64,000 bases of DNA, taken from the sequence record MK295203. The stretch is one strand, 5' to 3'. The first letter of the stretch is position 1. Each line of letters starts with the position of its first letter. The DNA comes from Escherichia phage vB_EcoM_005. Positions 1-64,000 of this stretch are shown one piece after another. The notes under the pieces were generated by a model. That model did not search any database, had not been told where the DNA came from, and worked only from the letters and a program-made list of their open reading frames with translations. A program made the position numbers and the translations under genes.

Positions 1-297
1 GAACAAATCATCTTTAGCGTAAACAGCACCCGCAGTGAAAACTGGGATAGAGGCACGGTCTTTAGCGGATACTGCACCGGAATAAGTAGCACCTGTCTGG
101 AAAGATAATTCGTTTTTTTCTGTAAGATATTTGATACCATATAGAGCAGCCAAAGGTTGGTTAGTACGCTGCTGAGCTACAAGGTCGGTATAAATCAGTT
201 TGGTCGTAGCTCTGGTTAAAGCTACTAAATTTGGACGACCAATCGAAGAACTCGAAGTAGTGGTCGACTCTTTTAAAAGGTCGTTAATTTTAGCCAT
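1..297 (-). CDS. 24: prohead vertex protein gp24, N-terminal 99 codons (gene runs off window start)
   Basis: Minus-strand ATG at 297 gives MAKINDLLKESTTTSSSSIGRPNLVALTRATTKLIY..., matching the T4 gp24 N-terminus as recalled. Confidence 0.85.
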   Translation of the reverse strand, partial: MAKINDLLKESTTTSSSSIGRPNLVALTRATTKLIYTDLVAQQRTNQPLAALYGIKYLTEKNELSFQTGATYSGAVSAKDRASIPVFTAGAVYAKDDLF

Positions 298-350
298 TGC
301 TATTTTCCTTTGTGGAGTAATAAGTTTATTTATAATTATTTATAAAAGTT

Positions 351-391
351 GTTTACAGCAGGCAGGCCACGTGATACTATAGACCTATCAA
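351..391 (+). promoter_or_regulatory. early sigma70-type promoter cassette (PeSL-like)
   Basis: GTTTAC 351-356, 18-nt spacer, TGATACTAT 372-380, conserved AGACCTATCAA; same module recurs at least 12 times. Confidence 0.55.
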
Positions 392-409
392 AACATGAGG
401 AGATTAAAA

Positions 410-676
410 ATGAACAAATTAAACTTTATCCGTACTACACTTTCTAACCTTGACAAAGACATCAAAGCTCTGGTAGAAAAATTCGGTACCAATCCTAATG
501 GTAATGCAGTTAATGCATTGGTTAAGAAATACGAAGCTCTGGCTTATGAAACTGATTTCTGGTGGAACGGTGAATACTCTACCCATACCAAAGACAAATC
601 TGGTAACTGGCTGAAAATCCAAGAAAATCGTATTGACTTCCGTGATATCATCAACCGTCGTGTCAAAGCAGCGTAA
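410..676 (+). CDS. hypothetical small protein (88 aa)
   Basis: ATG 410 follows GAGGAG at 397-402; ORF track starts at alternative ATG 395; no recognisable motif. Confidence 0.5.
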   Translation: MNKLNFIRTTLSNLDKDIKALVEKFGTNPNGNAVNALVKKYEALAYETDFWWNGEYSTHTKDKSGNWLKIQENRIDFRDIINRRVKAA

Positions 677-679
677 AAT

Positions 680-1339
680 ATGAATTATTTAATTTACAAA
701 ATAACCAATCTCATTAATAACAAGATTTATGTTGGAGCCCATGCCACTACAGATGTTAACGATTCTTATATGGGTTCTGGGGTTAACATAGTAAAATCCA
801 TAAAGAAGCACGGTTTAGAGAATTTTAAAAAGGAAATCCTTTTCAATTTCGAAACACCTGAAGAGATGTATGCTAAGGAAGCCGAACTAGTTGATGAGGC
901 TTTTGTCATGAGAACAGATACTTATAATGCTGCCTTAGGCGGTAAGGGTAATCCTGTTATAGTAGCTTTACAGGAACCCGGGTATCGTGAGATGTTATCC
1001 GAAAAGACCAAGGCCGGTATGACCAAGGAAGTAAGGGCCAAAATGTCTAAATCGAAAACAGGTTCTAAAGAATCCAAAGAGCACCGAGAAAACAAATCTA
1101 TAGCTAATAAAAAGTTTTACGAGAATAGGGATTCTCATCTTAAAGGTAGGAAACTATCAGAAGAACATAAAGCCAAAATTAGAAAGAATTCTAATAAAGG
1201 TAAGAAATTCGTATTTGTGGATATTTCTATTAAAGGTCATGAATTTAGCCATTACGATTACGCTGCCGAATTCTTTAACGTATCCGCAAAAACTATAAGA
1301 AATTGGATTAATGAACGCGATGATTGTTTTAAGCTATAG
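680..1339 (+). CDS. GIY-YIG homing endonuclease (seg-like)
   Basis: YLIYKITNLINNKIYVGAH and YMGSG motifs near N-terminus, basic repeats and HTH-like C-terminus; sits between genes 23 and 24 where T4 has segD. Confidence 0.8.
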   Translation: MNYLIYKITNLINNKIYVGAHATTDVNDSYMGSGVNIVKSIKKHGLENFKKEILFNFETPEEMYAKEAELVDEAFVMRTDTYNAALGGKGNPVIVALQEPGYREMLSEKTKAGMTKEVRAKMSKSKTGSKESKEHRENKSIANKKFYENRDSHLKGRKLSEEHKAKIRKNSNKGKKFVFVDISIKGHEFSHYDYAAEFFNVSAKTIRNWINERDDCFKL

Positions 1340-1345
1340 AAACAA

Positions 1346-1380
1346 GAATGGGAGACCGAAGTCTCCCAAATATTTTTAAG
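1346..1380. terminator. bidirectional rho-independent terminator
   Basis: Hairpin GGGAGACCGAAGTCTCCC at 1350-1367 with T-rich tails on both strands, between convergent genes. Confidence 0.55.
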
Positions 1381-1398
1381 AATTAATAACTTATGTTA

Positions 1399-2825
1399 TT
1401 AAATTCCCTTAACGTAGACACGTCTAAAGTAACCATTCAGACCGAGGCTGTTAACGATGTCAGGCATACCGCTCTGAATACGTTTGGTAGGAGCCTGTGC
1501 AGACGGGTCAGCGAACGGGTTGATACTGTGAAGTAATCGGAACGTGCATACTGGTCGATGTAAACGCGATATTTACCACCAAGAACACCGGCAAATACTG
1601 CTTTGGTTGTGTCAACGTTGAAACCCTGACCCAGACCTTGAGCTGCATAACTTACAGAAGTATCAACTGCAGCCAGTACGTTAACTACGTTACGGGAAGC
1701 GATGATGAAGTTACCAGCACCACGACCGGTCTGACGAGCGATTTCGGCTGCTTCTTTATCAATCTGGAACAGAAGGGCTTTAAAGCTCTCACCGGCCCAA
1801 CGAGCACCACGGATATCAATCGGGTCCTGGAAGTCAAACACACCAGCTTTAGCGCCAACGGTGTTGGTCATACCAGATTTACCAACCTGTGCAGAGTAGT
1901 TAATCCAATCGATAACTTCACGGTTGATTTCGAGCATAATTTCGGTAGCAAGGATACCGGACAGTTCAGCATCTGCATCCATACCGTGTACTGCACGAAG
2001 GTCCTGTGCCAGTTCGATAGAATAGCTTGCTTTCAGCTGACGGGATTTAGCTTCGATAACTTGTTTGTCGATGCGGAAGCCCATTTCGTTCCACGGGTTA
2101 TCCTGGGAACCGTTAAAGCCTTCCTGAAGTTCAGCGATAGAAGTAGCCATACCTTCAGCCAATTCAGCCAACTTACCAGCTTCAATCAAAGCGGTAACAG
2201 CAGCATCCAGTTTAGCGGCATCAGTAGCAGCAGCATCAACGGTTACAGCTTCAACAGCCTGGAAGTGTGCAGCACCGGTAGCTTCGAAGAAGTGAGAATA
2301 AATTTTACCAACTTCCAGAACTTTGCTTGCAGCCAGTGCTTCGAAAGATTCAGCAGCACCCTGACCAGAGAACATAGCGTTCGGAGCATACATCGGGTGG
2401 AAAGCTTCTTTAGCGCCAGCAGCGATAGGGTCTTTACCATAAACTGCGCGCAGGGCAAATACCTGGCCGGTAGGGTTATTCAGAGGCTGAACACCACAAA
2501 TATCAAAAGCAATCAGATGAGGAATAGCACGACGAACCATACCCATTACTGCAGGCCCAATCTGAGTTACAGCACCAGAAGTCTGGCCAGCTGCGATATT
2601 GGTAGCATCATAACCGTGGTCACCGCCAATTTCAGCTTCGGTCAGGAAAGAACCAAATGCTTCAGAGATTTTTTCATCACGGTATTCCGGAGCAGTCAGG
2701 ATGTCTTGTTCCTGGTTTTCGAAAATTTTAGCGATGATAGCTTGTTTAGAAGCACCTACGATTTCAGGAAGAGCTTCGTTTTCCAGCAGAGCGGACCATT
2801 TTTGAACTAATGCATTCTTTTTCAT
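1399..2825 (-). CDS. 23: major capsid protein gp23 (reading frame broken near 3' end)
   Basis: MKKNALVQKW...SKQAIIAKIFENQ... close to T4 gp23; frame changes after DYFTV near 1545; last 41 codons (INPFA...FRRVYVKGI) are in another frame ending 1399; ORF track shows 1437..2825. Confidence 0.9.
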
Positions 2826-2846
2826 GTGTTGTATAACCTTATTAAA

Positions 2847-3563
2847 TTAAGAAATTCGTGATGCTGCGATTGCAGACAGGTCCGCGAAGGACAGGGTAGG
2901 CTTAGCGCCTTTTTCTTCAACTGCTTCTGAAATGTAATTCAGTGCCGCAGCATCGTCTACATTTTTATTTATAGCGGCTTCGGTGATTGGGTTTTCAACG
3001 TCAGTTTCAGTCAGGTCTTTAGTTGCTTCCGTAACAGCAACTTCACGCTGTACGTAATTAATATACGCGTCGCGCTTACCAACTTCTTCGAACAGACGAG
3101 CGGTTTCATCTTTCTGCTCTTGGAGTTCTTCTTCCATTTCAGCAACAACATCTACTGCTTCTTCTGGAACAACCACATTGTGTTCAACAAACAGTTCTTT
3201 CATACCCATCAACATGGATTCGAACAGTTCGGCTTTAATACCTTTATCAACAGCCAGCTGGTTTTCAGCCATCCATTCTTTAGCAACGTGGTCAAGGAAA
3301 CGACCGGCAGCTTCTTGGATTTTCTTATCGGCTTTTTCTTCAGCTTCTTCTTTATTTTTCTCTACTTCTTCTTCCGCTTTTTCAGCGATTTTAGCGATGT
3401 GAGATTCAGCCAGTTTCACGGCGTGTTGCTTGACGGTAGCTTCGAATACAGTGCCGAAAGTTTCTTTTGCTTCCGGAGAAATATTAACTGATTCGAAAAT
3501 ACTATCAAGAGCAACGGAAGCATCAATATTCTGTGCTTCGGCGATCAGTTGTTCTTTAAGCAT
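2847..3563 (-). CDS. 22: prohead scaffold protein gp22
   Basis: 238-aa acidic coiled-coil protein MLKEQLIAEAQ...; position between 21 and 23. Confidence 0.85.
   Translation of the reverse strand: MLKEQLIAEAQNIDASVALDSIFESVNISPEAKETFGTVFEATVKQHAVKLAESHIAKIAEKAEEEVEKNKEEAEEKADKKIQEAAGRFLDHVAKEWMAENQLAVDKGIKAELFESMLMGMKELFVEHNVVVPEEAVDVVAEMEEELQEQKDETARLFEEVGKRDAYINYVQREVAVTEATKDLTETDVENPITEAAINKNVDDAAALNYISEAVEEKGAKPTLSFADLSAIAASRIS
2966..2973 (-). promoter_or_regulatory. possible late promoter TATAAATA
   Basis: Forward TATTTATA = minus-strand TATAAATA, about 140 nt upstream of gene 23 start. Confidence 0.3.
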
Positions 3564-3590
3564 TTTGTAGTCCTGTTGTTTAGATAATAA

Positions 3591-3598
3591 TATTTATA
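3591..3598 (-). promoter_or_regulatory. late promoter TATAAATA for gene 22
   Basis: Minus-strand TATAAATA 28 nt upstream of gene 22 ATG, overlapping gene 21 stop. Confidence 0.5.
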
Positions 3599-4229
3599 AC
3601 GCTTTTTTCATGGCCTCTGCGAGAGCCATAAAGGCGTCATCGGCACTGGTATCGGTTTCTACCGTTTGTGATTCTGTAATTTGCTTTGGAGTTACATAAG
3701 CATCAGGAGCAGATGGTCCCCATACTGCATCAACACCGACGGTTAATTTATAACCTTCGTTTACACGCTTATATCCTTTGTTGGTTTCGGTTAAAGAACC
3801 AAGACCACGAGAACTAACACCAGGAACCCAACCAGCACGGATATTTGCAGCTAGTTTATCACCTGGGCCATGGTCACCTTCGATGATACGTGCACGTCCA
3901 TAAACATCATTACCTTTCCACCACATATCTTCAATAATAATAGCGGCTTGCATAGGGTCAACGTTAGCACGAGGTGGGTGGTTTAATTCTCCTAAAGCTT
4001 GTTTAGTAGCAACCTGTTCCGCCATATAATCGGCAACGGCTTTTTCCAAAATAGGTTTTGGGTAAAGGCGTTTATTACGGTTAACTACCTCTGCTTGCAT
4101 GAAAATGCCTTCTATATAAAGGCCGGGAGCAAGCCCAGAATTTTTTCCATCATGAGATTCCAACATAGGAACCCCATCGATAATTTCACCTGGTTGTCCC
4201 CAATGTTCGATGAGCAATTCAGGTTTCAT
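3594..4229 (-). CDS. 21: prohead protease gp21
   Basis: 211 aa; ...GEIIDGVPMLESHDGK...GLYIEGIFMQAEVVNRNKRLYP... near-identical to T4 gp21 as recalled. Confidence 0.9.
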   Translation of the reverse strand: MKPELLIEHWGQPGEIIDGVPMLESHDGKNSGLAPGLYIEGIFMQAEVVNRNKRLYPKPILEKAVADYMAEQVATKQALGELNHPPRANVDPMQAAIIIEDMWWKGNDVYGRARIIEGDHGPGDKLAANIRAGWVPGVSSRGLGSLTETNKGYKRVNEGYKLTVGVDAVWGPSAPDAYVTPKQITESQTVETDTSADDAFMALAEAMKKAL

Positions 4230-4657
4230 TAGTTAAGTCCAAAAGCTTTACGTTTAGAACGGGCTTTCTTACGCTTACGTTCAGCACGCACTTGAGTAGA
4301 TGGATTAGCACGTTTGGTTTTAGATGCTTTACGAGCAATCTGACGGCGTTTTGCTTTAGATAAACCTGTCGTTTGGAACGCATTACGTTGACGGGTTTTA
4401 ATATCTTTAGTACGAGTAAGCTCACCTTTAGAGGAAACGTGTTTAACGATAAATTCGTTAAGAGCCATTGATTCATTTAAAGAACCAAGAGCGATAGCAC
4501 ATTCGATATCGCCTTCAGCAATCATGTTCTCTACAAGATTATTTATATCGCTTTTCTCGAGCGCTTCAGAAAGAGCAGCAAAACGTCCCTGTGCTTCTGG
4601 AATTTTAGCCTCTACGCTTTCTAGAGTTAATTCGTAATCATCAGGGATAAGGAACAT
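4229..4657 (-). CDS. 68: prohead core protein gp68
   Basis: 142 aa with very basic C-terminus; ATGA overlap with gene 21; T4 order 67-68-21. Confidence 0.8.
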
Positions 4658-4926
4658 TATTCGTCGTCCTCGTCTTCGTCTTTATCATCACCTTCATCCG
4701 CATCGTCAGATTCTTTTTTGTCTTTCTTATCTGCTTTATCGGATTTTTTGTCATCTTCGTCTTCGTCATCTTTGTCGGCTTCTTCGCCTTCAATCATAAC
4801 GGAGCGAGCAATTTCTGCTTTACGGGCTTCAATCAAAGCGGCTACTCGAGATTCGATAAGCGGGCCTGCTGCTTTACGAACTGCTACGAGGTCGTTTGAT
4901 TTAATAGCTTCGATTAAATCTTCCAT
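4657..4926 (-). CDS. 67: prohead core protein gp67
   Basis: 89 aa with highly acidic C-terminal tail (DEDEDD...); between portal and gp68. Confidence 0.8.
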
Positions 4927-6500
4927 TAGAAATCCTCTTCTTCTTCATCTGGGTTTTGGAAACGAGCCTCTTTAGACTCTTCTTCAATTTGCTTAGCTTC
5001 TTGATTAATTTCTTCGTCAGTCATTTGGAGGAAATCTTTCATAGCCGTTTGATGTGAAATGTACTTACCAATAAATGGTTCAGCCATCGTTAGCATATTG
5101 ATTCTGCGTTCCATGATTTCAGCATCTTTCATTTCACTGAAATAGCTATCACGGTTAAACGTAACTTTAATATTATTTATTTCCTTTTCCCACTCATCTT
5201 CTGTAATAATCTTTTTAAGAATGAGGTTTGTTTTTAACGGGTCTAGGAAAATTTCTTCAAATTTGTTTTGTAACTGACGAATCCATTTAGAGAATTTTAA
5301 TTCGTCACGAGTGATTGCTGTACCGGCATCAAACATAACACCAGAATTGGACTCGCTAGGGATACGTGATTCAGGAACACGCAGCGCACGATAAAGTGCT
5401 GTGCGGAAATAAAGAACGTCGTCCATATCACTCATACCAGTAGCGCCTGGCATTGTATCAACTTCTGTAACCGCTTTACCATCACGACGTTGCAACCAAT
5501 AGTCTTCAGTCATGGACATATTGTGTTGTTGGTTTTTAATTTTACCTGTCGAAGCATCATACACCACACGGTTTTTCATCGTGTTCATGATATGTTGCAT
5601 TTGTGCTGCAGCCTTACGTGAAGGCATATTACCTGTATCGATATAAAACACACGACGGTCAGGAGCACGTGTAATACGGTAGATGACCATTGCGTCTTCC
5701 ATCAATTTAAGCTGGTTTGCAGGCTTAATAGCACGTTGCAAATAGCCAATGATGTTTTTACCACAACAATCTAATAATCCAGAATGAGCATAAACCACTG
5801 CAGCACGAGGAATTTTAACTTTAGTCCCGGCTGAATAAATGCGTCCATCAGCGCAATAACTTTCATGGCCTGTATCATAAACGAAAAACTCGCGATATCC
5901 GTCTACAACTTTAACGCCATCTTCCATACGTGTAACGATTTCACGAATATATTGGACTTGGCGTGGGTCTAAGCGACGAAGCTCTTGTACGCCATCTTTC
6001 ATTTTTTTAGGGTTTATAATTTTATGAAAGAAAATTCTTGAGTCTACATACCAGCGTTGGAAATGGTCAGTACCTTTACGTTGGAAATTTAAAAGGTTTA
6101 AAACTTCACTGAATTCGGCCAAGATTTTATCTTTAATTGCTTGACTAAATTCTGTCCCGTCTAAATTCAATGCAACTACTTCTTTATCATCCTCATAGAC
6201 AATAGCGTCAGACACAATTTCCTGTACGGCGTTGTCGACTTCATAGTTGTTCATTAAATTACGGTAGGTATCAATAAGTTCCCTGGTATTTTTAACTTCA
6301 GGCTCATTACTACCAAACATCTGTTGCATAAGAGCATTATAAGGAATATTTTGCTCTTGTGTCTCAATTTCGCGAGCGCCATCATCAAGCTTAGGTGCGG
6401 TGACAGACTCTAAATTGTTATTAATTTGTTGTTTATATTCTTTTTCGTCTTCATTAGCCCATGGCTTAAGAAAACTTAATATTGTATTAAAGTTTGCCAT
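4926..6500 (-). CDS. 20: portal vertex protein gp20
   Basis: 524 aa, same length as T4 gp20; position upstream of 67/68/21. Confidence 0.9.
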
Positions 6501-6548
6501 TAGAGTCTCCGATGAATGGGATAAGGAGCCGAAGCTCCTTGATAATTC

Positions 6549-6556
6549 TATTTATA
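6549..6556 (-). promoter_or_regulatory. late promoter TATAAATA for gene 20
   Basis: Minus-strand TATAAATA about 49 nt upstream of gene 20 ATG; small hairpin GGAGCCGAAGCTCC lies between. Confidence 0.45.
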
Positions 6557-6557
6557 C

Positions 6558-7139
6558 TCATTCATTTTCATGTTTGTGATAACGTGTTATAGCCGAACGA
6601 GTTGATTCAACACCACAGATAGGGCAAATCATCCTTGGCTGATTAATCTTTTTGCCTTTAGCCGGATGTTCTTTACCAAACATCGGATTACCTTCACCAG
6701 ACATAGCTTTGGCTTGGTCTGGTCGCTTACGTCCTTTTAGAGCTTTAGAATGTTCAGGCCTCTTTTTACCTAACCTACAATCTCTTTGTAGCTGTTTGGC
6801 ATGTTCACTCATTGGAATCCCTTTACGAGACATTCCAAAGAACCCGTCAGGCTGAGCTAATGACATATTTATATAGTTTTTAGATTTAACTACATTATAC
6901 TTTATTTGAAGCTCTTTCTCAGCTATACGAGCTTCTTTATCGGTTTCAAATAAAGATAAAATTCTGGTTTTGAAAAGGTGCGGATTTTCTTTACGTTCTA
7001 GATTCCAAATCTTTTTATATGCTTGGGATAATACAGAACCATTATATCCTTCTTTGAGAATCCTTTCAACGTATGTTGAGCCAATATAACGACGGGGTAG
7101 TTTAGACCCCGTGTATATGGTTAAGTAAGTACAATACAT
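6558..7139 (-). CDS. GIY-YIG homing endonuclease with C-terminal zinc finger
   Basis: TIYTGSKLPRRYIGSTY N-terminal motifs, repeated basic H-x-AK segments, C-terminal CPICG...H; free-standing between genes 20 and 19. Confidence 0.7.
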   Translation of the reverse strand: MYCTYLTIYTGSKLPRRYIGSTYVERILKEGYNGSVLSQAYKKIWNLERKENPHLFKTRILSLFETDKEARIAEKELQIKYNVVKSKNYINMSLAQPDGFFGMSRKGIPMSEHAKQLQRDCRLGKKRPEHSKALKGRKRPDQAKAMSGEGNPMFGKEHPAKGKKINQPRMICPICGVESTRSAITRYHKHENE

Positions 7140-7169
7140 TCTAAACTCCTTGACTTCATTGTTTGAATG

Positions 7170-7177
7170 TATTTATA
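7170..7177 (-). promoter_or_regulatory. late promoter TATAAATA for HEG 6558..7139
   Basis: Minus-strand TATAAATA about 30 nt upstream of the HEG ATG. Confidence 0.4.
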
Positions 7178-7206
7178 CTATCATAATTTGCTATAAAAGT
7201 AAAAAC

Positions 7207-7698
7207 TTATTCCCACCAGTCAATAGCAAATGTGCTTTCAAATGTTTCTACCTCGTTATTCGAGTCCCAGTCCATCTGGACTTCACCAACGTTAGTAGGC
7301 CATAAGCCGTAAATTGTAACTTCTTTGGTCACAGTCTTGCCGTCACGATGGAACTGGCGAACTACTGCTTGTTTCTTATATTCTGCAGGTGCTGCACCGG
7401 TAATTTCATTGGTCATACCGTGACAGAGATTCTGCCAATCGACAATTGCTTGACGGGTGTCATGTGCATCATCGTTATAAATGGTAATTGTCCAATCATC
7501 AAACGTACGGTCACCAGCTACGTTAATTTTACGGTTCATGTAGCCAACCGGTACTTTTTCTACAATGCCTGCCGGCATAGGTGCTGCTTTACATTTAAAG
7601 CTAAAGTTTTTACCCAGAAATGGAATTTCCACTTCGAAAAGGTTAGGGCGTGCAAAGTCACCTGACTCGAAGGCCCTAGTGATATCCGTAAGTTCCAT
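7207..7698 (-). CDS. 19: tail tube protein gp19
   Basis: 163 aa; ...ITRAFESGDFARPNLFEVEI...GLWPTNVGE... matches T4 gp19 as recalled. Confidence 0.9.
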   Translation of the reverse strand: MELTDITRAFESGDFARPNLFEVEIPFLGKNFSFKCKAAPMPAGIVEKVPVGYMNRKINVAGDRTFDDWTITIYNDDAHDTRQAIVDWQNLCHGMTNEITGAAPAEYKKQAVVRQFHRDGKTVTKEVTIYGLWPTNVGEVQMDWDSNNEVETFESTFAIDWWE

Positions 7699-7701
7699 AA
7701 G

Positions 7702-8385
7702 TTAGTGTTTCCTATCATATTCTTCAATTAAATGGAATAGCATATCTAAATCTATACTATTTTTAGAATCTTTACTTCGATTCTTTTCCCAAGGAATCAT
7801 TTCTAGATTGCAAATGTGTCCTATTATTTCGGGAGGGACGCCATTTTCAAATCCATATTTGATAGATACCCTATGGTCTAATTGATAAGCTCCTTTAACA
7901 CCACATATCCCGCTTAGATGTCTATTTGGTAGATTATCAACTTCTTCTTTAAAAGTCTTATTAGTAAAAGACCTCACTGAATAATAATATTTATTACGTT
8001 CAGATTTGTTAGGATTCCATCTTCCGTTTTTAGGTCCTGAACAAGCTTCAATCTTTATACCTTTTTTAGACTTAGAAATTTTAGGCCCTTTGGTTTTACG
8101 GATTTTTATGCCTTCATCAGAATTCCAATATTCTTTTCTTGTTTCTGAATAGACTTCCCAACGATGCTCTTTACAGAACTTAGAATTGGTTTCATTAAGT
8201 CGCCCTTTTGTTACAGTATAATAAATGCCACATTTATCACATTTACACGTAACAGCCATTTTTCCAGGACAGTCTTCTAATTTTATTAAATGGGAGCTTC
8301 CACTTTTAACTTGATATCCAAGATTTTTAAAAGCAGAAACATTGCGATTCGTTATAGGTATTTCAAATAGAGTATTAGTAATCAT
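7702..8385 (-). CDS. HNH homing endonuclease (mob-like)
   Basis: C-terminal YQLDHRVSIKYGFENG...HICNLEMIPWEKNRSKD HNH motif, cysteine-rich N-terminus; inserted between genes 19 and 18. Confidence 0.7.
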   Translation of the reverse strand: MITNTLFEIPITNRNVSAFKNLGYQVKSGSSHLIKLEDCPGKMAVTCKCDKCGIYYTVTKGRLNETNSKFCKEHRWEVYSETRKEYWNSDEGIKIRKTKGPKISKSKKGIKIEACSGPKNGRWNPNKSERNKYYYSVRSFTNKTFKEEVDNLPNRHLSGICGVKGAYQLDHRVSIKYGFENGVPPEIIGHICNLEMIPWEKNRSKDSKNSIDLDMLFHLIEEYDRKH

Positions 8386-8407
8386 ACTTATATTTATATA
8401 CCAGAAA

Positions 8408-8436
8408 GTCGCAGGATTGCGCCTGCGACGTTTTTA
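8408..8436. terminator. terminator-like hairpin in 18/19 intergenic region
   Basis: GTCGCAGG-ATTGCG-CCTGCGAC hairpin followed by GTTTTTA; strand assignment ambiguous. Confidence 0.35.
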
Positions 8437-8566
8437 GTTATACAGTTGATAAATCATATTCCTAAAGAATAATCAATCCCAGGCTCAATTCTACGTGATG
8501 TACGCTGTAACCAAACTCATGGTATAATGGTTTTAGGTTCTTTATATTACAGCCTGGGATAATAGA

Positions 8567-10402
8567 TTATACTAACGGTCCAATCAATTCATCAAAATCA
8601 GCACCAGTGCTCGTTGCAACGAAGTTCAACGTGATGTAGTTAATAGAACGAGCAGGTTTAACGTAGATATTAGCAATAAACTCATTACGGTCGATAACCG
8701 CAGGGGTGTTCACTGTAGTATCACAAACCACACGTCCTTCATAAATCCCACCAAGTGCCTTAATACCATCTAAGTACTGAGAAACTTCCATACGGAAGCT
8801 TGAACGGGTGAAGTTATCGTTCAATTCAAACAGTTTATATTTAGAGGCATCACCGATATTTTTCTTAAGCATGTTGAACAGACGGCGAACGTTAATATGG
8901 TCCATCGGAGATGGAACTTTAGTTGCAGTCTTATCACCAAACAATACGAAACCATCACCACCAGCAAAACCAACAACTGGGTTAATAGCTTCCTGGTACA
9001 TGCGGTCACGTTGGGATTGACGAGGTTCAATTGCCAATTTCAGAACGTTAAGAATCTGGCCACGGTTATAACCAGCCGGAGACATCCAAGGCTGAGACAC
9101 ATCATCCGTACGGGCACACAAACCAGCCATATCAGCCGCTAACGGAACCCAACGATTAACGTCGTTATATTTGTCATACTGATATTTATAGTTGCCGTCA
9201 ATTGCAGCATAAGTGGTGCTAATGTTCATGTTGTTGGTATCAAACAATGCTGCACCGGTACGCCAGTCGATAAGGTTATCTACTGCACGAGTCAATGGAA
9301 CGTTAACCAACAGACCTTTAGGAGGAGAAATAAATGCCAAGCAATCCTGACGTTCATCAGCAATGCTCACAACATGTTTCTGGACGGTCGAAGCAACTTC
9401 GTCACCTTCACCGTAGTTCAGCGAGGTAGCGAAGATATAGTTCGAAGTACCTTTAGCGAAATAGTCATCAAGATAAATGTTATTACCGTAAACGTCTTTT
9501 TCGCCTTCTTTGGTAGAAAGTACGACGGATTCTACGATTGCACCGTCACGGCGAACAATAATAGCATATTGGTCTTCTGTTTGAGGACCGTAGTTGAATA
9601 CTGCTTTAGCTACAGAAGCACGAGTACCGCCATTTGGATAAATATCCAACATTTTATTAGAACCAGCATCATAAGCCGCTTTAGAAACAATTTCAACTTC
9701 CAGAGTACTACCAATTTCACCAGGATAAAGGGCGACCACACCAGGCATACCAAACTGTTTAAGAGATGCTTGGAATTCCAGGGAAGTAATAGCTTCTTCA
9801 CTGTTCTCTGCTTCAGTCAACAGAATACCGGAATCGGTTACAATTTTACCGACAGTAATAGTACCAGAAACACCGGAAGAGGCAGAAGTAACTTCAGCAG
9901 TCCACGCCGGGCCGAGGTTCGGATATTGGTTAACAGAACGAGCATAAGAAATAATCTTGCCTGTAGGAATAAACACCGATAGAATTTTACCGTCTGTATC
10001 GACCGAAGTTACACGACCTTCAGATTCGATTACAGTTTGGTTATATTTGATATTAATTTTATCGCCTACCGCATAGTTAGAACCTGCAGTAGTAATAGTG
10101 GTTTGGACGTTACCTGCTATCGGAGATGCGTTTTTAGCGAATTCACGGTTAACAACACGAACAGTACGAAGGTCATTACCGTACTGGAGGAAGTTCATAC
10201 CCGACATGAAGTAATCGGCAACTTCGTTATTAGGACCTCCAAATAAGTCAACCAGTTCAACTTCATTAGTAATCTGAGTTACCTGGAAAGCAGGGCCCCA
10301 CTGGAATTTACCAACCAGCGCTGCACGACCCGTTGCGTTACGAACGACAGTACTCTGTACGGACGTTTCTTTGAGCTCAATGCCCGGTGATAATAAAGCC
10401 AT
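8567..10402 (-). CDS. 18: tail sheath protein gp18
   Basis: MALLSPGIELKETSVQSTVV...ARSINYITLNFVATSTGADFDEL; 611 aa versus about 659 in T4 as recalled. Confidence 0.9.
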   Translation of the reverse strand: MALLSPGIELKETSVQSTVVRNATGRAALVGKFQWGPAFQVTQITNEVELVDLFGGPNNEVADYFMSGMNFLQYGNDLRTVRVVNREFAKNASPIAGNVQTTITTAGSNYAVGDKINIKYNQTVIESEGRVTSVDTDGKILSVFIPTGKIISYARSVNQYPNLGPAWTAEVTSASSGVSGTITVGKIVTDSGILLTEAENSEEAITSLEFQASLKQFGMPGVVALYPGEIGSTLEVEIVSKAAYDAGSNKMLDIYPNGGTRASVAKAVFNYGPQTEDQYAIIVRRDGAIVESVVLSTKEGEKDVYGNNIYLDDYFAKGTSNYIFATSLNYGEGDEVASTVQKHVVSIADERQDCLAFISPPKGLLVNVPLTRAVDNLIDWRTGAALFDTNNMNISTTYAAIDGNYKYQYDKYNDVNRWVPLAADMAGLCARTDDVSQPWMSPAGYNRGQILNVLKLAIEPRQSQRDRMYQEAINPVVGFAGGDGFVLFGDKTATKVPSPMDHINVRRLFNMLKKNIGDASKYKLFELNDNFTRSSFRMEVSQYLDGIKALGGIYEGRVVCDTTVNTPAVIDRNEFIANIYVKPARSINYITLNFVATSTGADFDELIGPLV

Positions 10403-10431
10403 TTTGAATCCTCTTGGTTATGCTTTATTGT

Positions 10432-12741
<2,310 letters not shown>

Positions 12742-12745
<4 letters not shown>

Positions 12746-13608
12746 GGGTTTCTCCTTGGTGCTGGAGGCGCTGGCTCGACAGGCACTGGAATATCTTGTG
12801 AATATGTTTGAACGGAACTTCCATCCCATTCTGTTTGTTCTACACCTCTCGGAACCACTTCGCTATCAACCGATTCGAAATTACCTTCAGGAGCGAGTTC
12901 CTTTGAGTTAGCAAAGAAATCAAGATAAATGGTTTTAATTTCGCCTTCCATTTCTTTAACTGGAGGATATAACCACCCGTTAACCTCAAACATCATGGAC
13001 CATTCTAAACGACGACGAGAAGTGGTATCGCCTTCTAATTGTTCGTCCATTGCAATAGACTGGAACACAATACGAATATCACGGTCAAATTTAATCTCGT
13101 TTGTATAGAGTTCAGTGATTGTTGTATTAAAGTGAGGTTGGAAATAAGGCATAATCTGTTCCACAATTTGGAACATATCATCTTGGGTTCTAGTGTAAAT
13201 ACCCAGTTCGAAAATCATTTTAACCGGAGTAGGAGAATATTGGCTAACCCGTTTACGAGGGTCACCATTCTCAAATTGAATTTGTGTTCTGTTCTGAAGA
13301 GCTGTTTTGTATTGTGAGTTATAAAGCATATCAACCATTTGAAGGTTCATACGTGGAAGAACTGTTTCCACTTTAGCCTTTTGTTCAGCTCGTTCTTTAG
13401 GAGACGTATTGGGATTTGGAATATTCTGTACTGCCGTCCATTTGCCCAAATTTGCCATAAATCTTTCTTTAGAAGCATACGTGATAGGAACCTTAATAAA
13501 TTTAAGCCCTGTATCTTCTCTTTGACGTGCTACTTGAACATGGGAAAATAAATCACCCATCAAAACAATATAGCGACGTAGCGAACTATTATAAAAGTGA
13601 CCGAACAT
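12742..13608 (-). CDS. 15: tail sheath stabilizer/terminator protein gp15
   Basis: [13 protein letters not shown]...VPITYASKE... matches T4 gp15 N-terminus as recalled; 288 aa. Confidence 0.85.
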
Positions 13609-14195
13609 TACTCACCTCTCATTTTACAATTATCATTATGCCAACGATTTATAAGATGGTATCCTATCATCTTGTGGCAATGTGGACACTCTACTTTTCT
13701 CTTTGGTACACCTGTTTGGGCTTGTCCAAAGGATACGGTATGTTCTGCTGAAAGCTTTTTGCCTTTGTGGGTTTCACTGGCTCTCTTTTTAGCATACTCT
13801 CCGTGATGTTTACCAAAAAATGGATTCAATTCACCTATACGAGTTTTACCCCAGGCTGATTTAACCCTCTTCATTTCTATACGGGCTTCTTCGTATTTTA
13901 TTTTTAATTCTTCTTCGGATAAATTTAAATTTCTACGTTCAGAACTACTAAACATAATCCAAAAGGCTAAAATCATTTTAGGGTCTTTTGTTTTTGCTAA
14001 GATTGCATGCGCCTCTAGATGGTCTAAAACATCTATAGAAACTATATTTTCCGGCGTGTTTTCGTATTCTGGAAATAAAGACCTAGGGAGAATATGATGT
14101 TTTTCGGTGTATTCTGTTTTAGGTGGCTTGGAGACCACCGCCAGATATTCATCTGTCAAATCCCCAAGCCATAATCCTACTTTTTCTTCTATCAT
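13608..14195 (-). CDS. HNH homing endonuclease
   Basis: HHILPRSLFPEYENTPENIVSIDVLDHLEAH HNH motif and C-terminal CPHCH...C zinc finger; inserted between genes 15 and 14. Confidence 0.7.
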   Translation of the reverse strand: MIEEKVGLWLGDLTDEYLAVVSKPPKTEYTEKHHILPRSLFPEYENTPENIVSIDVLDHLEAHAILAKTKDPKMILAFWIMFSSSERRNLNLSEEELKIKYEEARIEMKRVKSAWGKTRIGELNPFFGKHHGEYAKKRASETHKGKKLSAEHTVSFGQAQTGVPKRKVECPHCHKMIGYHLINRWHNDNCKMRGE

Positions 14196-14204
14196 AGAAG
14201 TTAT

Positions 14205-14908
14205 TTAATCATCTAAAAAAGCATCATCAAATGCTGTAGGAGGAGCATCTTCTCCTCGTCCATTAATTACAACATAAGGATGTACGAATTCAGCCGCTTC
14301 GGCATTAATCTCATTGACCTCTTCGTATTGAATGTCGGAGATATCAGCCAACCCGTCGATATTCTTAACAGGCATTAAATCAAGCTCACTGAATTCAGGA
14401 ATATTAATACCTTCATTTCTCTGTAATTCAGGACGAAGTTCTTCACCATTGTAAATGAACTTGGTAGCGGTAATTCGACGCTGGACGTTAGCACCTACTT
14501 GATAGAATGGGTCGTAAGGTTGTACCCAGTTAATTTCGAATAGGCTTATTATCCATTGGGAAATAAATCAAGTCGCCTGAAACAGGTTCAGTGCCATTGC
14601 ATTGATGTTTAAAAAGGTTAGGGTTAATTGTGATTGTTACTTCATCATTAACCATCATACCGAACTTACTGAAAGCCTATTCGGTCATTGGCATTTAACA
14701 TATTCACGTGGTATATAATAAAGCTCAATACCACGCATTTGAATAGACTCAGCAACTAAAGCATCAGCCAATGTTTGGGTATTCTCATGCTTGTAATGGT
14801 CGCCATTGGGTCATTGACAAAGGGATTGAGAATTTCGGCTTCGTTCGTATTAGCGTAACCTGTATTATTTTCTAGTTTGGCGAAAAGACTAGAATCAAAT
14901 GTCGACAT
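14205..14908 (-). CDS. 14: neck protein gp14 (multiple frameshifts; not translatable as one ORF)
   Basis: gp14-like segments lie in three frames: [23 protein letters not shown]..., [64 protein letters not shown]...; span of 704 nt is not a multiple of 3. Confidence 0.7.
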
Positions 14909-15521
14909 AACTCCACTCCTTCCATTTAGGTTTATCATTCTTTATTCTATTAATAACTGCGCTTTTGACTATACCAAAATACTCGGCGCATTCTTTACCT
15001 GTCGAGAATACCATTTCTCCGACTCTAACTGCTCTGGCCGCAGGATTTTTACTACCGGTAAAATCTGGGTGTTTCACACGCGTCCACATTAATGCGGTAG
15101 ATTCTTTTCTACGCTTTAGCCCTTCTTCAGTCCATTCTCTTGATTTTGCCGCCTCTGACATTCTTTTTCTTGATTCTATAGAACGGGTTTTACCTATATT
15201 AGGGTTATCTTTAGGATTGTAATAAGAAGGACCACCTTGTCCTCCTTTTACCAAATTAACACACTGAGCAAAATCTTCTTTAAGAATATCGACTAAAAGT
15301 TCTTCGGCTTCCTTTAATAATTCCGGATTACCGAAATCTTTCGACCATAATACCTGTTTTATACAGTTTCGTCCATATTTTTTCTTAGCATTCGAAATAT
15401 ACGTTCCTGAGCCAACGTATGAATCCAGCTTTGGATTAGATTTATCCGAATGTCTTTTACCGCCATAAATTTTTAATCCGTCCGACGTTTCAAACTCAGT
15501 CACGTATAATCTATAAAACAT
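14895..15521 (-). CDS. GIY-YIG homing endonuclease inserted between genes 13 and 14
   Basis: [10 protein letters not shown]...YVGSG motifs, C-terminal HTH; 3' end overlaps gene 14 start; ORF track fuses it to an upstream gene-14 fragment (14895..15668). Confidence 0.75.
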
Positions 15522-15568
15522 AATTATCCAATTAAAATAGGTGTTGGTGGGTCGAGTAAATCTAATTC
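15519..15568. repeat. 50-bp direct repeat, copy 1 (copy of gene 13 3' end)
   Basis: Identical 50-mer CATAATTATCCAATTAAAATAGGTGTTGGTGGGTCGAGTAAATCTAATTC also at 15666-15715. Confidence 0.85.
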
Positions 15569-15572
15569 GAAA

Positions 15573-15668
15573 GTTGACGAAAGGGTTCATTATTTCAGTT
15601 TCGTTCGTGTTAGCATAGCCAGTATTATCTTCTAGCTTAGCGAATAAACTCGAATCGAAAGTAGCCAT
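15573..15668 (-). other. duplicated, diverged 5' fragment of gene 14 (32 codons)
   Basis: [32 protein letters not shown], about 78% nt identical to the real gene 14 start at 14908; reads in frame into the HEG. Confidence 0.6.
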
Positions 15669-15715
15669 AATTATCCAATTAAAATAGGTGTTGGTGGGTC
15701 GAGTAAATCTAATTC
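15666..15715. repeat. 50-bp direct repeat, copy 2 (3' end of gene 13)
   Basis: Identical to 15519-15568; encodes gp13 C-terminus ...[14 protein letters not shown]. Confidence 0.85.
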
Positions 15716-16839
15716 CTCGCGAAGTCGTTCTTTTTCTAAACGAGCTTCTTCAATCAATCGAATAGCCATCTACAGTGGTTCCACCTGCAAGTTGCATGCC
15801 TTGGTGTTTGGCTAAAATATTACCATTGACCTCTTTAACCAGTGCCGTAGCATAATCTTTAACCCAACGGTTATTATATGCACCAGTCTTGAAGACCAAG
15901 GTCCTCACCTACACGCATACCAGAAATACGACGTGATGGATTATCCCAAACAGCTCCAGGGCTCCATTCATTTTCGTCACACCCACCAGAGGCATATCCA
16001 TATCCTGCAGTATTTCCTACCATAGAATCAACCCCATTAAAAGAGCGAGTATAAACTTCAATTACAATAAAATCACCTTTAACAAAGTTACCCATTACCT
16101 TCAACTGTTCAGTGGCATCGTTATACCAATAATCAGGCAACAAAATATTACCATTGACTTCTTTAACCAATGCCGTCGCATAATCTTTGACCCAACGGTT
16201 ATTATATGAACCATCTTGCAAACCAAGGTCTTCACCTGCCCTCATACCTGAAATACGACGAGCCGGGTTATCCCAAATAGCTCCGGGGCTCCATTCATTT
16301 TCGTCACACCCACCAGAGGCATATCCATATCCTGCAGTATTTCCTACCATAGAATCAACCCCATTAAAAGTGGAACCAAAAGGTCTTGCATCATAGAACG
16401 ATATTGCATTAATTGTGTAAAATAACCAAGGTCGGCACCGAAGGCATTAGGCCCAAAGCTGTTACAAGAAGGTTCCAAGACCACCATTAATACCGGCCAA
16501 GCCTAATACAAAATCAGTAAACCATGGATAAGTCGCTTGGCCATCCATAGATGTTAAAGAACCCACGTTGGTTCTCAAAATTTGTGTTACCGCAAATATA
16601 TTACGGCCTTTAAGGTCAAATACACCGTTACGGAATTTTTCTTCGTCATCATGGCCTATATAAAAAGCCTGATAACCTTTGTTATAGCCGTTATAATGAT
16701 ACTCACCGTAGAGCTCCAGTGCGCGCTGGATGCAATCGTATACTTGGTCTGTAGTTACTTCAATATTTGTAATCGGTGCACCCAGGCGGCGCAGGATTGC
16801 GTCCTTGAGTTGCTTAGGGTTATATGATTCACTTGCCAT
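15671..16839 (-). CDS. 13: neck protein gp13 (frameshifts and internal tandem duplication)
   Basis: [23 protein letters not shown]... matches T4 gp13; frame breaks near 16465 and 15760; 1169-nt span is not a multiple of 3. Confidence 0.75.
15814..16043. repeat. tandem duplication inside gene 13, copy A (about 230 bp)
   Basis: About 90% identical to 16142-16370; both encode [43 protein letters not shown]. Confidence 0.8.
16142..16370. repeat. tandem duplication inside gene 13, copy B
   Basis: See copy A; separated from it by a 98-bp unique segment encoding [19 protein letters not shown]... Confidence 0.8.
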
Positions 16840-16860
16840 GGTTTATTCCTCTAATAACCG

Positions 16861-16868
16861 TATTTATA
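16861..16868 (-). promoter_or_regulatory. late promoter TATAAATA for gene 13
   Basis: Minus-strand TATAAATA about 20 nt upstream of gene 13 ATG. Confidence 0.5.
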
Positions 16869-16870
16869 GC

Positions 16871-16892
16871 AAAAAAGGGCCGAAGCCCTTTT
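16871..16892 (-). terminator. rho-independent terminator after wac
   Basis: Minus-strand AAAAGGGCTTCGGCCCTTTTTT immediately downstream of the wac stop. Confidence 0.6.
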
Positions 16893-16893
16893 A

Positions 16894-19107
16894 TTATGGT
16901 GTTGGGGTTAAAGTCACAAAATCTGACAATAATACCCATGCATTATCAACAAGAACATACGGAAGTCCATCAGCAACTGGAGCCGCTGGCGGACGTTTAC
17001 CAAGTTCAGTTTCTAGTGCAGTGATTTTAGCTTCGGCTGCAGTTAAACGAGTAGTTAATCCTGCCACTTTACCTGATTCAACTTCAACAACACCTAAACG
17101 GGTATCAATAGCCGCTACTTTATCGGATTCACCCTTAACTTCAGCCAATCCAGATTTAAGTGTTACTATATCACCTTCTGCAGTGCCAAGGCGGGTATTA
17201 ATACCTGCTACCTTATCAGATTCGACTTTAACAGCGGCAAGTCCTGTTTCTAAAGTGGTGATTTTACCTTCTGCTGTAGTAACTCTAGTTGTTAAAGGAG
17301 CAATTTTGGCAGTATCAACTTTAATTGCGTTAATTTCACCTTCAGTAGAAGAAACTCGGCCAGTTAAAGAAACGATATCGCCTTTGTTCTTGGTGATATC
17401 CGCTTTAATAGGGGTCAACTGGTTTTCTAAATCGGTTACATCTAAAGCCAGTGCAGTAACATCGTCATCAGTAGTATCTGTCTTAGTTTCAAGAGCAGCA
17501 ATTTTACCGTTAATGGTTACATCACTAGATTCAAGTGCTGTTAAACGACCGTCCTGTTCAACGTCTTTAGCCTTTATAGTAACGATATCTGCTTTAATCT
17601 CACCAACCGAAGTGTTTAATGCACCGGTACGAGTATCAAGAGAAGAAATTGAGGTATCATTATCATCGACTCTAGAAGTTAAAGCGGCCACTTTACCGTT
17701 GGTAACAACCAAATCAGCCTTAACAGATTCTATTTCCGTAGAGCTATTGAGAACCTCTGTCCAAGTAGCATTGCGGCGTGCATAAAGCTTACCATCGGAA
17801 GGGGCATCATTCAACTTACCTAACATCTGGGTTTCTAAAGAAGTAACCGCGTTAATAAGACCACGTTCTTCTACAGTAGTACCGTTAGGGTTGGTCCCGT
17901 CAACCTTATTGGTGAGTTTAAGTAAAGTACCCTTAATACCGGATTGGTTATTTCCAATTTCTACTTGAATATCCTGGATAGATGAAGTAGATTGGTTTGC
18001 TTGGATAATAACGTCATTTAAACGCTTATTAATGGTCCCAGCTGCCGGAGATACTTCACTACCTAAACGGCGGTTGATATCAGTAACTTGGAAACGTAAG
18101 CCATCACTTGAACTAACACCCACTATGGTTTTAAGGTCATTTACATCGGTGCGAAGACCGCTTAAACGTCCATTAATAGAAGTAGGAGTTGATTCAGAAC
18201 CTATTTGGATTTCAATTGATGTTACACGAGGTTTTAAATCAACGTTGACTGAATTTTCTAGGGTAAGAGTTTTGCTTTCTAAAGTAGTTACTCGGTCCTT
18301 TATAGGCATACCGGAGAAATCAATATTGGTCTTAATTTCGTCGATAGACGTATTAAAATTAATTGCCGCCGTTTCTAATGCTGAAATTCGGGTATAAGCA
18401 GGTTGTTTACCTACCGTATCAGAATGCGGGCCAAGTTCAGCACGAATTTCATTTAATTTAATACCTAATTGCCCGACGTCAGAATCTTCATAATTCCTTT
18501 CAAGGGTATCAATGCGAAGACGATGGTCGACCAATTCAGTGGTATTATCAATGATGCGACGTTTCATACCGGTGGCTTCGCTGGTTTCACCTGGAGGCAA
18601 TGGATTGCCATTTATATCCTGGTTTTCATAATGACCTATTTCGGTTTTAAGAAGAACAATATTTTCACGTACAGTTAAATATGGGCCATCTTGTAAAGGG
18701 TCATGGTAACCAACGTCTTCACGCAAGTAATCAAAATTGGTGGTTAACTCATCCAATTTTCCTGTTGTTTCTGAAGTAACCTTTTTAAGGTCTACGATAT
18801 CAACACGGTTTTTCTCAATTTGTTGGATGACGGAAATATCCGTAGCCATTTCTAAGGCATCATTGATATTATTAACGTTTTCTACCAGTTCGTTAACTTT
18901 ATCTGCGGTTTTCAAATCATTCGCATCAAGAGCTTCAACGTTTTTCTGAACTCCTAAAGCAGCAGCGTTCAAATTACCTTCATTGCCGTATTTTGTTTTT
19001 GCTGCAGACATACAATCACCCTCGCGTATCCATTGGATACGCTTTTGAGGAGCATCAGGTACGCCGTCAACAAATGGTAACTCACTAAGTTCCAATTTGT
19101 TAATCAT
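16894..19107 (-). CDS. wac: fibritin (whisker antigen control) with extended coiled coil
   Basis: MINKLELSELPFVDGVPDAPQ... N-terminus like T4 wac, long repetitive coiled-coil segments; 737 aa versus 487 in T4 as recalled. Confidence 0.85.
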   Translation of the reverse strand: MINKLELSELPFVDGVPDAPQKRIQWIREGDCMSAAKTKYGNEGNLNAAALGVQKNVEALDANDLKTADKVNELVENVNNINDALEMATDISVIQQIEKNRVDIVDLKKVTSETTGKLDELTTNFDYLREDVGYHDPLQDGPYLTVRENIVLLKTEIGHYENQDINGNPLPPGETSEATGMKRRIIDNTTELVDHRLRIDTLERNYEDSDVGQLGIKLNEIRAELGPHSDTVGKQPAYTRISALETAAINFNTSIDEIKTNIDFSGMPIKDRVTTLESKTLTLENSVNVDLKPRVTSIEIQIGSESTPTSINGRLSGLRTDVNDLKTIVGVSSSDGLRFQVTDINRRLGSEVSPAAGTINKRLNDVIIQANQSTSSIQDIQVEIGNNQSGIKGTLLKLTNKVDGTNPNGTTVEERGLINAVTSLETQMLGKLNDAPSDGKLYARRNATWTEVLNSSTEIESVKADLVVTNGKVAALTSRVDDNDTSISSLDTRTGALNTSVGEIKADIVTIKAKDVEQDGRLTALESSDVTINGKIAALETKTDTTDDDVTALALDVTDLENQLTPIKADITKNKGDIVSLTGRVSSTEGEINAIKVDTAKIAPLTTRVTTAEGKITTLETGLAAVKVESDKVAGINTRLGTAEGDIVTLKSGLAEVKGESDKVAAIDTRLGVVEVESGKVAGLTTRLTAAEAKITALETELGKRPPAAPVADGLPYVLVDNAWVLLSDFVTLTPTP

Positions 19108-19116
19108 TTTTTACCC

Positions 19117-20445
19117 TTATTCTACTTTAATAATAAAAAGAACGGACATTGTCCATGGACGTGTTTCATTGGCAATAAGACCTTCACTATTAAGTGTGGT
19201 ATAGGTAGCGGTATTACCGAAGGCACCAGCATTATCATGTTCACCAAAACCACCAGCATGTTTATGATAACGTAATGCTTGGGCTTGAACGGAAGATTGT
19301 GGGAAAGAACCAACACCATTACCTAAACGGGCTTTACCTTTACCGTCTTCTCCTCGGTTACCGGCAATATGCGGGTTAACTTCGCCTTCAGAATATCCAC
19401 CGACCATGTTAGCGCCACGAGGATATAATCCACGGAAATCTGGAATAGCACCCCACCATCCCCGACAAATAGTACCTACAGGGACGCTATCTGATAATTG
19501 GTCGTGGGTAACAACATCAACACCATTACGACGTAATGCGCCATTAACGTTTAAAGTACCCCATATTTCACCACCTGAAGTAGAAATAACGTTGGCATTA
19601 TAAGCCAGTGCCGTATTACCATCACCTTGGCCCACAGTAGTAGATAATCGAACCAATCCAATACGACCAGTATTACCTGTACGAGCTAACAAAGAAGCAG
19701 GTGTAACAGCGGCAGTGTGGTCAGTACCATTAGATACCATATCCCAACCCGCGAGTTTAATAATACCGCTTCGTTCTTCGGTGGATGTTAATGTGGCTAA
19801 TCCTGCAGGAGAAATAGCGATACCTACAGAAAGATTTCCATTACCAACTTCGGCATTAGTCGCTAAACGAACCAAACCTTCATTTGTAGTCGTTGCCGTA
19901 GAATAAACCGGTAACGCTGCTGTCGCTGCACCAATTGCTTGCGATACTTTAAGTGGGGTCATTGCGGTGGTATCATCGGTACCAGCTAATGCAGCAGGTG
20001 TAGTTGAAATCTTGATAACGCCTGTGGCGTTCTCTGTTGATAAACGGTTCTCAAATGTATAATCCATTACCGCTTTCAAAGAGGTTGCTACGATTGCAGC
20101 CTGGGGCTCTGTGCCTGCTATGGCTTCAGCGTTAGTAGCGTAACGAGTGATACCTACATAAGTTTCTGTTGCCTGAGTAGGAATATCTAAACGGGCTTTT
20201 AAAGTTGCTGGAGTCACTGCACTATAAGCGTCCAATCCGTCCATTACTTCTTGTGTGGTGGCAAGACGAATAATACCTTGGGATGTTTCTGTGGCTGAAG
20301 GAACATTACCTGTGACGCCGATTAATGAAATAGTTGCCAATGCTTCTTGAACATTAGTAATATCAGGCGGGAAATTCGACCCAGTAGGGTCGAATGATTT
20401 GAATTCCGATTTATCACTAATGTGTTTTAGTGTGTTTGTTGACAT
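19117..20445 (-). CDS. 12: short tail fiber protein gp12
   Basis: ...FDPTGSNFPPDITNVQ...MTPLK...YHKHAGGFGEHDNAGAFGNT...NETRPW...IIKVE matches T4 gp12 hallmarks; 442 aa. Confidence 0.85.
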   Translation of the reverse strand: MSTNTLKHISDKSEFKSFDPTGSNFPPDITNVQEALATISLIGVTGNVPSATETSQGIIRLATTQEVMDGLDAYSAVTPATLKARLDIPTQATETYVGITRYATNAEAIAGTEPQAAIVATSLKAVMDYTFENRLSTENATGVIKISTTPAALAGTDDTTAMTPLKVSQAIGAATAALPVYSTATTTNEGLVRLATNAEVGNGNLSVGIAISPAGLATLTSTEERSGIIKLAGWDMVSNGTDHTAAVTPASLLARTGNTGRIGLVRLSTTVGQGDGNTALAYNANVISTSGGEIWGTLNVNGALRRNGVDVVTHDQLSDSVPVGTICRGWWGAIPDFRGLYPRGANMVGGYSEGEVNPHIAGNRGEDGKGKARLGNGVGSFPQSSVQAQALRYHKHAGGFGEHDNAGAFGNTATYTTLNSEGLIANETRPWTMSVLFIIKVE

Positions 20446-21004
20446 TAATATAATCTCTTATAGTAATATAAAGGAATCGTGCCGTTAACTGTACCACCTG
20501 CTAACGATTGGGTAGAGTTACCTAAGTATTCCCACTTACCGTATCCAGCCCTTGGCTGTTGGACTATAGTATGGGAAATTGTACAACCCGGGCAATAGCG
20601 TCTAAAAACACATCATTTACTTTAGATGCAACCAATACAGATGAATCGCCAACTAAGACCTCTACAGGAAGTCCAAACACTTTAATAATAACCGGGTCGC
20701 CAAGTTCACCGCCCGAAGAAATAGAACCGGTAAATGTAATTTTATCAGATTGCTGAATAAATCCAGGTGCTCTGTTTTCTGTGGTAATAATAACAGAGTT
20801 CACAGGAAGCTCTGCTCTAAATGCAATATCATCTATTGCACTTTGAACCGTAGGAAAATAAACACCCTTCTGGGTTTGGTTTGCAGAAGGACCACCGATA
20901 GGTCGTTGGTCAGCGACAGCAGTAGGCTTGTCACTAGTGTAAGATAATTCCAAATAATCGGCTAAGCGGGATTTTAACCCGCTTTTCATTTCAGTTAAAG
21001 TCAT
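20445..21004 (-). CDS. 11: baseplate wedge protein gp11 (frame broken near 3' end)
   Basis: 146-aa ORF (20564..21004) plus C-terminal 33 codons (...GYGKWEYLGNSTQSLAGG...YYYKRLY) in another frame ending at gene 12 ATG. Confidence 0.75.
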
Positions 21005-22716
21005 TATGCAATCCTCAGATAAGCCGGTCCTTGTGAATCAGGGTCAACTAAACATCCACCTACAAAAATAGGGCCATCGTTATCAGCAATAAGGACTTTA
21101 TCATCGGTATTAAGTTCAGGGATATTCTCATATTTCAAATTAGCCACATGAGCACCACCGGTACCACCAGCAGTTGACTGTGGAATACCAGAAGAATCCA
21201 GATCGTTATTATTTGCATTAAACAAAGAAGCCGCGTCAGGAGACCAACCTACCAAGAACACATCAGATAAACGCTTCCATGAACCAAAGCCCATATAAGT
21301 TTTAGGGTTATTAGGGTTCACCGTGTTCTCGTAGATAGTTCCTATAGGGTAGATTAAATCAAAAAATGTTGCTGCTGTGTCTATTGTAATATTAGACGAG
21401 GCGACCGGCTCAACGTTAGGTGCAAAAGGATTATCTACATCAGTAATACGAACCTGGCCTGTTATATCAATCGATGGACCCTTAGAAATATAGATGTTGT
21501 TGGTATAATCCAAAATCTCATCAATTTCCATGGTGGTACCGATATCATTATTGTACCAAATTACTGTAAGAATATCGCCATGTTCAAAGTTACGTCCAAA
21601 TTCGATGGATTCAATCTTGTCTTCAGGAGTCAAATTAAAAATATAGTCTGATTTAGATTGAGTCCATTGACCACCGGCATTAAAACACTCGGTAGCAGTA
21701 CGACCATCAGCACCTTCACAATAAAACGAAGGAAGTCCAGCTGTACCTGCTTGATGAAGTAATGTGCTATTAAGCATAACTTGACAAGCATTTGGGTTGA
21801 TAGGGCTGTTAACAGAAATATTCAAATCAGCGGCTGATATAACATGCGAAGTATTCAAATCTCCGACGAAAGAAGAACCAGGAACAGAAACGTTTTTAGT
21901 CAATTCTGAACTTTGGATTGTTATATCACGGCGGTTATAAGAACTACGCCATTGAGCAAGCCCGTCATTATATGATTTGATAATAACAGTATCACCCGCT
22001 TCACAAGGATATTTTAAACGGATGTCTTTACCATTCAAGGCCACCAATTCACCTGGTTGAGCACCTGGAGAACCAAACTCTGCGGTAGCAGCATCAAAAA
22101 TATCATCAATACCGTAGAACAAATTGTTACCACGTTGTGAAACGCTTAAACTTGCTACGTTATAAGAAAGACCCGGGAAAACATCTAGAAAGTCTGTTTG
22201 ACCTTCAGTGGCAATAAACTGCTTAGTTGCTACAGTAGCAAGGTCGTTATTTGGAATACGGTTTACTTGCTTATTTTCAACATATTCCCAACGTCCTGGA
22301 GCACAATAAACTAATTCAAGGTCAGAGAAGTTGCGAGCAATTTCTACTTGAGTAGCTGAACCCTTAATGGTATCACCTGTGGCAGGGATTAGGGTTACAG
22401 GGTTAGCTTGCCATGAGGAATACACGTCACGTACACGGATAACAAAGTTATATTCTTCAGGGGAGCCTTTAGGAAGCTGAACGTTAATACGCCCACCTTG
22501 AGTATTAAGGGTATAGCTATGACCCATTACAGCGTTCAACAAAGCGCCATCTGCGGTAGAATGCTGTTTCCAAGCGCCTGCGGCATGTGGGTTGTTGCCA
22601 TCACCTAATTGGTAATAAAGCTCATTGAAGTTGTTATTAATTTTAAGACCACCTGCACGCAGGTAATCACCGGACCCGTCATCAACAGCGGAACCTACTT
22701 TTAAGTCTTGTTTCAT
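21004..22716 (-). CDS. 10: baseplate wedge protein gp10
   Basis: MKQDLKVGSAVDDGSGDYLRAGGLKINNNF...DLELVYCAPGRWEYV...NPNNPKTYMGFGSWK matches T4 gp10; 570 aa versus about 602. Confidence 0.9.
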   Translation of the reverse strand: MKQDLKVGSAVDDGSGDYLRAGGLKINNNFNELYYQLGDGNNPHAAGAWKQHSTADGALLNAVMGHSYTLNTQGGRINVQLPKGSPEEYNFVIRVRDVYSSWQANPVTLIPATGDTIKGSATQVEIARNFSDLELVYCAPGRWEYVENKQVNRIPNNDLATVATKQFIATEGQTDFLDVFPGLSYNVASLSVSQRGNNLFYGIDDIFDAATAEFGSPGAQPGELVALNGKDIRLKYPCEAGDTVIIKSYNDGLAQWRSSYNRRDITIQSSELTKNVSVPGSSFVGDLNTSHVISAADLNISVNSPINPNACQVMLNSTLLHQAGTAGLPSFYCEGADGRTATECFNAGGQWTQSKSDYIFNLTPEDKIESIEFGRNFEHGDILTVIWYNNDIGTTMEIDEILDYTNNIYISKGPSIDITGQVRITDVDNPFAPNVEPVASSNITIDTAATFFDLIYPIGTIYENTVNPNNPKTYMGFGSWKRLSDVFLVGWSPDAASLFNANNNDLDSSGIPQSTAGGTGGAHVANLKYENIPELNTDDKVLIADNDGPIFVGGCLVDPDSQGPAYLRIA

Positions 22717-23477
22717 TATACTGGAACTCCAATAGTTTGGGTTTCTACGACCTTAATTGCAAGCCTCATAGGATTGACAGAAGAAGCGGTCGCGATAATA
22801 TAGTTTGATGTATCGAATTTAAAATCTAGGGAATAAATTTCGTCATCATCTGAAGTTTGTCCACGTTTAATAACAGCGTATTCGGTGGAATAAATCTTTC
22901 TAGCTTGGTTGTCGATAAACACAAGGTATTCTGAAGCTTTGTAAATGGTTTCGTTGGCATTCACTGCCGTAACTAAAAGTTTGACCAATGAATACTGGCC
23001 AGAATAAACCACTGGAATATCACGAGCTACAGAAGATATATTATATGTCTTATTTAATGGAACTCGTTTATCACCAAACATACTTTCAATTGAATAATCC
23101 CATACTGCAACGCCGTTTGTATCCGATACACACCATAAAAGAACTCGTGTATAAGGTGTTACGATACGCAAAGTCGAAGTTGAATGGCTTGCAAAAGTAT
23201 CCAATATACGGATTTCAAGATAATTAGTGGAAGAAATACTCCCGTTAGAGTTGATAATCTCGATTCCTTCACCGACTGCACCTTTTACAGTGGTTAATAG
23301 TAATTTCTGACCTGTTAATTCGCCTGTTAAAGCAGTTTTACGTTGGTCACCGAAAGTATTATAAATGTTGTTTAAGTCAGTGTTCAGTTTAACACCGCCG
23401 TCATAAAGAATGTCGCCGGTGCTGGCATTACCAATTTCACCGACGTCAATTAGTTCTTTACCAGTTTGCTTAATCAT
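22716..23477 (-). CDS. 9: baseplate wedge / long tail fiber attachment protein gp9
   Basis: ...KELIDVGEIGNASTGDILYDGG...FGDQRK...FINSNGSIS... like T4 gp9; 253 aa versus about 288. Confidence 0.85.
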   Translation of the reverse strand: MIKQTGKELIDVGEIGNASTGDILYDGGVKLNTDLNNIYNTFGDQRKTALTGELTGQKLLLTTVKGAVGEGIEIINSNGSISSTNYLEIRILDTFASHSTSTLRIVTPYTRVLLWCVSDTNGVAVWDYSIESMFGDKRVPLNKTYNISSVARDIPVVYSGQYSLVKLLVTAVNANETIYKASEYLVFIDNQARKIYSTEYAVIKRGQTSDDDEIYSLDFKFDTSNYIIATASSVNPMRLAIKVVETQTIGVPV

Positions 23478-23539
23478 AGGTATGCCTCATTATTGATATA
23501 CTGTATTTATTAAACCCCGAAAGGGCCTTGCGGCCCTTA

Positions 23540-24445
23540 TTAGAATTCGAAGATAATGTTAATTTCTTCTGTTTGGTCCATGGAACGAATAACCGGAGGA
23601 CGGTTTTCCATATAAATCATTTCACCTGAGTGGCGGGAGAGGTCTATAACATCATAGTACTCTTTTTCGGCTTTAATGATCGGATCGGATGGGTGAGCTT
23701 TAGCTTCTAACGGGTTAGAAATTATCGAAAGCTGTCTAAATCCTTTGTTACCAGGCAGACTAAATTCAGGGAAGTAAACTGAATCTAAGAATGCTTTAAA
23801 ACGAATGGTATTGCCTTTAATACGATAAATCAATCCATAATCGTCTTGCTGCCAAGTAAGGTTATTCTCGTATCCCCAACGTTCTGGGTCTTCGGCAATT
23901 TCTTCCGGCCATGGAACCACGATATATTCATTAGTGCAACGGTTGATACTTACATCAGGTGGAATCTCATACAAATATTCCCAGGTACACTCGGTTTTAT
24001 TATCAAGGGACAAAATAGAACATGTACCTGAGTCAGGAATATCTACACAACGATAAACCATCCAACCTGCACCAACATCAGTACGGTTTTGAGGTTGGCT
24101 ATTCGCCACTACAATTTCACCAATCTGGAAAGTAAACGGGTTAGGATAAGAGGTATCGCCCCAGTCTTTGCGTGGGACAACACAATCCAACATGCTCTTA
24201 TAAACCTTAACACAACCCATCATGTTTGCCCAGACGTCTTCTACGCCTTCAGAATCATCTACAGGATATGGTGGGGCAAAGCCTGGGTCGTTTTCGTTAT
24301 CGGCCCATGGTCGGGCCCTTCCGAAAGATACATACATAGTGTTCTGGTCTTCACCATCACCTATTGTTCTGTAAAAGTTGTACATTTTTTCCGTTCTAAA
24401 TTTTGAAGTAACAATAGAACGATAAACTACTGTAGAATTAATCAT
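23540..24445 (-). CDS. 8: baseplate wedge protein gp8
   Basis: ...YRSIVTSKFRTEKM...RCTNEYIVVPWPEE...HSGEMIYMENRPP... matches T4 gp8; 301 aa versus about 334. Confidence 0.9.
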   Translation of the reverse strand: MINSTVVYRSIVTSKFRTEKMYNFYRTIGDGEDQNTMYVSFGRARPWADNENDPGFAPPYPVDDSEGVEDVWANMMGCVKVYKSMLDCVVPRKDWGDTSYPNPFTFQIGEIVVANSQPQNRTDVGAGWMVYRCVDIPDSGTCSILSLDNKTECTWEYLYEIPPDVSINRCTNEYIVVPWPEEIAEDPERWGYENNLTWQQDDYGLIYRIKGNTIRFKAFLDSVYFPEFSLPGNKGFRQLSIISNPLEAKAHPSDPIIKAEKEYYDVIDLSRHSGEMIYMENRPPVIRSMDQTEEINIIFEF

Positions 24446-24503
24446 TAATTTTTACCTGAGGGGCAAAGGTCACAGCACTTTGGTCAAACAAAATGCGCAT
24501 AGA

Positions 24504-27170
24504 CTAATCGGCAGGAATATCAAACGGTTCTCCTGCTTTAGGTCCAACGTTGTACATTGGAGCACCTGTACGAGGGTCTCGTTCTATATTACCATCAAAA
24601 CCTATTACAGCAACTCTATCATACCATTCAGATGGCAAACCTGAGTCCCATTTATAGTTCTTAAGGATATTAATAATAGTTTCTGTATGTTTTAGCGTTA
24701 AACCAACGTTAACAAACATAGAAAGCAAAGTTATACCTACAAAGCCGAAACCTACTGGATGAACAAATCTCAAAACATCTTTGCGATAACGAGAGGTAGG
24801 GAGATTAGACTTAATAGTCATCACATAATAAGAACGGTTACGGTTGATATAGTCGATATTGTTACTCAAAAGCTCTTTACCACGTACACCCTGAACAATC
24901 ATACCCTTGAACGAAGTACGTTCAGATTTAATTTCCTGTCCGACTATAAAACGACCTAAAAGGTTATGAATGGTTAAACGCCATTGCAGTTTACCATCTT
25001 TGTAATTTCGTTCTATATAAGTAACATTACTACGACCCGTAGGAGTATAAATCGTTTGGCCTACGATATCTTCACTGATATTGTCGGATTCTACGATGAT
25101 ATCATATTCGATAGAGTTCTTGGACTCGATATCAATTTCGACATCTTCGTTGTAAAGCAATTTAAACAGGAACTTATAAGAAGCTTCGGTACCTTTTGTA
25201 GACCAAAAATCGCTTTGGCGTGCCTGGAAAAAACGAACAACTTCATCGCGTTTTTCCTTTGACAAATAGATATTACGCTTATAGATTTCCGACCACAAAT
25301 ATTCCCATGAATCTTCTTCACGCGGATATTGGTTACGAATAAGATTCAACAAATTATTATAGTGCGTACCTGAGCCATCACTAATAAATTGGAGATAGTA
25401 TTCACAGAATTTTTCAAAGTTGGTATCTTGAAGCAAATAACTATCTGGAATCATTTTAACCAGTAAAGGTTGGAGGTCTGGGTCCTGCTCACCAACTTCC
25501 TCTTTAGGCTTCCATGGGATTTCATGTTCTTGGTTTTGCAATTCTGCCGTAAACATAATTTCTTTAGGCTTCCAAATAACACGGACTTCATCACGCACAC
25601 GATAGTCAAATTCAAAATATCCAACCAATTCACCCGTAGATTTGTGAATCATCATTCCGGAAGAATATTTCTTAAAGCCGTTAAATTCTATATTAGGAGA
25701 CGTGACTTTACAAAAACCTTTATTCCAAATCTCGTGAACAATACGTTCAGGTGAAGAACCACTGTTCAGGTCGATAATTTTCTGATATAAAGCATCATTA
25801 TAAACAACCATCGCATGGTCGCCGGTAGTAATCCATGAACGGGTTCCATCACGACGGGACCAACTAAAGAATGGTTCGGCATAATAAGCCATACGTCCAG
25901 GTTTAAATTCTTTGAAATCAGATTTAGAGTTAGACCTAAAACTCATCATCAAATAATGTTTATCATGAATCCATTGTTCATCTTTAACATATTTAACGGC
26001 TGAAGTGACAATTTCAGGATATTCCAAAGGAAGTTCAGAATCAACCTCTACTTCATATCTAAAGTTGCTCGAACTGAAAAATAATTCCTCTCCATCGGTA
26101 GACATGCTGGTATATCCATGCTCTATACGACGACGTTCTTCTTCAGTGTTTCCAAATACACGAGTCCATGTATCGGCTGAAGTGTCTAACCAATAAACAC
26201 CTTTAGATTCGGAATCAACCACATTGGATTCGACTGTAGGGTCCATTTTTTCTTCTTTAACTTCACCTGTAATTAAAGCAAATGTATGGCCTTGGATAGA
26301 ATCTAATTTATAACAAACAGCTTTAGGGTTCCCTGTGATAGTTGAATATCCGCTTTCAAATATCTTCTCTCCATAAGTCGGAGAACTAGGGTCGGTGTCT
26401 ATAGGGGCTTCAGATGTTTTTGCTTTATAAACTCTGTCTCTACCAGCAACATAAATGAATTCATCAGATGCGCACATGGCCTCGGCAATAGTAGAAATAG
26501 GTAAAGGAAGCTTTGCATATGAACCAAATATTTCGATTTCAAATGGAAGGTCGATATCGCTACCTATTTTAGCAAAAGTTACATCCTGGGAACTAAATCT
26601 AACGTCATCAGCAGACCAACGAATATCACTTGATTTACGTCCGTAAAATATTTGGTCATAACCTAGAACATAAGTGGTCGTGTCGGTTTGGTAATGTACC
26701 GTACGTGAAACAGGGTTACCTACTCGGTCATTAAACAAACGGATATAATGCCAGTTCTGCCCTTTATCATTAGAAACCTTAGCGGTGCTTTGGAATCTTT
26801 CTAAAAGGTAAAGTACACCGCCAAGTTCCATTAAAATAGAACGTTTAGGGTCTTTACAAACTGCTTGGATGCTTCCTTGGATTTCATGGAAACGGTCTGC
26901 TTTTAAAACATAATTTGATATAGATGACAAATGCGAATATGCAGGGGTAAAGTTAAAATCTTCACTCATCAAAGAAGCCATAATGGCGTCAGTATTAAAG
27001 TTCACATAATTCTGATTATTTTTTGTGAATTTTTCTTCAATAAATTTATTAGACAAAGTGAATTCGCGCATATGCTCAAATGTATATGCGTTGGTAGAGA
27101 AAGTTTCAAATTCTTCAGTGTAAACCCATTCAGACTGCTCAAACCCCTGGGCAGCTACCGCAACTCTCAT
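24504..27170 (-). CDS. 7: baseplate wedge protein gp7 (start missing, C-terminus frameshifted)
   Basis: Longest ATG-initiated ORF; gp7 homology continues upstream to about 27284 (...LGYTPNNEWF...) with no start codon; C-terminal ...FAPQVKIND lies in another frame at 24443-24500. Confidence 0.85.
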   Translation of the reverse strand: MRVAVAAQGFEQSEWVYTEEFETFSTNAYTFEHMREFTLSNKFIEEKFTKNNQNYVNFNTDAIMASLMSEDFNFTPAYSHLSSISNYVLKADRFHEIQGSIQAVCKDPKRSILMELGGVLYLLERFQSTAKVSNDKGQNWHYIRLFNDRVGNPVSRTVHYQTDTTTYVLGYDQIFYGRKSSDIRWSADDVRFSSQDVTFAKIGSDIDLPFEIEIFGSYAKLPLPISTIAEAMCASDEFIYVAGRDRVYKAKTSEAPIDTDPSSPTYGEKIFESGYSTITGNPKAVCYKLDSIQGHTFALITGEVKEEKMDPTVESNVVDSESKGVYWLDTSADTWTRVFGNTEEERRRIEHGYTSMSTDGEELFFSSSNFRYEVEVDSELPLEYPEIVTSAVKYVKDEQWIHDKHYLMMSFRSNSKSDFKEFKPGRMAYYAEPFFSWSRRDGTRSWITTGDHAMVVYNDALYQKIIDLNSGSSPERIVHEIWNKGFCKVTSPNIEFNGFKKYSSGMMIHKSTGELVGYFEFDYRVRDEVRVIWKPKEIMFTAELQNQEHEIPWKPKEEVGEQDPDLQPLLVKMIPDSYLLQDTNFEKFCEYYLQFISDGSGTHYNNLLNLIRNQYPREEDSWEYLWSEIYKRNIYLSKEKRDEVVRFFQARQSDFWSTKGTEASYKFLFKLLYNEDVEIDIESKNSIEYDIIVESDNISEDIVGQTIYTPTGRSNVTYIERNYKDGKLQWRLTIHNLLGRFIVGQEIKSERTSFKGMIVQGVRGKELLSNNIDYINRNRSYYVMTIKSNLPTSRYRKDVLRFVHPVGFGFVGITLLSMFVNVGLTLKHTETIINILKNYKWDSGLPSEWYDRVAVIGFDGNIERDPRTGAPMYNVGPKAGEPFDIPAD

Positions 27171-27252
27171 TTTATAAAATGAATTAGGAGAAATGAATGC
27201 CTCTTCAAACCATTCGTTATTAGGGGTGTAACCTAAATTTCTCCAAAATAAT

Positions 27253-29121
27253 CTATCGTCGGGAATTTCTACACCCTTCCAACTCTATAGTTGTGTACTG
27301 AGGACGAAGGTCATCTTCAAATACGATTAAAGAACCGTCTTTGGTAAAGATGTTGTCTTGGTCTGGCCCTGCATAAAGTTCAATAGACTGGACTTCAAAA
27401 CGGTCGGAAGTAAGGCCTATTGCGGCGATATCCCAGAAAATAAAGTCTGAGTAATAATCAATTTCGCCAATTAAAGGACCTATAACCATTTTACCATCGC
27501 CTCGTTCGTCTTTATCTGTAGCAACAATACGTACGTTATAAGATTTAATATCATCAGATACGTTTGTTGGGACGAACTCAAATTCACTAGAAGTTACAGA
27601 ACGGTTGGTGTATTGATTATAGTATTTAATACCTGCTTCAGGTGTTTTGAAGAAGTTTAATACCTCGCGAACCATTGTTACCGTAGCCGAAGAGCCAAGG
27701 ATACTGTGGTCTGCATTATCAATATAAGTCAACATTTTAGACTTGGCAAATCCGTGGTTGAATATTTCAACTTCGTTAATATAATAACGGTCTATTTGGG
27801 AAAGGATTTGAGCCGTTAGCCATTGTTCAGATTCCTGTAATTTGTTCAGTGCATATGAAACCTTAATTTTATGTTTCAAGAACAAGTAGTCAGGAGAAAT
27901 AACCGAAGGAGTAATAGGCGCCAAGTTAAATTCTGAAAGATAATTTTGGATATCTTCGCGTTGTACTGCTGTCAAATATAATCCAGATTTAGGCTTAATG
28001 GTAACAAAAGCATAACCAGGTTTATTTGAATCGGTAAAGGTTTGTACTGCTTGTACAATAGACCCAAATCGTTCTGAAACGAATGTATCATAATCTGTAC
28101 CGGTTACAGCACGCATCTGGGCTTCGCGCTTAACTACAGCCAGCTCACGAATACGTTCAATATCTTCAGGGTCACCACCACCATCAGCACCTACATAATC
28201 CGGGTTTTCATCGTAGTTTTCTGTAATTTTTTCAACAGTAATATACGCCAAAGAATCCGCATAACTAAAGTCTACGGCACCGTTAGCAACTTCACCGTCA
28301 GTACGAAGATATTCTATAACAATGGTAGCATCTTTAACAGGTTTTAAACCACCGATATAATTGGCTTCTAATACACCACCTGCAACTGATTTTTCAGCAA
28401 CACCTTCACCAAAGAAGAATTCGGTATTACCATCTACGGTTTCGCGCATATAATAAATGGTAGATGTGCTACCAGCGTGAACCATGGATTTATTAGTCCA
28501 GTTAATCCATTCTGAGCCATCAACATAAAGCTTAACTTCTTGACGGTCGATATCCGGGTCGCGAATAAGAATAGGAGTTTTAGGGTCGTACTTAAGTTCA
28601 GTACGAATAATACGACCTTGTGCTAAAGATACAATAGGGAGATATTGGTTATTAACATCACGTACGGCAATAACGTTTTCCGTGGTAACAAAAGCATACG
28701 GGTCGGCCGAAGTATCACGGGCATAAGCCAAGAATTTAGTACCACGTGGGATACGAATATTCTTTTCATTCAGGGCCTGAGTACAGGTCAACATGATACT
28801 TGTTTTTGCTGCTGATTTAGAACTAGGAAGGTAGCCATTATCCTGTGCAGCCTGGACTACAGAGGAACGCAAGTTAGCGGTACCGATGAAAGATTCATAT
28901 ACGGCGGTGTTAGCAAACTGCTGCATATACAGGGTATTGTAAGCTAACATGTCAATCAGGATATTCATTCGCGAACCTACGAAATCATAATCCTGGAATT
29001 CTTTCTGGCTAGAAAGCCAATCGATAATATTCTTTTTAATCTCTTCAAACGTAGCTCCCACAAATACTTTTGGGATAGCGTTAACGGTTCTTGTTAATTG
29101 GTAATTCGTAGGAGTAGCCAT
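27253..29121 (-). CDS. 6: baseplate wedge protein gp6
   Basis: MATPTNYQLTRTVNAIPKVFVGATF...SMVHAGSTSTIYYMRETVDGNTEF... matches T4 gp6; 622 aa versus about 660. Confidence 0.9.
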   Translation of the reverse strand: MATPTNYQLTRTVNAIPKVFVGATFEEIKKNIIDWLSSQKEFQDYDFVGSRMNILIDMLAYNTLYMQQFANTAVYESFIGTANLRSSVVQAAQDNGYLPSSKSAAKTSIMLTCTQALNEKNIRIPRGTKFLAYARDTSADPYAFVTTENVIAVRDVNNQYLPIVSLAQGRIIRTELKYDPKTPILIRDPDIDRQEVKLYVDGSEWINWTNKSMVHAGSTSTIYYMRETVDGNTEFFFGEGVAEKSVAGGVLEANYIGGLKPVKDATIVIEYLRTDGEVANGAVDFSYADSLAYITVEKITENYDENPDYVGADGGGDPEDIERIRELAVVKREAQMRAVTGTDYDTFVSERFGSIVQAVQTFTDSNKPGYAFVTIKPKSGLYLTAVQREDIQNYLSEFNLAPITPSVISPDYLFLKHKIKVSYALNKLQESEQWLTAQILSQIDRYYINEVEIFNHGFAKSKMLTYIDNADHSILGSSATVTMVREVLNFFKTPEAGIKYYNQYTNRSVTSSEFEFVPTNVSDDIKSYNVRIVATDKDERGDGKMVIGPLIGEIDYYSDFIFWDIAAIGLTSDRFEVQSIELYAGPDQDNIFTKDGSLIVFEDDLRPQYTTIELEGCRNSRR

Positions 29122-29129
29122 TTTAATTC

Positions 29130-29423
29130 CTATTTTATGAATACTTTAGATGAGGCTTGTGCGACTGTATCTCCGCACGAAATAGGGTCTGCCATCTGGA
29201 CAGCCTTTTTGCCTGTAACATATACCTTTGATGTTCTAGGTTGGGTTACCCCACCATGGGTTTCATATGGTTTTTTAATTTCTGTATGTTCTGTAATAGG
29301 GTCACCATCTACTAATACAGGAATACCACCCGTAAATACTTTACCTTGGGTAGCGTTTATTACTGTAGGAGGCCATGCTTCATGACCTGCGGTTACACAT
29401 TGGTTATAACTTAAGCCCGACAT
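29130..29423 (-). CDS. 5.4: PAAR-repeat spike tip protein gp5.4
   Basis: 97 aa, same as T4 gp5.4; position between gene 5 region and gene 6. Confidence 0.8.
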
Positions 29424-29980
29424 TATGGCCTCGCATATACATATTCTCTTAATTGGTTAGCCCATTTGCTCCAATTACCCACTATAACTTTGGTATAAAC
29501 CTTAGTAAGGGTTTTTCTTACCGGAGCAGGAGGTGGGTCTGTTTCGCTACCGGCTCTAGAATTACTACCGCCTGAGTTCCCTGTATCACCTCCTGACGAC
29601 TCTTCCTGAAAGTCATAGATTAATGTGACCGTATAAGAAAAAGTCTTCTGGAGATTGCTAGGGGCTTTCCAGAGGTATAATTGAGTGCTCTTGTCCTCTG
29701 GTAAATCTTTCCATGAACCGGCAGTTTTAAATTCATCACCTAATCGGTATTTTAATGCATCCTCAGAGAAACCAAATACTGATTCGTAAGTTCCATATAA
29801 ATGAGCCCCATCAACTGTGATGCCTTCTGTCGGCTCATATTCTGTTATATTTATTTCGACTAATGTTTCGTTTGTTTCTAATTGAGCGGTAAACGTAACA
29901 TCGATAGAGCTTCCTTCCATGGAATCTCCTAAATCAGTGCTCATCGGTAGGATATTAGCCAATGTCAATCCTCGAACCAT
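29423..29980 (-). CDS. 5.1: gene 5.1-like protein (start uncertain)
   Basis: ORF between gene 5 and 5.4; track start at 30004 is TTG; candidate ATGs at 29980 and 29944. Confidence 0.45.
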
Positions 29981-31376
29981 CAATAGTATATTGACCGGAT
30001 GCAATTGAACTCATAGTCGACATAGTTTCAGACCAATTGCCTGCAACAGTCATATCAACGTTTCCATTTACGGACCATTTAACGTTTCCATTTACTGTAT
30101 AGTCATGGTTGCCTTCAACTAATGTTTTTGCATCGCCTTTAACAGTTATATCAGCATTACCCTCGACAAGAATTGTTACGTTTCCTTTAACAATAAGGGT
30201 CCCATCACCTTCTACGGTTTTAGTTTCATTACCACGAATATGATATCCGTCTGCTACTGTCTTGGAAGTTTTGCGACCATCAGGAGCAACTTCTTCATAA
30301 CTACCTGTAGGATGGATTAAACGATAACGTTCTTGCCCTGGAGTGTTATCAAATTCTTGGATATGCCCGCCTTCAGTCTGCATGGTTTGGACATATGGGT
30401 ATTCACCTTTATAACTAGAATCAGGCTCTTTAAAAAGAATCCTTGTATCTTCTGGAGTCCATGGGTCGGCAGGGTCTGAATTTTTAGGGGCTGCAAAGGT
30501 TTGAATCATTCTATACGAACGCCCTTTAAATGACCTTTCTTTAGGGGCCATAATACCGTATGATTCCATGTTACCTGTAAGGATAATCATTGATACCCTT
30601 GATGCACGACCTTTAGTTTGGTTAAACCACACAGAATCACGAGCGGCATCAAATGCTTTCTTATAATCTCCGGCTAACATTGCAGCGAGCATGGTTCTAA
30701 ATTTAGCCAGTCCACCCAATCCCATTTGGAAAGCCATGTTTTCAAGAGCCATTTGTCTTGAACGGTTTTCTTTATTGTAAACTGGCCCTACAACACTATG
30801 CCGACCTATATCGCTTTGGACTTTTTTAAGGTCTTCTTGGAATAATTTAGAAGCCTCGTCCATTGATATTGCACCTGGGTTACCTTTAACTTCTCGTCCT
30901 ACCTGATTAGATAATATTTTGTTTATTCGGTTCATATCTCTAATAGGTTGCGGTGTGATAAGGTGGCCTATACCTATAGTAGGATAACCTTCGGTGTCCC
31001 AATAGTTAATACCCACATCAGTGTTTGCATCTTGTATTACGTTAGAAGTGGCATCATATCCAACTTCACCGCCTCGGTTTAGTGCTGCAGCATCATTACC
31101 TAAATAAAGTGGATATTGACCTGTTGGGTCGCTAAAACCTTCATTAGGATTAGCCTTTTGTCTTGAAGCGGAACCATATGTACCGAGGACAAGCCCGTTT
31201 AATTTCCACTTATCAAGAAAGTGCCCATAAGTACGAAGGCCTTTTACAGGACCTTGGACCTTTTCGTAAGGATGCAAGCCCCAGACACGAACTCGAACGC
31301 GTCCTTGTTGGAGTGGGTCCATACGGTCTTCAACCACCCCTACGAACCAACTGACATTATCAGACATGTTAATCAT
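29955..31376 (-). CDS. 5: baseplate hub / tail-associated lysozyme gp5
   Basis: N-terminal ...WFVGVVEDRMDPLQQGRVRVRV, central T4-lysozyme-like domain (GINYWDTEGYPTIGIGHLI), C-terminal VxGNxxxxV beta-helix repeats. Confidence 0.9.
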   Translation of the reverse strand: MINMSDNVSWFVGVVEDRMDPLQQGRVRVRVWGLHPYEKVQGPVKGLRTYGHFLDKWKLNGLVLGTYGSASRQKANPNEGFSDPTGQYPLYLGNDAAALNRGGEVGYDATSNVIQDANTDVGINYWDTEGYPTIGIGHLITPQPIRDMNRINKILSNQVGREVKGNPGAISMDEASKLFQEDLKKVQSDIGRHSVVGPVYNKENRSRQMALENMAFQMGLGGLAKFRTMLAAMLAGDYKKAFDAARDSVWFNQTKGRASRVSMIILTGNMESYGIMAPKERSFKGRSYRMIQTFAAPKNSDPADPWTPEDTRILFKEPDSSYKGEYPYVQTMQTEGGHIQEFDNTPGQERYRLIHPTGSYEEVAPDGRKTSKTVADGYHIRGNETKTVEGDGTLIVKGNVTILVEGNADITVKGDAKTLVEGNHDYTVNGNVKWSVNGNVDMTVAGNWSETMSTMSSIASGQYTIDGSRIDIG

Positions 31377-31975
31377 AGCGCTTTTTCCATTTCTCTAATT
31401 AAAGCGGAAACAAAGGACTCGATGTCATTAGGGTCTATAATCTTTATTTCGCGCTTATATTCATTTTTACGAATGGCATCCTCGTAAATATCTACTGCAG
31501 CCAAAGGCCCTTCATATTGAGGATAACGTTTTTCGGTATCGCCCTTATCATACCAAGTATAAGGATTTTCCGGGGTATTTACTAGATTCCAGAATTTCTC
31601 ACCCTTTTCATTGACATGATAAAGGACTTGGTTTCCGCCTGCAGTAGCATAACGTTGAATAGCCGCTTGATACGCCGATTCTTGGCCTGTAATCCATCCA
31701 TAATACGGGTCATAGATATTGTTACACATTAAAAGGACCCAATATAATTGCACGTTACCATAAAGTTGATTGGCCAATTCTTCTGGACGAGGGGCCCCAC
31801 TGATGTAATATGTTTTAAGTGTATAATTTTTAGCCACTTTGTTAAAATATTCTTTATAATTTCTAAATATATCAGTCATCGGAACGCTCAGTACATCGGC
31901 ATTGGTTAATGAGCCGGAATCTGGCTTGACTGTTTTTGATTCGTAATTTATAGGGTCGAAAAATGAGAAGAGCAT
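31373..31975 (-). CDS. 53: baseplate wedge protein gp53
   Basis: MLFSFFDPINYESKTV...PMTDIFRNYKEYF...NPYTWYDKGD... matches T4 gp53; 200 aa. Confidence 0.85.
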   Translation of the reverse strand: MLFSFFDPINYESKTVKPDSGSLTNADVLSVPMTDIFRNYKEYFNKVAKNYTLKTYYISGAPRPEELANQLYGNVQLYWVLLMCNNIYDPYYGWITGQESAYQAAIQRYATAGGNQVLYHVNEKGEKFWNLVNTPENPYTWYDKGDTEKRYPQYEGPLAAVDIYEDAIRKNEYKREIKIIDPNDIESFVSALIREMEKAL

Positions 31976-31987
31976 AGTGCCTCCGAG

Positions 31988-31995
31988 TATAAATA
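31988..31995 (+). promoter_or_regulatory. late promoter TATAAATA for gene 4
   Basis: TATAAATA 27 nt upstream of gene 4 ATG, in divergent 53/4 intergenic region. Confidence 0.5.
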
Positions 31996-32002
31996 ATATT
32001 AA

Positions 32003-32010
32003 TATTTATA
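32003..32010 (-). promoter_or_regulatory. late promoter TATAAATA for gene 53
   Basis: Minus-strand TATAAATA 28 nt upstream of gene 53 ATG. Confidence 0.5.
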
Positions 32011-32021
32011 AGGAGGCGACT

Positions 32022-32471
32022 ATGGCTTACTCAGGGAAATTTAAACCTACAAACTTACAAAAATATAAAGGTGACTGGAAGAAAATCCAATATCGTTCCT
32101 CTTGGGAAGCATGGTTTATGCGTTGGCTTGACAACCATCCTAATGTAGTCCAGTGGAATTCAGAAGAGGTAGTCATTCCTTACTTTTGCAATGCCGAAGG
32201 AAAGAAAAGACGATATTTTATGGACTTCTGGGTTAAATTTGATACAGGTCAACAATTCTTTTTTGAAGTCAAACCTTTTAAAGAAACCCATGCTCCTGCT
32301 GTTCCTGCTAAAATGACTACGGCTGCTAAAAAGAGATATATCAACGAACACTATACTTGGTCTGTTAATACCGATAAGTGGAAAGCAGCTAAATCTACAG
32401 CAGATAAAATGGGTATCACGTTTAGATTGATTACCGAACATTCACTGAAAAAATTAGGATGGAAAGGATGA
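32022..32471 (+). CDS. 4: head completion protein gp4
   Basis: [19 protein letters not shown]...[11 protein letters not shown]...[13 protein letters not shown]... after AGGAGG RBS; matches T4 gp4. Confidence 0.8.
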
Positions 32472-33295
32472 GTATATTTTCCTACATCAATGAGGCTACT
32501 GAAACCACAAAGGGTTCCAAGCCTACTCGTTCAGAACAACAATGGATAGCATTAGGTGTCCAGTATGCCGAAGCTAAAGCAAAGGGCGTCTCGGCTAAGA
32601 AATTCGCTGAAGATAAAGGCATTAAGTATTCTAGCTTTACATCTGCGATGTCTCGATACTCGAGTCGAATTAAAACTGCTGTACAGGTTGAAAAACTTCA
32701 GAAGAAACCTGGCAATAAATTAACCAAAGCCGAACGTCAATTAATTTTGGTGAATAGTTTTAGAAAGAGTATTCGTGATAAGATTGCTAACGAAGGTGCT
32801 GCTGTAAACAATAAATCAGCTAAATGGTTTACAGAAACATTAAAGAAAGGAATTCGCGGACACCAGGTATCTAAACCATCTCCTGGTAAGCTTTATGCTT
32901 ATATCTATGATGCCAAACACAAGGATACCCTACCATACTGGGACAAATATCCTTTAATCATTTATCTTGGGTTAGGTAAGCATAATTTAATGTACGGGCT
33001 GAACTTACACTATATCCCACCTAAAGCACGACAGCAATTTCTGGAAGAATTGCTGAAGCAATACGCGAGTACGCCTACCATTACGAACTCGACTAAATTA
33101 AAAATCGATTGGAGCAAGGTAAAAGGATTCGCCGGAGCCGATGTGATGATTAAGGCTTATATCCCTGGAAATATCAAGGGACCTTTAGTAGAGATAAAAC
33201 CGTCTGATTGGGCTAATGTAATAGGATTACCACTTCAGCAATTTGTATCTAAAGGTAAGCGTTACTCAGCTCAGAAAGTATGGAAGAATTCATAA
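32468..33295 (+). CDS. 2: DNA end protector protein gp2
   Basis: ATGA overlap with gene 4 stop; 275 aa as T4 gp2; position 4-2-3. Confidence 0.75.
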
Positions 33296-33377
33296 TCTAT
33301 TATCCCGGCCAGTTATTGAATGGAACAGACCTAGGACCATTATACACTGTCTGGGACTTAAGCAATATAGGAACCCT

Positions 33378-33968
33378 ATGAACGGTTTATTTAACCAAAC
33401 TAACACTACTAACTTTATCTTAGAGGTTAGTGACGCAGGAATGACGCAGGCATTCAAATTGAACGTACAAGATGTAACACTACCGGGTATCCATATTCCG
33501 GTCTCAGACGTCCCAGGATCGACCCAGGGCATACATCGTGCTAAGCTGCCAGGTTCTACGGTAGAATTCGATCCATTGATTGTGAACTTTCTTGTAGACC
33601 GTGAATTGAAATCATGGCTTGACGTTTATAAGTGGATGTTGTCATTAAACAACTACGTAACACATGATTCAGAAGCCTGGCATCCTAAAGGTCAACCTGA
33701 AGCTATCACCCTCCACATCCTTGATAACAACAAACAAAAAATCGTAATGAGCATTCATTACTACGGTGGTTGGCCATCTGACCTCTCGGAAATCCAGTAC
33801 TCTTATAAAGAGGATTCTGACCCAGCGATAATCGCTACAGCAACATTCAACTTCAAATCGTTTGCTGTAGAAATAGATGGTACAATAGTTACAGGTCGTC
33901 CACAAATTGATTCGTATGCCGAACAACGTGTGGCTCGTATGTCTATGCATCCATCTATGAGAAAATAA
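33378..33968 (+). CDS. 3: tail completion and sheath stabilizer protein gp3
   Basis: Internal ATG of ORF 33243..33968 chosen (MNGLFNQTN...); position between genes 2 and 1. Confidence 0.7.
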   Translation: MNGLFNQTNTTNFILEVSDAGMTQAFKLNVQDVTLPGIHIPVSDVPGSTQGIHRAKLPGSTVEFDPLIVNFLVDRELKSWLDVYKWMLSLNNYVTHDSEAWHPKGQPEAITLHILDNNKQKIVMSIHYYGGWPSDLSEIQYSYKEDSDPAIIATATFNFKSFAVEIDGTIVTGRPQIDSYAEQRVARMSMHPSMRK

Positions 33969-34721
33969 TGAAACTAATATCAATTGTAGGAATCAAACGT
34001 AGCGGTAAGGATACCGTTGCTAACTATGTAATCGAAAATATGGATTCGGTAAAATTTCAGCTCGCAGGTCCTATTAAAAAGTATCTGGCCGAAGCCTATG
34101 AATACATCTCTGATGACCCTGTATTCGACCGTAGTTATATGCCTAAACTCGATTTTAACTGTTTTGAAGGTATCGGTTACGACCGTGAAGAAATCCTTCC
34201 TTTAAAACCATATGATGTTATTGATATCTTTGAAAATGCTATTGTCAAATTGAATAATATCCTTCCTATTCCAGGAATGGACGTTCGTACCGCATATCAT
34301 TATGGTCTTACCCCAGTCCAGTATCTGTCTGAAGAAACAAAAGACCGACTGTTTGAAGTAATAAATAAAAATAACAATTGGTCAGTACGTCGTCTCATGC
34401 AGACCCTTGGGACTGATATTATTGTTAACCAATTTGATAAGATGTATTGGGTTAAGTTGTTCGCTTTAGACTATTTTGATAAAATATACTCTGATGCGAA
34501 ATACTATGTCGTACCTGATGTTCGTCAAACACACGAAATTGATTCGCTCAGAGCGATGGGTGCTACGATTATTCATGTAGTTCGCGCTGAAACCGGTCAA
34601 GTACAAGACTCGCACATCACTGAAGCGGGTCTACCAATTTTACCTGGTGACGTTGTTGTTGAAAATAACGGCACTCTTTCTGAACTATACACCACTATTG
34701 ATAAATTATTAGGAAATAAAA

Positions 34722-34729
<8 letters not shown>
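33968..34729 (+). CDS. 1: deoxynucleoside monophosphate kinase gp1
   Basis: P-loop GIKRSGKDT; ...WSVRRLMQTLGTDIIVNQFDKMYWVKLFALDY... near-identical to T4 gp1 as recalled. Confidence 0.9.
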
Positions 34730-35422
<693 letters not shown>

Positions 35423-35428
35423 AAAGTT

Positions 35429-35468
35429 GTTTACAAGGTCTATAGGCATGATACTATAGACCTATCAA
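35429..35468 (+). promoter_or_regulatory. early promoter cassette (PeSL-like)
   Basis: GTTTAC, spacer AAGGTCTATAGGCA, TGATACTATAGACCTATCAA; spacer AGGTCTATAG pairs with CTATAGACCT. Confidence 0.6.
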
Positions 35469-35494
35469 AACAAACTAACCAAACGGAAATCAAA

Positions 35495-35719
35495 ATGAAA
35501 ACTTATCAAGAATTTATTACCGAAGCTAAAAGACATGAAGATGAACTGCCAATTGTTACAAAAACCTTTGATGGCACACTGGCTGATTTTAAAAAAGTCC
35601 CTAGTGATAAGCTTGCTAAATTGACTGGCTCTATCAATGAAAAAGGTGGCAAGGTCACGTTTTCTGCTGGCGGCATAGCCAATCTTAAAAAACTTTTGAA
35701 AGCCGCTGGCGCTGAATAA
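35495..35719 (+). CDS. internal protein with capsid-targeting leader (ipI position)
   Basis: Starts MKTYQEFITEA; 74 aa; located after 57B where T4 has ipI. Confidence 0.7.
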   Translation: MKTYQEFITEAKRHEDELPIVTKTFDGTLADFKKVPSDKLAKLTGSINEKGGKVTFSAGGIANLKKLLKAAGAE

Positions 35720-35720
35720 A

Positions 35721-35993
35721 ATGAAATCATACCAAGAATTTATCACTGAATCTATTCTTAATGAAGAAGTAAAAATTAACAAATCTGTTAAGACCGTGAT
35801 TGATAATATAAATCATCTCTATAACATTGATTTGACTAATCACGTGACTTTAGGCAATAAGCGAAACTTTTTTGTTTTTGATACTTCAGAACTTGACCAG
35901 AATCAAATTAACAATATTGAACGTTTTGCTAATGAAAAAGGACTGCGTCACGAAACGGCTGGTTATAAAAAGTATGCAATTTATCTAAAATAA
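35721..35993 (+). CDS. internal-protein-like (leader MKSYQEFITES)
   Basis: Same leader family; 90 aa. Confidence 0.6.
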   Translation: MKSYQEFITESILNEEVKINKSVKTVIDNINHLYNIDLTNHVTLGNKRNFFVFDTSELDQNQINNIERFANEKGLRHETAGYKKYAIYLK

Positions 35994-35995
35994 TT

Positions 35996-36038
35996 GTTTA
36001 CAACGGGCTCTAGTGGTGATACTATAGCCCTATCAAAA
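35996..36038 (+). promoter_or_regulatory. early promoter cassette (PeSL-like)
   Basis: GTTTAC...TGATACTATAGCCCTATCAAAACAA followed by GGAGAATAAAATG leader. Confidence 0.55.
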
Positions 36039-36061
36039 CAAATGAGTGATTGGAGAATAAA

Positions 36062-36247
36062 ATGAAACGTTGCGAATTAATTAGAAATGTTACTGCACTG
36101 GCCGCCGTTACTGCTTTTGGCTTTAGTATGTTTGCAGGATTCATGCTCGATATGCTTTCAACTTCCGAGAATATAATCTCTTTAGTAGTGGCATTTTTAA
36201 TTGGTTCAATCTCTTTTGTTATGGATAAAATCTCTAAAGGTGAGTAA
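36062..36247 (+). CDS. small hydrophobic (membrane) protein
   Basis: ATG after GGAG leader; two hydrophobic stretches; track start 36050 is TTG. Confidence 0.5.
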   Translation: MKRCELIRNVTALAAVTAFGFSMFAGFMLDMLSTSENIISLVVAFLIGSISFVMDKISKGE

Positions 36248-36248
36248 A

Positions 36249-36629
36249 ATGTATAAAGTGTATGCGGACTACCAAGCTAATCCATCCGAAAAACCAGATT
36301 GTCAAATTGGATGGGCGCATGACACCCTGCTTGAAGCGGTAGATGAAGCTCAAAAATTAGGGTATAGTTATGTAGATATTGTTCAACCAAATGGAACAGT
36401 TATTACTCTTGAAGAATTCAAGAATATCAAAACAAACTTTTTGCTCTTTGCTGGTGATAACTATTATCCTCGTGGCGGTTATGCTGACTTAATTGCAAAA
36501 GCGGCGTCTGAAGATGAACTACGCGATATCATTAAAGAAAACGAGAATAAGCCTCAATATGGGTCTAATCGTTTTGACTGGTGGCAAATTGTTAATGCCA
36601 ATACCCACACAATTGTAGACGAGGGTTAA
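36249..36629 (+). CDS. hypothetical protein (126 aa)
   Basis: ATG 36249 right after previous stop; no recognisable motif. Confidence 0.55.
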   Translation: MYKVYADYQANPSEKPDCQIGWAHDTLLEAVDEAQKLGYSYVDIVQPNGTVITLEEFKNIKTNFLLFAGDNYYPRGGYADLIAKAASEDELRDIIKENENKPQYGSNRFDWWQIVNANTHTIVDEG

Positions 36630-36914
36630 ATGCTATACGTTAAGGTTACTAATCCAGAGAATGGCTATAACTCCGATCAGGTTGCAGCTGAGTTGTTGAT
36701 TCGCAATTATGGCAAAGATGCTGTTCTTGATGTTCAACAGGTTAATATAGGACGTAGTTCAAGCGATGTTAAGCTCAAAGTTAACAGCCATCGTTATAAT
36801 TCTGTTAACTTTACTTTTTATACCGCAACTGAAAACGGATTGGTCGAATACGACATCTTTAAAAATCCTTTGAAGATTGCTTCTATTAAACTTGATTACA
36901 TTAATATGCTTTAA
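36630..36914 (+). CDS. hypothetical protein (94 aa)
   Basis: TAAATG coupling with previous ORF. Confidence 0.55.
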   Translation: MLYVKVTNPENGYNSDQVAAELLIRNYGKDAVLDVQQVNIGRSSSDVKLKVNSHRYNSVNFTFYTATENGLVEYDIFKNPLKIASIKLDYINML

Positions 36915-37043
36915 GAATTATGTGATATTATTACTCTATCATTAATACCCTCTATTACCAAAGGTTCTTCCCTCAAAGAACCTTTCATAATAGACAAGGT
37001 CTATTAATCAAACTTACTTTACTTAATTTTATTTGAGGTGTTT

Positions 37044-37310
37044 ATGTTAGTATTAAAATTAGCTTTTTATGACCCAGAAACCAAGACAACAACTACCAAA
37101 CGTTGTTCTATTTCATATGACTGCCAATTTGGCGAAGTTGAGACTGACGGCGAGCCCTTTATGGCAATTGCCGATAGCACATTCGCTAAACCAAAAATAA
37201 TTCCACTAGTTAACGCTGCGGCTTATCTGGTTGCTCCTGAAGAAATGACTTATCATACAATTCAGCACATGGCTAAAGACGATAATGCTCCTGCTGGATT
37301 TGTAATTTAA
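37044..37310 (+). CDS. hypothetical protein (88 aa)
   Basis: ATG after GAGGTG; preceded by hairpin AAGGTTCTT-TCCCTC-AAAGAACCTT and a decayed promoter cassette. Confidence 0.5.
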   Translation: MLVLKLAFYDPETKTTTTKRCSISYDCQFGEVETDGEPFMAIADSTFAKPKIIPLVNAAAYLVAPEEMTYHTIQHMAKDDNAPAGFVI

Positions 37311-37315
37311 ATTAA

Positions 37316-37389
37316 GGCCCTGTAGCTCAATGGTTAGCAGCAGTCCCCTCATAAGGGAAAGGTTACCGGTTCAAATCCGGTCTGGGTCA
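37316..37389 (+). tRNA. tRNA, anticodon CAU (Ile or Met)
   Basis: Hand-folded cloverleaf: acceptor GGCCCTG/CTGGGTC, anticodon loop CTCATAA, T-arm ACCGG-TTCAAAT-CCGGT; no encoded CCA. Confidence 0.6.
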
Positions 37390-37397
37390 TTAACTAC

Positions 37398-37472
37398 GTC
37401 CCGCTGGTGTAATGGATAGCATACGATCCTTCTAAGTTTGCGGTCCTGGTTCGATCCCAGGGCGGGATACCA
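37398..37472 (+). tRNA. tRNA-Arg (anticodon UCU)
   Basis: Acceptor GTCCCGC/GCGGGAT, D-loop AATGGATA, anticodon loop CTTCTAA, T-arm CCTGG-TTCGATC-CCAGG, discriminator A plus CCA. Confidence 0.75.
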
Positions 37473-37707
37473 AATGAAGACTATTATATAGTCAAGCCGT
37501 CGTATGAAGGACTGATTACCAGCATTCACCGGCGCAACAAACAAGAAACCGGGTCGCTACCGGTAAGTCGTCGGACTGAAGTTCCCTGAATAAGGACTGG
37601 CATTAACAAATCTTTACGATCTGTTAACGTCCCCTTATCTCACAGCTGAAACGGCGCACCGAACACTTGCCTAGCAGGTGGAACCCCGACAAGGTTACCC
37701 TAGGTTA
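37473..37707 (+). ncRNA. candidate small stable RNA downstream of tRNAs
   Basis: About 235 nt without ORF between tRNA-Arg and a strong terminator; T4 has stable RNAs next to its tRNA cluster. Confidence 0.3.
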
Positions 37708-37738
37708 AAGGCCCTTCCGAAAGGTTGGGCCTTTTTTG
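37708..37738 (+). terminator. rho-independent terminator
   Basis: AGGCCCTTCCGAAAGGTTGGGCCTTTTTT; identical copy at 38851-38880. Confidence 0.7.
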
Positions 37739-37746
37739 TATAAATA
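37739..37746 (+). promoter_or_regulatory. late promoter TATAAATA
   Basis: TATAAATA 29 nt upstream of internal-protein-like gene 37775. Confidence 0.5.
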
Positions 37747-37774
37747 GATAAGTTAATTAACACAGGAAACAATA

Positions 37775-38248
37775 ATGAAAACTTACAATGAATTTTTGAA
37801 CGAAAGCGTTCTGACTGAAGCCTCCGCTTCAGATGTTCGCGCTGCAGCAACTGCTGCTATTAAAGCCGGTAAATATTCTTATAAAGATGCTTCTGATGAA
37901 TCTCGGTACAAGTTCTACGACGATATGAGAGCTGAAGGCTTTGTGGGTAACTATGTTACCACCGCCTGGAAAAGCATGGTTGCTTCTGGTGCAGCTTTCG
38001 AAAAAGCTTCTGGTAAACCCGCTCCTAAGGCCGACCCTAAAGCAGCACAAGAAAAAAATATTGCTAAAGGAATTATCTCTAAGTATGAAGCAATTCTTAA
38101 AGAGCTTTTAGTAATCAAAACAGAAGGCCAGAAACTGGCACGAGCACATAGCTTCAAAGATAATCCACATGCTCACGACTTAGAGTATGTTGAAGATATT
38201 CAGAAAATCATCAAAGACCGTATCTGGTCTGCTAAACAAATCAAATAA
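37775..38248 (+). CDS. internal-protein-like (leader MKTYNEFLNES), 157 aa
   Basis: Leader variant, Ala/Lys-rich. Confidence 0.6.
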   Translation: MKTYNEFLNESVLTEASASDVRAAATAAIKAGKYSYKDASDESRYKFYDDMRAEGFVGNYVTTAWKSMVASGAAFEKASGKPAPKADPKAAQEKNIAKGIISKYEAILKELLVIKTEGQKLARAHSFKDNPHAHDLEYVEDIQKIIKDRIWSAKQIK

Positions 38249-38250
38249 CG

Positions 38251-38276
38251 AAAGCCCCGTCTGGGGCTTTTTTGGT
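38251..38276 (+). terminator. rho-independent terminator
   Basis: AAAGCCCCGTCTGGGGCTTTTTT. Confidence 0.65.
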
Positions 38277-38292
38277 TAACTTAGAGAAATAT

Positions 38293-38847
38293 ATGAAACT
38301 TTTAAAATATTTGAGTTGGGTTCTGTTGGTTCCACTGGATTTCATCTCTATGGTTCTGGCCGTTATCCTTGCGCCTTTTGTAGTTCCTTTCCATAATAAA
38401 AAGACCGGTAAATTGCCTTATGGCTTTGATTGGATGATGACATACGATAATCCAATTGACGGTGACAAAGGTCATATTAAACGTTGGGCTAAAATCAGGA
38501 AAATGCCGGGCGGTGTTTATCTCCAGAGGGTAGCTTGGCTATGGCGAAATAAAGCTTATAACTTTGCTTACCATAAACTTGGACGCGATTGTAGCTCAGA
38601 ATTCCATTATCGTGGTAATCCTGACGTTGAATCTGGTTCTCCTGATAAAGCTCATCATGGGTGGCTATGGATGTGGAATGATGAAGCATGGGGAGTCTTT
38701 GCTTCGGTTCCTTATCTTAAGGTTGGAGGTATTACCTTTTATCTTCGCGTGTACTGTGGTTGGAAACTTAAGAGTCTTTTGTCTCGTAAAATCCCTAAGG
38801 CTATGTTAGCCTTCCACATAAACCCGTTCCGGTTCTACAAGAACTGA
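38293..38847 (+). CDS. membrane protein, 184 aa
   Basis: N-terminal TM (LSWVLLVPLDFISMVLAVILAPFVV); Trp-rich C-terminal part; track start 38272 is TTG. Confidence 0.55.
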   Translation: MKLLKYLSWVLLVPLDFISMVLAVILAPFVVPFHNKKTGKLPYGFDWMMTYDNPIDGDKGHIKRWAKIRKMPGGVYLQRVAWLWRNKAYNFAYHKLGRDCSSEFHYRGNPDVESGSPDKAHHGWLWMWNDEAWGVFASVPYLKVGGITFYLRVYCGWKLKSLLSRKIPKAMLAFHINPFRFYKN

Positions 38848-38850
38848 TTC

Positions 38851-38880
38851 TAGGCCCTTCCGAAAGGTTGGGCCTTTTTT
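38851..38880 (+). terminator. rho-independent terminator (second copy)
   Basis: AGGCCCTTCCGAAAGGTTGGGCCTTTTTT identical to 37708-37738. Confidence 0.7.
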
Positions 38881-38903
38881 GTTTCTAAAAGTTTAAAAAA
38901 GAT

Positions 38904-38945
38904 GTTTACACCTCCTTTAAACATGATACTATAGACCTATCAAAA
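38904..38945 (+). promoter_or_regulatory. early promoter cassette (PeSL-like)
   Basis: GTTTAC...TGATACTATAGACCTATCAAAACAACAGAGTGAAGGAG leader. Confidence 0.6.
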
Positions 38946-38967
38946 CAACAGAGTGAAGGAGAGTAAA

Positions 38968-39231
38968 ATGGATAATTATGGTGAATTGTTTAATTTCTTT
39001 ATGAAATGCGTTCCGGAAGAATTTGGTGCTACCGTTAACGATATTAAGGTTATCGGTCCTGAACATCCGGTATATGAAACGTATGCTGTAATGGGTAATG
39101 AAGACGGACAATGGTATACAATTAAGGTTGTGGTTAATATGTTCTCAGCTGAAGGTTATGCTAAATCGTCTACCAAAGTTTATCATGATAACGATTTTGA
39201 TGCGGAAGATTATTTCAATAATATGAAATAA
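38968..39231 (+). CDS. hypothetical protein (87 aa)
   Basis: ATG 9 nt after AAGGAG; track start 38953 is GTG. Confidence 0.55.
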   Translation: MDNYGELFNFFMKCVPEEFGATVNDIKVIGPEHPVYETYAVMGNEDGQWYTIKVVVNMFSAEGYAKSSTKVYHDNDFDAEDYFNNMK

Positions 39232-39235
39232 AAAT

Positions 39236-39266
39236 GTTTACAACCCTCAGAGGACAGGGTATAATG
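39236..39266 (+). promoter_or_regulatory. early promoter (GTTTAC / TATAAT)
   Basis: GTTTAC 39236-39241, 18-nt spacer, GGTATAAT. Confidence 0.5.
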
Positions 39267-39307
39267 TCCTCATGGATTATAAATCTTAACCAACTGAAGG
39301 AAATACT

Positions 39308-39901
39308 ATGAACACTTTAAAGAAAATCGTTGAATTCATCCGTTCTAAACTGGGTACTGCAATGGCTCAGAACCTGTCAATCGAAGACCAATACACCAAA
39401 GCTGCTTCTACCCTGATTGATAAAATCACTGAACTCCAGACTGCTCATGTTAAGTCTGTGAATGAAGAAAAACGTATTCGTGCGTTGGCTAATGAAAAAG
39501 ACCAGCTCGCTGCTTCTAAAGAACGTGAAATTCGTAAACTGATTGCCGAAGGCGCTGATGTCCAGGTACATGCTAAACTTGGCCTCCTTTATCGTCGTAC
39601 AGCTACTCAGCTTCGTAAGAAAGCTGATGATTATATCGAAATGCGTAATGAAATTAAACTGAAGGTTAAGGAACTTGATGACTCTCGTCAGGAACTGGCT
39701 GTTAAGCTCGAGTACATCCGTGAAACTCGTAATATGGCTGCCCTTGGTATTGCTACTGCTGATGATGTTGTTGAAATTGCTGCACTGACCAAGATTGATA
39801 TCGAAGACACCCTGATGCGTGTAGAAACGTTTAAAGGCCCACAAGTTGGAATGGATACGACTTCTGCTGATATCGAAGACTACATTAATTCACTTAAGTA
39901 A
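39308..39901 (+). CDS. coiled-coil protein, 197 aa
   Basis: Long heptad-like helical sequence; function unknown. Confidence 0.5.
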
Positions 39902-39906
39902 TGTTA

Positions 39907-39932
39907 CCGGGAGACTTCGGTCTCCCTATTTG
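39907..39932 (+). terminator. terminator hairpin
   Basis: GGGAGACTTCGGTCTCCC (same stem as the 1350 hairpin) with weak T tail. Confidence 0.45.
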
Positions 39933-39949
39933 GAGGAGAGGAGAATATT

Positions 39950-40486
39950 ATGAGTTTATACGACGACCTGATATCAAATATTGATTGGTTTAAACATAGT
40001 GGTCTTTCACATGAAACTAATGCAGTTCTTTATAGAATTCGCCAAGACCTAGGTTATTCAAACGATTTCTTAAGCAGAACATCTAGCCGTGGGCATACTA
40101 CCAAATTACCCTTTATCTTTGCTTTAGCTGAGGACCTTTCTTTTGCAGATGCTTTAGAAATTATTGACCTTGAATTAGGTATACAACGTGTGGAGTTCGC
40201 TGGGCTACGCTATTCAGTATACTCTTTAAATGAACCAAGCGATTATAAACAGCTTGTTGATGCCGACGATGATTACCATTTAGTATGCTATTTGATGTTA
40301 GAAAATGGTGACCACTTTGGTATGGTCGACCGTCGCCCGAGTTATTCGGATATTAAAAATTACGATAAAGATGAGCTTATTATTTTGGCTAATGAGTATA
40401 CATCAGAGATTCGAAAACAACAACGGAAGCTTAATCGTTTTATTGCTGAATGCCGCGAATACGCTAAAGAGGTTCGTAATGTATAA
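39950..40486 (+). CDS. hypothetical protein (178 aa)
   Basis: ATG after GGAGGAGAGGAG; no recognisable motif. Confidence 0.55.
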   Translation: MSLYDDLISNIDWFKHSGLSHETNAVLYRIRQDLGYSNDFLSRTSSRGHTTKLPFIFALAEDLSFADALEIIDLELGIQRVEFAGLRYSVYSLNEPSDYKQLVDADDDYHLVCYLMLENGDHFGMVDRRPSYSDIKNYDKDELIILANEYTSEIRKQQRKLNRFIAECREYAKEVRNV

Positions 40487-40832
40487 GCCTAGTAAAACCG
40501 ACCCTGGTTACGCATTAGCAGATTATGATATAGCTATTTCATTATTCCTCGGCATTGCTACTAGTATGGTTGCAGGGATAATTGGATTTCTTGTCGGCGG
40601 GATTATTAATGGTATGCCTCGCCATCCGTTTGAAGATATGAGCCTCGCGTGGATTTGGGTTCCAGCTTTAATAGGATACTTTATCCCAGTGGTCTTTGAT
40701 ATTACCCAAACCAATAAAATAAACAAGCCACGTAAAAAGAGATATGCTTTAGAGATGGCTAATTATAATGAGTATGTAAAACAAACCAAACGTAATGACC
40801 TTGAAACCTTTATTAAGGAATGTAAATCATGA
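40479..40832 (+). CDS. membrane protein with C-terminal ...ETFIKECKS (paralog of 45357..45944)
   Basis: Two TM segments; C-terminal motif shared with 45357..45944 (...NSFIKECRK). Confidence 0.55.
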   Translation: MYKPSKTDPGYALADYDIAISLFLGIATSMVAGIIGFLVGGIINGMPRHPFEDMSLAWIWVPALIGYFIPVVFDITQTNKINKPRKKRYALEMANYNEYVKQTKRNDLETFIKECKS

Positions 40833-41119
40833 ATAAAATTGAAATTGAAATCCCTGAATACAACAGCGCGCTGTCTGCAGAAAAGGCTATCTATGACCTG
40901 CTGGGTAAAGTAGACACCATCGAATCCAAATGTGAAGAAATCGCAGATGAATATGGTATTGAATTCAGCACAGGTGATTATGGTTCAGGCCGTACATATT
41001 ATCCTGTCGGTTATGAATGCTCCCAGTGGTTTAAAGATGAAATTGAAAACAACGGTGGTGAAGTTGAAAACGGCGTCGTTACAGTTGGTGCTTGGGTCTC
41101 CTCTTCAGCAATGTGCTAA
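40829..41119 (+). CDS. small acidic protein, WxSS..C-terminus family, member A
   Basis: Ends GAWVSSSAMC; stop TAA overlaps next RBS TAAGGA. Confidence 0.6.
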   Translation: MNKIEIEIPEYNSALSAEKAIYDLLGKVDTIESKCEEIADEYGIEFSTGDYGSGRTYYPVGYECSQWFKDEIENNGGEVENGVVTVGAWVSSSAMC

Positions 41120-41128
41120 GGAAACGCT

Positions 41129-41410
41129 ATGATGAATGATTACCGTAAAAATAAAGAACTGGCTGAAGCAGTAAATGATATCCATAAAGCTATTCGTCGT
41201 GCTGAGGAAATTGCAAACAAATATGAGACTCATTTTAATATATACCCTGCTCGCGGTATGGGCGGTGACTATTATTCTCCTGGCGCCTTGAAAGCCGACC
41301 TTGCCCACTGGGAAGAATACGGTGAAGCTCAGTATGCTATTGTAAACCAACATGATTACACTACCAGCCTAGAAAATGGTGGATGGGTGTCCTCTTCTTC
41401 TGAATGTTAA
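41129..41410 (+). CDS. small acidic protein, WxSS..C-terminus family, member B
   Basis: Ends GGWVSSSSEC; TAAGGA coupling. Confidence 0.6.
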   Translation: MMNDYRKNKELAEAVNDIHKAIRRAEEIANKYETHFNIYPARGMGGDYYSPGALKADLAHWEEYGEAQYAIVNQHDYTTSLENGGWVSSSSEC

Positions 41411-41419
41411 GGAATTATT

Positions 41420-41617
41420 ATGTCTCGTGAACTAGATTGTGCAATCCGTACTGCAGCCGCAGCTATTGAAAACGTTATCCAGATTTGTAAAGAAGAACGC
41501 GAAGAAGCTGATATCTATATCGATGGCGCTCGTGACCTAGAACGACATATCACGCTTTATAACGGTTGTATTACTATTAGTGGTACTTCCTGGGTATCAT
41601 CCTCTTACGAATGCTAA
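41420..41617 (+). CDS. small acidic protein, WxSS..C-terminus family, member C
   Basis: Ends TSWVSSSYEC; TAAGGA coupling. Confidence 0.6.
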   Translation: MSRELDCAIRTAAAAIENVIQICKEEREEADIYIDGARDLERHITLYNGCITISGTSWVSSSYEC

Positions 41618-41626
41618 GGAAATAAA

Positions 41627-41836
41627 ATGACTATTGATGAAATTGAAAAACAAATCCGCGAATTAGTACGTAAAGGCCAGTCCGTGGCTGACGAAACAGG
41701 TCAGCACTTCCACGCTGGAGGCGAAGAATATATTCCAGCTTCTAGTCCGGAATATGATGATTACGAATGGGCCCGTGATGATTACGGTATCCCAGATGGT
41801 GAAGGTTTCTGGTTTACATCCTCTATGTCTTGCTAA
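41627..41836 (+). CDS. small acidic protein, WxSS..C-terminus family, member D
   Basis: Ends GFWFTSSMSC; TAAGG coupling. Confidence 0.6.
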   Translation: MTIDEIEKQIRELVRKGQSVADETGQHFHAGGEEYIPASSPEYDDYEWARDDYGIPDGEGFWFTSSMSC

Positions 41837-41846
41837 GGTGATAAAA

Positions 41847-42071
41847 ATGTCTGATATTAATGAATTAGAAAAAGCGGCACTTGAACTGGCTGCACTGTAT
41901 AAGAAAGTAAAAGATATGGCTTCTGCTCAGGATTTCCGTGTTGAGCTCGATGATTATGACGGTGAAGTTCGTCTCGAAGATTGGCTGAATAGCTCTTGTT
42001 ATGGTGAAGAAGCTGGTCGCACCTTCGTTGCTCAGGCCGATGGTAAAATCTGGTATCCTAGCTCATGCTAA
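41847..42071 (+). CDS. small acidic protein, WxSS..C-terminus family, member E
   Basis: Internal ATG of ORF 41754..42071; ends KIWYPSSC. Confidence 0.55.
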   Translation: MSDINELEKAALELAALYKKVKDMASAQDFRVELDDYDGEVRLEDWLNSSCYGEEAGRTFVAQADGKIWYPSSC

Positions 42072-42292
42072 AATTAAAGAAAAGATACATTCGTAAAATA
42101 AATGGTCTTCGCGATTATGCTAAAGGTTGGCCATTAAGTATTATTATGGCTGATAGACACCCGCGTTATAATACTGAGATGACTTATTACAAAAAGTACG
42201 ATTCATATTGTCGGTCTAAAGCAGGTCGTTTAGATGGTTCTTATGAAGACTATTTCGGTAAAAAACCTACCCGTATTTCGTTAGGAAAATAA
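42065..42292 (+). CDS. hypothetical basic protein (75 aa)
   Basis: ATG overlaps previous stop; Lys/Arg/Tyr-rich. Confidence 0.45.
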   Translation: MLKLKKRYIRKINGLRDYAKGWPLSIIMADRHPRYNTEMTYYKKYDSYCRSKAGRLDGSYEDYFGKKPTRISLGK

Positions 42293-42322
42293 TTTAATCA
42301 CACGGATGTGGTAGGAGGACTT

Positions 42323-42652
42323 ATGCATAAAGATTCAGTATTCAAATATCTTTTGAAAACAGATAAAGAATTCTATATGAATGGACAAGCTTTCTTGTTC
42401 GTTCGTGGTAAACGTGAGATGTTTTACAAATGCGACCTCTCAATGCACCATCATATGTATCACACCCATGGTGAGCCTATACTGGGGTTCTCTGGTGACG
42501 AAACCAGACATATAGCTATGTACTACGACCATTTTAAGCTCAATGATTGTGGTGACAACGCTCTGGTCTGGAATCCATCTTGGCGTCGTTGGGATACGGT
42601 AGACAACGATAAATTATTTTTAGAATATTGCAGAAGCGATGTACAACTCTAA
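42323..42652 (+). CDS. hypothetical protein (109 aa)
   Basis: ATG after AGGAGG; His-rich (HHHMYHTH); track start 42308 is GTG. Confidence 0.5.
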   Translation: MHKDSVFKYLLKTDKEFYMNGQAFLFVRGKREMFYKCDLSMHHHMYHTHGEPILGFSGDETRHIAMYYDHFKLNDCGDNALVWNPSWRRWDTVDNDKLFLEYCRSDVQL

Positions 42653-42695
42653 AAATACGTGTTACTATTACCCTACACAAACATGAGGAGAACAT

Positions 42696-42935
42696 ATGTG
42701 GTATTACGCTCCGATGTCCGATAAGTCTAATGAACCGCTACGCATTACTCGTGCCAGGTTTAAAAAGATTTATGGCTTTGCTTATAAGAAGTCTGATTAC
42801 GGTGTTCGTTTTGAAGATGCCCACTGTATCAATGACCCTTATGCAGAAGAAATTTCTAATGAGATAATTCCTATCATTAAGAATAATTCTGATGATATGT
42901 GGGAATTGCATAACGATTACGTCGCTGAAATTTAA
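42696..42935 (+). CDS. hypothetical protein (79 aa)
   Basis: ATG after GAGGAG. Confidence 0.5.
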   Translation: MWYYAPMSDKSNEPLRITRARFKKIYGFAYKKSDYGVRFEDAHCINDPYAEEISNEIIPIIKNNSDDMWELHNDYVAEI

Positions 42936-42954
42936 GTTTACTGAGGAAAATATT

Positions 42955-43818
42955 ATGATGTTAGTTATTGGTTCTCGTGCACTGCACCACGCTGGTCTGA
43001 TTGAAAGTAAGCATATCGAAAATTCTGATTGGGATTTCATTGCCGACCAAGGTTCATGGAACCATTTTAAAGCTCGGATGTTTGGTGCCCATGTTTCTGT
43101 GGATAATCCTGATGTCCAGGCTTTTAAATGCATGTACAACGGTAAAGAAACCTATTTTGAAGCATATATCGTTCGTGCTCTGACTAACGTACGAGAAATT
43201 ACCGGCGAGCTTCAAGACGAAGATTTCACCTCAAGTTATCGTCTCCTGAAATATGCCGAAAATCATATTAAAAAGGACCGTCTTACAGGTTTCTATTGGG
43301 CTACGCCTGATATCTGTCTGGCTATCAAAACCTCTCATCGTTTCCTGAAGAATAATCCTTTCTTCTTGAAAACTATGTCCCACATCAAATACCTTCGTAA
43401 TAAAGGTACCACCTTGAATGAAGAACTCCAGGAAATTATGCTGCAACGTCAAAAAGAAACGTTGAGCTATTCCCATCCTAAATTGGATGTAAACAAATCA
43501 TCGTTCTTTAATGATACCATGGAGAAGTTCGAGGCTTTGCCTGAAGCTATTAAATTGGCTGGTGTGTATGAAGAAACCTGTGTCCTGGCACTAGAACGTT
43601 CACAGGTTCCTAATGACTTCAATATTTCACCATCATTAAGTTTCTATATGGCTCTTGAGAAAGTGTGTACCTCAATCACTTCAGGTTGGTTCCGCACTTA
43701 TGCATGGGAAAACTACCAAGCTGTGGTTAATATGTACAAGACTTTAGGTGAAAGTGACTACATTGAACGATTTAAACGTAATCAACATCTTATTAAACCT
43801 TTCAAAAAGGCTGAGTAA
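42955..43818 (+). CDS. hypothetical protein (287 aa), possible nucleotidyltransferase-like N-terminus
   Basis: Internal ATGATG start after GAGGAAAA; N-terminal LVIGSRALHH...SDWDF loosely resembles a GS...DxD motif. Confidence 0.5.
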   Translation: MMLVIGSRALHHAGLIESKHIENSDWDFIADQGSWNHFKARMFGAHVSVDNPDVQAFKCMYNGKETYFEAYIVRALTNVREITGELQDEDFTSSYRLLKYAENHIKKDRLTGFYWATPDICLAIKTSHRFLKNNPFFLKTMSHIKYLRNKGTTLNEELQEIMLQRQKETLSYSHPKLDVNKSSFFNDTMEKFEALPEAIKLAGVYEETCVLALERSQVPNDFNISPSLSFYMALEKVCTSITSGWFRTYAWENYQAVVNMYKTLGESDYIERFKRNQHLIKPFKKAE

Positions 43819-44468
43819 TGGGACGGCCTCTAAAAGATTTAACCGGACAGGTTATAAATGGTATTAAATTTTTATCGGTGGCCTATAAAGCCACCGGATC
43901 GCCAACCAAGTGGCTTTTATTGTGCCATTGCGGTGAAGAATTCGTTACCACCGCCTCTAGAATAAAAACAGGAAAAACAAAATCATGCGGCTGTGAAAGA
44001 TACCATTATTCCTTTATAAAGAATAGGTATACATATTCCTCATATTCTGCTATGATTGCTAGATGTACAGACCCTAAACATAAAGCCTATCCCGCCTACG
44101 GTGGTAATGGTATAGTTGTTTGTGACGAGTGGCTTCCTAAAGGAAAGAAAGGGTATTTAAAATTTGTCGAGGATATGGGCGAGAGACCTAAAGGGACTTC
44201 AATAAATCGAATAGGTTCTGTTAAAAGGTATAGCAAAGAAACTTGTGAGTGGGCTCCATTTACAATGCAATCATTTGACCAAAGAACGCGTCATGATTCA
44301 CCGGGTCCTATTTCAGGAGTTGTATATAGAAAAGATAGAAATAAATGGGTAGCTTCTATAACAGTAGAAGGCGAAGCCATAGGGCTATATTATGGTGATA
44401 CTGAAAGCGAAGCGATAGAGGCTAGAAAACAAGCTGAACTTAAATATTTTGGAAGATTTAAGTCATAA
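43818..44468 (+). CDS. AP2-domain DNA-binding protein (homing-endonuclease-like)
   Basis: C-terminal ...GVVYRKDRNKWVASITVEGEAIGLYYGDTESEAIEARKQAELKYFG AP2-type motif; Cys-rich N-terminus. Confidence 0.55.
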   Translation: MGRPLKDLTGQVINGIKFLSVAYKATGSPTKWLLLCHCGEEFVTTASRIKTGKTKSCGCERYHYSFIKNRYTYSSYSAMIARCTDPKHKAYPAYGGNGIVVCDEWLPKGKKGYLKFVEDMGERPKGTSINRIGSVKRYSKETCEWAPFTMQSFDQRTRHDSPGPISGVVYRKDRNKWVASITVEGEAIGLYYGDTESEAIEARKQAELKYFGRFKS

Positions 44469-44473
44469 AAGTT

Positions 44474-44514
44474 GTTTACAAGGTCTATAGGTGTGATACT
44501 ATAGACCTATCAAA
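44474..44514 (+). promoter_or_regulatory. early promoter cassette (PeSL-like)
   Basis: Near-identical to the 35429 cassette. Confidence 0.6.
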
Positions 44515-44539
44515 ACAACAGAGTGAAATGGAGAATAAA

Positions 44540-44752
44540 ATGAAACTTTCTAACCAAGCAATCAACATGTTAAACGAAGTTCGTGCAGCTGGTGCTAAAT
44601 GCCTGATGGTTGACACTCGTGATGGAGACCTTCGTCAAGCATTTGGTGAATTGAAATCTGCTGACCTGGTTAAATGTTCAGTTGGTATTGGTAACGCACT
44701 TCGTGTATCCTTATCTCCTAAAGGTAAAATGTACTTTTTCAACAAAAAGTAA
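44540..44752 (+). CDS. hypothetical protein (70 aa)
   Basis: ATG after GGAGAATAAA leader; alternative ATG 44528. Confidence 0.5.
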   Translation: MKLSNQAINMLNEVRAAGAKCLMVDTRDGDLRQAFGELKSADLVKCSVGIGNALRVSLSPKGKMYFFNKK

Positions 44753-44766
44753 GTGAGGAAAATATT

Positions 44767-45357
44767 ATGAACGGTCCAAAAACTTTTAATTCTCAAGCTC
44801 GTGCAGTCGGTGGTTTTGCTCAAGATATCAGTAATGATATGATTAAAAATGAGCCTATGTTCTTTAATTGCGATGCTTATTTTGCTCATAAACACGGCGG
44901 TCCTATTACTCGTAGCTTTATTGAAAACCTGCCTGAAGATTGGCAATGTGGCCCTGATATTGTATTTGATTCCCGTGTACACATGTTAATGCCTGGCTGG
45001 TACCCTGCAATTCCAGGCTTCCACCATGATGATGTACCACGTCCGGATATTCCGGTCGGCCAACACTTTATTACCGCAGGGCAGCCTGATTATGATAATC
45101 CTCGTTACCATTCTGAACATATTCTTGGTCTTGTTAACGCTGGAATTGAGTCCAATGAATTAACCAAGTGGGATGCTCCTGACCGCACGTTGCTCCAGTT
45201 TGATTGGCAGACGTGGCATACCGGTTCTCGTGCAGTAAGTAATGGTTGGCGCTGGTTTGGTCGTGTCTCTCGTAATACTGACCGTGTTAAAAAGATTACT
45301 AATGAAATCCGTGTTAATGCTCAAGTTTATCTGGAATTCCCTATGGAGGGCTGGTAA
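44767..45357 (+). CDS. hypothetical protein (196 aa), possible Fe/2OG-oxygenase-like
   Basis: FHHDD...WHTGSR...RWFGRVSR resembles HxD...H...R arrangement; unverified. Confidence 0.5.
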   Translation: MNGPKTFNSQARAVGGFAQDISNDMIKNEPMFFNCDAYFAHKHGGPITRSFIENLPEDWQCGPDIVFDSRVHMLMPGWYPAIPGFHHDDVPRPDIPVGQHFITAGQPDYDNPRYHSEHILGLVNAGIESNELTKWDAPDRTLLQFDWQTWHTGSRAVSNGWRWFGRVSRNTDRVKKITNEIRVNAQVYLEFPMEGW

Positions 45358-45944
45358 TGGCCCTTTATGAACCTGGGTGTATGGGCATTGATGCAAACTT
45401 CATCCGTCGGTCGGAAAATGCTGGAATTATTATCCCAAGTGGTGAGAATATGATTATTAAAAAGTCCTGGCGAAATATCGATGACTGTGATGAAGGAATT
45501 TCAGCCAGTACAATAGATTGGTCAGGTTGTACTGCCGAAATGAAACAGCTTTTAATTGAGGAATATAAAATGGGCTATATTGTAAACGGCTGGCAAGCGG
45601 AACCACATAAAGAACAGACTCCAGACCCATTGATTTGTTATAGCAAAAAATACGGCTTCCGTGCCTGGAGTGATGAATACGACAAATTGGTGAGTTCTAG
45701 ATTCTATGTTTGGATGGGTATATTATTTTTCCCACTCCTAGGGTTTTTCCTGACAACAGATAATGACCTGCCTATTTGTGTATTCGCTTCAGCGATGTCT
45801 GCTGCTATCTTAGGTCTTATCGCATCATTTTTATGGACCTCTGTTATCGAAGTACCTTTTCGTATTTCTAAAGTTAAAAAGGTATATGACGATATCACTA
45901 AGAAAAATACATTAAACTCTTTTATTAAGGAATGCCGTAAATGA
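45357..45944 (+). CDS. membrane protein with C-terminal ...NSFIKECRK (paralog of 40479..40832)
   Basis: Two TM segments in C-terminal half; shared C-terminal motif. Confidence 0.55.
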   Translation: MALYEPGCMGIDANFIRRSENAGIIIPSGENMIIKKSWRNIDDCDEGISASTIDWSGCTAEMKQLLIEEYKMGYIVNGWQAEPHKEQTPDPLICYSKKYGFRAWSDEYDKLVSSRFYVWMGILFFPLLGFFLTTDNDLPICVFASAMSAAILGLIASFLWTSVIEVPFRISKVKKVYDDITKKNTLNSFIKECRK

Positions 45945-46177
45945 GCATTGCAATTTATATTAAATCTGAGTCATGTGATTCTTATCTGTATTCCTATGAT
46001 ACCGGAACATCAGAAGAGAAAATTAAAGAAGACTTAGAAAGCGATATGGATATGTTCTGTCCTATTGGTGACTATATGCTTCAAGTGTCTGATAGTGAAA
46101 GTCCATCATCAGAAAATAGACTTCAAATTATTATGCAAGATATTTTTAAACAATCATGGGAACGAGACGATGAGTAA
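45941..46177 (+). CDS. hypothetical acidic protein (78 aa)
   Basis: ATGA overlap with previous gene. Confidence 0.45.
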   Translation: MSIAIYIKSESCDSYLYSYDTGTSEEKIKEDLESDMDMFCPIGDYMLQVSDSESPSSENRLQIIMQDIFKQSWERDDE

Positions 46178-46619
46178 GAAAGCTAAGGAATTATCGGCAG
46201 GTATTTTGTTCATGACCGTTGATAAAGAACTAGTTATGGGTCGTGTAACAGGCTCTCGTAATCCAGAGAATATGCGTCATAAATGGGACATTCCTAAGGG
46301 TCATGTCGAACCAGGCGAAGAGCCTATTCAAGCGGCAATGCGCGAAACCGAAGAAGAGATTGGATTCACAGCATACGATCCTGCGTTCCTGAAAGACCTA
46401 GGTGAGTTCAAATATTCAAGCAATAAGAATCTACATCTGTTCTTATATACAGTGCCTGTGGAACACGAGCAGTTCAAGGATTGCAAATGTACGGCTTACC
46501 ATACGTTCCCTGATGGTCGTACTATTCCTGAATTCGATGCGTTCGCTTTGATTAAACGTCCGCAATGGGAATATGTCATGGGCCCGTCGATGTTTAAGGT
46601 TTTAGATTCGCTCTTTTGA
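46170..46619 (+). CDS. nudE: Nudix hydrolase NudE
   Basis: Nudix box GHVEPGEEPIQAAMRETEEEIGF; directly upstream of e as in T4. Confidence 0.85.
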   Translation: MSKKAKELSAGILFMTVDKELVMGRVTGSRNPENMRHKWDIPKGHVEPGEEPIQAAMRETEEEIGFTAYDPAFLKDLGEFKYSSNKNLHLFLYTVPVEHEQFKDCKCTAYHTFPDGRTIPEFDAFALIKRPQWEYVMGPSMFKVLDSLF

Positions 46620-46649
46620 TATAAATACCTCCTATACTCAGGAGGTATT
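46620..46649 (+). promoter_or_regulatory. late promoter TATAAATA plus RBS-sequestering hairpin of gene e
   Basis: TATAAATA 46620-46627; hairpin ACCTCC-TATACTCA-GGAGGT (46627-46646) contains the e Shine-Dalgarno. Confidence 0.6.
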
Positions 46650-47081
46650 ATGGATATTTTTGATATGTTACGTCAAGACGAAGGTCTTGATTTAAATCTT
46701 TATAAAGACACTGAAGGTTATTGGACTATTGGTATTGGCCAATTGATTACTAAGAACCCTTCTAAAGATGTTGCTCGTGCTGAACTTGATAAGCTTATGG
46801 GTCGAGTTTGTAATGGTCGTATTACTATGGCTGAAGCTGAACAACTCTTTAACCGATCGGTTGAAAATGCTCGTAGAGCTATTCTGCGTAATCCTAAATT
46901 GAAACCTGTTTATGATGTACTGGACGAAGTTCGTCGTTGTGCTTTAATTAACATGGTCTTCCAAATGGGTGAAGCAGGCGTAGCAGGGTTCACTAACTCT
47001 TTACGTATGCTCCAACAGAAACGTTGGAACGATGCGGCAGTTAACCTGGTTTATCGCAGAGAATGTAATTCCTGCATCTAA
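46650..47081 (+). CDS. e: lysozyme (endolysin) e, C-terminally truncated
   Basis: [33 protein letters not shown]... matches T4 lysozyme to ...AAVNL then diverges and stops (143 aa versus 164). Confidence 0.85.
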
Positions 47082-47094
47082 AGAACTTTTGGCG

Positions 47095-47430
47095 ATGTTT
47101 GAATCTGAAGAGTTCACTGAAGAACTGAATGAGAACCTGACCCAGGCCACTCCTCAGGTTATTCGCGTTCGTAACGCTCTGCAGACAGGCATGCAGGCCC
47201 GCGTATCTAAGACTATGAAGCTGGCATTCACCACTTCTAAAAATGAAGACTATGGCGACGGTATTGCAATGAACACTGGACAGTATTATGTCGAGTGGAA
47301 TGGTGAAACCGGTACGGCTAAGATTCGTCAGACACGTGCAGCGGGTGGTAAAATGTTAGACCTTAAACTGAACGTTAAAGAGAAAGACGTCGCGGCTTTG
47401 TTCAAGAATTGGATGAAAACCTACAAATAA
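47095..47430 (+). CDS. hypothetical protein (111 aa) ending in a stray MKTYK leader fragment
   Basis: ORF replaces the 3' end of e; last codons ATGAAAACCTACAAATAA look like the start of an internal-protein gene. Confidence 0.4.
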   Translation: MFESEEFTEELNENLTQATPQVIRVRNALQTGMQARVSKTMKLAFTTSKNEDYGDGIAMNTGQYYVEWNGETGTAKIRQTRAAGGKMLDLKLNVKEKDVAALFKNWMKTYK

Positions 47431-47462
47431 GTTTACATCTCCTAGAATTATGATAGTATATC
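47431..47462 (+). promoter_or_regulatory. early promoter cassette (variant)
   Basis: GTTTACATCTCCTAGAATTATGATAGTAT upstream of ipIII. Confidence 0.5.
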
Positions 47463-47512
47463 TACAGTTACTTGAACAGACCAATTAAAATATTTACCTT
47501 TAAGGAACCAGT

Positions 47513-48109
47513 ATGAAAACGTATAAAGAATTTATCACCGAAGCTTCTGTAGGAAAGGTCCAAGGCATTAATAAAGATGAGTGGACTTACCGAGGAAACG
47601 GCGTTGACAAAATAGGAAACGGCTTTGACGCTAAAACAGCTCCTATTGAACGGTATTTAGCTACAAAGGCTTCCGATTTTAAAGCTTTCGCTTGGGAAGG
47701 ACTTCGCTGGCGTAACGACCTAAATATTGAAGCTGATGGGCTTAAATTTGGCCATATCCAAGATGTTGTTGCTAGTAACTTGGATGCAGCTTTTATTAAA
47801 GCCGACGGTGACCTTCGTCGCTGGAATTTAAAACTGTTCTCTAAACAGAAAGGTCCGGTATTTGTACCTAAAGCAGGTAAATGGACTATTGATAATAAAT
47901 TGGCTAAAGCGGTTAACTTCGCTGGTCTTGAATTTGCCAAGCACAAATCAGCATGGAAAGGTCTTGATACAATGGCTTTCCGTAAAGAATTTGCTGATGT
48001 TATGACTAAAGCCGGCTTTAAGGCAGAACTAGATACCTCTAAAGGTACGTTTAAAGACGCTAATATTCAGTACGCTTACGCCGTTGCTAATGCAGCCCGT
48101 GGTAATTAA
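47513..48109 (+). CDS. ipIII: internal protein III
   Basis: MKTYKEFITEASVGKVQGINKDEWTYRGNGVDKIGNGFD... matches T4 IPIII as recalled; 198 aa. Confidence 0.8.
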   Translation: MKTYKEFITEASVGKVQGINKDEWTYRGNGVDKIGNGFDAKTAPIERYLATKASDFKAFAWEGLRWRNDLNIEADGLKFGHIQDVVASNLDAAFIKADGDLRRWNLKLFSKQKGPVFVPKAGKWTIDNKLAKAVNFAGLEFAKHKSAWKGLDTMAFRKEFADVMTKAGFKAELDTSKGTFKDANIQYAYAVANAARGN

Positions 48110-48137
48110 TAAAGCGATTTACCTTTAAAGGAAACAT

Positions 48138-48440
48138 ATGAAAACCTATCAAGAATTTATCACTGAAGCCCGCGTAACCGCAGGTAAATTAGAAGCCGCT
48201 GTAAATAAAAAGGCCCATTCATTTCATGATTTGTCAGATAAAGACCGTAAGAAACTTGTAAGCCTTTATATTGACAAAGAGCGTATTCTCGCTCTCCCGG
48301 GCGCTAATGAAGGTAAACAGGCCAAGCCTTTGAATTCTGTCGAAAAGAAAATTGATAACTTTGCTTCTAAGTTTGGTATGTCTATGGATGACCTTCAGCA
48401 AGCGGCTACCGAAGCAGCTAAAGCAATTAAAGGTAAATAA
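48138..48440 (+). CDS. ipII: internal protein II
   Basis: MKTYQEFITEARVTAGKLEAAVNKKAHSFHDL...; 100 aa; T4 order e-ipIII-ipII-denV. Confidence 0.8.
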   Translation: MKTYQEFITEARVTAGKLEAAVNKKAHSFHDLSDKDRKKLVSLYIDKERILALPGANEGKQAKPLNSVEKKIDNFASKFGMSMDDLQQAATEAAKAIKGK

Positions 48441-48443
48441 CAG

Positions 48444-48472
48444 TTTACTTTTACAATAGCTGTGATATAGTG
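48444..48472 (+). promoter_or_regulatory. early promoter (variant) upstream of denV
   Basis: GTTTAC 48444-48449, spacer, TGTGATATAGT. Confidence 0.4.
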
Positions 48473-48500
48473 TTCTCACACAAACATGGAGAACACTAAA

Positions 48501-48917
48501 ATGACTCGTATCAACCTTACCTTAGTATCTGAATTGGCTGACCAACACTTAATGGCTGAATATCGCGAATTACCACGTGTTTTCGGTGCAGTTCGTAAGC
48601 ATGTTGCTAATGGTAAACGTGTTCGTGATTTTAAAATTAGCTCTACTTTTATCCTTGGTACAGGCCATGTTACATTCTTTTACGATAAGCTTGAGTTCTT
48701 ACGTAAACGCCAAATCGAGCTTATAGCCGAATGTTTAAAACGTGGTTTTAATATCAAGGACACTACGGTCCAGGACATTAGTGATATTCCTCAGGAATTC
48801 CGTGGTGACTATACTCCACACGAAGCTTCTATTGCTATATCTCAGGCCCGTTTGGACGAAAAAATTGCACAACGCCCTACCTGGTACAAACATTATGGTA
48901 AGGCTATTTACGCTTAA
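48501..48917 (+). CDS. denV: endonuclease V (pyrimidine-dimer DNA glycosylase) DenV
   Basis: [35 protein letters not shown]... near-identical to T4 DenV; ORF track starts at upstream ATG 48486. Confidence 0.9.
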
Positions 48918-48959
48918 TTAAATCCGTGATAGAATACTTCTATCAACTTAAGGAATAAT

Positions 48960-49259
48960 ATGAAAACTTATCAAGAATTTATTACAGAAGCCAAAGCTCC
49001 TAAAGCATTTCAAATTGGGGTTCAAGGCAATTTAGACCAAGAATATGTTGATGCTATTGTAGCAAGCCTCGGTAAACAGGGTGTACAAGTGGATTTGGTT
49101 GATTTTACCAAAGGTAATACTTTTAATATTGTTACGTCTAAAGGCTCTTTAGCTAAAGTTAAAAAGGCTTTTGGTGTAGCACAAGCCTACGAAATCGACC
49201 ACTCTGAATTAGAAAATAAAGGTCGCCAGAACACAATTAAAGGTTCTGGTTCTTTCTAA
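48960..49259 (+). CDS. internal-protein-like (leader MKTYQEFITEA), 99 aa
   Basis: Same capsid-targeting leader. Confidence 0.65.
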   Translation: MKTYQEFITEAKAPKAFQIGVQGNLDQEYVDAIVASLGKQGVQVDLVDFTKGNTFNIVTSKGSLAKVKKAFGVAQAYEIDHSELENKGRQNTIKGSGSF

Positions 49260-49423
49260 TAAAGGCAAGCCGACCCTCTCCTCATGAACGTCGCGTCCTC
49301 TGAGTGATGGACCTTTCCCTACCTGTAATAAGGTCGAGCCCAAGTGCGGTAAAGGGTTTACATACGGATACATGGACGAATTATGTGCCAAGGAATGGCC
49401 CCACAACTTAAAAAGAGACAATT

Positions 49424-49969
49424 ATGAAAACGTTTTTAACCGGTAGTTATCTATCCCTGATGAATGCTTTTGCAAACCATTCTGATGCTAGAGTAGAACA
49501 CATTTGTAATAGTGGGTTTTATGTACCTGATTCACAAACCCTGTTTAAAGAATGCTGCACCTTAAAACTTGATGGTGGGCGCCAATCCGGTAAAACTAAA
49601 GCAGTATCCATTTTTGCCACAGAATGGTTAGCTAATGGCGGCTCTATTGTTATTTTATCTAATAACACAGCATATGCCAATGTTTCGGCTACTGCAATCC
49701 GAAAGGAATATTTTAATAACCATACAGAAAGTATTAAGTACCGTTTGTACACTGATTCTGTTCGTAGTTTTATTGGTAATACTGCATGCAAATTCCGTGG
49801 ATTATCGCTTTCACGTGTTCTGTATATAATTGATGAGCCTGTTAAAACACCTAATATGGATAAGATTTATGATGCCCATATAAAGGTGGTGCAACATTGC
49901 TGTCATGCATCATGTGTCGAAACCAATCAAACTGCGCGTCCTCTGTTCTTTGTGATAGGAATGCAATGA
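49424..49969 (+). CDS. small P-loop NTPase (181 aa)
   Basis: Walker A GGRQSGKT, Walker B VLYIIDEP. Confidence 0.6.
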   Translation: MKTFLTGSYLSLMNAFANHSDARVEHICNSGFYVPDSQTLFKECCTLKLDGGRQSGKTKAVSIFATEWLANGGSIVILSNNTAYANVSATAIRKEYFNNHTESIKYRLYTDSVRSFIGNTACKFRGLSLSRVLYIIDEPVKTPNMDKIYDAHIKVVQHCCHASCVETNQTARPLFFVIGMQ

Positions 49970-50262
49970 TGACTGATGAAGAACTTTTTGAGTTCTGTTA
50001 TTTCTCACGTAAGGTTCGAAGAGAGGACCTTACTAAAAATTTCGAGTATGCTTATTTCTATCCATTAGAATATGTATTCATGACAGGGCCCTTTAAGGGC
50101 TCTCGTTTTAGATGTCATGCTCCAAGCATCCGATTAATGAAACAGGTTCCTTACTTCACCCTCGAGTTCATCTCAGGGCCTTGTAAGGGTATTATTACTC
50201 GCAGTCTCTTAACTTATGACCAAGAGATTCATATGATTTCTGGCTGGAAGAAATATGTCTAA
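49966..50262 (+). CDS. hypothetical protein (98 aa)
   Basis: ATGATG start overlapping previous stop. Confidence 0.5.
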   Translation: MMTDEELFEFCYFSRKVRREDLTKNFEYAYFYPLEYVFMTGPFKGSRFRCHAPSIRLMKQVPYFTLEFISGPCKGIITRSLLTYDQEIHMISGWKKYV

Positions 50263-50473
50263 ATTGACAATTGAAGGCTCTGATGAAGCTCTGAAGATGT
50301 TTGTTGACTGGTTCCACGAACAGGGCGAACAAGGCTTTTTGGAATGTTGGGATGGCGGACAATGGAATGGTAAAGAAATTGTTTACCCGACTACGTATAT
50401 CTCTGTTCGTGGTGGATATGACGGCCTTCATTTGGTTGAATACGATATTGCATCTGATGAGGAAGTGAAATGA
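50255..50473 (+). CDS. hypothetical acidic protein (72 aa)
   Basis: Translationally coupled small ORF. Confidence 0.5.
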   Translation: MSKLTIEGSDEALKMFVDWFHEQGEQGFLECWDGGQWNGKEIVYPTTYISVRGGYDGLHLVEYDIASDEEVK

Positions 50474-50748
50474 TTGAAGATATTAAGGGTTATAAGCCGC
50501 ATACCGACGATAAAATCAGTAAAGTGAACGCTATCAAAGATGCCGAAGTTCGATTAGGGCTAATCTTTAAAGCCTTGGAAGAAGAATATGTTGAAGCCTT
50601 TACATGCTCGGGTGTTGATAAAATGAGTGATGAAGAATTCAACCTCACCCATGAACGCCTAGCCCAGATTCGTACGGCAATAGAACGCTTGAAAGAAGCA
50701 AGCATGTGGGCGTGTCGTTCCGTTTTCCAACCCGAGGAAAAATACTAA
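50470..50748 (+). CDS. hypothetical protein (92 aa), T4 vs.3-vs.6 position
   Basis: Immediately upstream of regB; no recognisable motif. Confidence 0.5.
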   Translation: MIEDIKGYKPHTDDKISKVNAIKDAEVRLGLIFKALEEEYVEAFTCSGVDKMSDEEFNLTHERLAQIRTAIERLKEASMWACRSVFQPEEKY

Positions 50749-50753
50749 AAGCA

Positions 50754-50796
50754 GTTTACATCTCCTGTAGACGTGATACTATAAACCTATCAACTA
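50754..50796 (+). promoter_or_regulatory. early promoter cassette with SD-sequestering inverted repeat
   Basis: GTTTAC, spacer ATCTCCTGTAG, TGATACTATAAACCTATCAA, then CTACAGGAGAT (perfect 11-bp complement holding the regB SD). Confidence 0.65.
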
Positions 50797-50810
50797 CAGG
50801 AGATTACAAA

Positions 50811-51269
50811 ATGTCAGAAATTAATTCAGAAGTATTCATCCGCCGCAACAAATTACGTCGTCAGTTCGAAACCGAATTCCGTGAACTGAATGCGTCCATC
50901 AAAAAAGCCGCCATTAAGAGCGGAGTCCCAGCCTTCTTTATTAAGTACTCTAATCACTTGTTGGACCGTGCTATCCAACGTGAAATCGACGAAAAATACG
51001 TTTTTGCTTTATTCAAGCAACTCCATAACCATGTTAAAGAAATCCACGAATTCTTAATCCAGGAACCTCTGCCTGATGTAGAATCCGAAATTGTCCCTGG
51101 TAAAGTGTATCGTCCATTGCGTCTCGAAATTACCGATAAAACCTTATGGCTAGGTATGACAGTAGACCGTAAACATCCTGATAAAGGATATTCCCTTAAA
51201 TGCCGTATGGCATTTGTTAACTCTAAACGTTTAGAAGGTAAAACCAGCACGAAAGTAATCTATCTTTAA
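50811..51269 (+). CDS. regB: RegB endoribonuclease
   Basis: MSEINSEVFIRRNKLRRQFETEFRE...YSNHLLDRAIQREIDEKYVF... matches T4 RegB. Confidence 0.85.
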   Translation: MSEINSEVFIRRNKLRRQFETEFRELNASIKKAAIKSGVPAFFIKYSNHLLDRAIQREIDEKYVFALFKQLHNHVKEIHEFLIQEPLPDVESEIVPGKVYRPLRLEITDKTLWLGMTVDRKHPDKGYSLKCRMAFVNSKRLEGKTSTKVIYL

Positions 51270-51281
51270 TAATGAGGTCTC

Positions 51282-51821
51282 ATGAAAAAAGTATTAGCCA
51301 CTTTACTATTGACAGTTAGTATGTCTGCCCATAGCGTAGAGCCTACTTTCAGTAATGAACAACTCGATAATTTACATTATGCGTATGCTTTCGGTGAACA
51401 ATACCAAAAGTCGGGAAAGTTCAAAGAAAACCCTAATCAAAAAGGATTAGGATATATCATGGCCGGATTACTATGGCAGGAATCATCCGCCGGAATTAAT
51501 CAAGGTTTAAATAAAGATAAGCACCATGCTTATGGCATGTTCCAAAATTACTTGCCTACGTTAAGAAGTCGTGTTCAACAGGTAGGTTGGAAGATGTCAG
51601 ACAAAGAAATAATTCGTATGGTCCAAAAACGACAGAACAGTGCCTCTTGGGCCTACATTGAACTGTCTTATTGGATTGATGTTCACAAAGGTGACCTGAG
51701 AAAAGCGATTGCTTCTTATAATGCGGGCTGGAATGTCAAAGCAGGCAGTAAATATGCTTCTGAAGTTCTAGAAAAGGCCAATTACCTAAAATCTAAAAAG
51801 ATGTTTGAGGCGGTATATTAA
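51282..51821 (+). CDS. secreted SLT-domain lytic transglycosylase
   Basis: Signal peptide MKKVLATLLLTVSMSAHS; ...WQESS...GMFQ...SYNAG... SLT motifs. Confidence 0.65.
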   Translation: MKKVLATLLLTVSMSAHSVEPTFSNEQLDNLHYAYAFGEQYQKSGKFKENPNQKGLGYIMAGLLWQESSAGINQGLNKDKHHAYGMFQNYLPTLRSRVQQVGWKMSDKEIIRMVQKRQNSASWAYIELSYWIDVHKGDLRKAIASYNAGWNVKAGSKYASEVLEKANYLKSKKMFEAVY

Positions 51822-52079
51822 ATGATTAAGCAGATGACTATAGCGCTTATGTTGATCGCTCCGGGAGTATTAGCGTCACAAGTTGATGATAGCAATAATT
51901 CAATTGTCGAGTATGCTACCCGTACAGTCCGAATGAAAGAGAAAACTCTTTCTAAAAGATACGAGCAACGTCTAAACGTTACTGAATGTATTCCATCTGA
52001 TAAAAAGTACAAAGAAATGTGCGCGTCTATGGTAGACAGACTCGTTGATTCTTACAATCGAGGATTAAACTCTAAATGA
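51822..52079 (+). CDS. small secreted protein (85 aa)
   Basis: Signal-peptide-like N-terminus MIKQMTIALMLIAPGVLAS. Confidence 0.5.
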   Translation: MIKQMTIALMLIAPGVLASQVDDSNNSIVEYATRTVRMKEKTLSKRYEQRLNVTECIPSDKKYKEMCASMVDRLVDSYNRGLNSK

Positions 52080-52543
52080 TTATCGATTATATTAAGGGCG
52101 ATATCGTCGCCCTGTTTCTTCAAGGTAATAATGTTGCACACGGGTGCAACTGTTTCCACACAATGGGTTCAGGTGTAGCCGGACAATTGGCTAAGGCTTA
52201 TCCACCTATTCTCTCTATCGATAAAACCACTTATTTAGGCAATTTGGAAAAACTTGGCACGTTTACTCAAGCCACAGGTAATAATGGCCAAATTTGCTAT
52301 AATTTATACACCCAATACGAACCAGGTCCTAATCTTGATTACGGTGCTTTAGTAAACTGTATGATAGAATTAAACCGTACCGCAAAGGGTCTTTTGTTTA
52401 AACCAAGAATTTATATTCCTCGCATCGGTTGTGGTATTGCTGGCGGTGATTGGGACAAGGTTTATCAATTGATTAATTTGTTTACTCCTGATATTAATTT
52501 AGTGGTGGTAGATTATGAAAGCCCATTACCCGCATCCGTTTGA
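52076..52543 (+). CDS. macro-domain protein (ADP-ribose binding / hydrolase-like)
   Basis: GDIVALFLQGNNVAHGCNCFHTMGSGVAGQLAKAY and RIYIPRIGCGIAGGDW resemble macro-domain motifs. Confidence 0.65.
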   Translation: MIIDYIKGDIVALFLQGNNVAHGCNCFHTMGSGVAGQLAKAYPPILSIDKTTYLGNLEKLGTFTQATGNNGQICYNLYTQYEPGPNLDYGALVNCMIELNRTAKGLLFKPRIYIPRIGCGIAGGDWDKVYQLINLFTPDINLVVVDYESPLPASV

Positions 52544-52727
52544 CCCTAAAAACAAAGCGGAAATTATTCGACGCTGGACCGAAACCCGAGTAACTAAATG
52601 CCCTATAAAAAGTCAACACAACACCGATAAATGGTATATCGGTGAATACGTTGAATATACTTTTATAGATAAAAATAAACGTAAACAGCATGTAGAAGAA
52701 TATTGCTTAAAGGTGCAATGGTTATGA
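52515..52727 (+). CDS. hypothetical protein (70 aa)
   Basis: Overlaps 3' end of macro-domain gene in another frame. Confidence 0.4.
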   Translation: MKAHYPHPFDPKNKAEIIRRWTETRVTKCPIKSQHNTDKWYIGEYVEYTFIDKNKRKQHVEEYCLKVQWL

Positions 52728-52909
52728 GTCTGAGTAAAGAACAGAAAGATAAATTGTTTGAGCTTATCCACGAGCTTTTGGATGAGCATGCAGAAGCAAA
52801 CGCTTTTTACGATGAATATGGCCCTATAGATGCCGAACACCAGGAAGAATTCGCCAGTCGGTTTGATGAGAAAGAAAACGAATTAATTGCTTATGTAAAT
52901 AGTCTTTAA
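52724..52909 (+). CDS. hypothetical acidic protein (61 aa)
   Basis: ATGA overlap; track start 52703 is TTG. Confidence 0.45.
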   Translation: MSLSKEQKDKLFELIHELLDEHAEANAFYDEYGPIDAEHQEEFASRFDEKENELIAYVNSL

Positions 52910-52918
52910 GAAGGTAAT

Positions 52919-53491
52919 ATGGCCCAACTTTATTTTCACTACGCAGCAATGAATTCCGGGAAGACCGCTTCATTGCTAACAGCCGCTCATAACTACAAAG
53001 AACGTGGTATGGGCGTACTCCTTTTAAAGCCTGCGATAGACAATAGAGAATCAAGCCATAGCATTTCGTCTCGTATAGGGATTAGCCAAGAAGCTAATGC
53101 AGTGACTCCGGATATGGACCTATACGAGTTCTATCGTTGGGCTGAATCTCAAAAAGATATCCACTGTGTGTTTGTGGATGAAGCGCAGTTCTTAGAACCT
53201 GTACAGATAAAACAACTGGCAAAGATAGTAGACAATTATAATGTTCCAGTTATGTGCTATGGACTAAGAACTGATTTTCAGGGTAAACTGTTTCCTGGCT
53301 CTGCTGAATTACTCGCTACAGCAGATAAACTCGTTGAGTACAAAGGTGTGTGCCATTGCGGCCGTAAAGCTACTATGACGGCTCGTATCCAAGATGGTAT
53401 CGCAATTAAGGACGGAGCCCAAGTTTCTATAGGTGGCAACGATTCTTACGTGTCATTGTGCAGGAAGCACTGGATAGAAATAACGAGTTGA
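52919..53491 (+). CDS. tk: thymidine kinase
   Basis: MAQLYFHYAAMNSGKTASLLTAAHNYKERGM...VFVDEAQFL...CHCGRKATMTAR... matches T4 Tk. Confidence 0.9.
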   Translation: MAQLYFHYAAMNSGKTASLLTAAHNYKERGMGVLLLKPAIDNRESSHSISSRIGISQEANAVTPDMDLYEFYRWAESQKDIHCVFVDEAQFLEPVQIKQLAKIVDNYNVPVMCYGLRTDFQGKLFPGSAELLATADKLVEYKGVCHCGRKATMTARIQDGIAIKDGAQVSIGGNDSYVSLCRKHWIEITS

Positions 53492-53574
53492 GGGTACTAT
53501 GGACCTAAATTCAAAGATTTTAATTCTAGCGTTCGCTGTGGCTATTTCTTATATTGTTCTTTTGCCTATCATGG

Positions 53575-53760
53575 ATGGTGTGGCTTACTAAAAGAGAGAT
53601 AGAGGTTGTAGCAGCGACGTATAATGCTAATAATAAAGAGTGTCCTAATAAAAATGGGATGGATTTAATTAAAGCGCATTATATGCTTTCCATTACCTCG
53701 CCTATACAGAGGAATTGGGTTGAATATAATTTTAACGACGTGTTCTATTCTTATTTGTAG
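53575..53760 (+). CDS. hypothetical small protein (61 aa)
   Basis: ATG within ORF 53554..53760 (TTG start in track); overlaps a 30-codon hydrophobic ORF at 53499..53591. Confidence 0.3.
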   Translation: MVWLTKREIEVVAATYNANNKECPNKNGMDLIKAHYMLSITSPIQRNWVEYNFNDVFYSYL

Positions 53761-53774
53761 TAAGCTTAAAAAGC

Positions 53775-53782
53775 TATAAATA
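53775..53782 (+). promoter_or_regulatory. late promoter TATAAATA
   Basis: TATAAATA about 90 nt upstream of the rI-like gene. Confidence 0.4.
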
Positions 53783-53871
53783 ATAATACTAACCGTAGAG
53801 CTTTAGCTTTTGGTAATCGCTATCGGTTAAGGCCGAAAGGCAAATAGTATAAAACAACAAAGGACTTTTGT

Positions 53872-54186
53872 ATGGATATTTTCCGTACAGCGGCTTGTAT
53901 CCTTATGGCGGGATGTTTAAGCCCTACAGTTTCACTAGCAAATGATACCAATGATAAATTGATGGATGCGTTTGCTAGTAGTGCGATGCCTGTTTATGCG
54001 CAAATGAGTAGACCTAGCGTAAAGGCCTCCGAAGACTATTGGGCCTATGTTACGGCTTCCTGGAAGATTTCAAGTTGTCGGACTATAGAAGCGTGCTCAA
54101 TTGAAGGTCGTGCCATCGGAGAGCGTTATGCAAAACTATTCAGCCCATTTAGAAACCAAAAGCTATGCAAGACACAAAGCGTATGA
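53872..54186 (+). CDS. rI: RI-like lysis-inhibition regulator candidate (secreted / lipoprotein)
   Basis: Signal peptide with lipobox-like LMAGC; C-terminal ...SSCRTIEACSIEGRAIGERYAKL resembles T4 RI as recalled; located after tk. Confidence 0.45.
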   Translation: MDIFRTAACILMAGCLSPTVSLANDTNDKLMDAFASSAMPVYAQMSRPSVKASEDYWAYVTASWKISSCRTIEACSIEGRAIGERYAKLFSPFRNQKLCKTQSV

Positions 54187-54436
54187 CTTCTATTATGTAG
54201 AAGTTCAAGGACCTCTGGACCAATTTAGTGAGCAATATCTTGGATTCAGTGGCAAAGAATATAAAGCATCATTACCGTCTGCTTCAGACTTGCCTAAGGA
54301 CCCGGTAGATTTTCTTGACGAGCTTCTTAAAGCATCTGATAAAATCTATGGCACCCTTCCTAAGGCCATCCAGTCGACTTTGGACGATATCACTGGCGTC
54401 TTTTACCAGACTAAGTATTTGCTGACGTTAGAATAA
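54128..54436 (+). CDS. hypothetical protein (102 aa)
   Basis: Internal ATG of ORF 54101..54436 (TTG in track); overlaps rI-like 3' end in another frame. Confidence 0.45.
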   Translation: MQNYSAHLETKSYARHKAYDFYYVEVQGPLDQFSEQYLGFSGKEYKASLPSASDLPKDPVDFLDELLKASDKIYGTLPKAIQSTLDDITGVFYQTKYLLTLE

Positions 54437-54441
54437 TCAAA

Positions 54442-54466
54442 GGTCCCACTTCGGTGGGACCTTTTT
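54442..54466 (+). terminator. rho-independent terminator
   Basis: GGTCCCAC-TTCG-GTGGGACC followed by TTTTT. Confidence 0.7.
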
Positions 54467-54475
54467 CGTTTAGGT

Positions 54476-54517
54476 GTTTACATCCTCTAGGAACATGATA
54501 CTATAGACCTATCAACT
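54476..54517 (+). promoter_or_regulatory. early promoter cassette (PeSL-like)
   Basis: GTTTACATCCTCTAGGAACATGATACTATAGACCTATCAACTAATGAGGAG. Confidence 0.6.
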
Positions 54518-54532
54518 AATGAGGAGAACAGT

Positions 54533-54769
54533 ATGAAACTTACAAGTACTACGGTTTCATTAGAATATGAAATCAACGGTCGTATCCTTGAGATTAAGAT
54601 ATTCGACGACCGAAGTATCTTCGCTGATTATCGAGGATACAGAATTCGTCTAGAAAAGGACGAGCTCAAGGAACCGTGGCTCCTTAAAGACACATTAAAG
54701 GGTTGTGGGTGTAAACTGAACACCACCCAGGCCCAAGAATTAATTTCTACCATCAACAAATACTGGTGA
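54533..54769 (+). CDS. hypothetical protein (78 aa)
   Basis: ATG after GAGGAG. Confidence 0.55.
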   Translation: MKLTSTTVSLEYEINGRILEIKIFDDRSIFADYRGYRIRLEKDELKEPWLLKDTLKGCGCKLNTTQAQELISTINKYW

Positions 54770-54773
54770 TATT

Positions 54774-54956
54774 ATGTTAACTACTGAACAGATTGAACAA
54801 ATCCTTAAACTCGCTACTGCTGTTGAACGCGATTCGTATGATATTGCAGTAGAACAATGTGAAGGCTATTCATATTCCGGAATAGAGCAGTGTAAACGAG
54901 ATTTGGCTAACTCTAAAGCAGCATTGGTTGGGTATCTTAATGAGTTGAAAGCATAA
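54774..54956 (+). CDS. hypothetical protein (60 aa)
   Basis: Coupled small ORF. Confidence 0.5.
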   Translation: MLTTEQIEQILKLATAVERDSYDIAVEQCEGYSYSGIEQCKRDLANSKAALVGYLNELKA

Positions 54957-55057
54957 TGGCTGATGGCACAGGAGCATGAGATGATTTACTATCTTGAACC
55001 TTGGGCTTGGCTAACTTTGTTCTAGAACCTGAGACATTAGCCGGTTCTGGTGATGAT

Positions 55058-55186
55058 ATGACTGTTGAAGTGGTAGAATGGAATCTCATTAAAGGTGGGA
55101 TTGTTCTGGAACAAGATGACGAGGTCATTTATCTGGATGCAAGCCAAGTTGAAGAGCTTTATAGTATTTTAAAACACAACCGGTGA
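55058..55186 (+). CDS. hypothetical small protein, apparently disrupted paralog of 55383..55844
   Basis: Removing 55001-55029 restores one ORF from ATG 54981 (MIYYLEPETLAGSGDDMTVEVVEW...) that aligns with the N-terminus of 55383..55844. Confidence 0.35.
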   Translation: MTVEVVEWNLIKGGIVLEQDDEVIYLDASQVEELYSILKHNR

Positions 55187-55189
55187 TTT

Positions 55190-55372
55190 ATGAAAACCGA
55201 AGAAAAGCATTTAAAACTTGAAGAGCTTATCGAGATATATTCTGGAGCAGTGGCCAGATTTGAAACTGCGTTTTGCAATGATTACCCAGCTAGTGAATGC
55301 AGCAGGCTTTCTAAAGAAGAAGATGAAGCTCTTAAAGAGTTGTTAAATTTTATTAAACAAAATGTGAAATGA
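55190..55372 (+). CDS. hypothetical protein (60 aa)
   Basis: ATGA-coupled. Confidence 0.5.
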   Translation: MKTEEKHLKLEELIEIYSGAVARFETAFCNDYPASECSRLSKEEDEALKELLNFIKQNVK

Positions 55373-55382
55373 GGAACGGAAA

Positions 55383-55844
55383 ATGATTATTGAAACATCT
55401 GGGCTGTTTGGTGACCTGACTGCTGAAGTAGTTGATAATGCAATTGTGCTTTCACAAGAAGACGATAAAATCGTACTGACTATCCAAGATATCAAACCAC
55501 TTTACGATTTAAAGGTTTTGGACAAACACGAATATCTTAAGGGTAGTTTTAGAGGTGTATTTGATATTAACGATGATATGTGGGCCCAGATTTATAACCA
55601 TGACAACGGGTTTAATTTGGAAACGGATGCAGAATGTCTAAGCATTAGTGATTCCGCTAATTTCTTTAAATGTATTTTTAAACTGTTCCAGGAAGAATGC
55701 AAGCCGGAAGTTGAATGGAAAGTCCCTGGCCAAGATGCGGTAATTCGTTCTATCGACGGTGAAAATGAAGTGGTATTTACTAAGGACGAGCTTAAAGTTT
55801 TAGTCTCTTATCTGAACTCTGTTATCCCAACTATGAACGCTTAA
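55383..55844 (+). CDS. hypothetical acidic protein (153 aa)
   Basis: ATG after GAGGAACGG; N-terminus paralogous to 55058 ORF. Confidence 0.55.
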   Translation: MIIETSGLFGDLTAEVVDNAIVLSQEDDKIVLTIQDIKPLYDLKVLDKHEYLKGSFRGVFDINDDMWAQIYNHDNGFNLETDAECLSISDSANFFKCIFKLFQEECKPEVEWKVPGQDAVIRSIDGENEVVFTKDELKVLVSYLNSVIPTMNA

Positions 55845-55853
55845 GGAAATATT

Positions 55854-56207
55854 ATGGTTATCAATACAAGGTGTTCTGTGCTTGCAGGTAGTACTATTTT
55901 CGGCTTAACTGTTGCAGGTGCCGGTATATTGGAGCAGTTCTTTGTATTGAGTACTCCTGTTGGTTTAAGTTTAGGTTTTATTTTAGGACTGGTTACACTG
56001 GCTCTTATTCTGGCGGTAGCTGTTGGTATTGTGTATTGTATAATGAGTTTCTGGGCCTGGTATGATTTACGTAAAGAAGAAAAAGAATGGGAACTAATTA
56101 AAGCTAAACGTGAAGGAAAGGAAATTAAAGAAAATATCGTTATTCAATATATCAAAGCTCGTAAATCTAAGGTCTGTCCGGTAATCCACTTCGAGGACAA
56201 AGAATGA
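55854..56207 (+). CDS. membrane protein (117 aa)
   Basis: Two or three hydrophobic helices then Lys/Glu-rich tail; overlaps next gene by 4 nt. Confidence 0.55.
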   Translation: MVINTRCSVLAGSTIFGLTVAGAGILEQFFVLSTPVGLSLGFILGLVTLALILAVAVGIVYCIMSFWAWYDLRKEEKEWELIKAKREGKEIKENIVIQYIKARKSKVCPVIHFEDKE

Positions 56208-57115
56208 GAACAGTTATGAAAGGCTACTTCGGTAGCCACCTTTATGGAACAAGTACTCCGGAATCTGATGTCGATTTTAAAGAAATCTTTGTTCCACATC
56301 CGCGTGATATTCTGTTAGGTACGGCTATGAACCATACCAACCTGAATACGAATAACACAGCTTCTAAAAACACTAAAGATGATGTTGACCACGAGCTTTA
56401 CAGCCTGAAATATTTCTTTAAACTAGCGGCTGAAGGCGAAACCGTTGCTCTGGATATGCTCCACACTCCACCTGAATTGGTGGTTAAATCTGATTTACCT
56501 GATGTATGGAAATTTATCCAGGATAACCGTTCTCGGTTCTATACAACCAACATGAAAGCCTATTTAGGGTATGTCCGTAAGCAAGCTTCTAAGTATGGTG
56601 TTAAAGGTTCTCGGGTAGAAGATATCAAACACAGACTCCCTGAAAACGAGTTCTGTGAATGGGTATTCCATAACCACGAGAAAACAGGTCCTCAAACGTT
56701 CTATACTGTTCTTGGACGTAAGTACCAAACCACCTTGTCTTTAATCGAGCTCAAGCAATCTCTGAATAAGCTCGATGCGGAATATGGTGAACGTGCTCGT
56801 AAGGCTGAAGCCAATGAAGGTATTGACTGGAAAGCTCTGAGCCATGCTTATCGGGCTGGATACCAGTTGAAGGAAATCTATCAAACTGGTGACCTCCAAT
56901 ATCCTTTACGTACAGCACCGTTTATCCTTGAAATCAAACAAGGGCTTCATGCTTTTAAAGATGTACAGGCCGAACTTGAAGCTATCGTTGATGAAGTCGA
57001 AACTAATGCTATCTGGGCCGCTAAGAATGGTATGCCTGAGAAGGTAGACATGAAGTTCTGGGACAAGTTCGTCGAAGAGGTTTACCTAGAAAACCATAAC
57101 TCGTATTATAAATGA
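56204..57115 (+). CDS. Pol-beta-superfamily nucleotidyltransferase-like protein (303 aa)
   Basis: N-terminal GYFGSHLYGTSTPESDVD fits the G[SG]...DxD NTase signature. Confidence 0.6.
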   Translation: MRTVMKGYFGSHLYGTSTPESDVDFKEIFVPHPRDILLGTAMNHTNLNTNNTASKNTKDDVDHELYSLKYFFKLAAEGETVALDMLHTPPELVVKSDLPDVWKFIQDNRSRFYTTNMKAYLGYVRKQASKYGVKGSRVEDIKHRLPENEFCEWVFHNHEKTGPQTFYTVLGRKYQTTLSLIELKQSLNKLDAEYGERARKAEANEGIDWKALSHAYRAGYQLKEIYQTGDLQYPLRTAPFILEIKQGLHAFKDVQAELEAIVDEVETNAIWAAKNGMPEKVDMKFWDKFVEEVYLENHNSYYK

Positions 57116-57118
57116 TAA

Positions 57119-57138
57119 AAGGCCTTCGGGCCTTTTTT
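57119..57138 (+). terminator. rho-independent terminator
   Basis: GGCC-TTCG-GGCC followed by TTTTTT. Confidence 0.65.
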
Positions 57139-57157
57139 GGGTTTAGTGCAAAAAAGA

Positions 57158-57200
57158 GTTTACACCCTCGTAGAGCATGTTATTATGGACCTATCAAATC
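57158..57200 (+). promoter_or_regulatory. early promoter cassette (variant)
   Basis: GTTTACACCCTCGTAGAGCATGTTATTATGGACCTATCAAATC. Confidence 0.5.
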
Positions 57201-57223
57201 TACTGAGTGAAATGGAGAATATA

Positions 57224-58204
57224 ATGTTAACTATCAAAATCAACAAAGGTATCTATCGCGGTAATGAAATCTCTGGTACGTTCATGAGTTCAGGTAAAAC
57301 CTGGTTCCCTAATAAAATTCATGAATCCGAAGCTCACCTCGGTGACGGCAAGGTATTCGTACAGATTGATGGTGTTGAACGTGGTGTATGGGTGTTCAAA
57401 TGTGACGTTGAAACGGAAGGTGCTGAAGCTCCTGTAGTGGTTACTGAATCCGCTGAAGAAATGAAGCATCGCATCAACAAACGTTTTAAAGTAATGAACA
57501 TGATGACTAACGGAATCATCGATGGTAAAATTCGTTCCCTTATCATCTCTGGTGCCGCAGGTATTGGTAAAACGTATTCTTTGGATAAAGCATTACAAAA
57601 TGCCCACGAAAATGAAACTATCGAATATAAATCAATCAACGGAAAGATTAGTGGAATCGGTCTTTACGAGCAGCTTTGGAATAACCGCGGCCCTAATAGT
57701 GTTCTTCTTATCGATGATGTTGATGTATTCTCTGATATGGATATCCTGAACCTGTTAAAAGCAGCATTGGATACCGGTGAAAAACGTAAGGTGTGCTGGA
57801 GCACTTCAAGTTCTTACCTCGATGATAAAAATATCGATAAAGAATTCGAATACGAAGGCACCATCGTGTTCATCACCAACGTTGATATTGACCGTGAATT
57901 AGAGCGTGGAACTAAACTTGCTCCACACCTCCAGGCTTTAGTATCTCGTTCAGTTTACTTAGACCTCGGAGTTCACTCGAACGAAGAGATTATGGTTCGT
58001 GTTGAAGACGTTATCCTGTCCACTGATATGATGCAAAATCGAGGTCTGACTGATGCTGAGACTTATCAAGCTTTAGCATGGATGAAGGCTAATGTATCTC
58101 GTCTTCGTAACGTATCATTACGTACAGCTCTTTATCTGGCAGACTTCATTGCCACCGATAAAAATGACTGGAACGAAATCGCTGAAGTTACACTTCTGAA
58201 ATAA
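57224..58204 (+). CDS. AAA+-type ATPase (326 aa)
   Basis: Walker A GAAGIGKT, Walker B VLLIDDVD; ATG after GGAG; ORF track extends upstream from TTG 57137. Confidence 0.65.
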   Translation: MLTIKINKGIYRGNEISGTFMSSGKTWFPNKIHESEAHLGDGKVFVQIDGVERGVWVFKCDVETEGAEAPVVVTESAEEMKHRINKRFKVMNMMTNGIIDGKIRSLIISGAAGIGKTYSLDKALQNAHENETIEYKSINGKISGIGLYEQLWNNRGPNSVLLIDDVDVFSDMDILNLLKAALDTGEKRKVCWSTSSSYLDDKNIDKEFEYEGTIVFITNVDIDRELERGTKLAPHLQALVSRSVYLDLGVHSNEEIMVRVEDVILSTDMMQNRGLTDAETYQALAWMKANVSRLRNVSLRTALYLADFIATDKNDWNEIAEVTLLK

Positions 58205-58214
58205 AGGTGAAATT

Positions 58215-58556
58215 ATGTTCGAACAATTTAGTTACGACCTTATAAAAGCAGAGTTGAAGTACTCTAATGCCATGAAACAGTCCGTCGAGGACTATGATAA
58301 TGAATTTAAATACAAATTCGCCGAGAAGGTTTATAAAACTGATTGTGAAGAAGGAGACTATAAGAGACTGGCCTTGGCAGCTAAGACTCAGGCCTTAATA
58401 AATCTAGACCGCAAACAGGTAAAGTTGGCAGGCGACTTCCGAGGTGAACTCTGCGCCATCAGGAATGAATACCTTATTCGTATTAAACACCAACGGAAAG
58501 AGAACACCCAATCTGCGTGGTTTAGTGGACAATCAGGTGAAAAAAGTTTCTATTAG
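58215..58556 (+). CDS. hypothetical protein (113 aa)
   Basis: ATG after AAGGTG. Confidence 0.5.
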   Translation: MFEQFSYDLIKAELKYSNAMKQSVEDYDNEFKYKFAEKVYKTDCEEGDYKRLALAAKTQALINLDRKQVKLAGDFRGELCAIRNEYLIRIKHQRKENTQSAWFSGQSGEKSFY

Positions 58557-58557
58557 T

Positions 58558-58600
58558 TGTTTACATCTCCAGTAGAAATGATACTATAGACCTATCAACT
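58558..58600 (+). promoter_or_regulatory. early promoter cassette with SD-sequestering inverted repeat
   Basis: GTTTAC, spacer ATCTCCAGTAG, TGATACTATAGACCTATCAA, then CTACTGGAGG. Confidence 0.6.
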
Positions 58601-58613
58601 ACTGGAGGTTATC

Positions 58614-59039
58614 ATGAACGCTAAAGATATTTTTTCACTGATTAATTTCAACAACGGTAATTTCAAATCTGAAAAACAAAGCAAGTTCTTTAACGACGTT
58701 GCTTGTGGTAATGAGATTACCGTATCTGGAGGAGAGATTTACAAAAGCCGTTGGAACTGGATTGTTATCATCGATTCAGTTGGTATTGTAGAGCTCTATA
58801 AAAATACTAACAAAAAACGTACTCTTCACTGGAGTCGTGAAACCAATCAATCTTATCAAGCTGAACGTAACAAACGTTTAATGCCTACTGAATCTGACCT
58901 GGCAAATGTTAAATCTGATATCGCTTATTTCGATAATCTGATTGCCGAGGAACAAGCGGTTATTGATAAGTTTGACGAAATCAAAGCTTGTAAAGAGATT
59001 CCTGAATTCATGGAGCGTTTAAAGACGGTTCTCGCATAA
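58614..59039 (+). CDS. hypothetical protein (141 aa)
   Basis: ATG after GGAGG. Confidence 0.55.
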   Translation: MNAKDIFSLINFNNGNFKSEKQSKFFNDVACGNEITVSGGEIYKSRWNWIVIIDSVGIVELYKNTNKKRTLHWSRETNQSYQAERNKRLMPTESDLANVKSDIAYFDNLIAEEQAVIDKFDEIKACKEIPEFMERLKTVLA

Positions 59040-59040
59040 A

Positions 59041-59066
59041 CGCTTTATACCAAGGATGGTATAATG
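59041..59066 (+). promoter_or_regulatory. possible early promoter (TATAAT type)
   Basis: CTTTATAC...GGTATAAT upstream of 59103. Confidence 0.3.
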
Positions 59067-59102
59067 GTTCTAGGTTCTTAATTACTTACTGAGGAAATTA
59101 TT

Positions 59103-59948
59103 ATGTCACAGGCAATTAATCAAATTCGTTCTGAAGTTAAAAAAGTTATTAAATTTGGTCGTATTCCACTGAATAAAGAAGTGGTTGAAAAGGTTTTGGC
59201 CATGATGTGGGAAAAGTTTGAAGTTTGTATTTCTGTAGATGAATTCACTAAAATCTTTGACAAGACTAAAGGTTTGTTTACGTTAGAAGACCGAGTCATG
59301 AAATCTCTTCACAGGGCCGGTATGTTGACTCGTGCTAACGCCAGAATTATTCTTAGAAATTATAACAAAGGCTATGACCTCTACGGTCGTTTAATCCCGG
59401 CGATGTCATTTGATGAAGTTGTTAAAGACCTTAATGCCAACCAACGACGTCTACTGGCTCTTGGCGCTCGCCTTGCAAAAGGTCTTGATAAACAAATGAC
59501 CTTTAAGACCAATGGTTCAGGCGATTGGATTATCTTTAGTATTGTTAACCACCCCAGAAATGAAAATGAGTATACTATTTCCCATTACAGTGGATGTCAA
59601 TACGACAACTGGAAGTTCCATCTGCGCTTAGCCCTGTCTGAATTAGAACAGCATGGTGTTCTTAGTTTTGGTGATGCCGAAACTGGAGTGGGTCAGCGTA
59701 TTAAACTTTATAAAATTAAAGACCTGGCTGAAGAGCCTTCAGAACAAGCTCCTAAACCGGAACCTGTGCCAGTGCGCAGCAATGAGAAGCATCAATCCCA
59801 GATTGAGTATTTTAGCAATTTGCTTACTTGCTTGAATGTTACAATCCAACAACAAGATGATGAGATTTTCCGACTCTCTGGTCTGAATGCTAAAGCTAAG
59901 GCTGAACGTCAAAAATATATCGATATCCTAAATCTTCTTAAGGATTAA
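59103..59948 (+). CDS. hypothetical protein (281 aa)
   Basis: ATG after GAGGAAA; no recognisable motif. Confidence 0.55.
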   Translation: MSQAINQIRSEVKKVIKFGRIPLNKEVVEKVLAMMWEKFEVCISVDEFTKIFDKTKGLFTLEDRVMKSLHRAGMLTRANARIILRNYNKGYDLYGRLIPAMSFDEVVKDLNANQRRLLALGARLAKGLDKQMTFKTNGSGDWIIFSIVNHPRNENEYTISHYSGCQYDNWKFHLRLALSELEQHGVLSFGDAETGVGQRIKLYKIKDLAEEPSEQAPKPEPVPVRSNEKHQSQIEYFSNLLTCLNVTIQQQDDEIFRLSGLNAKAKAERQKYIDILNLLKD

Positions 59949-59949
59949 T

Positions 59950-60165
59950 ATGGCTACTTTAATTATTGGTTCTATTTTTGGATACCTTGTGATAGGATTC
60001 ATTACTACCGTATTAATCCATAAATTCGATGGCCATTTTGAAAGAGGTGACAAGTATGATGCAGTATTCACTACCCTTGCATGGCCTATATTCTGGATTG
60101 TATGTATTGTTTTGGTAGTAGTGTGGCCTATGGCTAAATTCTATGAAAAATTATTTGGACTTTAA
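59950..60165 (+). CDS. small membrane protein (71 aa)
   Basis: Two hydrophobic helices. Confidence 0.5.
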   Translation: MATLIIGSIFGYLVIGFITTVLIHKFDGHFERGDKYDAVFTTLAWPIFWIVCIVLVVVWPMAKFYEKLFGL

Positions 60166-60166
60166 T

Positions 60167-60949
60167 ATGAACATTAAAACACGTAAAGAATATTCTCGAT
60201 ATGATTTTGATACCACACGTCGTATCGCTATTGACCGTCTGGCAGACTTTGGCCATATTTGTAATGGTAATTATACTTATGGTGTAGGTCGTAAAGGAAC
60301 TTATATTGGTTCTTTGAACGATTATTGCCGTTGCCCGGCCCACCTGTTTGGTGCAACATTGCGAGCTAATATCAAAGACCTCTTGGCTACAGCAGGGCGT
60401 ATTTCTACGGTTCCTGTTAATATCAAAAATATTAATTTTACAGCTCGTAACCTGGTCATTAATATTTTGGCAGACGGTATTCAAGTTCGTTTCCGTCCTA
60501 CCTCAAAAGGTAATAAAGCCCTTCGTGAAGCATTTGAAACCGTTAATGTTAAACTAACTCGCGAATATCTTTTGTCTTACGCCCCTTATCAATCCCAACA
60601 AAAGGAACCACAAATGGAACGTCGTATCTCTATCTCTACATCTGCGGTATCATGTGACAGCGTAGGCCAGTATGCAGCCTATGACAAATTCAAAACCACC
60701 GCTGTGCCGAGTCCATTCAATTCCAAACCGTATCATTGGAAAATTGCACCTGATAATTCTATGGTGGTTACTAACCCTACGATGAAACCTATCGAGAAGT
60801 ATCATGAGGACTACATCCAGGAATCAATCCACCGTTTAAACGGTCAAATCGAAGATGAGAAAAAGAGTATCCAAGACGTATTGATTCGTATCAAGAACAT
60901 GGAACTCCAGCGTGACAAGCTCCGCGCGGCAGTATTAGCTCTAAAATAA
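60167..60949 (+). CDS. hypothetical protein (260 aa)
   Basis: TAATATG coupling with previous ORF; track starts at upstream ATG 60143. Confidence 0.5.
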   Translation: MNIKTRKEYSRYDFDTTRRIAIDRLADFGHICNGNYTYGVGRKGTYIGSLNDYCRCPAHLFGATLRANIKDLLATAGRISTVPVNIKNINFTARNLVINILADGIQVRFRPTSKGNKALREAFETVNVKLTREYLLSYAPYQSQQKEPQMERRISISTSAVSCDSVGQYAAYDKFKTTAVPSPFNSKPYHWKIAPDNSMVVTNPTMKPIEKYHEDYIQESIHRLNGQIEDEKKSIQDVLIRIKNMELQRDKLRAAVLALK

Positions 60950-60950
60950 T

Positions 60951-60985
60951 GTTTACATCCAAGGATGGATGGAGTATAATCCTTT
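60951..60985 (+). promoter_or_regulatory. early promoter (GTTTAC / GAGTATAAT)
   Basis: GTTTAC 60951-60956, spacer, TATAAT about 60975. Confidence 0.45.
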
Positions 60986-61008
60986 TATCAACTACTGAGG
61001 AGAATATC

Positions 61009-61920
61009 ATGACTCGTACTGAATACATCAATGCCTTTACTACGTATATCACTGCTGCCACCCCTCCATTAACCCCATACGAGGTAATAGTTTCTAATAT
61101 CAATAAATGGGTAGACCAAATTGATGAAGCACTATCTGGTTGTTTCAAAGATGAAATCGAAAAGATTGCGAGTCGTTTGTTTATTTCTGATATCACGGAA
61201 ACTTTTAAAGGTTCTCGTTTGCTTTCACGCCTGGTCAATAAGGACATCCTTTCAGAGTTTGGCAAAGAGAAACATCCAGGTTCCAGCCATGTTGTTAGCT
61301 ATCAATGGTTTGGTGACGTTTTAAAAAGCTATGTCAAAATTAAAGGTGCCGATCCTAGTGGCCTATTTCCACAACGTTGGGCTGGTGAATTTAAGGCTAA
61401 CTCCGCATTAATTCTAAAAGCAGCAACCAAAACCTTTGTAAAGGGTGATTGTCGTACTATCCACCCTATGGCTAATTGCATGATTAAAACAAACAGCTAT
61501 AAAGGGAAGGTACTTATTTCTATTATTTGGTCGCCTAGTCGGAAACCTAAAGAAGTTGAAGTTTCGAAATACCACGATATTTCCTACAATACCCTGAATA
61601 TGGTAGAACAGGCTTTAGCTTTGATGGATACAGTAGAGAAATATGAGATTCAAGAAATCAAACACCACTTAGGCTGGAAAGGATATGAAGTTTTAGTAAC
61701 AGTTCGCGAAATCAAATGCCCTGTTCCAAAAACCGACGCTGAAATTTATCAAGAAAAATGTGAGGAAATTGTGAACACTGATAAAGAGCCTGCAACCTTA
61801 GAAGACCTGATTGATGAGCTGAATAGCCCGAGGCTATTGGCCTGTGCACAAATTACTAAATCCAAGTTACCAGAAGTCGTTGCGGACCGTCTTGAACAGG
61901 CTCTGGAGCTGCTGAAATGA
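61009..61920 (+). CDS. hypothetical protein (303 aa)
   Basis: ATG after GAGGAG; track starts at 60949. Confidence 0.55.
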   Translation: MTRTEYINAFTTYITAATPPLTPYEVIVSNINKWVDQIDEALSGCFKDEIEKIASRLFISDITETFKGSRLLSRLVNKDILSEFGKEKHPGSSHVVSYQWFGDVLKSYVKIKGADPSGLFPQRWAGEFKANSALILKAATKTFVKGDCRTIHPMANCMIKTNSYKGKVLISIIWSPSRKPKEVEVSKYHDISYNTLNMVEQALALMDTVEKYEIQEIKHHLGWKGYEVLVTVREIKCPVPKTDAEIYQEKCEEIVNTDKEPATLEDLIDELNSPRLLACAQITKSKLPEVVADRLEQALELLK

Positions 61921-62249
61921 AACAACGTTTAGCTGAAGATATTGCTTCAACAACCAATACAGGTTTATTGGAATTTATTAAAGCCGAGGATGTTGAAGCT
62001 GAATTGGTTGGTAAGATTCATGGTGATGAGTATAGTGATGTCGTTAATTGGGACGCTGTGATGGCCATGGTTGAACGTCGTGAAAAAGCTTCTAAGAACG
62101 TTCCGAACTGTCCTATGTGTGGAACTGAACAGGTCCAGTTGGTTCAATGGCGGCATAATCCACTTCAGTATAAATGTCGCATGTGTAAACACAAATTTGA
62201 GCGAGACGAAAATGGCAAAGCGCAAAGAATATGTAGAGGCGGCCGATAA
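61917..62249 (+). CDS. zinc-ribbon-like protein (110 aa)
   Basis: CPMCG...CRMCKH four-Cys motif; ATGA overlap. Confidence 0.5.
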
Positions 62250-62448
62250 GGCGGTCCGCGAACTTACTCTAGCTTATTATAAAGAGCACGGTAAATTTCC
62301 TGACAGTTATTCAGTTTTAAAATCTGCTTTAACTCGCTCGTATAATAATATACTATCTGATGTGTATGATTTAAAATATGAGCACATGGAAAAATATGGA
62401 ACAGAACTTGACCGTTCTGAAGCATTCAAACAAATATTAGGAATTTAA
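62212..62448 (+). CDS. hypothetical protein (78 aa)
   Basis: Internal ATG of ORF 62071..62448. Confidence 0.45.
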
Positions 62449-62449
62449 A

Positions 62450-62614
62450 ATGGATGTGATGCCGGAAAAAGGTGTATTTGATGATGAGAAGATTGCTGAA
62501 CTCCTGGCTTCTCTTGGACGTGAATCTCAGGTAGGTTTGACTATGCCTCAGGTATTTGCTCCGGACGGAACTTCTATTGGTGGCTTTGACCAATTGCGAG
62601 CATATTTCAAATGA
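62450..62614 (+). CDS. nrdC: thioredoxin NrdC, C-terminal fragment only
   Basis: MDVMPEKGVFDDEKIAELLASLGRESQVGLTMPQVFAPDGTSIGGFDQLRAYFK matches the C-terminal part of T4 NrdC; N-terminal CxxC region absent. Confidence 0.6.
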   Translation: MDVMPEKGVFDDEKIAELLASLGRESQVGLTMPQVFAPDGTSIGGFDQLRAYFK

Positions 62615-62901
62615 TTGAATTAAATGAACAGACTATTTTTCTAGGTGATGGTACCGAAGATGACCTGGAATATAAACTATACGAATATATGGTTTGGCTG
62701 GCTAAAGCAGAAGGTATTGACTTTGCTGTAGCTCACCCGTATGGCGAGAACACCGTTGTAATCGGTGGCACTGCTTATGAAGTCCAATGGCAATACGTTG
62801 GGCTTGAATCCGAAGAATTTGAAGAAGATGAACACGGTGATTGGCACCCAGTCGGCCCTTGGTACTGGGAAGATGGTGAACCCGATTTTGAAGTAGCATA
62901 A
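62611..62901 (+). CDS. hypothetical acidic protein (96 aa)
   Basis: ATGA overlap; an open frame without start continues 62911..63044. Confidence 0.5.
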   Translation: MIELNEQTIFLGDGTEDDLEYKLYEYMVWLAKAEGIDFAVAHPYGENTVVIGGTAYEVQWQYVGLESEEFEEDEHGDWHPVGPWYWEDGEPDFEVA

Positions 62902-63042
62902 AGGCCGTCTGATTGAACATTCGCTTTATGAACTTTCGGATTCAGGTTCTTTACCTGACCTAGAATCCGATTTGATTAAAGCTGCTGCTGACTATATCCA
63001 TTGGCTTGAAGCTCAACTTCGCTTTGCTGATAAGGCGTTCTG

Positions 63043-63219
63043 ATGAAAACTAAATTAGTCTATACCGAAAAGTTGGATGGCAGTAAGGTCTGGAAACTTC
63101 TTATCAAAGGAAGTCCTACCGACCAGTTTATGGCCACCTGTGTAGGATTGTATACTCGCCCTACCAAAAAGATGATTCGTCAATTTAAACGGTTGCATCG
63201 TTCGTTCTATAATGTTTAA
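63043..63219 (+). CDS. hypothetical basic protein (58 aa)
   Basis: TGATG overlap with upstream frame. Confidence 0.4.
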   Translation: MKTKLVYTEKLDGSKVWKLLIKGSPTDQFMATCVGLYTRPTKKMIRQFKRLHRSFYNV

Positions 63220-63257
63220 TAAATACCTATATCTAATTATTATTAAAGGTATAGGTC

Positions 63258-64000
63258 ATGCAAGATTTCGGACATTGGGCGGTATTTGAAGAAACCGATA
63301 TTAAAAACCATATTGGATTTGTATACGTAATCACTTTTGAAGATGGCAAAAAATATGTAGGTGCTAAAAAGATTTGGAAACGAATTAAAGCTGCACCTTG
63401 CACATTTAAACGCGGCCCTAAAAAAGGATTTGAAGAATCTGATTGGAAAACCTATACCTCATCATCTAATGAACTAAACGCAATGATAGAAAAGGGTATA
63501 AGTCCTAAAGAGTACCTTATTGTAGGATGGTATCCTACTTGGGGTAAAACTCTTATGGCAGAAATGGAAATGCAATTAGCCAATGATGTTTTACGAGACC
63601 CTATGTGGCTTAACAAGCAAATTGGCGGACATTTCAACCCTAACTGCTTTGACGATTTAACCGCTGACGAAGTTGGCAAGTATATTAAATCTGGGTGGCA
63701 ATTTGGTCGTTCTAAAACAGAAAAACATTCTGTTACCTATAATTGCTCTAAATTTACTATATGGGACTATCAAGAAAATAAAGCAGTGGAAGTTCTAAAT
63801 CAAAATGAGTTTGCTCGTAATAATGATTTAAGTAGCAACCATCTAACTAGACTACTTCAAGGAACTCTCGACCTTATTAAAGATCGCTGGGGACTTCCAC
63901 CAGATATTGCTCGTCAGCGTTATAAATTTCAGGACGTTTCTTCAGGAACAAAATTTTTATCTAATTCTGAGTTAGAAGAATTTTACGGTATGACTCGCGG
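63258..64000 (+). CDS. GIY-YIG homing endonuclease (3' end beyond window)
   Basis: MQDFGHWAVFEETDIKNHIGFVYVITFEDGKKYVGAKK... GIY-YIG motifs; no stop before window end, so absent from ORF track. Confidence 0.7.
   Translation, partial: MQDFGHWAVFEETDIKNHIGFVYVITFEDGKKYVGAKKIWKRIKAAPCTFKRGPKKGFEESDWKTYTSSSNELNAMIEKGISPKEYLIVGWYPTWGKTLMAEMEMQLANDVLRDPMWLNKQIGGHFNPNCFDDLTADEVGKYIKSGWQFGRSKTEKHSVTYNCSKFTIWDYQENKAVEVLNQNEFARNNDLSSNHLTRLLQGTLDLIKDRWGLPPDIARQRYKFQDVSSGTKFLSNSELEEFYGMTR

Follow-up and report, generated by a model that had tools for sequence, protein, structure and literature searches.

The break in major capsid gene 23 of Escherichia phage vB_EcoM_005 is very probably one of many artefacts in the sequence text

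Gene 23 of Escherichia phage vB_EcoM_005, which encodes the major capsid protein gp23, is frameshifted in the sequence record MK295203 and lacks conserved coding sequence, and this break is very probably an artefact of the sequence text, left by a process working on about 100 nt that struck the otherwise normal genome of a Dhakavirus at more than 30 sites. We analysed a stretch of 64,000 nt from this record (hereafter, the window), in which the break in gene 23 is one case of a window-wide artefact and not a real feature of the phage; the living phage almost certainly carries a normal gp23 of 519 aa. Read at face value, the window describes a phage without functional capsid, sheath, baseplate or neck, and this reading is false; the underlying genome is that of an ordinary Dhakavirus with a few mobile endonuclease genes. 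The main value of the result is as a quality warning on every other broken gene in the window, where genes that appear truncated, frameshifted, shortened or fused, or that have lost starts or stops, should be checked first against the approximately 33 scars described here.

The window contains the block of late genes from a T4-like coliphage in the genus Dhakavirus (the JS98/IME08/Bp7 group), whose best public relatives are 96–98% identical to it. The minus-strand order is gp24-(SegD)-gp23-gp22-gp21-68-67-gp20, and the same arrangement, gp20-67-68-21-22-23-(segD)-24, is shared with the Dhakavirus and T4 relatives. Gene 23 starts at 2825 on the minus strand and its frame is kept across codons 1–433 (1527–2825), the in-frame part ending in ...YIDQYARSDYFT and carrying 3–4 aa differences from the gp23 of fDHCT2 and IME540 over 433 residues. 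The complete open reading frame, from 2825 to 1437 (462 aa), reads ...YIDQYARSDYFTV, then about 28–29 unrelated residues, and stops at 1437–1439; the ORF translation of this out-of-frame read-through (1437–1526, minus strand), which is made by the scar, is VSTRSLTRLHRLLPNVFRAVCLTSLTASV followed by a stop. The true C-terminus of gp23, residues 479–519 and the stop, lies on the minus strand in the −1 frame from 1524 to 1399, encodes INPFADPSAQAPTKRIQSGMPDIVNSLGLNGYFRRVYVKGI and is 100% identical in protein to the relatives. The original prediction, made from the letters alone, was hence right that the gp23 frame runs into nonsense and stops at 1437, and that the conserved C-terminus sits in another frame ending at 1399. 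It had also put the loss at about 43 codons; a conserved segment is indeed gone, but the exact figure is 44 and 1/3 codons, and the V that it read after DYFT is created by the junction, the relatives carrying I.

When the window is aligned with phages fDHCT2 and 04086 there is a single gap of 133 nt at gene 23. A 140-nt query spanning the junction splits into two pieces, each 100% identical to the relatives and there separated by an additional 133 nt, and one base of the query stays unaligned, across the 12 best records listed (including WG01, MX01, IME281, AnYang and IME540). The lesion is a replacement of 134 nt present in relatives by one filler base at window position 1527 (T on the plus strand, A on the coding strand), which shortens the gene by a net 133 nt and shifts the frame. 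It removes the last base of the T433 codon, codons I434–I477 and the first base of G478, and the missing peptide (residues 434–478) is IGYKGANEMDAGIYYAPYVALTPLRGSDPKNFQPVMGFKTRYGIG. This segment is absent elsewhere in the window by pattern search, blastn and tblastn. Alignment to T4-like gp23, which had been proposed as a check along with the original prediction, shows that the relatives all keep the segment and that its 44 residues are identical at 43 positions between Dhakavirus and T4 gp23 (PDB 6uzc), the T4 protein having a solved structure (6uzc, 5vf3). The lost peptide ranks among the most conserved parts of the protein.

The interrupted ORF still matches the Pfam profile Gp23 (PF07068) with an E-value of 8.2e-96 and 322 bits, against a profile cut-off of 24.4 bits, which places it with the T4-type gp23 proteins (PF07068, HK97 fold). 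It covers profile positions 1–308 of 376, and there is no single uninterrupted ORF of approximately 519–522 aa extending over the whole profile, including the C-terminal core. By descent the locus is a gp23 gene, but as written it is not a functional member of the T4-type gp23 proteins. With a frameshift and about 44 conserved codons missing, the gene as written cannot yield a functional major capsid protein, in line with the earlier statement that a phage with this gene could not build capsids.

Intact versions of the gene are found throughout the relatives. The gp23 of the listed relatives is 519–522 aa in one frame, whereas that of the window is without residues 434–478 and frameshifted; over codons 1–433 and 479–519 the window protein is 99–100% identical to the intact gp23 of fDHCT2, WG01, MX01, IME540 and IME08, and this identity is maintained on either side of the scar. 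An identical gp17 occurs in five further genomes or contigs, some of the contigs being metagenomic, and in all of them the neighbouring genes are without exception full-length, among them gp23 (519 aa), gp22 (271–272 aa), gp18 (660 aa), gp10, gp11 and gp9. Exact-protein matches to the truncated gp23, SegD, wac and gp15 are not on record, such matches being confined to gp17, in other intact phages. Searches of IMG/VR, JGI metagenomes and GTDB genomes did not find the gp23 junction; by BLAST of the region, none of the INPHARED phages had a match spanning the junction, and RefSeq E. coli gave no match of any kind. A 41-mer, a 27-mer and a 32-mer specific to the window had no match in public data either. 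In the record of phage 04086 (OR842557.1, locus 3091–4635) gp23 is annotated from an internal start only (1110 nt), and a spurious opposite-strand ORF is placed over the 5' part of the gene; this short gp23 is an annotation problem of that record and not of the window.

The hole in gene 23 belongs to a large set. At the DNA level, with IME540, ABTNLsp5, JS10 and Bp7 as references and each loss seen against two independent references, the losses specific to the window number at least 33, within the stretch of 1.5–63.7 kb. Their net size is exactly 99–100 nt in 21 cases and 102, 102, 106, 123, 126, 133, 147, 158, 166 and 173 nt in ten others; only three or four lie outside the range of 99–173 nt, these being losses of 85 and 97 nt within the rearranged gp13/gp14 stretch, an uncertain loss of 87 nt at about 55050, and one of 299 nt at 63045, which may be a natural ORF loss. 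A control comparison of IME540 with ABTNLsp5 over the same 25 kb contains no such indel, and only three whole-ORF differences of 557–684 nt. The lesion is recurrent, fixed in size and absent from both relatives and controls, as a systematic artefact would be.

In clean cases, the window has a single base where the references have 100. Read on the plus strand, this filler base is G (n = 9) or T (n = 4, gp23 counted) and never A or C, whatever the orientation of the gene, a restriction with a chance probability of about 1e-4. Filler bases were read at 9414, 20591, 21018, 23985, 27472, 31005, 43521, 45143, 54139, 60542, 61884, 62896 and 1527. The first base of the removed 100-mer equals its last base in six of nine cases. 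Filler rules based on the highest allele, or on a bit-flag applied to the first or last base, do not fit the reference bases. GC content is unremarkable in the deleted segments (0.41 vs 0.40) and no motif is common to them, which rules out targeting by composition or motif. Dropped FASTA lines or 100-nt bins are likewise ruled out, since distances from hole to hole are not multiples of 100, and random overlap of fixed 100-nt spans is insufficient alone to produce the longer holes, approximately 3 being expected by our own estimate against some 9–10 observed. No strain switches were seen at the junctions, the identity profiles to seven relatives being continuous across them.

Damage to coding sequences is correspondingly broad. 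By tblastn of IME540 and ABTNLsp5 proteins against the window, damage is found in 15 of the 24 morphogenesis genes of the gp23–gp53 block, many of them essential, with in-frame losses of 33–107 aa in gp22, gp18, gp12 (two), gp9, gp8, gp6 and gp5 (three), and frameshifts, lost ends or rearrangements in gp23, gp14, gp13, gp11, gp10 and gp7; the unscarred morphogenesis genes are 97–100% identical to relatives in protein. The scaffold gene gp22 has lost a net 99 nt at 3004–3005 (33 aa, in frame), and in the tail sheath gene gp18 148 nt are replaced by T at 9414 (net −147, 49 aa). The neck protein gene gp14 is frameshifted at 14675–14694, where approximately 105 nt give way to 20 nt of unrelated filler (net −85). 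The rearranged stretch of gp13 (15569–16370) combines a 97-nt loss at 16370/16371, a 230-nt piece and, by comparison with MX01, the replacement of approximately 96 nt by a 570-nt fragment of a second, endonuclease-less allele, the fragment comprising the 3' part of gp13 and the first 97 nt of gp14. The short tail fibre gene gp12 carries two scars (19203 and 19466, each net −99), gp11 is frameshifted where 107 nt become G at 20591 (net −106), and the C-terminus of gp10 is scarred at 21018 (100 nt to G). Further losses of a net 99 nt occur in gp9 (23298/9) and gp8 (23985). A compound scar at the C-terminus of gp7 (24461–24504, net −126) includes 13 nt of unrelated filler (about 24492–24504), while a loss of a net 173 nt at 27276/7 deletes the start of gp7 and the stop of gp6; gp6 is also scarred at 27472 (100 nt to T), and the hub/lysozyme gene gp5 is scarred at about 30240 (net −123), 31005 (−99) and 31230/1 (−99). 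Early genes on the plus strand have scars at 43521 (−102), 45143 (−99) and 47048/9 (−99, at the 3' end of lysozyme gene e). Beyond these, net losses of 99 to 102 nt lie at 51928, 54139, 55752, 55870, 56610, 59013, 60542, 61884, 62454 and 63664, and larger ones at 62620 (−158) and 62896 (−166). The original prediction had presented the lesion as notable for gene 23 in particular, a view that this survey does not support: holes of this type number at least 33 in the window, fall in 15 of 24 morphogenesis genes and in many early genes, and therefore speak of the sequence file, not of the phage or its capsid gene.

The holes are clustered along the window. Scar density is approximately one per kb in 14.6–31.2 kb and in 51.9–63.7 kb, and there are zero scars in the 12.3 kb from 31231 to 43520, which contain genes 4, 2, 3, 1 and 57A/B, the tRNA region and small ORFs.

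Between the scars, the genes are 97–100% identical in protein to those of relatives. Nucleotide differences from IME540 in five genes without holes fall at codon position 3 in 115 of 133 cases, not over all codon positions with scattered small indels or stops as in a pseudogene, and the 41 codons past the gp23 scar are 100% conserved in protein. The position-3 bias and the conserved post-scar codons together show that selection acted on intact genes, the underlying genome being a normal lineage under selection.

This bears on the reading in which the record is faithful to a real but non-viable genome, whether it came from defective particles, from a laboratory construct with extensive deletions or from a remnant undergoing decay. 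Such a reading, which we regard as highly unlikely, can point to a lesion that is unambiguous in the text and to several losses that are in frame (99, 102, 123, 126 and 147 nt), but it must accept that 15 of 24 morphogenesis genes in the gp23–gp53 block were damaged at once, by scars without microhomology or a common motif. Strong purifying selection and protein identities of 97–100% to live phages leave no time for decay, and T4-type phages are lytic and without prophage remnants. Furthermore, we know of no biological process that would excise exactly 100 nt and put a single G or T in their place on 20 or more occasions. A novel activity excising approximately 100 nt (a ruler-type nuclease, or a defence or recombination system), which would have generated a multiply deleted, non-viable genome that was then sequenced faithfully, is in our judgement extremely improbable.

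Two readings confined to gene 23 retain next to no probability. One is that the gene is recoded, by a programmed −1 frameshift or a hop like that of T4 gene 60, to give a shorter but functional capsid protein. The 41 C-terminal codons, intact and in the −1 frame directly past the break, are what such a reading would lead one to expect, and T4 gene 60 is similar in having two parts of a protein in different frames on the same strand. However, recoding skips or re-reads extra nucleotides and cannot restore 44 residues that are missing from the DNA; in T4 gene 60, ribosomes bypass 50 additional nucleotides and still make a complete protein, whereas gp23 in the window is without conserved coding sequence and without recoding signals. 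There is no slippery heptamer (X XXY YYZ) at the junction TAC TTC ACA GTA TCA, and a frameshift there would still give a product without the 44 residues; nor is there the non-coding gap, with take-off and landing codons and a stop, of a gene 60-type bypass, nothing having been inserted and 134 nt of coding sequence being missing. In relatives whose flanks are 100% identical, the segment is read in a single frame, and the same lesion type recurs at more than 30 other places. The other reading, to which we likewise give a negligible chance, is that a SegD-like GIY-YIG homing endonuclease cut gene 23 near its 3' end and that faulty repair left the 133-nt deletion. Homing endonucleases cut near their own insertion site, and the endonuclease gene lies 60 nt downstream of gene 23; but IME08 holds the same gene (91% aa identity) in the same place beside an intact gp23 of 522 aa, and scars of the same anatomy (n nt to one G or T) lie far from any endonuclease gene, which together rule this out. 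The gp23 deletion is absent from IME08 and from IME341.

Under the preferred explanation, that of an artefact, a process with a fixed length constant of approximately 100 nt would have taken out stretches of 100 nt or more at over 30 sites, usually leaving one base for each, and one such removal in the 3' part of gene 23 would have taken the 134 nt, with the loss of residues 434–478 and the shift in frame. Identical lengths, a hard lower bound, strand-asymmetric filler, the involvement of both essential and non-essential genes, and purifying selection together form the signature of an algorithm, and we infer that the process was one with a constant of about 100, acting in assembly or in later handling. 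The losses resemble fixed-length misassembly or processing artefacts in their single modal size (net 99) and hard lower bound, in positions that are independent of gene content, in the second-allele fragment at one site, and in that the junctions examined are not shared by any relative; they differ from known artefacts in that, to our knowledge, no documented tool substitutes a single G or T for 100 nt. The uneven spread of the holes, with none from 31.2 to 43.5 kb, counts against the artefact explanation.

Two forms of this process carry roughly equal weight. An error in k-mer or overlap handling, with k or overlap of approximately 99–100, during assembly of a multi-strain sample would account for the hard minimum of 99, the '99+d' tail and the second-allele fragment in gp13/gp14. 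Alternatively, if spans of 100 nt or more were removed or masked once assembly was complete, this would account for the strand asymmetry of the G/T filler and for junctions at which no strain switch occurs; the collapse of N runs into a single character would produce just such a pattern. Neither explains everything: a filler of G and T only is hard to obtain from a strand-symmetric assembler, which counts against the first, while the 92%-identical second copy of gp13 and the short unrelated fillers (14675–14694 and about 24492–24504) are hard to reconcile with simple excision of text.

The gp13/gp14 region offers a separate view of the sample. The same 230-nt piece of gp13 is present twice (15814–16043 and 16141–16370), the copies being 92% identical to each other and, relative to IME540, 98.7% identical in one case and about 94% in the other, which suggests that two strains' sequence is present in one contig; likewise, the '99+d' tail with its hard minimum and the second allele of gp13/gp14 suggest a mixed-strain sample. 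In a 257-aa ORF at 14895–15668 (minus strand), the 33 N-terminal aa of gp14 are joined to an endonuclease of the Seg type, for which there are NUMOD3 and I-TevI DNA-binding-like matches, and an exact 50-nt repeat lies close by (15519–15568 = 15666–15715). In MX01 the genes gp13 and gp14 are cleanly separated by the endonuclease (ORF161). Insertion of the 570-nt fragment of the second, endonuclease-less allele accounts for both the fusion and the repeat, and the fusion is therefore probably artefactual.

Other accessory genes are found in the window. The SegD-like GIY-YIG homing endonuclease gene (680–1339, plus strand, 219 aa) separates gp24 from gp23 and runs on the strand opposite to theirs; its product is 91% identical to SegD of IME08, and the gene, which amounts to an insertion of 658 nt when compared with IME540, is absent from most relatives and looks intact and natural. 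Between gp15 and gp14, an HNH-like ORF of 195 aa (HHILPRS...LDHLEAH; 13608–14195, minus strand) has no Pfam match at E ≤ 0.001, is 99.5% identical to an ORF of ABTNLsp5 and absent from IME540, and probably encodes a mobile endonuclease. Compared with some relatives, the window has whole-ORF insertions at 6561–7139, 7705–8385, 43809–44473 and 47460–48497; these are present in IME540 but absent from ABTNLsp5, or absent from JS10, and are typical of mobile or accessory ORFs in T4-like genomes.

Follow-up and report, generated by a model that had tools for sequence, protein, structure and literature searches.

Does the late region of Escherichia phage vB_EcoM_005 contain a high density of free-standing homing endonuclease genes, placed between essential genes, and how could such genes have come to be there? 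An earlier note, made from the sequence alone, had claimed such a density. We analyzed the same stretch (the window; 64,000 nucleotides of record MK295203), which is DNA of a JS98-like (Dhakavirus) T4-type coliphage. In our analysis the most probable reading (about 80%) is that this Dhakavirus late block has acquired five free-standing homing endonuclease genes, which spread by homing of the kind known for the T4 Seg and Mob enzymes and are fitted into late transcription. Because the window sequence is corrupted, it is not proven that any one real genome carries all five.

Homing-endonuclease-like genes in the window

All seven ORFs singled out in the earlier note proved to be homing-endonuclease-like and were located where it had placed them, save for one boundary of the ORF at 14895 (Table 1). 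Five belong to the late-region block of head, neck and tail genes and, as claimed, are situated between essential genes: segD (between genes 24 and 23, written 24/23), ORF193 (20/19), ORF227 (19/18), ORF195 (15/14) and ORF208 (14/13); two more are found in the early region. Families were assigned by comparison with PHROGs, Pfam and NCBIfam profiles, and the essential neighbors by transfer from annotated relatives. Each of the five late-region genes is 96–100% identical to a gene of a phage deposited in GenBank, while ten further early-region ORFs of 150–200 aa, compared with PHROGs, yielded no additional endonuclease gene.

Table 1. Coordinates of the endonuclease-like genes and associated features in the window.
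Feature	Coordinates	Strand	Basis or remark
segD orthologue (ORF219), GIY-YIG free-standing homing endonuclease	680..1339	+	phrog_314, TIGR01453, SegD identity
gp20 late promoter motif	6549..6556	-	intact directly after ORF193 stop codon
ORF193, Seg-type GIY-YIG homing endonuclease gene, at 20/19 (portal/tail tube)	6558..7139	-	phrog_314
T4-type late promoter motif TATAAATA, inside ORF193 cassette	7170..7177	-	motif match
gp19 tail tube gene, flanked by ORF193 and ORF227	7207..7698	-	Pfam Phage_T4_gp19
ORF227, uncharacterized family (VR7 'gp19.1', T6ORF160), between gp18 and gp19	7702..8385	-	motif and fold
Late promoter motif TATAAATA before ORF227	8391..8398	-	5 nt upstream of ATG
GC-rich hairpin, terminator-like, weak T tail, 5' edge of ORF227 cassette	8408..8429	-	absent from MX01 junction
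ORF195, Mob-type HNH homing endonuclease gene, at 15/14	13608..14195	-	phrog_655
ORF208, Seg-type GIY-YIG homing endonuclease gene, at 14/13	14895..15521	-	phrog_314
gp13/gp14 junction anomaly	15519..15715	-	endonuclease-free and endonuclease-bearing alleles in tandem
ORF216, AP2-domain protein, family annotated HNH endonuclease, early region	43818..44468	+	phrog_374
SegE-like GIY-YIG homing endonuclease gene, truncated by window end	63258..64000	+	Pfam SegE_GIY-YIG

The four genes described as GIY-YIG (at 680, 6558, 14895 and 63258) are all of the Seg type and have strong PHROGs matches: ORF219, ORF193 and ORF208 to phrog_314 ('homing endonuclease'; E=3e-54, 1e-29 and 9e-33, respectively) and the gene at 63258 to phrog_7363 ('homing endonuclease', E=2e-127). 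The latter also matches Pfam SegE_GIY-YIG (PF19835; 118.7 bits vs a cut-off of 25, E=2e-34), and ORF219 passes NCBIfam TIGR01453 (57.8 bits vs 56.05). ORF193 (just 17.6 bits, cut-off 25), ORF195, ORF216 and ORF227 either do not reach the curated Pfam cut-offs or have no Pfam match; for ORF208, NUMOD3 is the sole curated pass (20.8 bits, cut-off 20.4), next to 24.1 bits for the I-TevI DNA-binding domain. In all four GIY-YIG proteins the GIY...YIG motif pair is N-terminal, its halves about 10 residues apart. When they were aligned with T4 SegD, the Tyr of GIY, the Tyr-x-Gly of YIG, Y.GS, a Glu (E74 in ORF193) and an Asn (N91) were invariant in the five sequences; no invariant Arg column was seen in this alignment.

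ORF219 is flanked by ORF93 (toward gene 24) and by gene 23, and it runs antisense to the late genes. Its amino acid identity is 57% to T4 SegD and 96% to Tequatrovirus SegD, its counterpart in Dhakavirus IME08 carries the SegD annotation, and the cassette with its flanks has about 93% nucleotide identity to Tequatrovirus phages. Judged by identity and position, the gene is the SegD orthologue at the T4 segD position and marks no new site. ORF208 is 100% identical to MX01 ORF161 and 61% identical to same-site genes of many Tequatroviruses. It had been taken for a 257-aa ORF (14895–15668), an extent that we rejected as a fusion artefact, in which the reading frame runs on through duplicated copies of the gp14 5' end and the gp13 3' end; the true gene starts at 15521, not 15668, and encodes 208 aa.

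The HNH assignment at 13608 is borne out: ORF195 matches phrog_655 ('homing endonuclease', E=7e-39; Pfam HNH is below threshold, E=0.028), is 99.5% identical to the 'mob-like endonuclease' of KIT01 and to its ABTNLsp5 counterpart, and shares 51–82% identity with genes that carry a MobE or Mob-like annotation, those of Klebsiella and Yersinia phages reaching 71–82%. For the supposed AP2 protein at 43818 the family match is firm (phrog_374 'HNH endonuclease', E=1e-61), whereas the AP2 domain itself stays below the Pfam threshold (E=0.025). This gene, ORF216, is a 655–658-nt insertion relative to related phages; it was not found in IME540 or MX01, its closest phage match is just 68% identical, and a look-up of the exact protein gave no record. 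HNH-AP2 proteins usually carry a His-bearing motif at the place where ORF216 reads ...SINRIG....

The protein of the second gene called HNH, ORF227 at 7702, begins with a beta-rich region that contains a cluster of Cys residues; a basic linker connects this region to an HNH-like (His-Me finger) nuclease domain at the C-terminus. Its only PHROGs match is phrog_5104 ('unknown function'); no HNH match was found in Pfam (E up to 5) or NCBIfam, profile searches of PDB sequences with the whole protein and with the C-terminal domain gave nothing relevant, and Foldseek found no significant match in the PDB. Among 15 relatives, just two match PF13395 HNH_4, the better one at E=9.5e-4. In 15 family members (32–72% identity to ORF227) the residues D170, H171, N181, H190, N193 and N202 are invariant and fit the D-H, N, N pattern of HNN-type His-Me fingers; the structure prediction gave a confident model, the best structural neighbors of which are mostly HNH/His-Me-finger nucleases at low Z. 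The outcome that would have refuted the earlier note, a lack of support for GIY-YIG or HNH folds in domain searches, did not occur; ORF227, which matches no curated profile, is a putative HNH protein by motif and low-Z fold similarity.

Insertion sites and late transcription

The five sites were compared across ten genomes, nine Dhakaviruses and T4. While the window has all five late-region genes, each of the ten has zero to two: IME540, Bp7 and QL01 carry the genes at 20/19 and 19/18; PSD9 only that at 19/18; MX01 only that at 14/13; KIT01 and ABTNLsp5 only that at 15/14; IME08 and T4 only that at 24/23; and JS98 none. ORF193 is 100% identical in Bp7 and QL01 and was not found in MX01, KIT01, PSD9, IME08, ABTNLsp5, JS98 or T4. 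ORF227 was not found in T4, JS98, MX01, KIT01, IME08 or ABTNLsp5, all viable phages. The insertion-site comparison across T4-like genomes suggested in the earlier note gave presence/absence polymorphism at fixed intergenic sites, the behavior of mobile elements: presence is sporadic among genomes with about 96–100% identical flanks, and the junctions are precise relative to the empty sites of MX01.

Raised, largely synonymous divergence adjoins three of the five late-region insertions. In gp19, the final 40 codons differ from the endonuclease-free MX01 allele at 14 of 120 positions (11.7%) with 0 amino acid changes, compared to 14 of 369 (3.8%) over the remainder of the gene, and the first 31 codons of gp14 show 22 differences in 93 positions between the endonuclease-bearing and endonuclease-free alleles. 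The 3' end of gp23 is 77–88% identical to segD-less relatives and the gene is 98–100% identical deeper inside, a comparison of per-100-nt identity only, with a 133-nt deletion at 1527 falling inside the codon range. No raised divergence was seen around ORF195, and a divergent tract at the gp18 3' end, also present in the endonuclease-free IME08 and ABTNLsp5, does not cleanly track ORF227. Taken together, the sharp polymorphism and the divergent flanks suggest recent movement.

At 19/18, ORF227 alleles of 34% (QL01, PSD9), 64% (Bp7) and 99% identity occupy one gap between flanks that are about 95–100% identical, which indicates turnover and not vertical descent. The exact ORF227 protein is on record only from short metagenome contigs, where it occurs without ORF193, so the two genes move independently. 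In T6, a Klebsiella Jiaodavirus and Sinorhizobium phage phiM7, too, members of the family have the tail sheath gene as a neighbor.

The expectation that several of the genes have their own late promoter or overlap their neighbors was correct. The ATG of ORF193 (7139) is preceded, 30 nt upstream, by the late-promoter motif TATAAATA and then by an AAGGAG Shine-Dalgarno sequence, and the gp20 promoter beside the gene is identical to that of the endonuclease-free MX01 junction. The promoter of ORF227 stands where endonuclease-free relatives have the gp19 late promoter; it is the sole late promoter ahead of gp19, and the gp19 ribosome-binding region is inside the 3' end of ORF227, whose stop codon is 3 nt ahead of the gp19 ATG. 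Neither ORF195 nor ORF208 has its own promoter; each overlaps the next gene, by 1 nt at the gp15 ATG (TAATG) and by 14 nt at the gp14 start, respectively.

The T4 Seg and Mob paradigm suggests a likely homing cycle. During co-infection the endonuclease would cut a relative that lacks its gene, the break falling within or close to the conserved essential gene that borders the empty site, and the recombination-dependent repair of the phage would copy the endonuclease gene with a flanking stretch from the carrying genome, itself presumably shielded by the substitutions, mostly synonymous, that adjoin the insertion. The cassettes would be fitted into late transcription such that the essential neighbor is still expressed: ORF193 supplies its own late promoter and Shine-Dalgarno sequence, reuses the old gp19 stop codon and leaves the gp20 promoter intact, and ORF227 exchanges the gp19 promoter and leader for a hairpin and a late promoter 5 nt from its own ATG.

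State of the window sequence and alternative explanations

Relative to both IME540 and MX01 the window has at least 26 junction-clean deletions without microhomology, 17 of them of exactly net 99 nt, and several break essential genes, including gp23, gp11, gp7 and gp6. The genes gp13, gp14 and gp23 are broken. Three segments stand in series at the gp13/gp14 junction: an endonuclease-free allele, made up of the gp13 end and the opening ~98 nt of gp14; a repeat of the gp13 end (50 nt, 100% identical); and the allele with the endonuclease gene. Within gp13, one 230-nt stretch occurs in two allelic versions, 91.7% identical (15814–16043 and 16142–16370), and gp14 shows a 14-nt insertion, a segment in which 20 nt have taken the place of 105 nt, and an indel of 1 nt. 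A gene split by an endonuclease gene is known from Aeh1 nrdA/mobE. We rejected such a biological split for gp13/gp14 in view of the frameshifts, the replaced segment, the allelic duplications and the unrelated 99-nt deletions elsewhere. The window is no faithful genome, and its union of five genes may be partly an assembly chimera; since it is corrupted, statements on gene content drawn from it need a check against a clean assembly.

The claim of high density accordingly stands for the window, with its five genes, and is insecure for any single genome. A chimeric consensus of at least two co-occurring Dhakavirus strains, with real genes in an artefactual number because insertion-bearing assembly paths of different strains were joined, seems to us rather less likely than not and less convincing than the homing reading. 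Besides the deletions, the tandem junction alleles, the two gp13 alleles and the damaged gp14, it would explain why the window is the exact union of what the ten genomes carry in part and why the nearest matches differ by gene (IME540/Bp7/QL01, KIT01, MX01 and IME08/Tequatrovirus). However, the segment 3006–9413 with ORF193 and ORF227 is continuous and 98–100% identical to IME540, which has the same pair, and the segD and ORF195 junctions are clean. Moreover, the 99-nt deletions may have arisen in a processing step that has nothing to do with a mixture of strains, and natural T4-type genomes are mosaics that accumulate homing endonuclease genes, T4 itself having 15 (PMC2988022).

Two other alternatives concern function. 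One is that decay or domestication has left some or all of the genes as remnants, kept only for signals serving the essential neighbor; this seems unlikely to us. It would account for the dependence of gp19 on signals within ORF227, for the overlaps of ORF195 and ORF208 with the next gene's start and for INRIG in ORF216; in addition, activity of T4 segD has never been demonstrated, and embedded promoters favor retention (PMC2988022). Yet all the ORFs are intact, full-length and nearly identical to copies in other phages, their catalytic columns are conserved, and the polymorphism with divergent flanks points to recent movement. Still more improbable is that ORF227 is a conserved accessory protein of the sheath/tube module (a regulator or assembly factor) that is merely HNH-like: viable phages do without it, its alleles turn over within one gap, its invariant residues are those of HNN-type His-Me fingers, and its best structural neighbors are mostly HNH/His-Me-finger nucleases. 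Returning to homing, a further proposal from sequence and model is that ORF227 represents an uncharacterized His-Me-finger homing endonuclease clade, for which we would give slightly less than even odds. Such a clade would have a reversed architecture, with DNA binding by a zinc-finger-like N-terminus and the nuclease domain at the C-terminus, and would specialize in the sheath/tube junction across several T4-type genera, even in Sinorhizobium Emdodecavirus phages, with at least three competing lineages in Dhakavirus. The closeness of promoter and ATG would make its message leaderless, the same promoter driving gp19.

Comparison with known systems

The presence of homing endonuclease genes among phage late genes is here real, ordinary and already known. 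Free-standing Seg/Mob genes of T4-type phages, their placement in gaps beside essential genes and their turnover are well described (PMC2988022, PMC10448857), and the present case has little importance beyond annotation. The review of T4 Seg and Mob biology places T4 segD at 23/24 in antisense (PMC2988022), and ORF219 matches both the site and the orientation; the claim that the sites differ from those of T4 thus applies to four of the five. ORF193, ORF208 and the gene at 63258 resemble the Seg family (SegA–G) in their N-terminal GIY-YIG module, NUMOD3-like basic repeats and C-terminal DNA-binding tail and, like ORF219, are intergenic between conserved genes, while the 20/19 and 14/13 gaps of ORF193 and ORF208 are empty in T4. 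ORF193 shares the GIY/YIG, Glu and Asn columns with T4 SegD but has a zinc-finger-like tail (CxxC...H..H) in place of a helix-turn-helix. ORF195 is like T4 MobE and other Mob proteins in its N-terminal HNH motif (HH...N...H), NUMOD3-like repeats and C-terminal Cys cluster, and in being translationally coupled to its neighbors without its own promoter; it differs from MobE in lying between neck gene 14 and gene 15 and not in the nrd region.

The surroundings of gp19 recall the 'HEG islands' of Barth, Dunham and Seed (2023; PMC10448857), where essential structural genes are adjoined and bracketed by clustered homing endonuclease genes and alleles turn over. Here, too, gp19 is bracketed by endonuclease genes of different classes, and the 19/18 alleles are swapped between close relatives while the cargo gp19 is nearly identical. 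In contrast to those islands, the cargo is a single 492-nt gene, and the occurrence of ORF227 without ORF193 means that joint mobilization is not indicated. Among the seven genes only the family of ORF227 deserves minor follow-up: 241 phage records contain homologues, mostly labelled 'hypothetical', for which 'putative HNH homing endonuclease', aimed at the sheath/tube junction, could serve as a new annotation. The systems closest to ORF227 are HNN-type His-Me-finger homing endonucleases such as I-HmuI and the small phage HNH nucleases Gme HNH (4h9d) and GVE2 HNH (5h0o).

Homing endonuclease genes among the late genes

In a megablast search, genomes of Dhakavirus (T4-type coliphages of the JS98 kind) matched window positions 4900-16500 at 95-97% identity, the top match being IME540 (89% query coverage), and late-gene names were transferred from annotated relatives. 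Late genes occupy the minus strand across 1-31975, followed by early genes on the plus strand. The presence of homing endonuclease genes among the late genes was confirmed. In PHROGs, six of the seven candidate ORFs have strong matches in families that carry a homing or HNH endonuclease annotation.

Positions of the genes and other features in the window (IME540 record where stated)
Feature	Coordinates	Strand	Context	PHROGs match
segD-type gene	680-1339	+	24/23 gap	phrog_314, E=3e-54
gp23	1437-2825	-
gp22, gp21, gp68, gp67		-	between gp23 and gp20
gp20	4926-6500	-
ORF193	6558-7139	-	20/19 gap	phrog_314, E=1e-29
gp19	7207-7698	-
ORF227	7702-8385	-	19/18 gap
gp18	8567-10402	-
gp17, gp16		-	between gp18 and gp15
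gp15	12742-13608	-
ORF195	13608-14195	-	15/14 gap	phrog_655, E=7e-39
gp14 fragments		-	between ORF195 and ORF208
ORF208	14895-15521	-	14/13 gap	phrog_314, E=9e-33
gp13 fragments, then wac, then gp12 down to gp53		-	past ORF208
351-aa ORF	16730-17785	+	antisense inside wac
157-aa ORF	37775-38248	+	within 492-nt insertion	phrog_2280
ORF216 (AP2)	43818-44468	+		phrog_374, E=1e-61
SegE-like ORF	63258-end	+	right edge	phrog_7363, E=2e-127
Intergenic repeat copies	35408-35504, 35994-36068, 38924-38970, 44452-44548, 47492-47544, 48117-48169, 50754-50806, 58559-58611		early region
Empty sites of IME540-only genes	31383, 37327-37392, 51267-51359, 52924
IME540-only endonuclease gene	115033-115698		IME540 record
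Deletion sites	1527, 3005, 9414, 16370, 19202, 19464, 20591, 21018, 23299, 23985, 24461-24504, 27276, 27472, 30240, 31004, 31230, 43521, 45143, 47049, 51928, 54139, 56610, 59012, 60544, 61884, 62454
Further gp13/gp14 anomalies	14675-14694, 14796-14814

A whole-domain cut-off in the curated libraries was passed only by the segD-type gene (TIGR01453, 57.8 bits vs a cut-off of 56.05) and the SegE-like ORF (PF19835 SegE_GIY-YIG, 118.7 bits); ORF208 narrowly exceeded the NUMOD3 cut-off and fell just short of that for the I-TevI DNA-binding domain, and the remaining Pfam matches were under threshold. The GIY-YIG nature of the segD-type gene, ORF193, ORF208 and the SegE-like ORF, proposed in the earlier note, is borne out by their PHROGs matches and by the invariant GIY-Tyr, Y-x-G, Y.GS, Glu and Asn columns in an alignment of these four with T4 SegD. 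ORF195, called HNH, is 51-82% identical to genes annotated as MobE or Mob-like and falls in a homing endonuclease PHROG, and the C-terminus of ORF216 is, as its AP2 label implied, recognisably AP2-like.

ORF227 is the weakest endonuclease claim among the seven. It has no Pfam or NCBIfam matches, and its PHROG is labelled 'unknown function'. Aligning the window protein with 14 of 18 collected homologues revealed invariant C49, D170, H171, G178, N181, G189, H190, N193, L194, N202 and K205; the family pattern, ...YQLDH(K/R)xS...GFxN...GHIxNLxxIPWxxNxxK, has the D-H / N / N order of residues seen in HNN-type His-Me fingers. In confident AlphaFold2 models (pLDDT 85.6 for the whole protein, 94.6 for residues 126-227) D170-H171 is at a strand end, a second strand spans 194-198 and N202 lies in the helix after it. 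The HNH label given to this ORF agrees with the residue pattern, and ORF227 is probably an HNH endonuclease whose domains are in an unusual order. Its relatives adjoin the tail sheath gene in T6, where they lie between 18 and 19, and likewise in a Klebsiella Jiaodavirus and in Sinorhizobium phage phiM7. The family, whose members mostly bear the label hypothetical, probably consists of HNH homing endonucleases linked to the tail sheath/tube junction; this identity and link are the only mildly new point here.

Cassette anatomy and flanking divergence

Cassette boundaries were set by comparison with the empty MX01 sites. The ORF193 cassette sits exactly between the final sense codon of gp19 and the gp19 TGA, which has become the stop of ORF193. 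gp19 gains a new TAA from the cassette, which carries a TATAAATA motif (7177-7170) and an AAGGAG Shine-Dalgarno sequence ahead of the ORF; the gp20 late promoter (6556-6549) and leader hairpin are unchanged. At the ORF227 site the gp19 late promoter and leader, 62 nt in MX01, have given way to a GC-rich hairpin (8429-8408) and a TATAAATA motif (8398-8391) that lies just 5 nt from the start codon of the ORF; the stop of the ORF comes 3 nt ahead of the gp19 ATG. With the usual promoter spacing of T4 late starts, late transcripts would begin at about the ORF227 ATG; the endonuclease message would then be close to leaderless, with gp19 still served. The 200-nt gp18-ORF227 spacer (8370-8570, minus strand) has an unusually stable predicted fold (-50.9 kcal/mol, z = -4.1). 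Its large outer stem is also found in endonuclease-free MX01, and part of the region around the ORF227 start is base-paired in the predicted structure.

The TATAAATA motif is enriched in the window (18 matches vs 7.8 expected) and absent at ORF195 and ORF208, both of which overlap the next gene; several of the genes were indeed said to have their own late promoter or to overlap neighbours.

Per-100-nt identity and codon comparisons revealed short divergent tracts directly flanking three of the five late-region insertions. Compared with endonuclease-free MX01, the final 40 codons of gp19 contain 14/120 differences and no amino-acid changes (14/369 in the remainder); in the first 31 codons of gp14, alleles with and without the endonuclease gene differ at 22/93 positions, and 14 of the codon changes are synonymous; and at its 3' end gp23 shares 77-88% identity with relatives lacking segD vs 91-92% with segD-bearing IME08. 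Such tracts would be the expected, if indirect, trace of target-site protection or co-conversion. By the same measures, divergence comparable to these tracts was not found around ORF195. At the gp18 3' end (8600-8699, about 40 codons) a divergence hot spot shows 75-81% identity to QL01, PSD9, IME08 and ABTNLsp5 vs 97-99% to IME540, MX01 and JS98; it does not cleanly match the presence of ORF227, and may be related to the 206-aa allele in QL01 and PSD9. A sharp mosaic boundary adjoins the segD cassette: positions 1-400 (gene 24 side, upstream of ORF93) are 70-78% identical to IME540, Bp7, QL01, IME08 and JS98, and 94-100% to PSD9, KIT01 and MX01.

Distribution in Dhakaviruses and T4

The region from gene 24 to gene 10 was surveyed in nine Dhakaviruses and T4.

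Presence (+) or absence (-) of an endonuclease gene in five late-gene gaps
Genome	24/23	20/19	19/18	15/14	14/13
window	+	+	+	+	+
IME540	-	+	+	-	-
Bp7	-	+	+ (64% allele)	-	-
QL01	-	+	+ (34% allele)	-	-
PSD9	-	-	+ (34% allele)	-	-
MX01	-	-	-	-	+
KIT01	-	-	-	+	-
ABTNLsp5	-	-	-	+	-
IME08	+	-	-	-	-
JS98	-	-	-	-	-
T4	+	-	-	-	-

The sites had been described as different from those of T4. This holds for four of the five: T4 has no gene in gaps 13/14, 14/15, 18/19 and 19/20 and carries segD on the opposite strand in 23/24 (PMC2988022, Table 1), which is the gap and antisense orientation of the segD-type gene. Its protein is 57% identical to T4 SegD and 96% to SegD of other Tequatroviruses, and the Dhakavirus copy in IME08 is annotated SegD.

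ORF193 and ORF227 segregate independently, since metagenome/Logan contigs (L017-L020) encode an ORF227 protein identical to that of the window and have gp20 directly after gp19, without ORF193. Each of four families is widespread: relatives were found by tblastn in 241 (ORF227), 173 (ORF193), 273 (ORF195) and 215 (ORF208) records, and identical or near-identical counterparts of the window genes occur in Bp7/QL01, IME540, KIT01/ABTNLsp5 and MX01. IME540 has, in the same stretch, four annotated endonuclease genes missing from the window (one Seg-like, located between 53 and 5, and others in the tRNA-side region, near regB and next to tk), so that overall density is similar (seven in the window, six in IME540). 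Close relatives as they are, the two differ in endonuclease gene content at nearly every occupied site.

Other features were also observed. The long antisense ORF in wac (fibritin), whose IME540 equivalent is annotated as a hypothetical protein, probably arises only because the coiled-coil coding sequence is repetitive. The insertion with the 157-aa ORF (unknown function, no endonuclease similarity) is missing from IME540 and MX01. A dispersed intergenic repeat family (45-100 nt, 84-94% identical) has one copy, 44452-44548, directly 3' of ORF216.

Sequence integrity and known systems

In alignments with IME540 and with MX01, the window shows at least 26 deletions against both; the net loss is exactly 99 nt in 17 of them and 97-173 nt in the others. 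Junction microhomology is absent at all of them, a single stray base is often left, and two stretches are swapped for short unrelated sequence. Several of the deletions break essential genes by frameshift, namely gp23 (133 nt), gp11 (106 nt), gp7 and gp6, and gp18 lacks 49 codons. The deletions look artefactual, introduced during assembly or processing, rather than biological.

Damage is heavier around ORF208. In gp13 a 230-nt stretch occurs twice (15814-16043, 16142-16370) as alleles 91.7% identical, and the gp13 end has an exact 50-nt duplicate (15519-15568 vs 15666-15715); an endonuclease-free junction, made up of the gp13 end and about 98 nt of gp14, precedes an endonuclease-bearing one in tandem. 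In gp14 there are a 14-nt insertion and a 1-nt indel, and 20 nt stand in place of 105 nt. Because of these duplications, replacement and insertion, gp13 and gp14 appear as small ORFs. This damage also accounts for the wrong boundary of the 257-aa ORF listed earlier at 14895, whose first 49 residues are a gp14 N-terminus and read-through of duplicated gp13.

The window as written cannot be a viable phage, and the damage pattern fits mis-joined contigs of a mixed population. The window contains all five late-region genes, but the damage makes it uncertain that they share a single molecule, and their high density carries that caveat. None of these defects falls in the focal stretch 3006-9413, where almost all 100-nt bins from 5900 to 8199 match IME540 exactly.

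The earlier interpretation is largely right, with three corrections: where segD lies, where ORF208 starts, and the caveat on density. All the late-region endonuclease genes were previously present in deposited genomes. The phenomenon is textbook, and arrangements like those of the cassettes have been reviewed for the seg and mob genes of T4 (both PMC2988022). It has also been described already that such genes cluster next to and around essential structural genes and that their alleles turn over (PMC10448857).

Follow-up and report, generated by a model that had tools for sequence, protein, structure and literature searches.

Fragmentation of neck gene 14 in Escherichia phage vB_EcoM_005 probably reflects damage to the sequence record

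Gene order and the pieces of gene 14

The window, by which we mean the whole stretch of 64,000 nucleotides analyzed here from the record of Escherichia phage vB_EcoM_005 (MK295203), covers the cluster of late structural genes in a T4-like phage (genus Dhakavirus), with MX01, KIT01, ABTNLsp5, and IME540 as its best matches (identity approximately 96%). Its minus strand carries gene 17 (10435-12270), gene 16 (between genes 17 and 15), gene 15 (12742-13608), gene 14 (14205-14908), the neck-protein gene 13 (15671-16839), and wac (16894-19107). Two endonuclease genes on the same strand adjoin gene 14: an intact gene for a mob-like HNH homing endonuclease on the gene 15 side (13608-14195; assigned from the KIT01 annotation and PHROG 655, E 7e-39), and a seg-like gene at 14895-15521. 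The order 17-16-15-(mob)-14-(seg)-13-wac is the same as in KIT01 and MX01, and gene 14 thus lies between genes 13 and 15. The mob-like protein is found in identical form on two Logan contigs, and in Logan DRR827169 the same two endonuclease genes flank gene 14. Several neighboring products, including gp20, gp17, gp16, and gp15, are free of lesions, with proteins 99.6-100% identical to those of MX01 and a nucleotide identity of approximately 97%.

Some features of the window have the appearance of natural variation. Fibritin, encoded by wac (16894-19107, minus strand), is 737 aa long, compared with 720 aa in MX01 (approximately 90% identical) and 529 aa in KIT01; the difference looks like natural variation in coiled-coil length, and no record of the exact 737-aa protein was found. 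With MX01 as the reference, inserted genes are unusually numerous in the structural module (680-1339 on the plus strand; 6558-7139, 7702-8385, 13608-14195, and 14895-15521 on the minus strand; and 43808-44464). Endonucleases account for four of them, three seg-like (PHROG 314) and one mob-like HNH (PHROG 655); the other two are an ORF of unknown function (PHROG 5104) and an insertion of approximately 655 nt. All those examined are intact.

Three-frame translation of the minus strand from 14203 to 14910 resolves gp14 (14205-14908) into four fragments in three frames, separated by three lesions that were defined by alignment with KIT01, ABTNLsp5, MX01, and one Logan contig. A first-pass annotation had recognized gp14 split across three frames, and both the translation and the Pfam matches bear this out: every fragment matches PF11649 (T4_neck-protein), with E values from 1e-4 to 2e-32. 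Fragment 1 (14814-14908; PF11649 7-35) comprises codons 1-32 of an allele that we call B, running from MSTFDSS to NPFVN in frame 14908 from an ATG at 14908, and is identical to the 5′ ends of gp14 in MX01 and L008. Fragment 2 (14695-14795; PF11649 37-71) extends from YKHENTQ to PREYVK in frame 14909 and has no start codon of its own. Fragment 3 (14548-14674; PF11649 106-148) ends at FPMDN in frame 14910, while fragment 4 (14205-14545; PF11649 148-257) returns to frame 14909 and runs from SLFEINW to AFLDD and the stop codon. All four lie on the minus strand. No single ORF of 256-257 codons or thereabouts spans the whole PF11649 profile in the window, and profile positions 72-105 are absent from it altogether. 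The intact gp14 of KIT01 matches PDB 9mkb, the solved gp14 of T4, with an E value of 5e-121.

Lesion 1 (14796-14813, minus strand) is an 18-nt filler, TGACCCAATGGCGACCAT on the coding strand, that stands in place of the native CTTC for a net gain of 14 nt, and the indel is present against MX01 as well as KIT01. The break had previously been read as a 1-bp loss at AGCATGAG; that reading is wrong, since MX01, ABTNLsp5, and L008 all have AGCATGAG natively, and what had been misread is the 18-for-4 replacement, which lies 10 nt upstream of AGCATGAG. Lesion 2 (14675-14694, minus strand) replaces 105 nt, approximately codons 68-102, with a 20-nt filler (net −85 nt). The event is the same against all relatives, and it accounts for the loss of coding sequence that had been suspected between PREYV and FSKFG. 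Lesion 3 (14546-14547, minus-strand gene) is one extra base, T on the plus strand and A on the coding strand, giving GGATAATAAGCCTATTCG in the window vs. GGACAAC-AGCCTATTCG in the relatives. The 1-bp gain already proposed here was therefore correct, the extra T at 14546/7 being absent from the relatives.

The first-pass annotation had also drawn attention to the motif CTATTCG at two breaks in gene 14 and one in gene 13. Copies do occur at these places (14537-43, 14677-83, and 15759-65). The window as a whole has six copies vs. 7.45 expected, fewer than chance would provide. The copy at lesion 3 is native and the gene 13 copy consists of a native TATTCG plus an inserted base, so that two of the three are wholly or largely native. 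The fillers themselves, when sought as copies of other sequence, gave only short matches of 10 nt at most. Filler 2 has a 10-nt inverted match to the lesion-3 site, a likeness reached by 1.5% of random 20-mers and suggestive at most; it also shares GGTCATTGRCA with the lesion-1 junction as a direct near-copy, which adds only little.

Comparison with intact gp14 genes, as had been recommended for a gene expected to span about 250 codons, returned an uninterrupted 257-codon ORF in all ten natural relatives (MX01, KIT01, ABTNLsp5, two Logan contigs, and five IMG/VR Dhakaviruses), and all ten show the same lesion events relative to the window. Outside the lesions, comparison with KIT01 shows 33 codons with synonymous differences and four with real non-synonymous ones; of the four, one is also found in ABTNLsp5 and three fall within the cassette-derived 5′ end described below. 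Since the changes are almost all synonymous, gp14 was under purifying selection until the lesions appeared. To judge from its codons, the gene passed through no phase of neutral decay and is not a slowly decaying pseudogene. The lesion-2 junction was absent from viral, metagenome, and genome contigs when these were scanned for its exact pattern. Additionally, megablast searches against phages, E. coli genomes, and plasmids, together with look-ups of the exact wac and gp15 proteins, returned nothing above approximately 96-97% identity, and none of the matches carried any of the lesions.

The seg-like endonuclease cassette and gene 13

Upstream of gene 14 lies an intact, free-standing seg-like homing endonuclease gene of the GIY-YIG family (14895-15521, minus strand; PHROG 314, E 9e-33), whose 208-aa protein is 100% identical to MX01 ORF161 and has its natural start at 15521. 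The protein scores 20.8 for NUMOD3 (cutoff 20.4) and 24.1 for the I-TevI DNA-binding domain, the latter below its cutoff of 27; the domains of such an enzyme are thus present in an unbroken ORF. The cassette is found in MX01 and L008 and is absent from KIT01, ABTNLsp5, and L009-L014. This presence or absence goes along with a diverged flank: the first 98 nt of gp14 are approximately 80% identical between the endonuclease-plus and endonuclease-minus classes, vs. 97% downstream.

In the window this arrangement is complicated by duplications. The block 14695-15568 takes in the allele B 5′ end of gp14, the endonuclease gene, and the final 50 nt of gene 13, and it matches MX01 at 99.9% identity, compared with 93-97% for its flanks. 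These 50 nt form its upstream edge (15519-15568, minus strand) and repeat the end of gene 13, with a 100% self-match to 15666-15715. Beyond it lies an orphan copy of the 5′ end of gp14 (15571-15668, minus strand), codons 1-33 of the allele carried by endonuclease-less phages, here called copy A. Copy A runs directly on into a gene 13 with no more than approximately 93-95% identity to any known phage; exact-pattern scans of viral and metagenome contigs found no occurrence of the junction between copy A and gene 13. Within gp14, copy A breaks off at the very nucleotide (approximately nt 95-99) at which lesion 1 interrupts copy B, and this is also the point where the two allele classes cease diverging. 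A fusion ORF of 257 aa (14895-15668, minus strand) results, in which the start and 98 nt of gp14 from copy A, a 2-nt junction, and the 50-nt duplicate are in frame with the endonuclease.

Gene 13 is broken more heavily than gene 14. It has gained a G at each of 15765, 15886, and 16472, and a 230-nt block of a second, MX01-like allele (16141-16370) stands in series with the gene's own copy (15814-16043), to which it is 92% identical. A deletion of 97/98 nt follows at 16370/71. Internal duplications of this kind were found in the window only in the region of genes 13 and 14, and the duplicated blocks in the two genes represent different natural alleles, 8% and approximately 20% divergent, respectively. 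Because different alleles are duplicated, copy-paste corruption of one genome cannot have produced them, and either a mixed sample or real recombination is needed.

A separate repeat lies far from these genes, where a 42-nt stretch of the reference is doubled at approximately 41384-41425 and 41591-41632, some 165 nt apart; it is possibly a natural small insertion.

Deletions and insertions across the window

When the whole window was chained against MX01 and KIT01 and its deletions listed, gene 14 proved to be one damaged gene among many. Approximately 40 lesions are specific to the window, the three of gene 14 among them, and approximately 28 of these are clean deletions that are absent from the relatives. 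In 20 of the approximately 28, exactly 100 nt have been exchanged for one base, a net loss of 99 nt (junctions near 3005, 19203, 19467, 21018, 23300, 23985, 27472, 31005, 31231, 45143, 47050, 51928, 54139, 55753, 55870, 56614, 59013, 60542, 61884, and 62453). These leave in-frame holes of 33 residues in gp22, gp12 (twice), gp10, gp9, gp8, gp6, and gp5 (twice), as well as in ORFs of the lysozyme region, vs, NrdC, and others. The remaining deletions range from 98 to 174 nt (98, 107, 124, 134, 148, 167, and 174), and larger deletions in the same style were noted at window positions 1527, 9414, 20591, 27277, 30243, and 62896, the last being the 167-nt deletion. A 134-for-1 deletion near the 3′ end of gp23 frameshifts the C-terminus of the major capsid protein, a 107-for-1 deletion frameshifts gp11, a 148-for-1 deletion falls within gp18, a 124-nt deletion falls within gp5, and a 174-nt deletion takes out the end of gp6 together with the start of gp7. 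Parts have thus been lost from gp23, gp22, gp18, gp12 (twice), gp11, gp10, gp9, gp8, gp7, gp6, and gp5 (three times). The approximately 28 also include a gap of 300 nt at 63045, where one whole small gene is missing; it looks like a natural gene absence.

Wherever the base left at the junction mismatches the reference, it is G or T on the plus strand (approximately 17 of 17 cases), irrespective of gene strand, the genes concerned being on the minus strand from 1 to 31 kb and on the plus strand from 45 to 63 kb. Single-base insertions specific to the window in conserved coding sequence follow the same rule, all being G or T on the plus strand (T at 14546, G at 15765, 15886, and 16472, and T at 53589 and 53754). 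Deletion starts fall in codon phases 0, 1, and 2, a mixture at odds with designed, codon-aware deletions of 33 codons.

The types of lesion seen in gp14 recur elsewhere: an extra T occurs at 53589 and again at 53754, and at 24491-24510 a filler of approximately 19 nt stands in for a long stretch. The two insertions, both specific to the window, break a small conserved ORF, the homologue of MX01 ORF98, into two frames. At the 3′ end of gp7, near the boundary with gp8 (24461-24510), a 70-for-1 deletion (junction base G) is followed by 30 native nucleotides and then by the replacement of approximately 76 nt with a 19-nt filler, the ends of which resemble mutated ends of the deleted stretch.

Several sources of such a pattern were considered. 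The deleted 100-nt blocks were not found relocated within the window, no N-masks able to mimic deletions were found at the reference loci, and positions taken modulo 99, 100, 128, and 512 gave no periodicity of the kind expected from periodic or line-based dropping of text. A mirror class of clean 100-nt insertions was also sought, and its candidate sites were natural variable regions. Lesions are not evenly spread: genes 13 and 14 hold nine in 2.6 kb vs. approximately 0.5 per kb elsewhere, an excess of approximately sevenfold (Poisson estimate approximately 1e-5), and outside that region gapless alignment runs for up to 4.2 kb.

Origin of the lesions and comparison with known systems

The regular size of the deletions, a base bias that follows the strand of the text, and the indifference of the lesions to both codon phase and gene essentiality, in a genome that otherwise bears a clean mark of selection, indicate that the lesions are non-biological. 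In our judgment, what has destroyed gene 14, otherwise an ordinary neck-protein gene of the T4 type, is probably (at a rough probability of 0.8) damage to the sequence record, an artefact rather than biology. We infer that a lesion signature of this kind cannot arise in a replicating phage and, for that reason, that the underlying phage has an intact 257-codon gp14. The damage could stem from processing, from in-silico corruption, or from faulty assembly or consensus-building of a mixed Dhakavirus population. Assembly of a mixed population would place both alleles one after the other and set the breakpoints at the borders of the divergent stretch.

Some observations sit uneasily with an artefact. 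The excess of lesions in genes 13 and 14 is not predicted by uniform corruption. Moreover, the coincidence of lesion 1 with the end of copy A is what a real double-strand-break repair product would show, and the resemblance of filler 2 to both the lesion-3 site (10 nt, inverted) and the lesion-1 junction (GGTCATTGRCA) points the same way.

These observations would be accommodated by a real but dead or defective molecule, an origin that we regard as unlikely. During mixed infection with an MX01-like phage, the seg-like endonuclease of that phage would have cleaved gp14 of an endonuclease-less Dhakavirus near nt 95-99. On the homologous side, repair would have copied gp14 (allele B), the endonuclease gene, and 50 nt of gene 13; illegitimate joining on the other side would have followed, and the outcome would be the orphan copy A, a duplicate of 50 nt, and lesion 1 as a junction scar, with lesions 2 and 3 as further template-switch scars of the same event. 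The near-identity of the cassette 14695-15568 to MX01 between less similar flanks (99.9% vs. 93-97%) fits this account, as does the ending of copy A at the very gp14 nucleotide that carries lesion 1 in copy B. The two matches of filler 2 could likewise be read as template-switch scars, although their significance is weak (p approximately 0.015) and it is at the illegitimate junction, rather than on the homologous side, that one would look for a filler. T4 provides precedents: documented homing events include one-sided ones joined illegitimately at microhomologies, and free-standing endonucleases cut at a distance from their own genes (PMC2988022). However, a homing event in gene 14 leaves unexplained the approximately 28 fixed-size deletions elsewhere and their G or T junction base on the plus strand. 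The product would also be non-viable, with gp13, gp14, gp23, gp11, and many others damaged, and could therefore not be the consensus of a propagating phage.

For the endonuclease-flanking duplication taken by itself, two readings fit, namely the mixed assembly of endonuclease-plus and endonuclease-minus sequences and a one-sided illegitimate homing product, and neither rescues gene 14. That the orphan codons 1-33 and the 50-nt duplicate are a genuine footprint of one-sided illegitimate homing beneath artefactual damage seems doubtful to us. If they were, both breaks at gp14 nt 95-99 would mark a putative cleavage site of the endonuclease in gene 14, and the locus would offer a natural Dhakavirus example of illegitimate repair in intronless homing. 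This duplication is the only possible biological content of the lesions.

It is very improbable that the assembly is otherwise sound and that ordinary base-calling or homopolymer errors, the latter envisaged by the first-pass annotation, account for the lesions. Lesion 3 and the three G insertions in gene 13 are single-base insertions such as base-calling might produce, but none of the insertions lengthens a homopolymer run of three or more, and none of the three lesions in gene 14 changes homopolymer length. Two of those lesions are multi-base replacements (18-for-4 and 20-for-105), and the 4.2 kb of gapless alignment elsewhere means that the rate of indel errors is not generally raised.

Gene 14 is neither a functional split gene nor a recoded one. 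T4 gene 60 is a precedent for translational bypassing in this group of phages. For separate polypeptides that assemble, the precedent is nrdA of phage Aeh1, reported to be split by mobE into “genes in pieces” (PMC3045599). That the window's gp14 works by programmed frameshifting or bypassing, or as assembling pieces in the manner of Aeh1 nrdA, can hardly be entertained: the interrupted arrangement occurs in none of the ten relatives; inspection of the coding sequence at the three breaks found neither slippery heptamers nor take-off and landing codons that match; 35 conserved residues (PF11649 72-105), present in the T4 gp14 structure 9mkb, are lost through lesion 2; fragments 2 and 4 begin without a start codon nearby; and no endonuclease gene separates the pieces, the seg-like gene lying upstream of fragment 1. 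Lack of conservation, lost residues, missing starts, and the placement of the endonuclease together rule out both recoding and genes in pieces.

Damage to the record, the reading that we favor, has practical consequences. For quality control, any oddity at gene level in the window, such as its truncated capsid, sheath, and baseplate proteins and its split neck genes, should be taken as sequence damage; annotation pipelines would otherwise label the lesions pseudogenes or “split genes.”

The gp14 of T4 (PF11649; PDB 9mkb and 9lu4), as it occurs in the Dhakaviruses MX01, KIT01, and ABTNLsp5, occupies the same place as the window's gene, and the parts that are kept are 96-98% identical at the nucleotide level. 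Unlike T4-type gp14, the window's gene has three lesions, has lost residues ~68-102, and is spread over three frames, a condition seen in no relative. MX01 and Logan DRR827169, with the order gene 13, seg-like endonuclease, gene 14, share with the window the same endonuclease (100% at the amino-acid level), the same site, and the same allele B 5′ end of gp14. The window differs from both in its extra orphan allele A 5′ end of gp14, its second copy of the 50 nt from gene 13, and an 18-nt filler where the cassette ends downstream. Assemblies of heterogeneous samples can contain false (haplotypic) duplications and junction errors. The window resembles such duplications in having two alleles in series with breakpoints where the alleles cease diverging, whereas exact 100-nt-for-1 deletions with a G or T junction base are not predicted by them. 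The nrdA-a/nrdA-b genes of Aeh1, as reported, are alike in that an essential T4-like gene is fragmented beside a homing endonuclease gene; there, however, the endonuclease gene lies between two complete, translatable halves, while in the window it lies upstream of the whole gene, the pieces are without starts, and sequence is missing (PMC3045599). One-sided illegitimate double-strand-break repair in T4 shares with the window a partial duplication of the target beside a mobile cassette and a junction with little or no homology. In T4 the products of illegitimate homing are viable, selected recombinants (PMC2988022), whereas in the window the target gene no longer reads in frame and there is damage in the rest of the genome as well.

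Follow-up and report, generated by a model that had tools for sequence, protein, structure and literature searches.

A mobile GIY-YIG endonuclease cassette at the gene 13/14 junction of a Dhakavirus genome record, and the probably artefactual duplication beside it

The stretch of DNA analysed here, hereafter the window, comprises 64,000 nucleotides of Escherichia phage vB_EcoM_005 (sequence record MK295203). It belongs to a Dhakavirus, that is, a JS98-like phage of the T4 type, and its closest relative in the databases is Escherichia phage MX01. On the minus strand, late genes are arranged in the order wac, gene 13, an endonuclease gene, gene 14, an HNH gene, and genes 15, 16, and 17. The first of these, wac, occupies positions 19107–16894 and is followed by gene 13 (15669–16839) and, beyond the endonuclease gene, by gene 14 (14205–14908), which encodes a head completion or neck protein. 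The HNH gene (13608–14195, minus strand), located between genes 14 and 15, specifies a second free-standing endonuclease of 195 amino acids and matches the homing endonuclease family phrog_655 (E 7e-39). An identical HNH protein is found at the same site in two contigs of the Logan collection, L012 and L013, and is absent from MX01. This gene lies outside the duplication described below.

The gene between genes 13 and 14 (14895–15521, minus strand) is a free-standing homing endonuclease gene whose 208-amino-acid product combines a GIY-YIG domain, a NUMOD3 linker, and an I-TevI-type DNA-binding domain. The protein is 100% identical to ORF161 of MX01, a "putative endonuclease" (YP_009324058.1; NC_031934, 92888–93514), and matches phrog_314, "homing endonuclease", with an E-value of 9e-33. 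Its match to NUMOD3 lies just above the Pfam cutoff, while the matches to the I-TevI DNA-binding domain PF20987 (E 3e-5) and to TIGR01453, "group I intron endonuclease" (E 1e-8), fall below cutoff. Since neither the Pfam GIY-YIG model nor a phmmer search against the PDB returned a match, the structure of the protein was predicted from a 14-sequence alignment, yielding a mean pLDDT of 73.6 and values of 80–88 for the N-terminal domain. In this alignment, Y6, Y19, E73, and N89 are invariant and R23 is nearly invariant; the spacings of these residues resemble those of the catalytic residues of I-TevI. All 14 aligned family members have the GIY-YIG motif in their first 10 or so residues. The protein displays both an N-terminal GIY-YIG catalytic fold with the conserved Tyr…Tyr, Arg, Glu, and Asn residues and a C-terminal, sequence-tolerant DNA-binding module composed of NUMOD3 and an I-TevI-type helix-turn-helix. 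These lines of evidence are concordant and support, with moderate confidence, the assignment of the 208-residue reading frame to the GIY-YIG endonucleases of the I-TevI/Seg-like type. A first-pass annotation of the window, made from the letters alone, had placed a GIY-YIG endonuclease between genes 13 and 14, and this identification is upheld by the domains, by the I-TevI-like fold, and by the presence of the gene at the same site in MX01. A search of the literature on phages MX01, WG01, and QL01 brought up nothing specific to this protein.

The 3′ end of the endonuclease gene overlaps the start of gene 14, as the same annotation had recognised. The endonuclease stop codon (14895–14897) and the gene 14 ATG (14908–14906) define an overlap of 14 nt, the same as in MX01; the ATG is embedded in the 3′ end of the endonuclease gene, with an AAGGAG motif located 7 nt upstream. 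The first 95 nt of this downstream gene 14 (14814–14908, minus strand) are 100% identical to MX01 and constitute a recoded allele linked to the endonuclease. Compared with the ordinary allele, 24 of 93 nt differ, corresponding to 16–17 synonymous (17 against JS98) and 3 non-synonymous codon changes. The recoded tract occurs with 0 mismatches in every endonuclease-carrying locus and in no locus without the endonuclease, a linkage that holds in seven of seven independent assemblies. The ordinary gene 14 allele is confined to endonuclease-free loci, and the window alone has both alleles.

The exact endonuclease protein is present in MX01 and in five further, unrelated SRA assemblies, and a 99% identical variant in a sixth. 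Carriers of the gene comprise MX01 and the contigs L011, L012, and L015–L019; JS98, L013, and most Dhakaviruses are without it. Homologues with 55–62% identity adjoin gene 14 in Mosigvirus, Gaprivervirus, Tequatrovirus, and Klebsiella phages, their position between genes 13 and 14 being confirmed in mogra and SP18, and a search of IMG/VR for loci related to the endonuclease gave no confirmed relatives. Between MX01 and L011, the endonuclease and the first ~95–150 nt of gene 14 are 98–100% identical and the gene 13 and gene 14 flanks outside the cassette ~88–92% identical; the neighbouring wac, gp12, and gp10 genes are 72–81% identical between the window and L011. Over the first 100 nt of gene 14, MX01 and L011 are both ~75% identical to the endonuclease-free JS98 and converge with it thereafter. 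The gene is free-standing, sporadically present at one site, and part of a cassette that is more conserved than its flanks. This endonuclease cassette is real, mobile, and already known; MX01 carries it as an annotated gene, and members of its family are frequent in T-even phages at the site between genes 13 and 14.

At the other end of the endonuclease gene, positions 15519–15568 and 15666–15715 are identical 50-mers, and the perfect 50-bp direct repeat described in the first reading is thereby borne out. On the minus strand, the 50-mer contains the last 14 codons of gene 13, its TAA, the dinucleotide TT, and an ATG, so that its earlier description as the last 50 bp of gene 13 was approximately right. 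The chance expectation of such a 50-nt pair in 64 kb is, by our own estimate, far below 1e-20, and an origin of the repeat by chance was ruled out on account of its length. Repeat copy 2 (15519–15568, minus strand) represents the normal gene 13/endonuclease junction as found in MX01 and six Logan assemblies, and the ATG that closes it is the start used by the endonuclease. Repeat copy 1 (15666–15715, minus strand) joins the end of gene 13 to the ATG of a second gene 14 start, termed 14′, and corresponds to the normal junction of endonuclease-free phages. The repeat is terminated by a C/T difference at 15716; its 50 nt are the stretch exactly common to both junction alleles.

The 14′ segment (15569–15668, minus strand) corresponds exactly to nt 1–100 of gene 14 in its ordinary allelic form. 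It matches endonuclease-free relatives, differing from JS98 at 5 of 93 nt and from the endonuclease-free contig L013 at 6 of 93, and ends at gene 14 nt 98, followed by two unmatched nucleotides. The two gene 14 starts of the window are 77% identical over 97 nt (14814–14910 versus 15574–15670), in agreement with the earlier figure of about 78%, and differ at 22 of 93 nt (14 synonymous and 4 non-synonymous codon changes). The label "recoded", which the first-pass annotation had attached to the copy between the repeats, has to be reversed: it is the downstream copy that is recoded, and the one flanked by the repeats has the ordinary sequence. Neither gene 14 start is a copy of the other; they represent distinct natural alleles. 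Together, the 50-nt repeat and 97 nt of 14′ form a tandem unit of 147 nt. The claim that 14′ reads in frame into the endonuclease gene proved correct, for the frame from 15668 to 14895 (minus strand) is open and specifies 257 amino acids: 33 codons of 14′, 16 codons through repeat copy 2, and the endonuclease. The 16 linker codons derive from gene 13 in another frame, and the public gene index has no entry for a 257-residue fusion product. Window positions 14814–15568 are identical to MX01, and positions 15569–16140 align as a single collinear segment to the 13/14 junction in the endonuclease-free phages ABTNLS3, MN04, IME281, and Bp7, with ~94.7% identity over 572 nt; the junction itself (15569–15770) is 97.6% identical to fDHCT2. 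An endonuclease-free junction is therefore placed directly ahead of a carrier junction.

The duplication is present in none of the seven other endonuclease-carrying assemblies. In all seven, the endonuclease ATG is located 2 nt after the gene 13 stop, and each locus has one junction type only. An exact search recovered the join between 14′ and the end of gene 13 neither from IMG/VR, JGI metagenomes, or GTDB genomes nor from any of the fetched loci, and no independent endonuclease-carrying genome showed the same junction. MX01 agrees with the window in the endonuclease protein (100%), the insertion point, the 14 nt shared by the endonuclease gene and gene 14, and the recoded 95-nt start of the latter. 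It differs in being without the 147-nt duplication, in having intact genes 13 and 14, and in having no HNH gene between genes 14 and 15. A comparison of the 13/14 junction in related phages, proposed in the first-pass annotation, has in this way uncovered the endonuclease-linked tract and left the duplication without a counterpart. Much the same applies to the interpretation of the locus as a footprint of endonuclease invasion with co-conversion of flanks: a flank tract does travel with the cassette, but the duplication recurs in none of the other seven carriers.

Genes 13 and 14 had been treated as intact, whereas both are broken by frameshifts in the window. Gene 13 is distributed over at least four open reading frames and contains +1 insertions at 15765, 15886, and 16472 as well as an extra 230-nt block at 16141–16370. 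Gene 14 has no intact frame, its open reading frames comprising just 60, 42, and 56 amino acids, and tblastn with gp14 of MX01 yields split matches in different frames. The +1 insertions, three in gene 13 and one in gene 14, are uncompensated. In addition, an 18-nt filler at 14796–14813, absent from MX01, L012, and L013, replaces 4 nt at gene 14 nt 96–99 (net +14 nt, a frameshift), and a 20-nt filler at 14675–14694 replaces 104–105 nt of gene 14 (net −85 nt, a second frame shift); the block lost at the latter position is present in MX01, L012, and L013. Programmed frameshifting or a split organisation of genes 13 and 14 was ruled out by the intact single open reading frames found in every relative.

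The 230-nt block (minus strand) belongs to a second gene 13 allele and stands out of register, duplicating positions 15814–16043 at 92–93% identity. It is 98.3% identical to MX01, and the paralogous stretch is 93.7% identical. The sequences flanking the block, at 16140 and 16371, are contiguous in MX01 coordinates (4861 and 4862). At 16140/16141, 572 nt away from the join between 14′ and repeat copy 2, the sequence returns to a point 327 nt earlier in gene 13. Natural repeats aside, the 14′ unit and the 230-nt block are the only two such local duplications in the 64 kb. Neither a duplicated gp13 fragment of 158 amino acids nor a Wac protein of 737 amino acids is on record.

Losses are scattered over the whole window. 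At least 27 blocks of MX01, ~100 nt each and none under ~97 nt, are missing from within essential genes, and for 16 of them the net loss is exactly 99 nt. A single base, always G or T, takes the place of a block of 100–167 nt in 13 cases. The block missing from gp22 is present in 78 of 78 matching phage records, and L012 and L013 contain further blocks that the window has lost. A search of IMG/VR for a 99-nt deletion junction found it absent. Disruption affects gp23, gp11, gp7, gp13, and gp14, and gp5, 6, 8, 9, 12, 18, and 22 are short of 33–107 residues; the sequence of the window is therefore not that of a viable genome; the coherent, viable context in which a genuine duplication would be expected is not found here. 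Annotation-aware editing was considered as a source of the losses and rejected: by our own arithmetic, two of the four 99-nt losses checked start in codon phase, and no consistent phase emerges. The number 99 equals 2k−1 for k = 50, and the repeat is itself k nucleotides long. The 99-nt quantum and the 50-nt repeat together hint at the handling of bubbles in a de Bruijn graph. A model of collapsed single-nucleotide polymorphism bubbles would make the replacement base the middle base of the lost block, and this was observed in four of the eight cases compared. Several details fit the k-mer model poorly: instead of k nucleotides, the 14′ arm has only ~8 nt of the downstream sequence in common, and in its simple form the model does not accommodate the fillers of 18 and 20 nt.

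We infer that the duplication is probably an artefact in which the junctions of two co-assembled variants, one with and one without the endonuclease, stand in series. A mixed or poorly covered sample would have been assembled or scaffolded in such a way that the endonuclease-free gene 13/14 junction was put before the gene 13/endonuclease junction of the carrier, the two being joined via the 50 nt that both variants have exactly in common. A mixed sample is plausible because relatives that are 97–98% identical to the window and share its HNH gene occur both with the endonuclease (L012) and without it (L013). The locus has several features in common with artefacts of mixed-strain haplotype co-assembly or bubble linearisation, namely two alleles in series connected by a stretch of exact identity, another block of this kind nearby, losses of fixed length, and broken essential genes. 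It differs from them in the arm ends and fillers, which misfit a simple k-mer model. An assembly artefact, which the first-pass annotation had itself named as the finding that would speak against its interpretation, is the best-supported reading, and the 147-nt tandem unit most likely exists in no phage genome.

That the duplication is real seems unlikely. It would have arisen in a mixed infection when a genome lacking the endonuclease was cut near gene 14 nt 96–100 and illegitimate repair captured a piece of the donor that ran from the last 50 nt of gene 13 through the endonuclease to the recoded start of gene 14, resulting in a tandem hybrid. Such an origin would account for the two gene 14 copies, which are the expected recipient and donor alleles, and relatives with and without the endonuclease do co-exist in nature. 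Both breakpoints lie at gene 14 nt 95–100, right after the last difference between the alleles, and a true break at a cleavage site would give the same breakpoints. The 147-nt unit also leaves the reading frame open, which has a chance of about one in three, yet would likewise be expected from selection. Against this, the duplication is found in none of the seven carrier assemblies and in no public collection searched, and its product contains neither an intact gene 13 nor an intact gene 14 and so cannot be the consensus of a propagating phage. Moreover, the nearby 230-nt out-of-register block has no explanation by homing, and the 99-nt losses throughout the window look computational. Recombination of the T4 type would soon collapse a perfect 50-nt repeat, and the resident enzyme would be expected to attack an endonuclease-free site left in place; both considerations count against a real duplication. 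More narrowly, the locus could represent an aberrant homing product, in which a genome cut at gene 14 nt 96–100 captured the cassette without resection and the recipient homing site was preserved. This version, to be regarded as distinctly improbable, would, if true, show where an uncharacterised Seg-like enzyme cleaves in vivo.

A different computational origin, such as patching against a reference, gap closing, the merging of several genomes into a consensus, or deliberate or accidental editing of the record, is likewise doubtful as a separate explanation. The fixed losses of 99 or 100 nt and the single G or T replacement base in 13 of 13 cases look rule-based, and the fillers at 14675–14694 and 14796–14813 resemble nearby sequence. 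The extra blocks, however, are natural alleles rather than self-copies and require a second real genome, which makes this proposal a variant of the co-assembly explanation and not a distinct alternative to it. It is barely credible that the duplication is both real and functional, a special case whose small probability is already contained in that of a real duplication: although two ATGs with identical upstream sequence and an open 257-residue frame would permit an alternative upstream start with a gp14-derived N-terminal extension, with a role, for instance, in regulation or targeting, no relative has the extension and its product is not on record, the 16 linker codons are gene 13 read out of frame, the GIY-YIG motif normally begins at residue 1–6, and the neighbouring essential genes are broken. 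The two possible translation starts attributed to the endonuclease in the first-pass annotation exist solely in the window, amid broken genes 13 and 14 and assembly-type lesions.

Apart from the duplication, which is probably a product of co-assembly, the real element at this locus is a promoter-less homing endonuclease cassette of the T4 Seg/I-TevI type, placed exactly at the gene 13 stop and gene 14 start. In bacteriophage T4, the free-standing GIY-YIG endonucleases SegA–G are associated with "intronless homing" (Edgell, Gibb and Belfort 2010, PMC2988022). The cassette resembles the T4 seg genes in being a small, promoter-less gene between conserved genes, with its start coupled to or overlapping its neighbours, as well as in its presence/absence polymorphism among close relatives and in a flank tract that is inherited with the gene. 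T4 itself has no seg gene between genes 13 and 14, segC being located between 5.1 and 5.3 (PMC2988022). Cleavage, target, and homing are attributed to the endonuclease of the window by analogy with the T4 Seg enzymes. It also differs from I-TevI, the GIY-YIG enzyme of the T4 td intron, in being free-standing rather than intron-encoded, and shares with it 14–25% sequence identity in structural alignments. Further counterparts are the T-even homologues beside gene 14 in Mosigvirus mogra, in Gaprivervirus SP18 (where the gene is termed "segC") and VR26, in Tequatrovirus phT4A, and in Klebsiella phages of the genera Slopekvirus and Jiaodavirus. As in the window, the gene downstream of each is a gene 14 with a diverged start of its own, which reconverges at the sequence GTnAACTT at about nt 91–98. 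They differ in representing other alleles in other genera, and in the loci examined none has retained an ancestral gene 14 start.

From this anatomy, a route of inheritance can be proposed for the cassette. The endonuclease would take over the old gene 14 start, a coupled ATG located 2 nt past the gene 13 TAA, and its conserved C-terminal codons (K-W-K-E-W-S-Y) carry the AAGGAG motif and the ATG, which would serve gene 14 as its new ribosome-binding site and start. Approximately the first 95 nt of gene 14 travel with the endonuclease in recoded form, most of the changes being synonymous. If the enzyme acts like its characterised relatives, it would cut the endonuclease-free allele of a co-infecting relative at or near the 13/14 junction or within the opening ~95 nt of gene 14. 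Repair of the break by recombination would go on to transfer the endonuclease, along with the tract next to it, into the cut genome. The recoded tract might thereby act both as a co-converted flank and as a shield from self-cleavage. We infer cleavage, homing, and self-protection by this endonuclease from the anatomy of the locus together with the characterised Seg and I-TevI enzymes.

The discovery value of the locus is small, given that the endonuclease is already annotated and the unusual-looking duplication is probably not biological. With dozens of assembly-type lesions in the window, its other odd features—duplications, truncated or fused reading frames, and frameshifts—deserve distrust as well. 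For the Dhakaviruses, the cassette leads to a prediction: in endonuclease-free members, the target of the enzyme would lie at the 13/14 junction or in the opening ~95 nt of gene 14, and the recoded tract would resist cleavage.

Relative to Escherichia phage MX01, the closest database relative, exactly 99 nt are absent from the window at 16 sites, and between 97 and 299 nt are absent at about 11 additional sites. Such losses are found across the whole window, for example at 3005, 19466, 21018, 23300, 23985, 27472, 31005, 31231, 45143, 47050, 51928, 54139, 56612, 59013 and 62454. At 13 sites, a missing block of at least 100 nt is replaced by a single base, which is without exception G or T. The losses relative to MX01 display neither codon phase nor regular spacing, and they strike genes for essential structural proteins (gp5, 6, 7, 8, 9, 11, 12, 18, 22, and 23). 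This pattern looks computational rather than biological.

Within gene 13, a 230-nt block (16141-16370) represents a second allele of the gene that is placed out of register. It is 98.3% identical to MX01 and 92-93% identical to its paralogous stretch at 15814-16043, and its two flanks adjoin one another in MX01 coordinates. Gene 14 carries two fillers: 20 nt at 14675-14694 in place of 105 nt of the gene, and 18 nt at 14796-14813 in place of 4 nt. The motifs CCATTGGG and GCCTATTCG in inverted orientation are common to both fillers and to the region 14535-14560, within which a +1 insertion is also located. A 62-nt repeat present in three copies (47483-47544, 48108-48169, and 48930-48991; 65-79% identity among copies) looks like a natural feature. 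In each of three successive small genes it takes in the ribosome-binding site together with the opening codons (MKTY.EFI.E), and it is probably the conserved leader of internal head protein genes.

An HNH-type homing endonuclease of 195 amino acids is encoded between genes 14 and 15 (13608-14195, minus strand; phrog_655, E 7e-39). Both MX01 and JS98, a Dhakavirus devoid of the gene 13/14 endonuclease, lack this gene. Two Logan assemblies, one with and the other without the gene 13/14 endonuclease, encode an identical protein at the same site. Three more insertions relative to MX01, each of about 650 nt (680-1339, plus strand; 6558-7139, minus strand; 43818-44468, plus strand), harbor one ORF apiece resembling a free-standing endonuclease. 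The one between genes 24 and 23 is GIY-YIG Seg-like and 219 aa long, the one between genes 20 and 19 measures 193 aa, and the third, of 216 aa, has an AP2-like C-terminus.

In the Dhakavirus vB_EcoM_FB (locus L010, 1819-2463), the gene 13/14 site is occupied by a different ORF of 214 amino acids, followed, as with the other gene 13/14 insertion, by a diverged gene 14 start of its own. A further, different ORF of 212 amino acids resides between genes 14 and 15 on a Logan contig (L015, 5395-6033). Given these two ORFs, free-standing endonuclease genes appear to have a hotspot at the neck-gene junctions.

Follow-up and report, generated by a model that had tools for sequence, protein, structure and literature searches.

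Gene 11 is essential in phage T4, where its product gp11 (PDB 1EL6; Pfam family PF08677) is encoded between gp10 and gp12. The same gene is represented in the genus Dhakavirus by the gp11 baseplate wedge/tail pin proteins of WG01 (AND75834.1) and JS98 (AAU29285.1), and the intact gp11 of a relative of the phage studied here aligns to T4 gp11 chain 1el6_A (residues 1-205, E = 3e-27) as well as to 9f4b. Intact gp11 of WG01 matches PF08677 with 73.8 bits across profile positions 2-250, the cutoff of the family being 27 bits. T4-type phages also have promoter-early stem-loop (PeSL) cassettes; deletion mediated by these elements requires two flanking cassettes of ~100 bp in intergenic, hyperplastic regions (Arbiol et al. 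2010, PMC2839356).

The window, i.e. the whole 64-kb stretch of DNA analysed here (Escherichia phage vB_EcoM_005, record MK295203), belongs to a JS98-like T4-type coliphage of the genus Dhakavirus, with 95-99 % identity to WG01, MX01, JS98 and others. The gp17 protein is 100 % identical to public copies, and the corresponding DNA differs from that of relatives by 31-45 nt changes, at most one of which lies outside codon position 3. Since nearly all changes affect third positions and leave the protein unchanged, the underlying genome has been under purifying selection, and on sequence comparison the point differences that separate the window from its relatives are natural. Look-ups of undamaged proteins (gp17 and those of ORFs 7702-8385 and 13608-14195) retrieved relatives only, at 91-98 % identity. 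Among public metagenome data, L012 (ENA scaffold GUOW18-1_..._scaffold_2574) has an apparent gap of its own in gp17 at positions 1501-1602, where it holds about 100 nt versus 625 in the window; its gp17 was called at 361 aa, which exemplifies how scaffold gaps cut genes short.

Gene 11 of the window occupies the expected place (span 20445-21004), the gene order gp10-gp11-gp12 matching that of every relative. In contrast to gp11 of WG01, JS98 and T4, however, residues ~138-173 are missing from the window copy, which also carries a frameshift. The gp11 ORF is located on the minus strand (21004..20564), starts with ATG at 21004 and comprises 146 codons ending in ...VNDVFLDAIARVVQFPIL, followed by TAG at 20566-20564; in the minus-strand reading its final residues are given as ...DAIARVVQFPIL. 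The conserved C-terminal block ...GCTISHTIVQQPRAGYGKWEYLGNSTQSLAGGTVNGTIPLYYYKRLY (47 codons) is found in the -1 (+2) frame, and its stop TAA at 20447-20445 shares bases with the gene 12 ATG (TAATG). No gp11 ORF of ~219-221 aa in one frame is present in the window as given. The 146-aa ORF matches PF08677 with 62 bits (residues 2-139), covering profile positions 2-153 of 252. The constituents of the locus are as follows.

20592..21004, minus strand: 5' part of gp11, codons 1-137 plus 2 nt, in native frame; aligns to relatives up to 20592
20591, minus strand: junction of the lesion located by alignment, a single base left over (minus-strand C, plus-strand G) where 107 nt are expected from relatives
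20564..20590, minus strand: out-of-frame read-through tail RVVQFPIL and TAG stop, product of the 106-nt net loss
20445..20590, minus strand: 3' part of gp11, last 47 codons and stop, in native frame, which is -1 with respect to the 5' part
21004-22716, minus strand: gp10, late structural gene of the baseplate cluster
19117-20445, minus strand: gp12, late structural gene; 442 aa versus 508-510 aa in relatives

Alignment with intact genes places the break at 20591, where one base (C in coding orientation) takes the place of 107 nt; the gene is thereby 106 nt shorter, equal to 35 1/3 codons. Fitting the model of L nt replaced by 1 nt to gp11 gave a best split with 28 of 28 flank matches at L = 107. 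The residues lost are NSYILAETAIDALDQSTLNIKYNDYQNHIFSPYKQS, about 35-36 codons (residues ~138-173), which would probably belong to the middle 'finger' domain of the T4 gp11 structure reported by Leiman et al. 2000. TAG at 20564 is merely the first stop met in the wrong frame, 25 nt past the junction, and the nucleotides of the read-through tail encode ..GCTISHTIV.. in the native frame of the intact genes. The change of frame is explained in full by the 106-nt loss. A direct repeat or microhomology was sought at the ends of the gp11 block and none was found, the junction being blunt with one non-templated base.

None of the 34 related phage records and no metagenome relative checked lacks the 107 nt. 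An 801-nt query around gene 11 spans 1006 nt in every one of these 34 records, and gp11 is intact in all of them (666 nt, 221 aa), including WG01, JS98 and MX01. Six further public contigs, selected by a gp17 protein identical to that of the window, likewise encode gp11 of 221 aa, together with gp10 of 603 aa and gp12 of 508-510 aa. Conversely, the gp11 junction was absent from the 34 phage records, from IMG/VR (searched with a junction 40-mer) and from metagenome contigs (junction 22-mer), and the shortened gp10, gp11 and gp12 proteins, looked up as exact matches, were not found in the public collections searched, including a gene-position index. Likewise, a 39-mer specific to the window had no match in IMG/VR or in the GTDB genome contigs, and an exact look-up of wac gave no hit, so that no lesion-free copy of this very genome was obtained. 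The retained gp11 (558 nt) differs from WG01 by 7 nt and 1 aa, and the ~145 nt downstream of the junction match WG01 completely. As the retained out-of-frame tail is the same as in WG01, no evolutionary time has elapsed since the lesion. Re-insertion of the 107 nt of WG01 in silico yielded an unbroken 221-aa gp11 ORF, 1 aa different from that of WG01.

The sequence-only reading of this locus had described gp11 as truncated by a stop at 20564 and its C-terminal block as lying in another frame that ends at the start of gene 12. Minus-strand reading and alignment to intact gp11 bear out both observations, and the alignment it had proposed as a check displays truncation, frameshift and internal loss alike. 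It had put the missing part at about 40 codons; the internal loss is real, the count by alignment being ~35 codons. A continuous gp11 of about 219 aa in corrected sequence, which it had named as contrary to its claim, was obtained in silico, at 221 aa, once the 107 nt had been re-inserted.

The gene 11 lesion does not stand alone. Compared with all relatives, the 64-kb window has about 30 stereotyped block losses, mostly of 100 nt replaced by 1 nt. Against MX01 over the full length, 28 block losses were counted, and in 20 of them the window is on balance exactly 99 nt shorter. Positions and net sizes agree with those obtained against WG01 (early region) and seven further loci (late region); as they recur against several relatives, the losses are specific to the window. 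The relatives retrieved with the undamaged proteins also possess the missing block wherever they span a lesion site. Late genes struck are gp5 (three times), gp6, the gp6/gp7 boundary, gp7, gp8, gp9, gp10, gp11, gp12 (twice), gp14, gp18, gp22 and gp23, while early genes struck include thioredoxin and vs. Reading frames are lost in gp23, gp11, gp14 and at the gp6/7 junction. Positions and selected consequences of the lesions are listed below.

Junctions, first half: 1527, 3005, 9414, 14675-14694, 16370, ~19205, 19464, 20591, 21018, 23299, 23985, ~24460-24505, 27276, 27472
Junctions, second half: ~30240, 31005, 31230, 43521, 45143, 47049, 51928, 54139, 55754, ~55875, 56614, 59012, ~60543, 61884, 62453
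1527, minus strand: gp23 (major capsid) lesion, 134 nt to 1 nt, with frameshift; ORF of 462 aa versus 519
9414, minus strand: gp18 (tail sheath) lesion, 148 nt to 1 nt; 611 aa versus 660
19464..19466, minus strand: gp12 lesion, 100 nt to 1 nt; a second gp12 lesion lies near 19205
21018, minus strand: gp10 lesion, 100 nt to 1 nt; 570 aa versus 603 in relatives
gp9 ORF: 253 aa in the window versus 286 in relatives
gp8 ORF: 301 aa in the window versus 334 in relatives
gp22 ORF: 238 aa in the window versus 271 in relatives

Applied to the 25 cleanly resolved events, the model of L nt replaced by 1 nt gave L = 100 in 18, the other sizes being 103, 107 (gp11), 124, 134, 148 and 174. Like that in gp11, the sister junctions are mostly blunt, with one leftover base and without microhomology. 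Of the 16 block lesions in which this base is unambiguous, 15 have A or C on the minus strand (T or G on the plus strand). Lesion positions are consistent with a uniform distribution (KS p = 0.45). A common motif, odd composition or regular spacing was not detected among the lost blocks examined, their GC content being normal, and none of the blocks reappears at another place in the window, which is free of N.

Damage of other kinds was observed as well. In gp14 (14675-14694), ~105 nt are swapped for 20 unrelated nt, and gp7 has two shorter losses near 24460-24505. Isolated 1-nt insertions occur at 14547, 15765, 15886, 16472, 37510, 53589 and 53756; all seven of these coding-region insertions consist of a minus-strand A or C, and they include the ones that break gp13 (carrying three) and gp14. 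Moreover, a 230-nt segment of gp13 (16142-16370) duplicates 15814-16043 with 91.7 % identity. The upstream copy is 98 % identical to MX01 and to locus L008 and the in-place copy 94 %; the duplicate has the look of a chimera in which two strains were joined, or else of a further artefact.

With a probability of about 0.93, comparison with the relatives favours a natural Dhakavirus genome whose record was damaged non-biologically, the break in gene 11 being one such lesion rather than a real feature. A non-biological process would have swapped each of about 30 internal blocks, usually of exactly 100 nt, for a single base; to this add several single-base insertions, the replacement of ~105 nt by 20 nt and the divergent duplicate of 230 nt. 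The truncation and frameshift of gene 11 reflect the 107-nt-to-1-nt lesion at 20591. It is the membership of this lesion among ~30 stereotyped block losses that identifies it as a sequence artefact. No mutational process is known that would thirty times excise exactly 100 nt and leave one base behind. Furthermore, a genome with a frameshifted gp23 and ~15 other damaged essential late genes is unable to propagate. The phage itself almost certainly carries an intact gp11 of 221 aa.

We infer a technical cause of the lesions, candidates being deliberate corruption or the collapse of masked or gap stretches while the sequence was assembled or the data were prepared. Artefacts from collapsed gaps or masked stretches (e.g. 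runs of 100 N later removed) share with the window the 100-nt blocks, the blunt junctions, the random placement irrespective of what the genes do and the absence of decay. They differ in that the window is without N, that a single G or T (plus strand) is left and that some blocks measure 103-174 nt. Because what is missing measures exactly 100 nt, complete sequence rather than true assembly gaps would have been masked, which suggests that 100-nt stretches of complete sequence were masked or dropped and then collapsed to one character. Overlapping 100-nt masks account loosely for the tail of 103-174 nt, since by our own estimate ~1.8 overlaps are expected versus ~6 seen.

Any shortened or frameshifted gene in this window should accordingly be suspected of the same damage and compared with the lesion coordinates before a biological reading is attempted. 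Suspect genes are gp5, gp6, gp7, gp8, gp9, gp10, gp12, gp13, gp14, gp18, gp22, gp23, thioredoxin, vs and the start of lysozyme e. The break in gene 11 is without biological importance, its value being that of a warning for other findings in the window.

A genuine 106-nt deletion in gene 11, carried by a defective genome in the lysate or by a laboratory or natural mutant, is very improbable. It would cut gp11 in its middle domain, and the particles would fail to mount short tail fibres. The size of the lesion, 107 nt rather than the modal 100, is formally open to another kind of event and could make it independent of the other lesions. The gp11 lesion nevertheless has the signature of its sisters (blunt, one leftover C, no microhomology), and the complete match of the downstream ~145 nt to WG01 speaks for the absence of decay. 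Nor was the deletion found in any public sequence searched. The same genome would moreover need to tolerate broken gp23, gp14, gp13 and gp6/7 in addition to shortened gp5-gp12, gp18 and gp22, and gene 11 is itself essential according to established T4 genetics. Junction microhomology and a genome compatible with propagation, as expected of illegitimate recombination, were both absent. Spontaneous deletions as such are familiar in T4-type phages (Mosig 1998, cited in PMC2839356). A mixed case, in which one real deletion among the artefacts left a JS98-like gp11 without ~36 middle-domain residues and with its C-terminus recoded or dispensed with, is highly improbable.

Hardly any credence can be given to a deletion by a mobile promoter cassette of the PeSL type, i.e. 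recombination at a cassette-like site within gene 11. The window does hold a repeated early-promoter-like core, TGATACTATAGACC, which is present in eight copies with 0-1 mismatch, all on the plus strand; 10 matches were counted at ≤2 mismatches versus 0.5 expected.

372, 35449, 36017, 38924, 44494, 50774, 54496 and 58579, plus strand (early-gene strand): copies of the TGATACTATAGACC core

These repeats are probably part of early-promoter or PeSL-like cassettes, which they resemble in their repeated core and their location on the early-gene strand, but the core has no part in the gene 11 lesion. The sequence-only reading had taken CATACTATAGTCC for the junction sequence and had likened it to this core. 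The true junction, at 20591, precedes the stop by 25 nt; CATACTATAGTCC lies apart from this junction, at a distance of 25 nt. CATACTATAGTCC has three mismatches to TGATACTATAGACC, a degree of similarity for which ~5.6 chance matches per window are expected, and is found on the strand opposite to all eight clear cassette copies. It proved to be ordinary gp11 coding DNA, present verbatim in the intact gp11 of WG01, JS98 and one metagenome contig, where it codes for S-H-T-I-V. The ends of the lost block are likewise plain gp11 coding sequence without repeat, and in the genes of intact relatives no cassettes flank the deleted gp11 segment at intergenic sites. A link between cassette and lesion was thereby ruled out by alignment with intact genes. 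Overall, the sequence-only reading is partly supported as judged from the alignments: its description was right, whereas the biology it implied is not backed.

Recoding, by which a shorter gp11 would be produced via a programmed -1 frameshift or a bypass as in T4 gene 60, is next to inconceivable despite an undamaged C-terminal block in the -1 frame and a 0-frame stop (CTA TAG) superficially like a take-off site: the split is absent from the relatives, all of which have a single 221-aa frame; the 27-nt overlap (GCC CGG GTT GTA CAA TTT CCC ATA CTA TAG) is devoid of an X XXY YYZ slippery heptamer, as verified by direct reading of 20564-20593, and of a landing codon matching in the right register; any product would still be without 36 conserved residues; and the 106-nt loss alone suffices for the change of frame.

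Apart from the lesions that mark the record as damaged, the window harbours genes of variable occurrence. Four free-standing homing-endonuclease genes were recognized by matches to PHROG 314/655, GIY-YIG and an I-TevI-like DNA-binding domain.

14895-15668, minus strand: homing-endonuclease gene
13608-14195, minus strand: homing-endonuclease gene
6558-7139, minus strand: homing-endonuclease gene
680-1339, plus strand: homing-endonuclease gene

Their insertion sites in the late cluster are gp13/gp14, gp14/gp15, gp19/gp20 and gp23/gp24. The presence of these genes varies between relatives, and the insertions appear natural. The homing endonuclease at gp13/gp14 starts with a duplicated gp14 5' end, and a 50-nt exact repeat (15519-15568, 15666-15715) brackets 97 nt of gp14-like sequence. 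Repeats of the TGATACTATAGACC type, in turn, cross-match in MX01. Between gp18 and gp19, an ORF on the minus strand (7702-8385) codes for a protein of 227 aa assigned to PHROG 5104; it is missing in MX01, and the same protein is encoded in several metagenome contigs.
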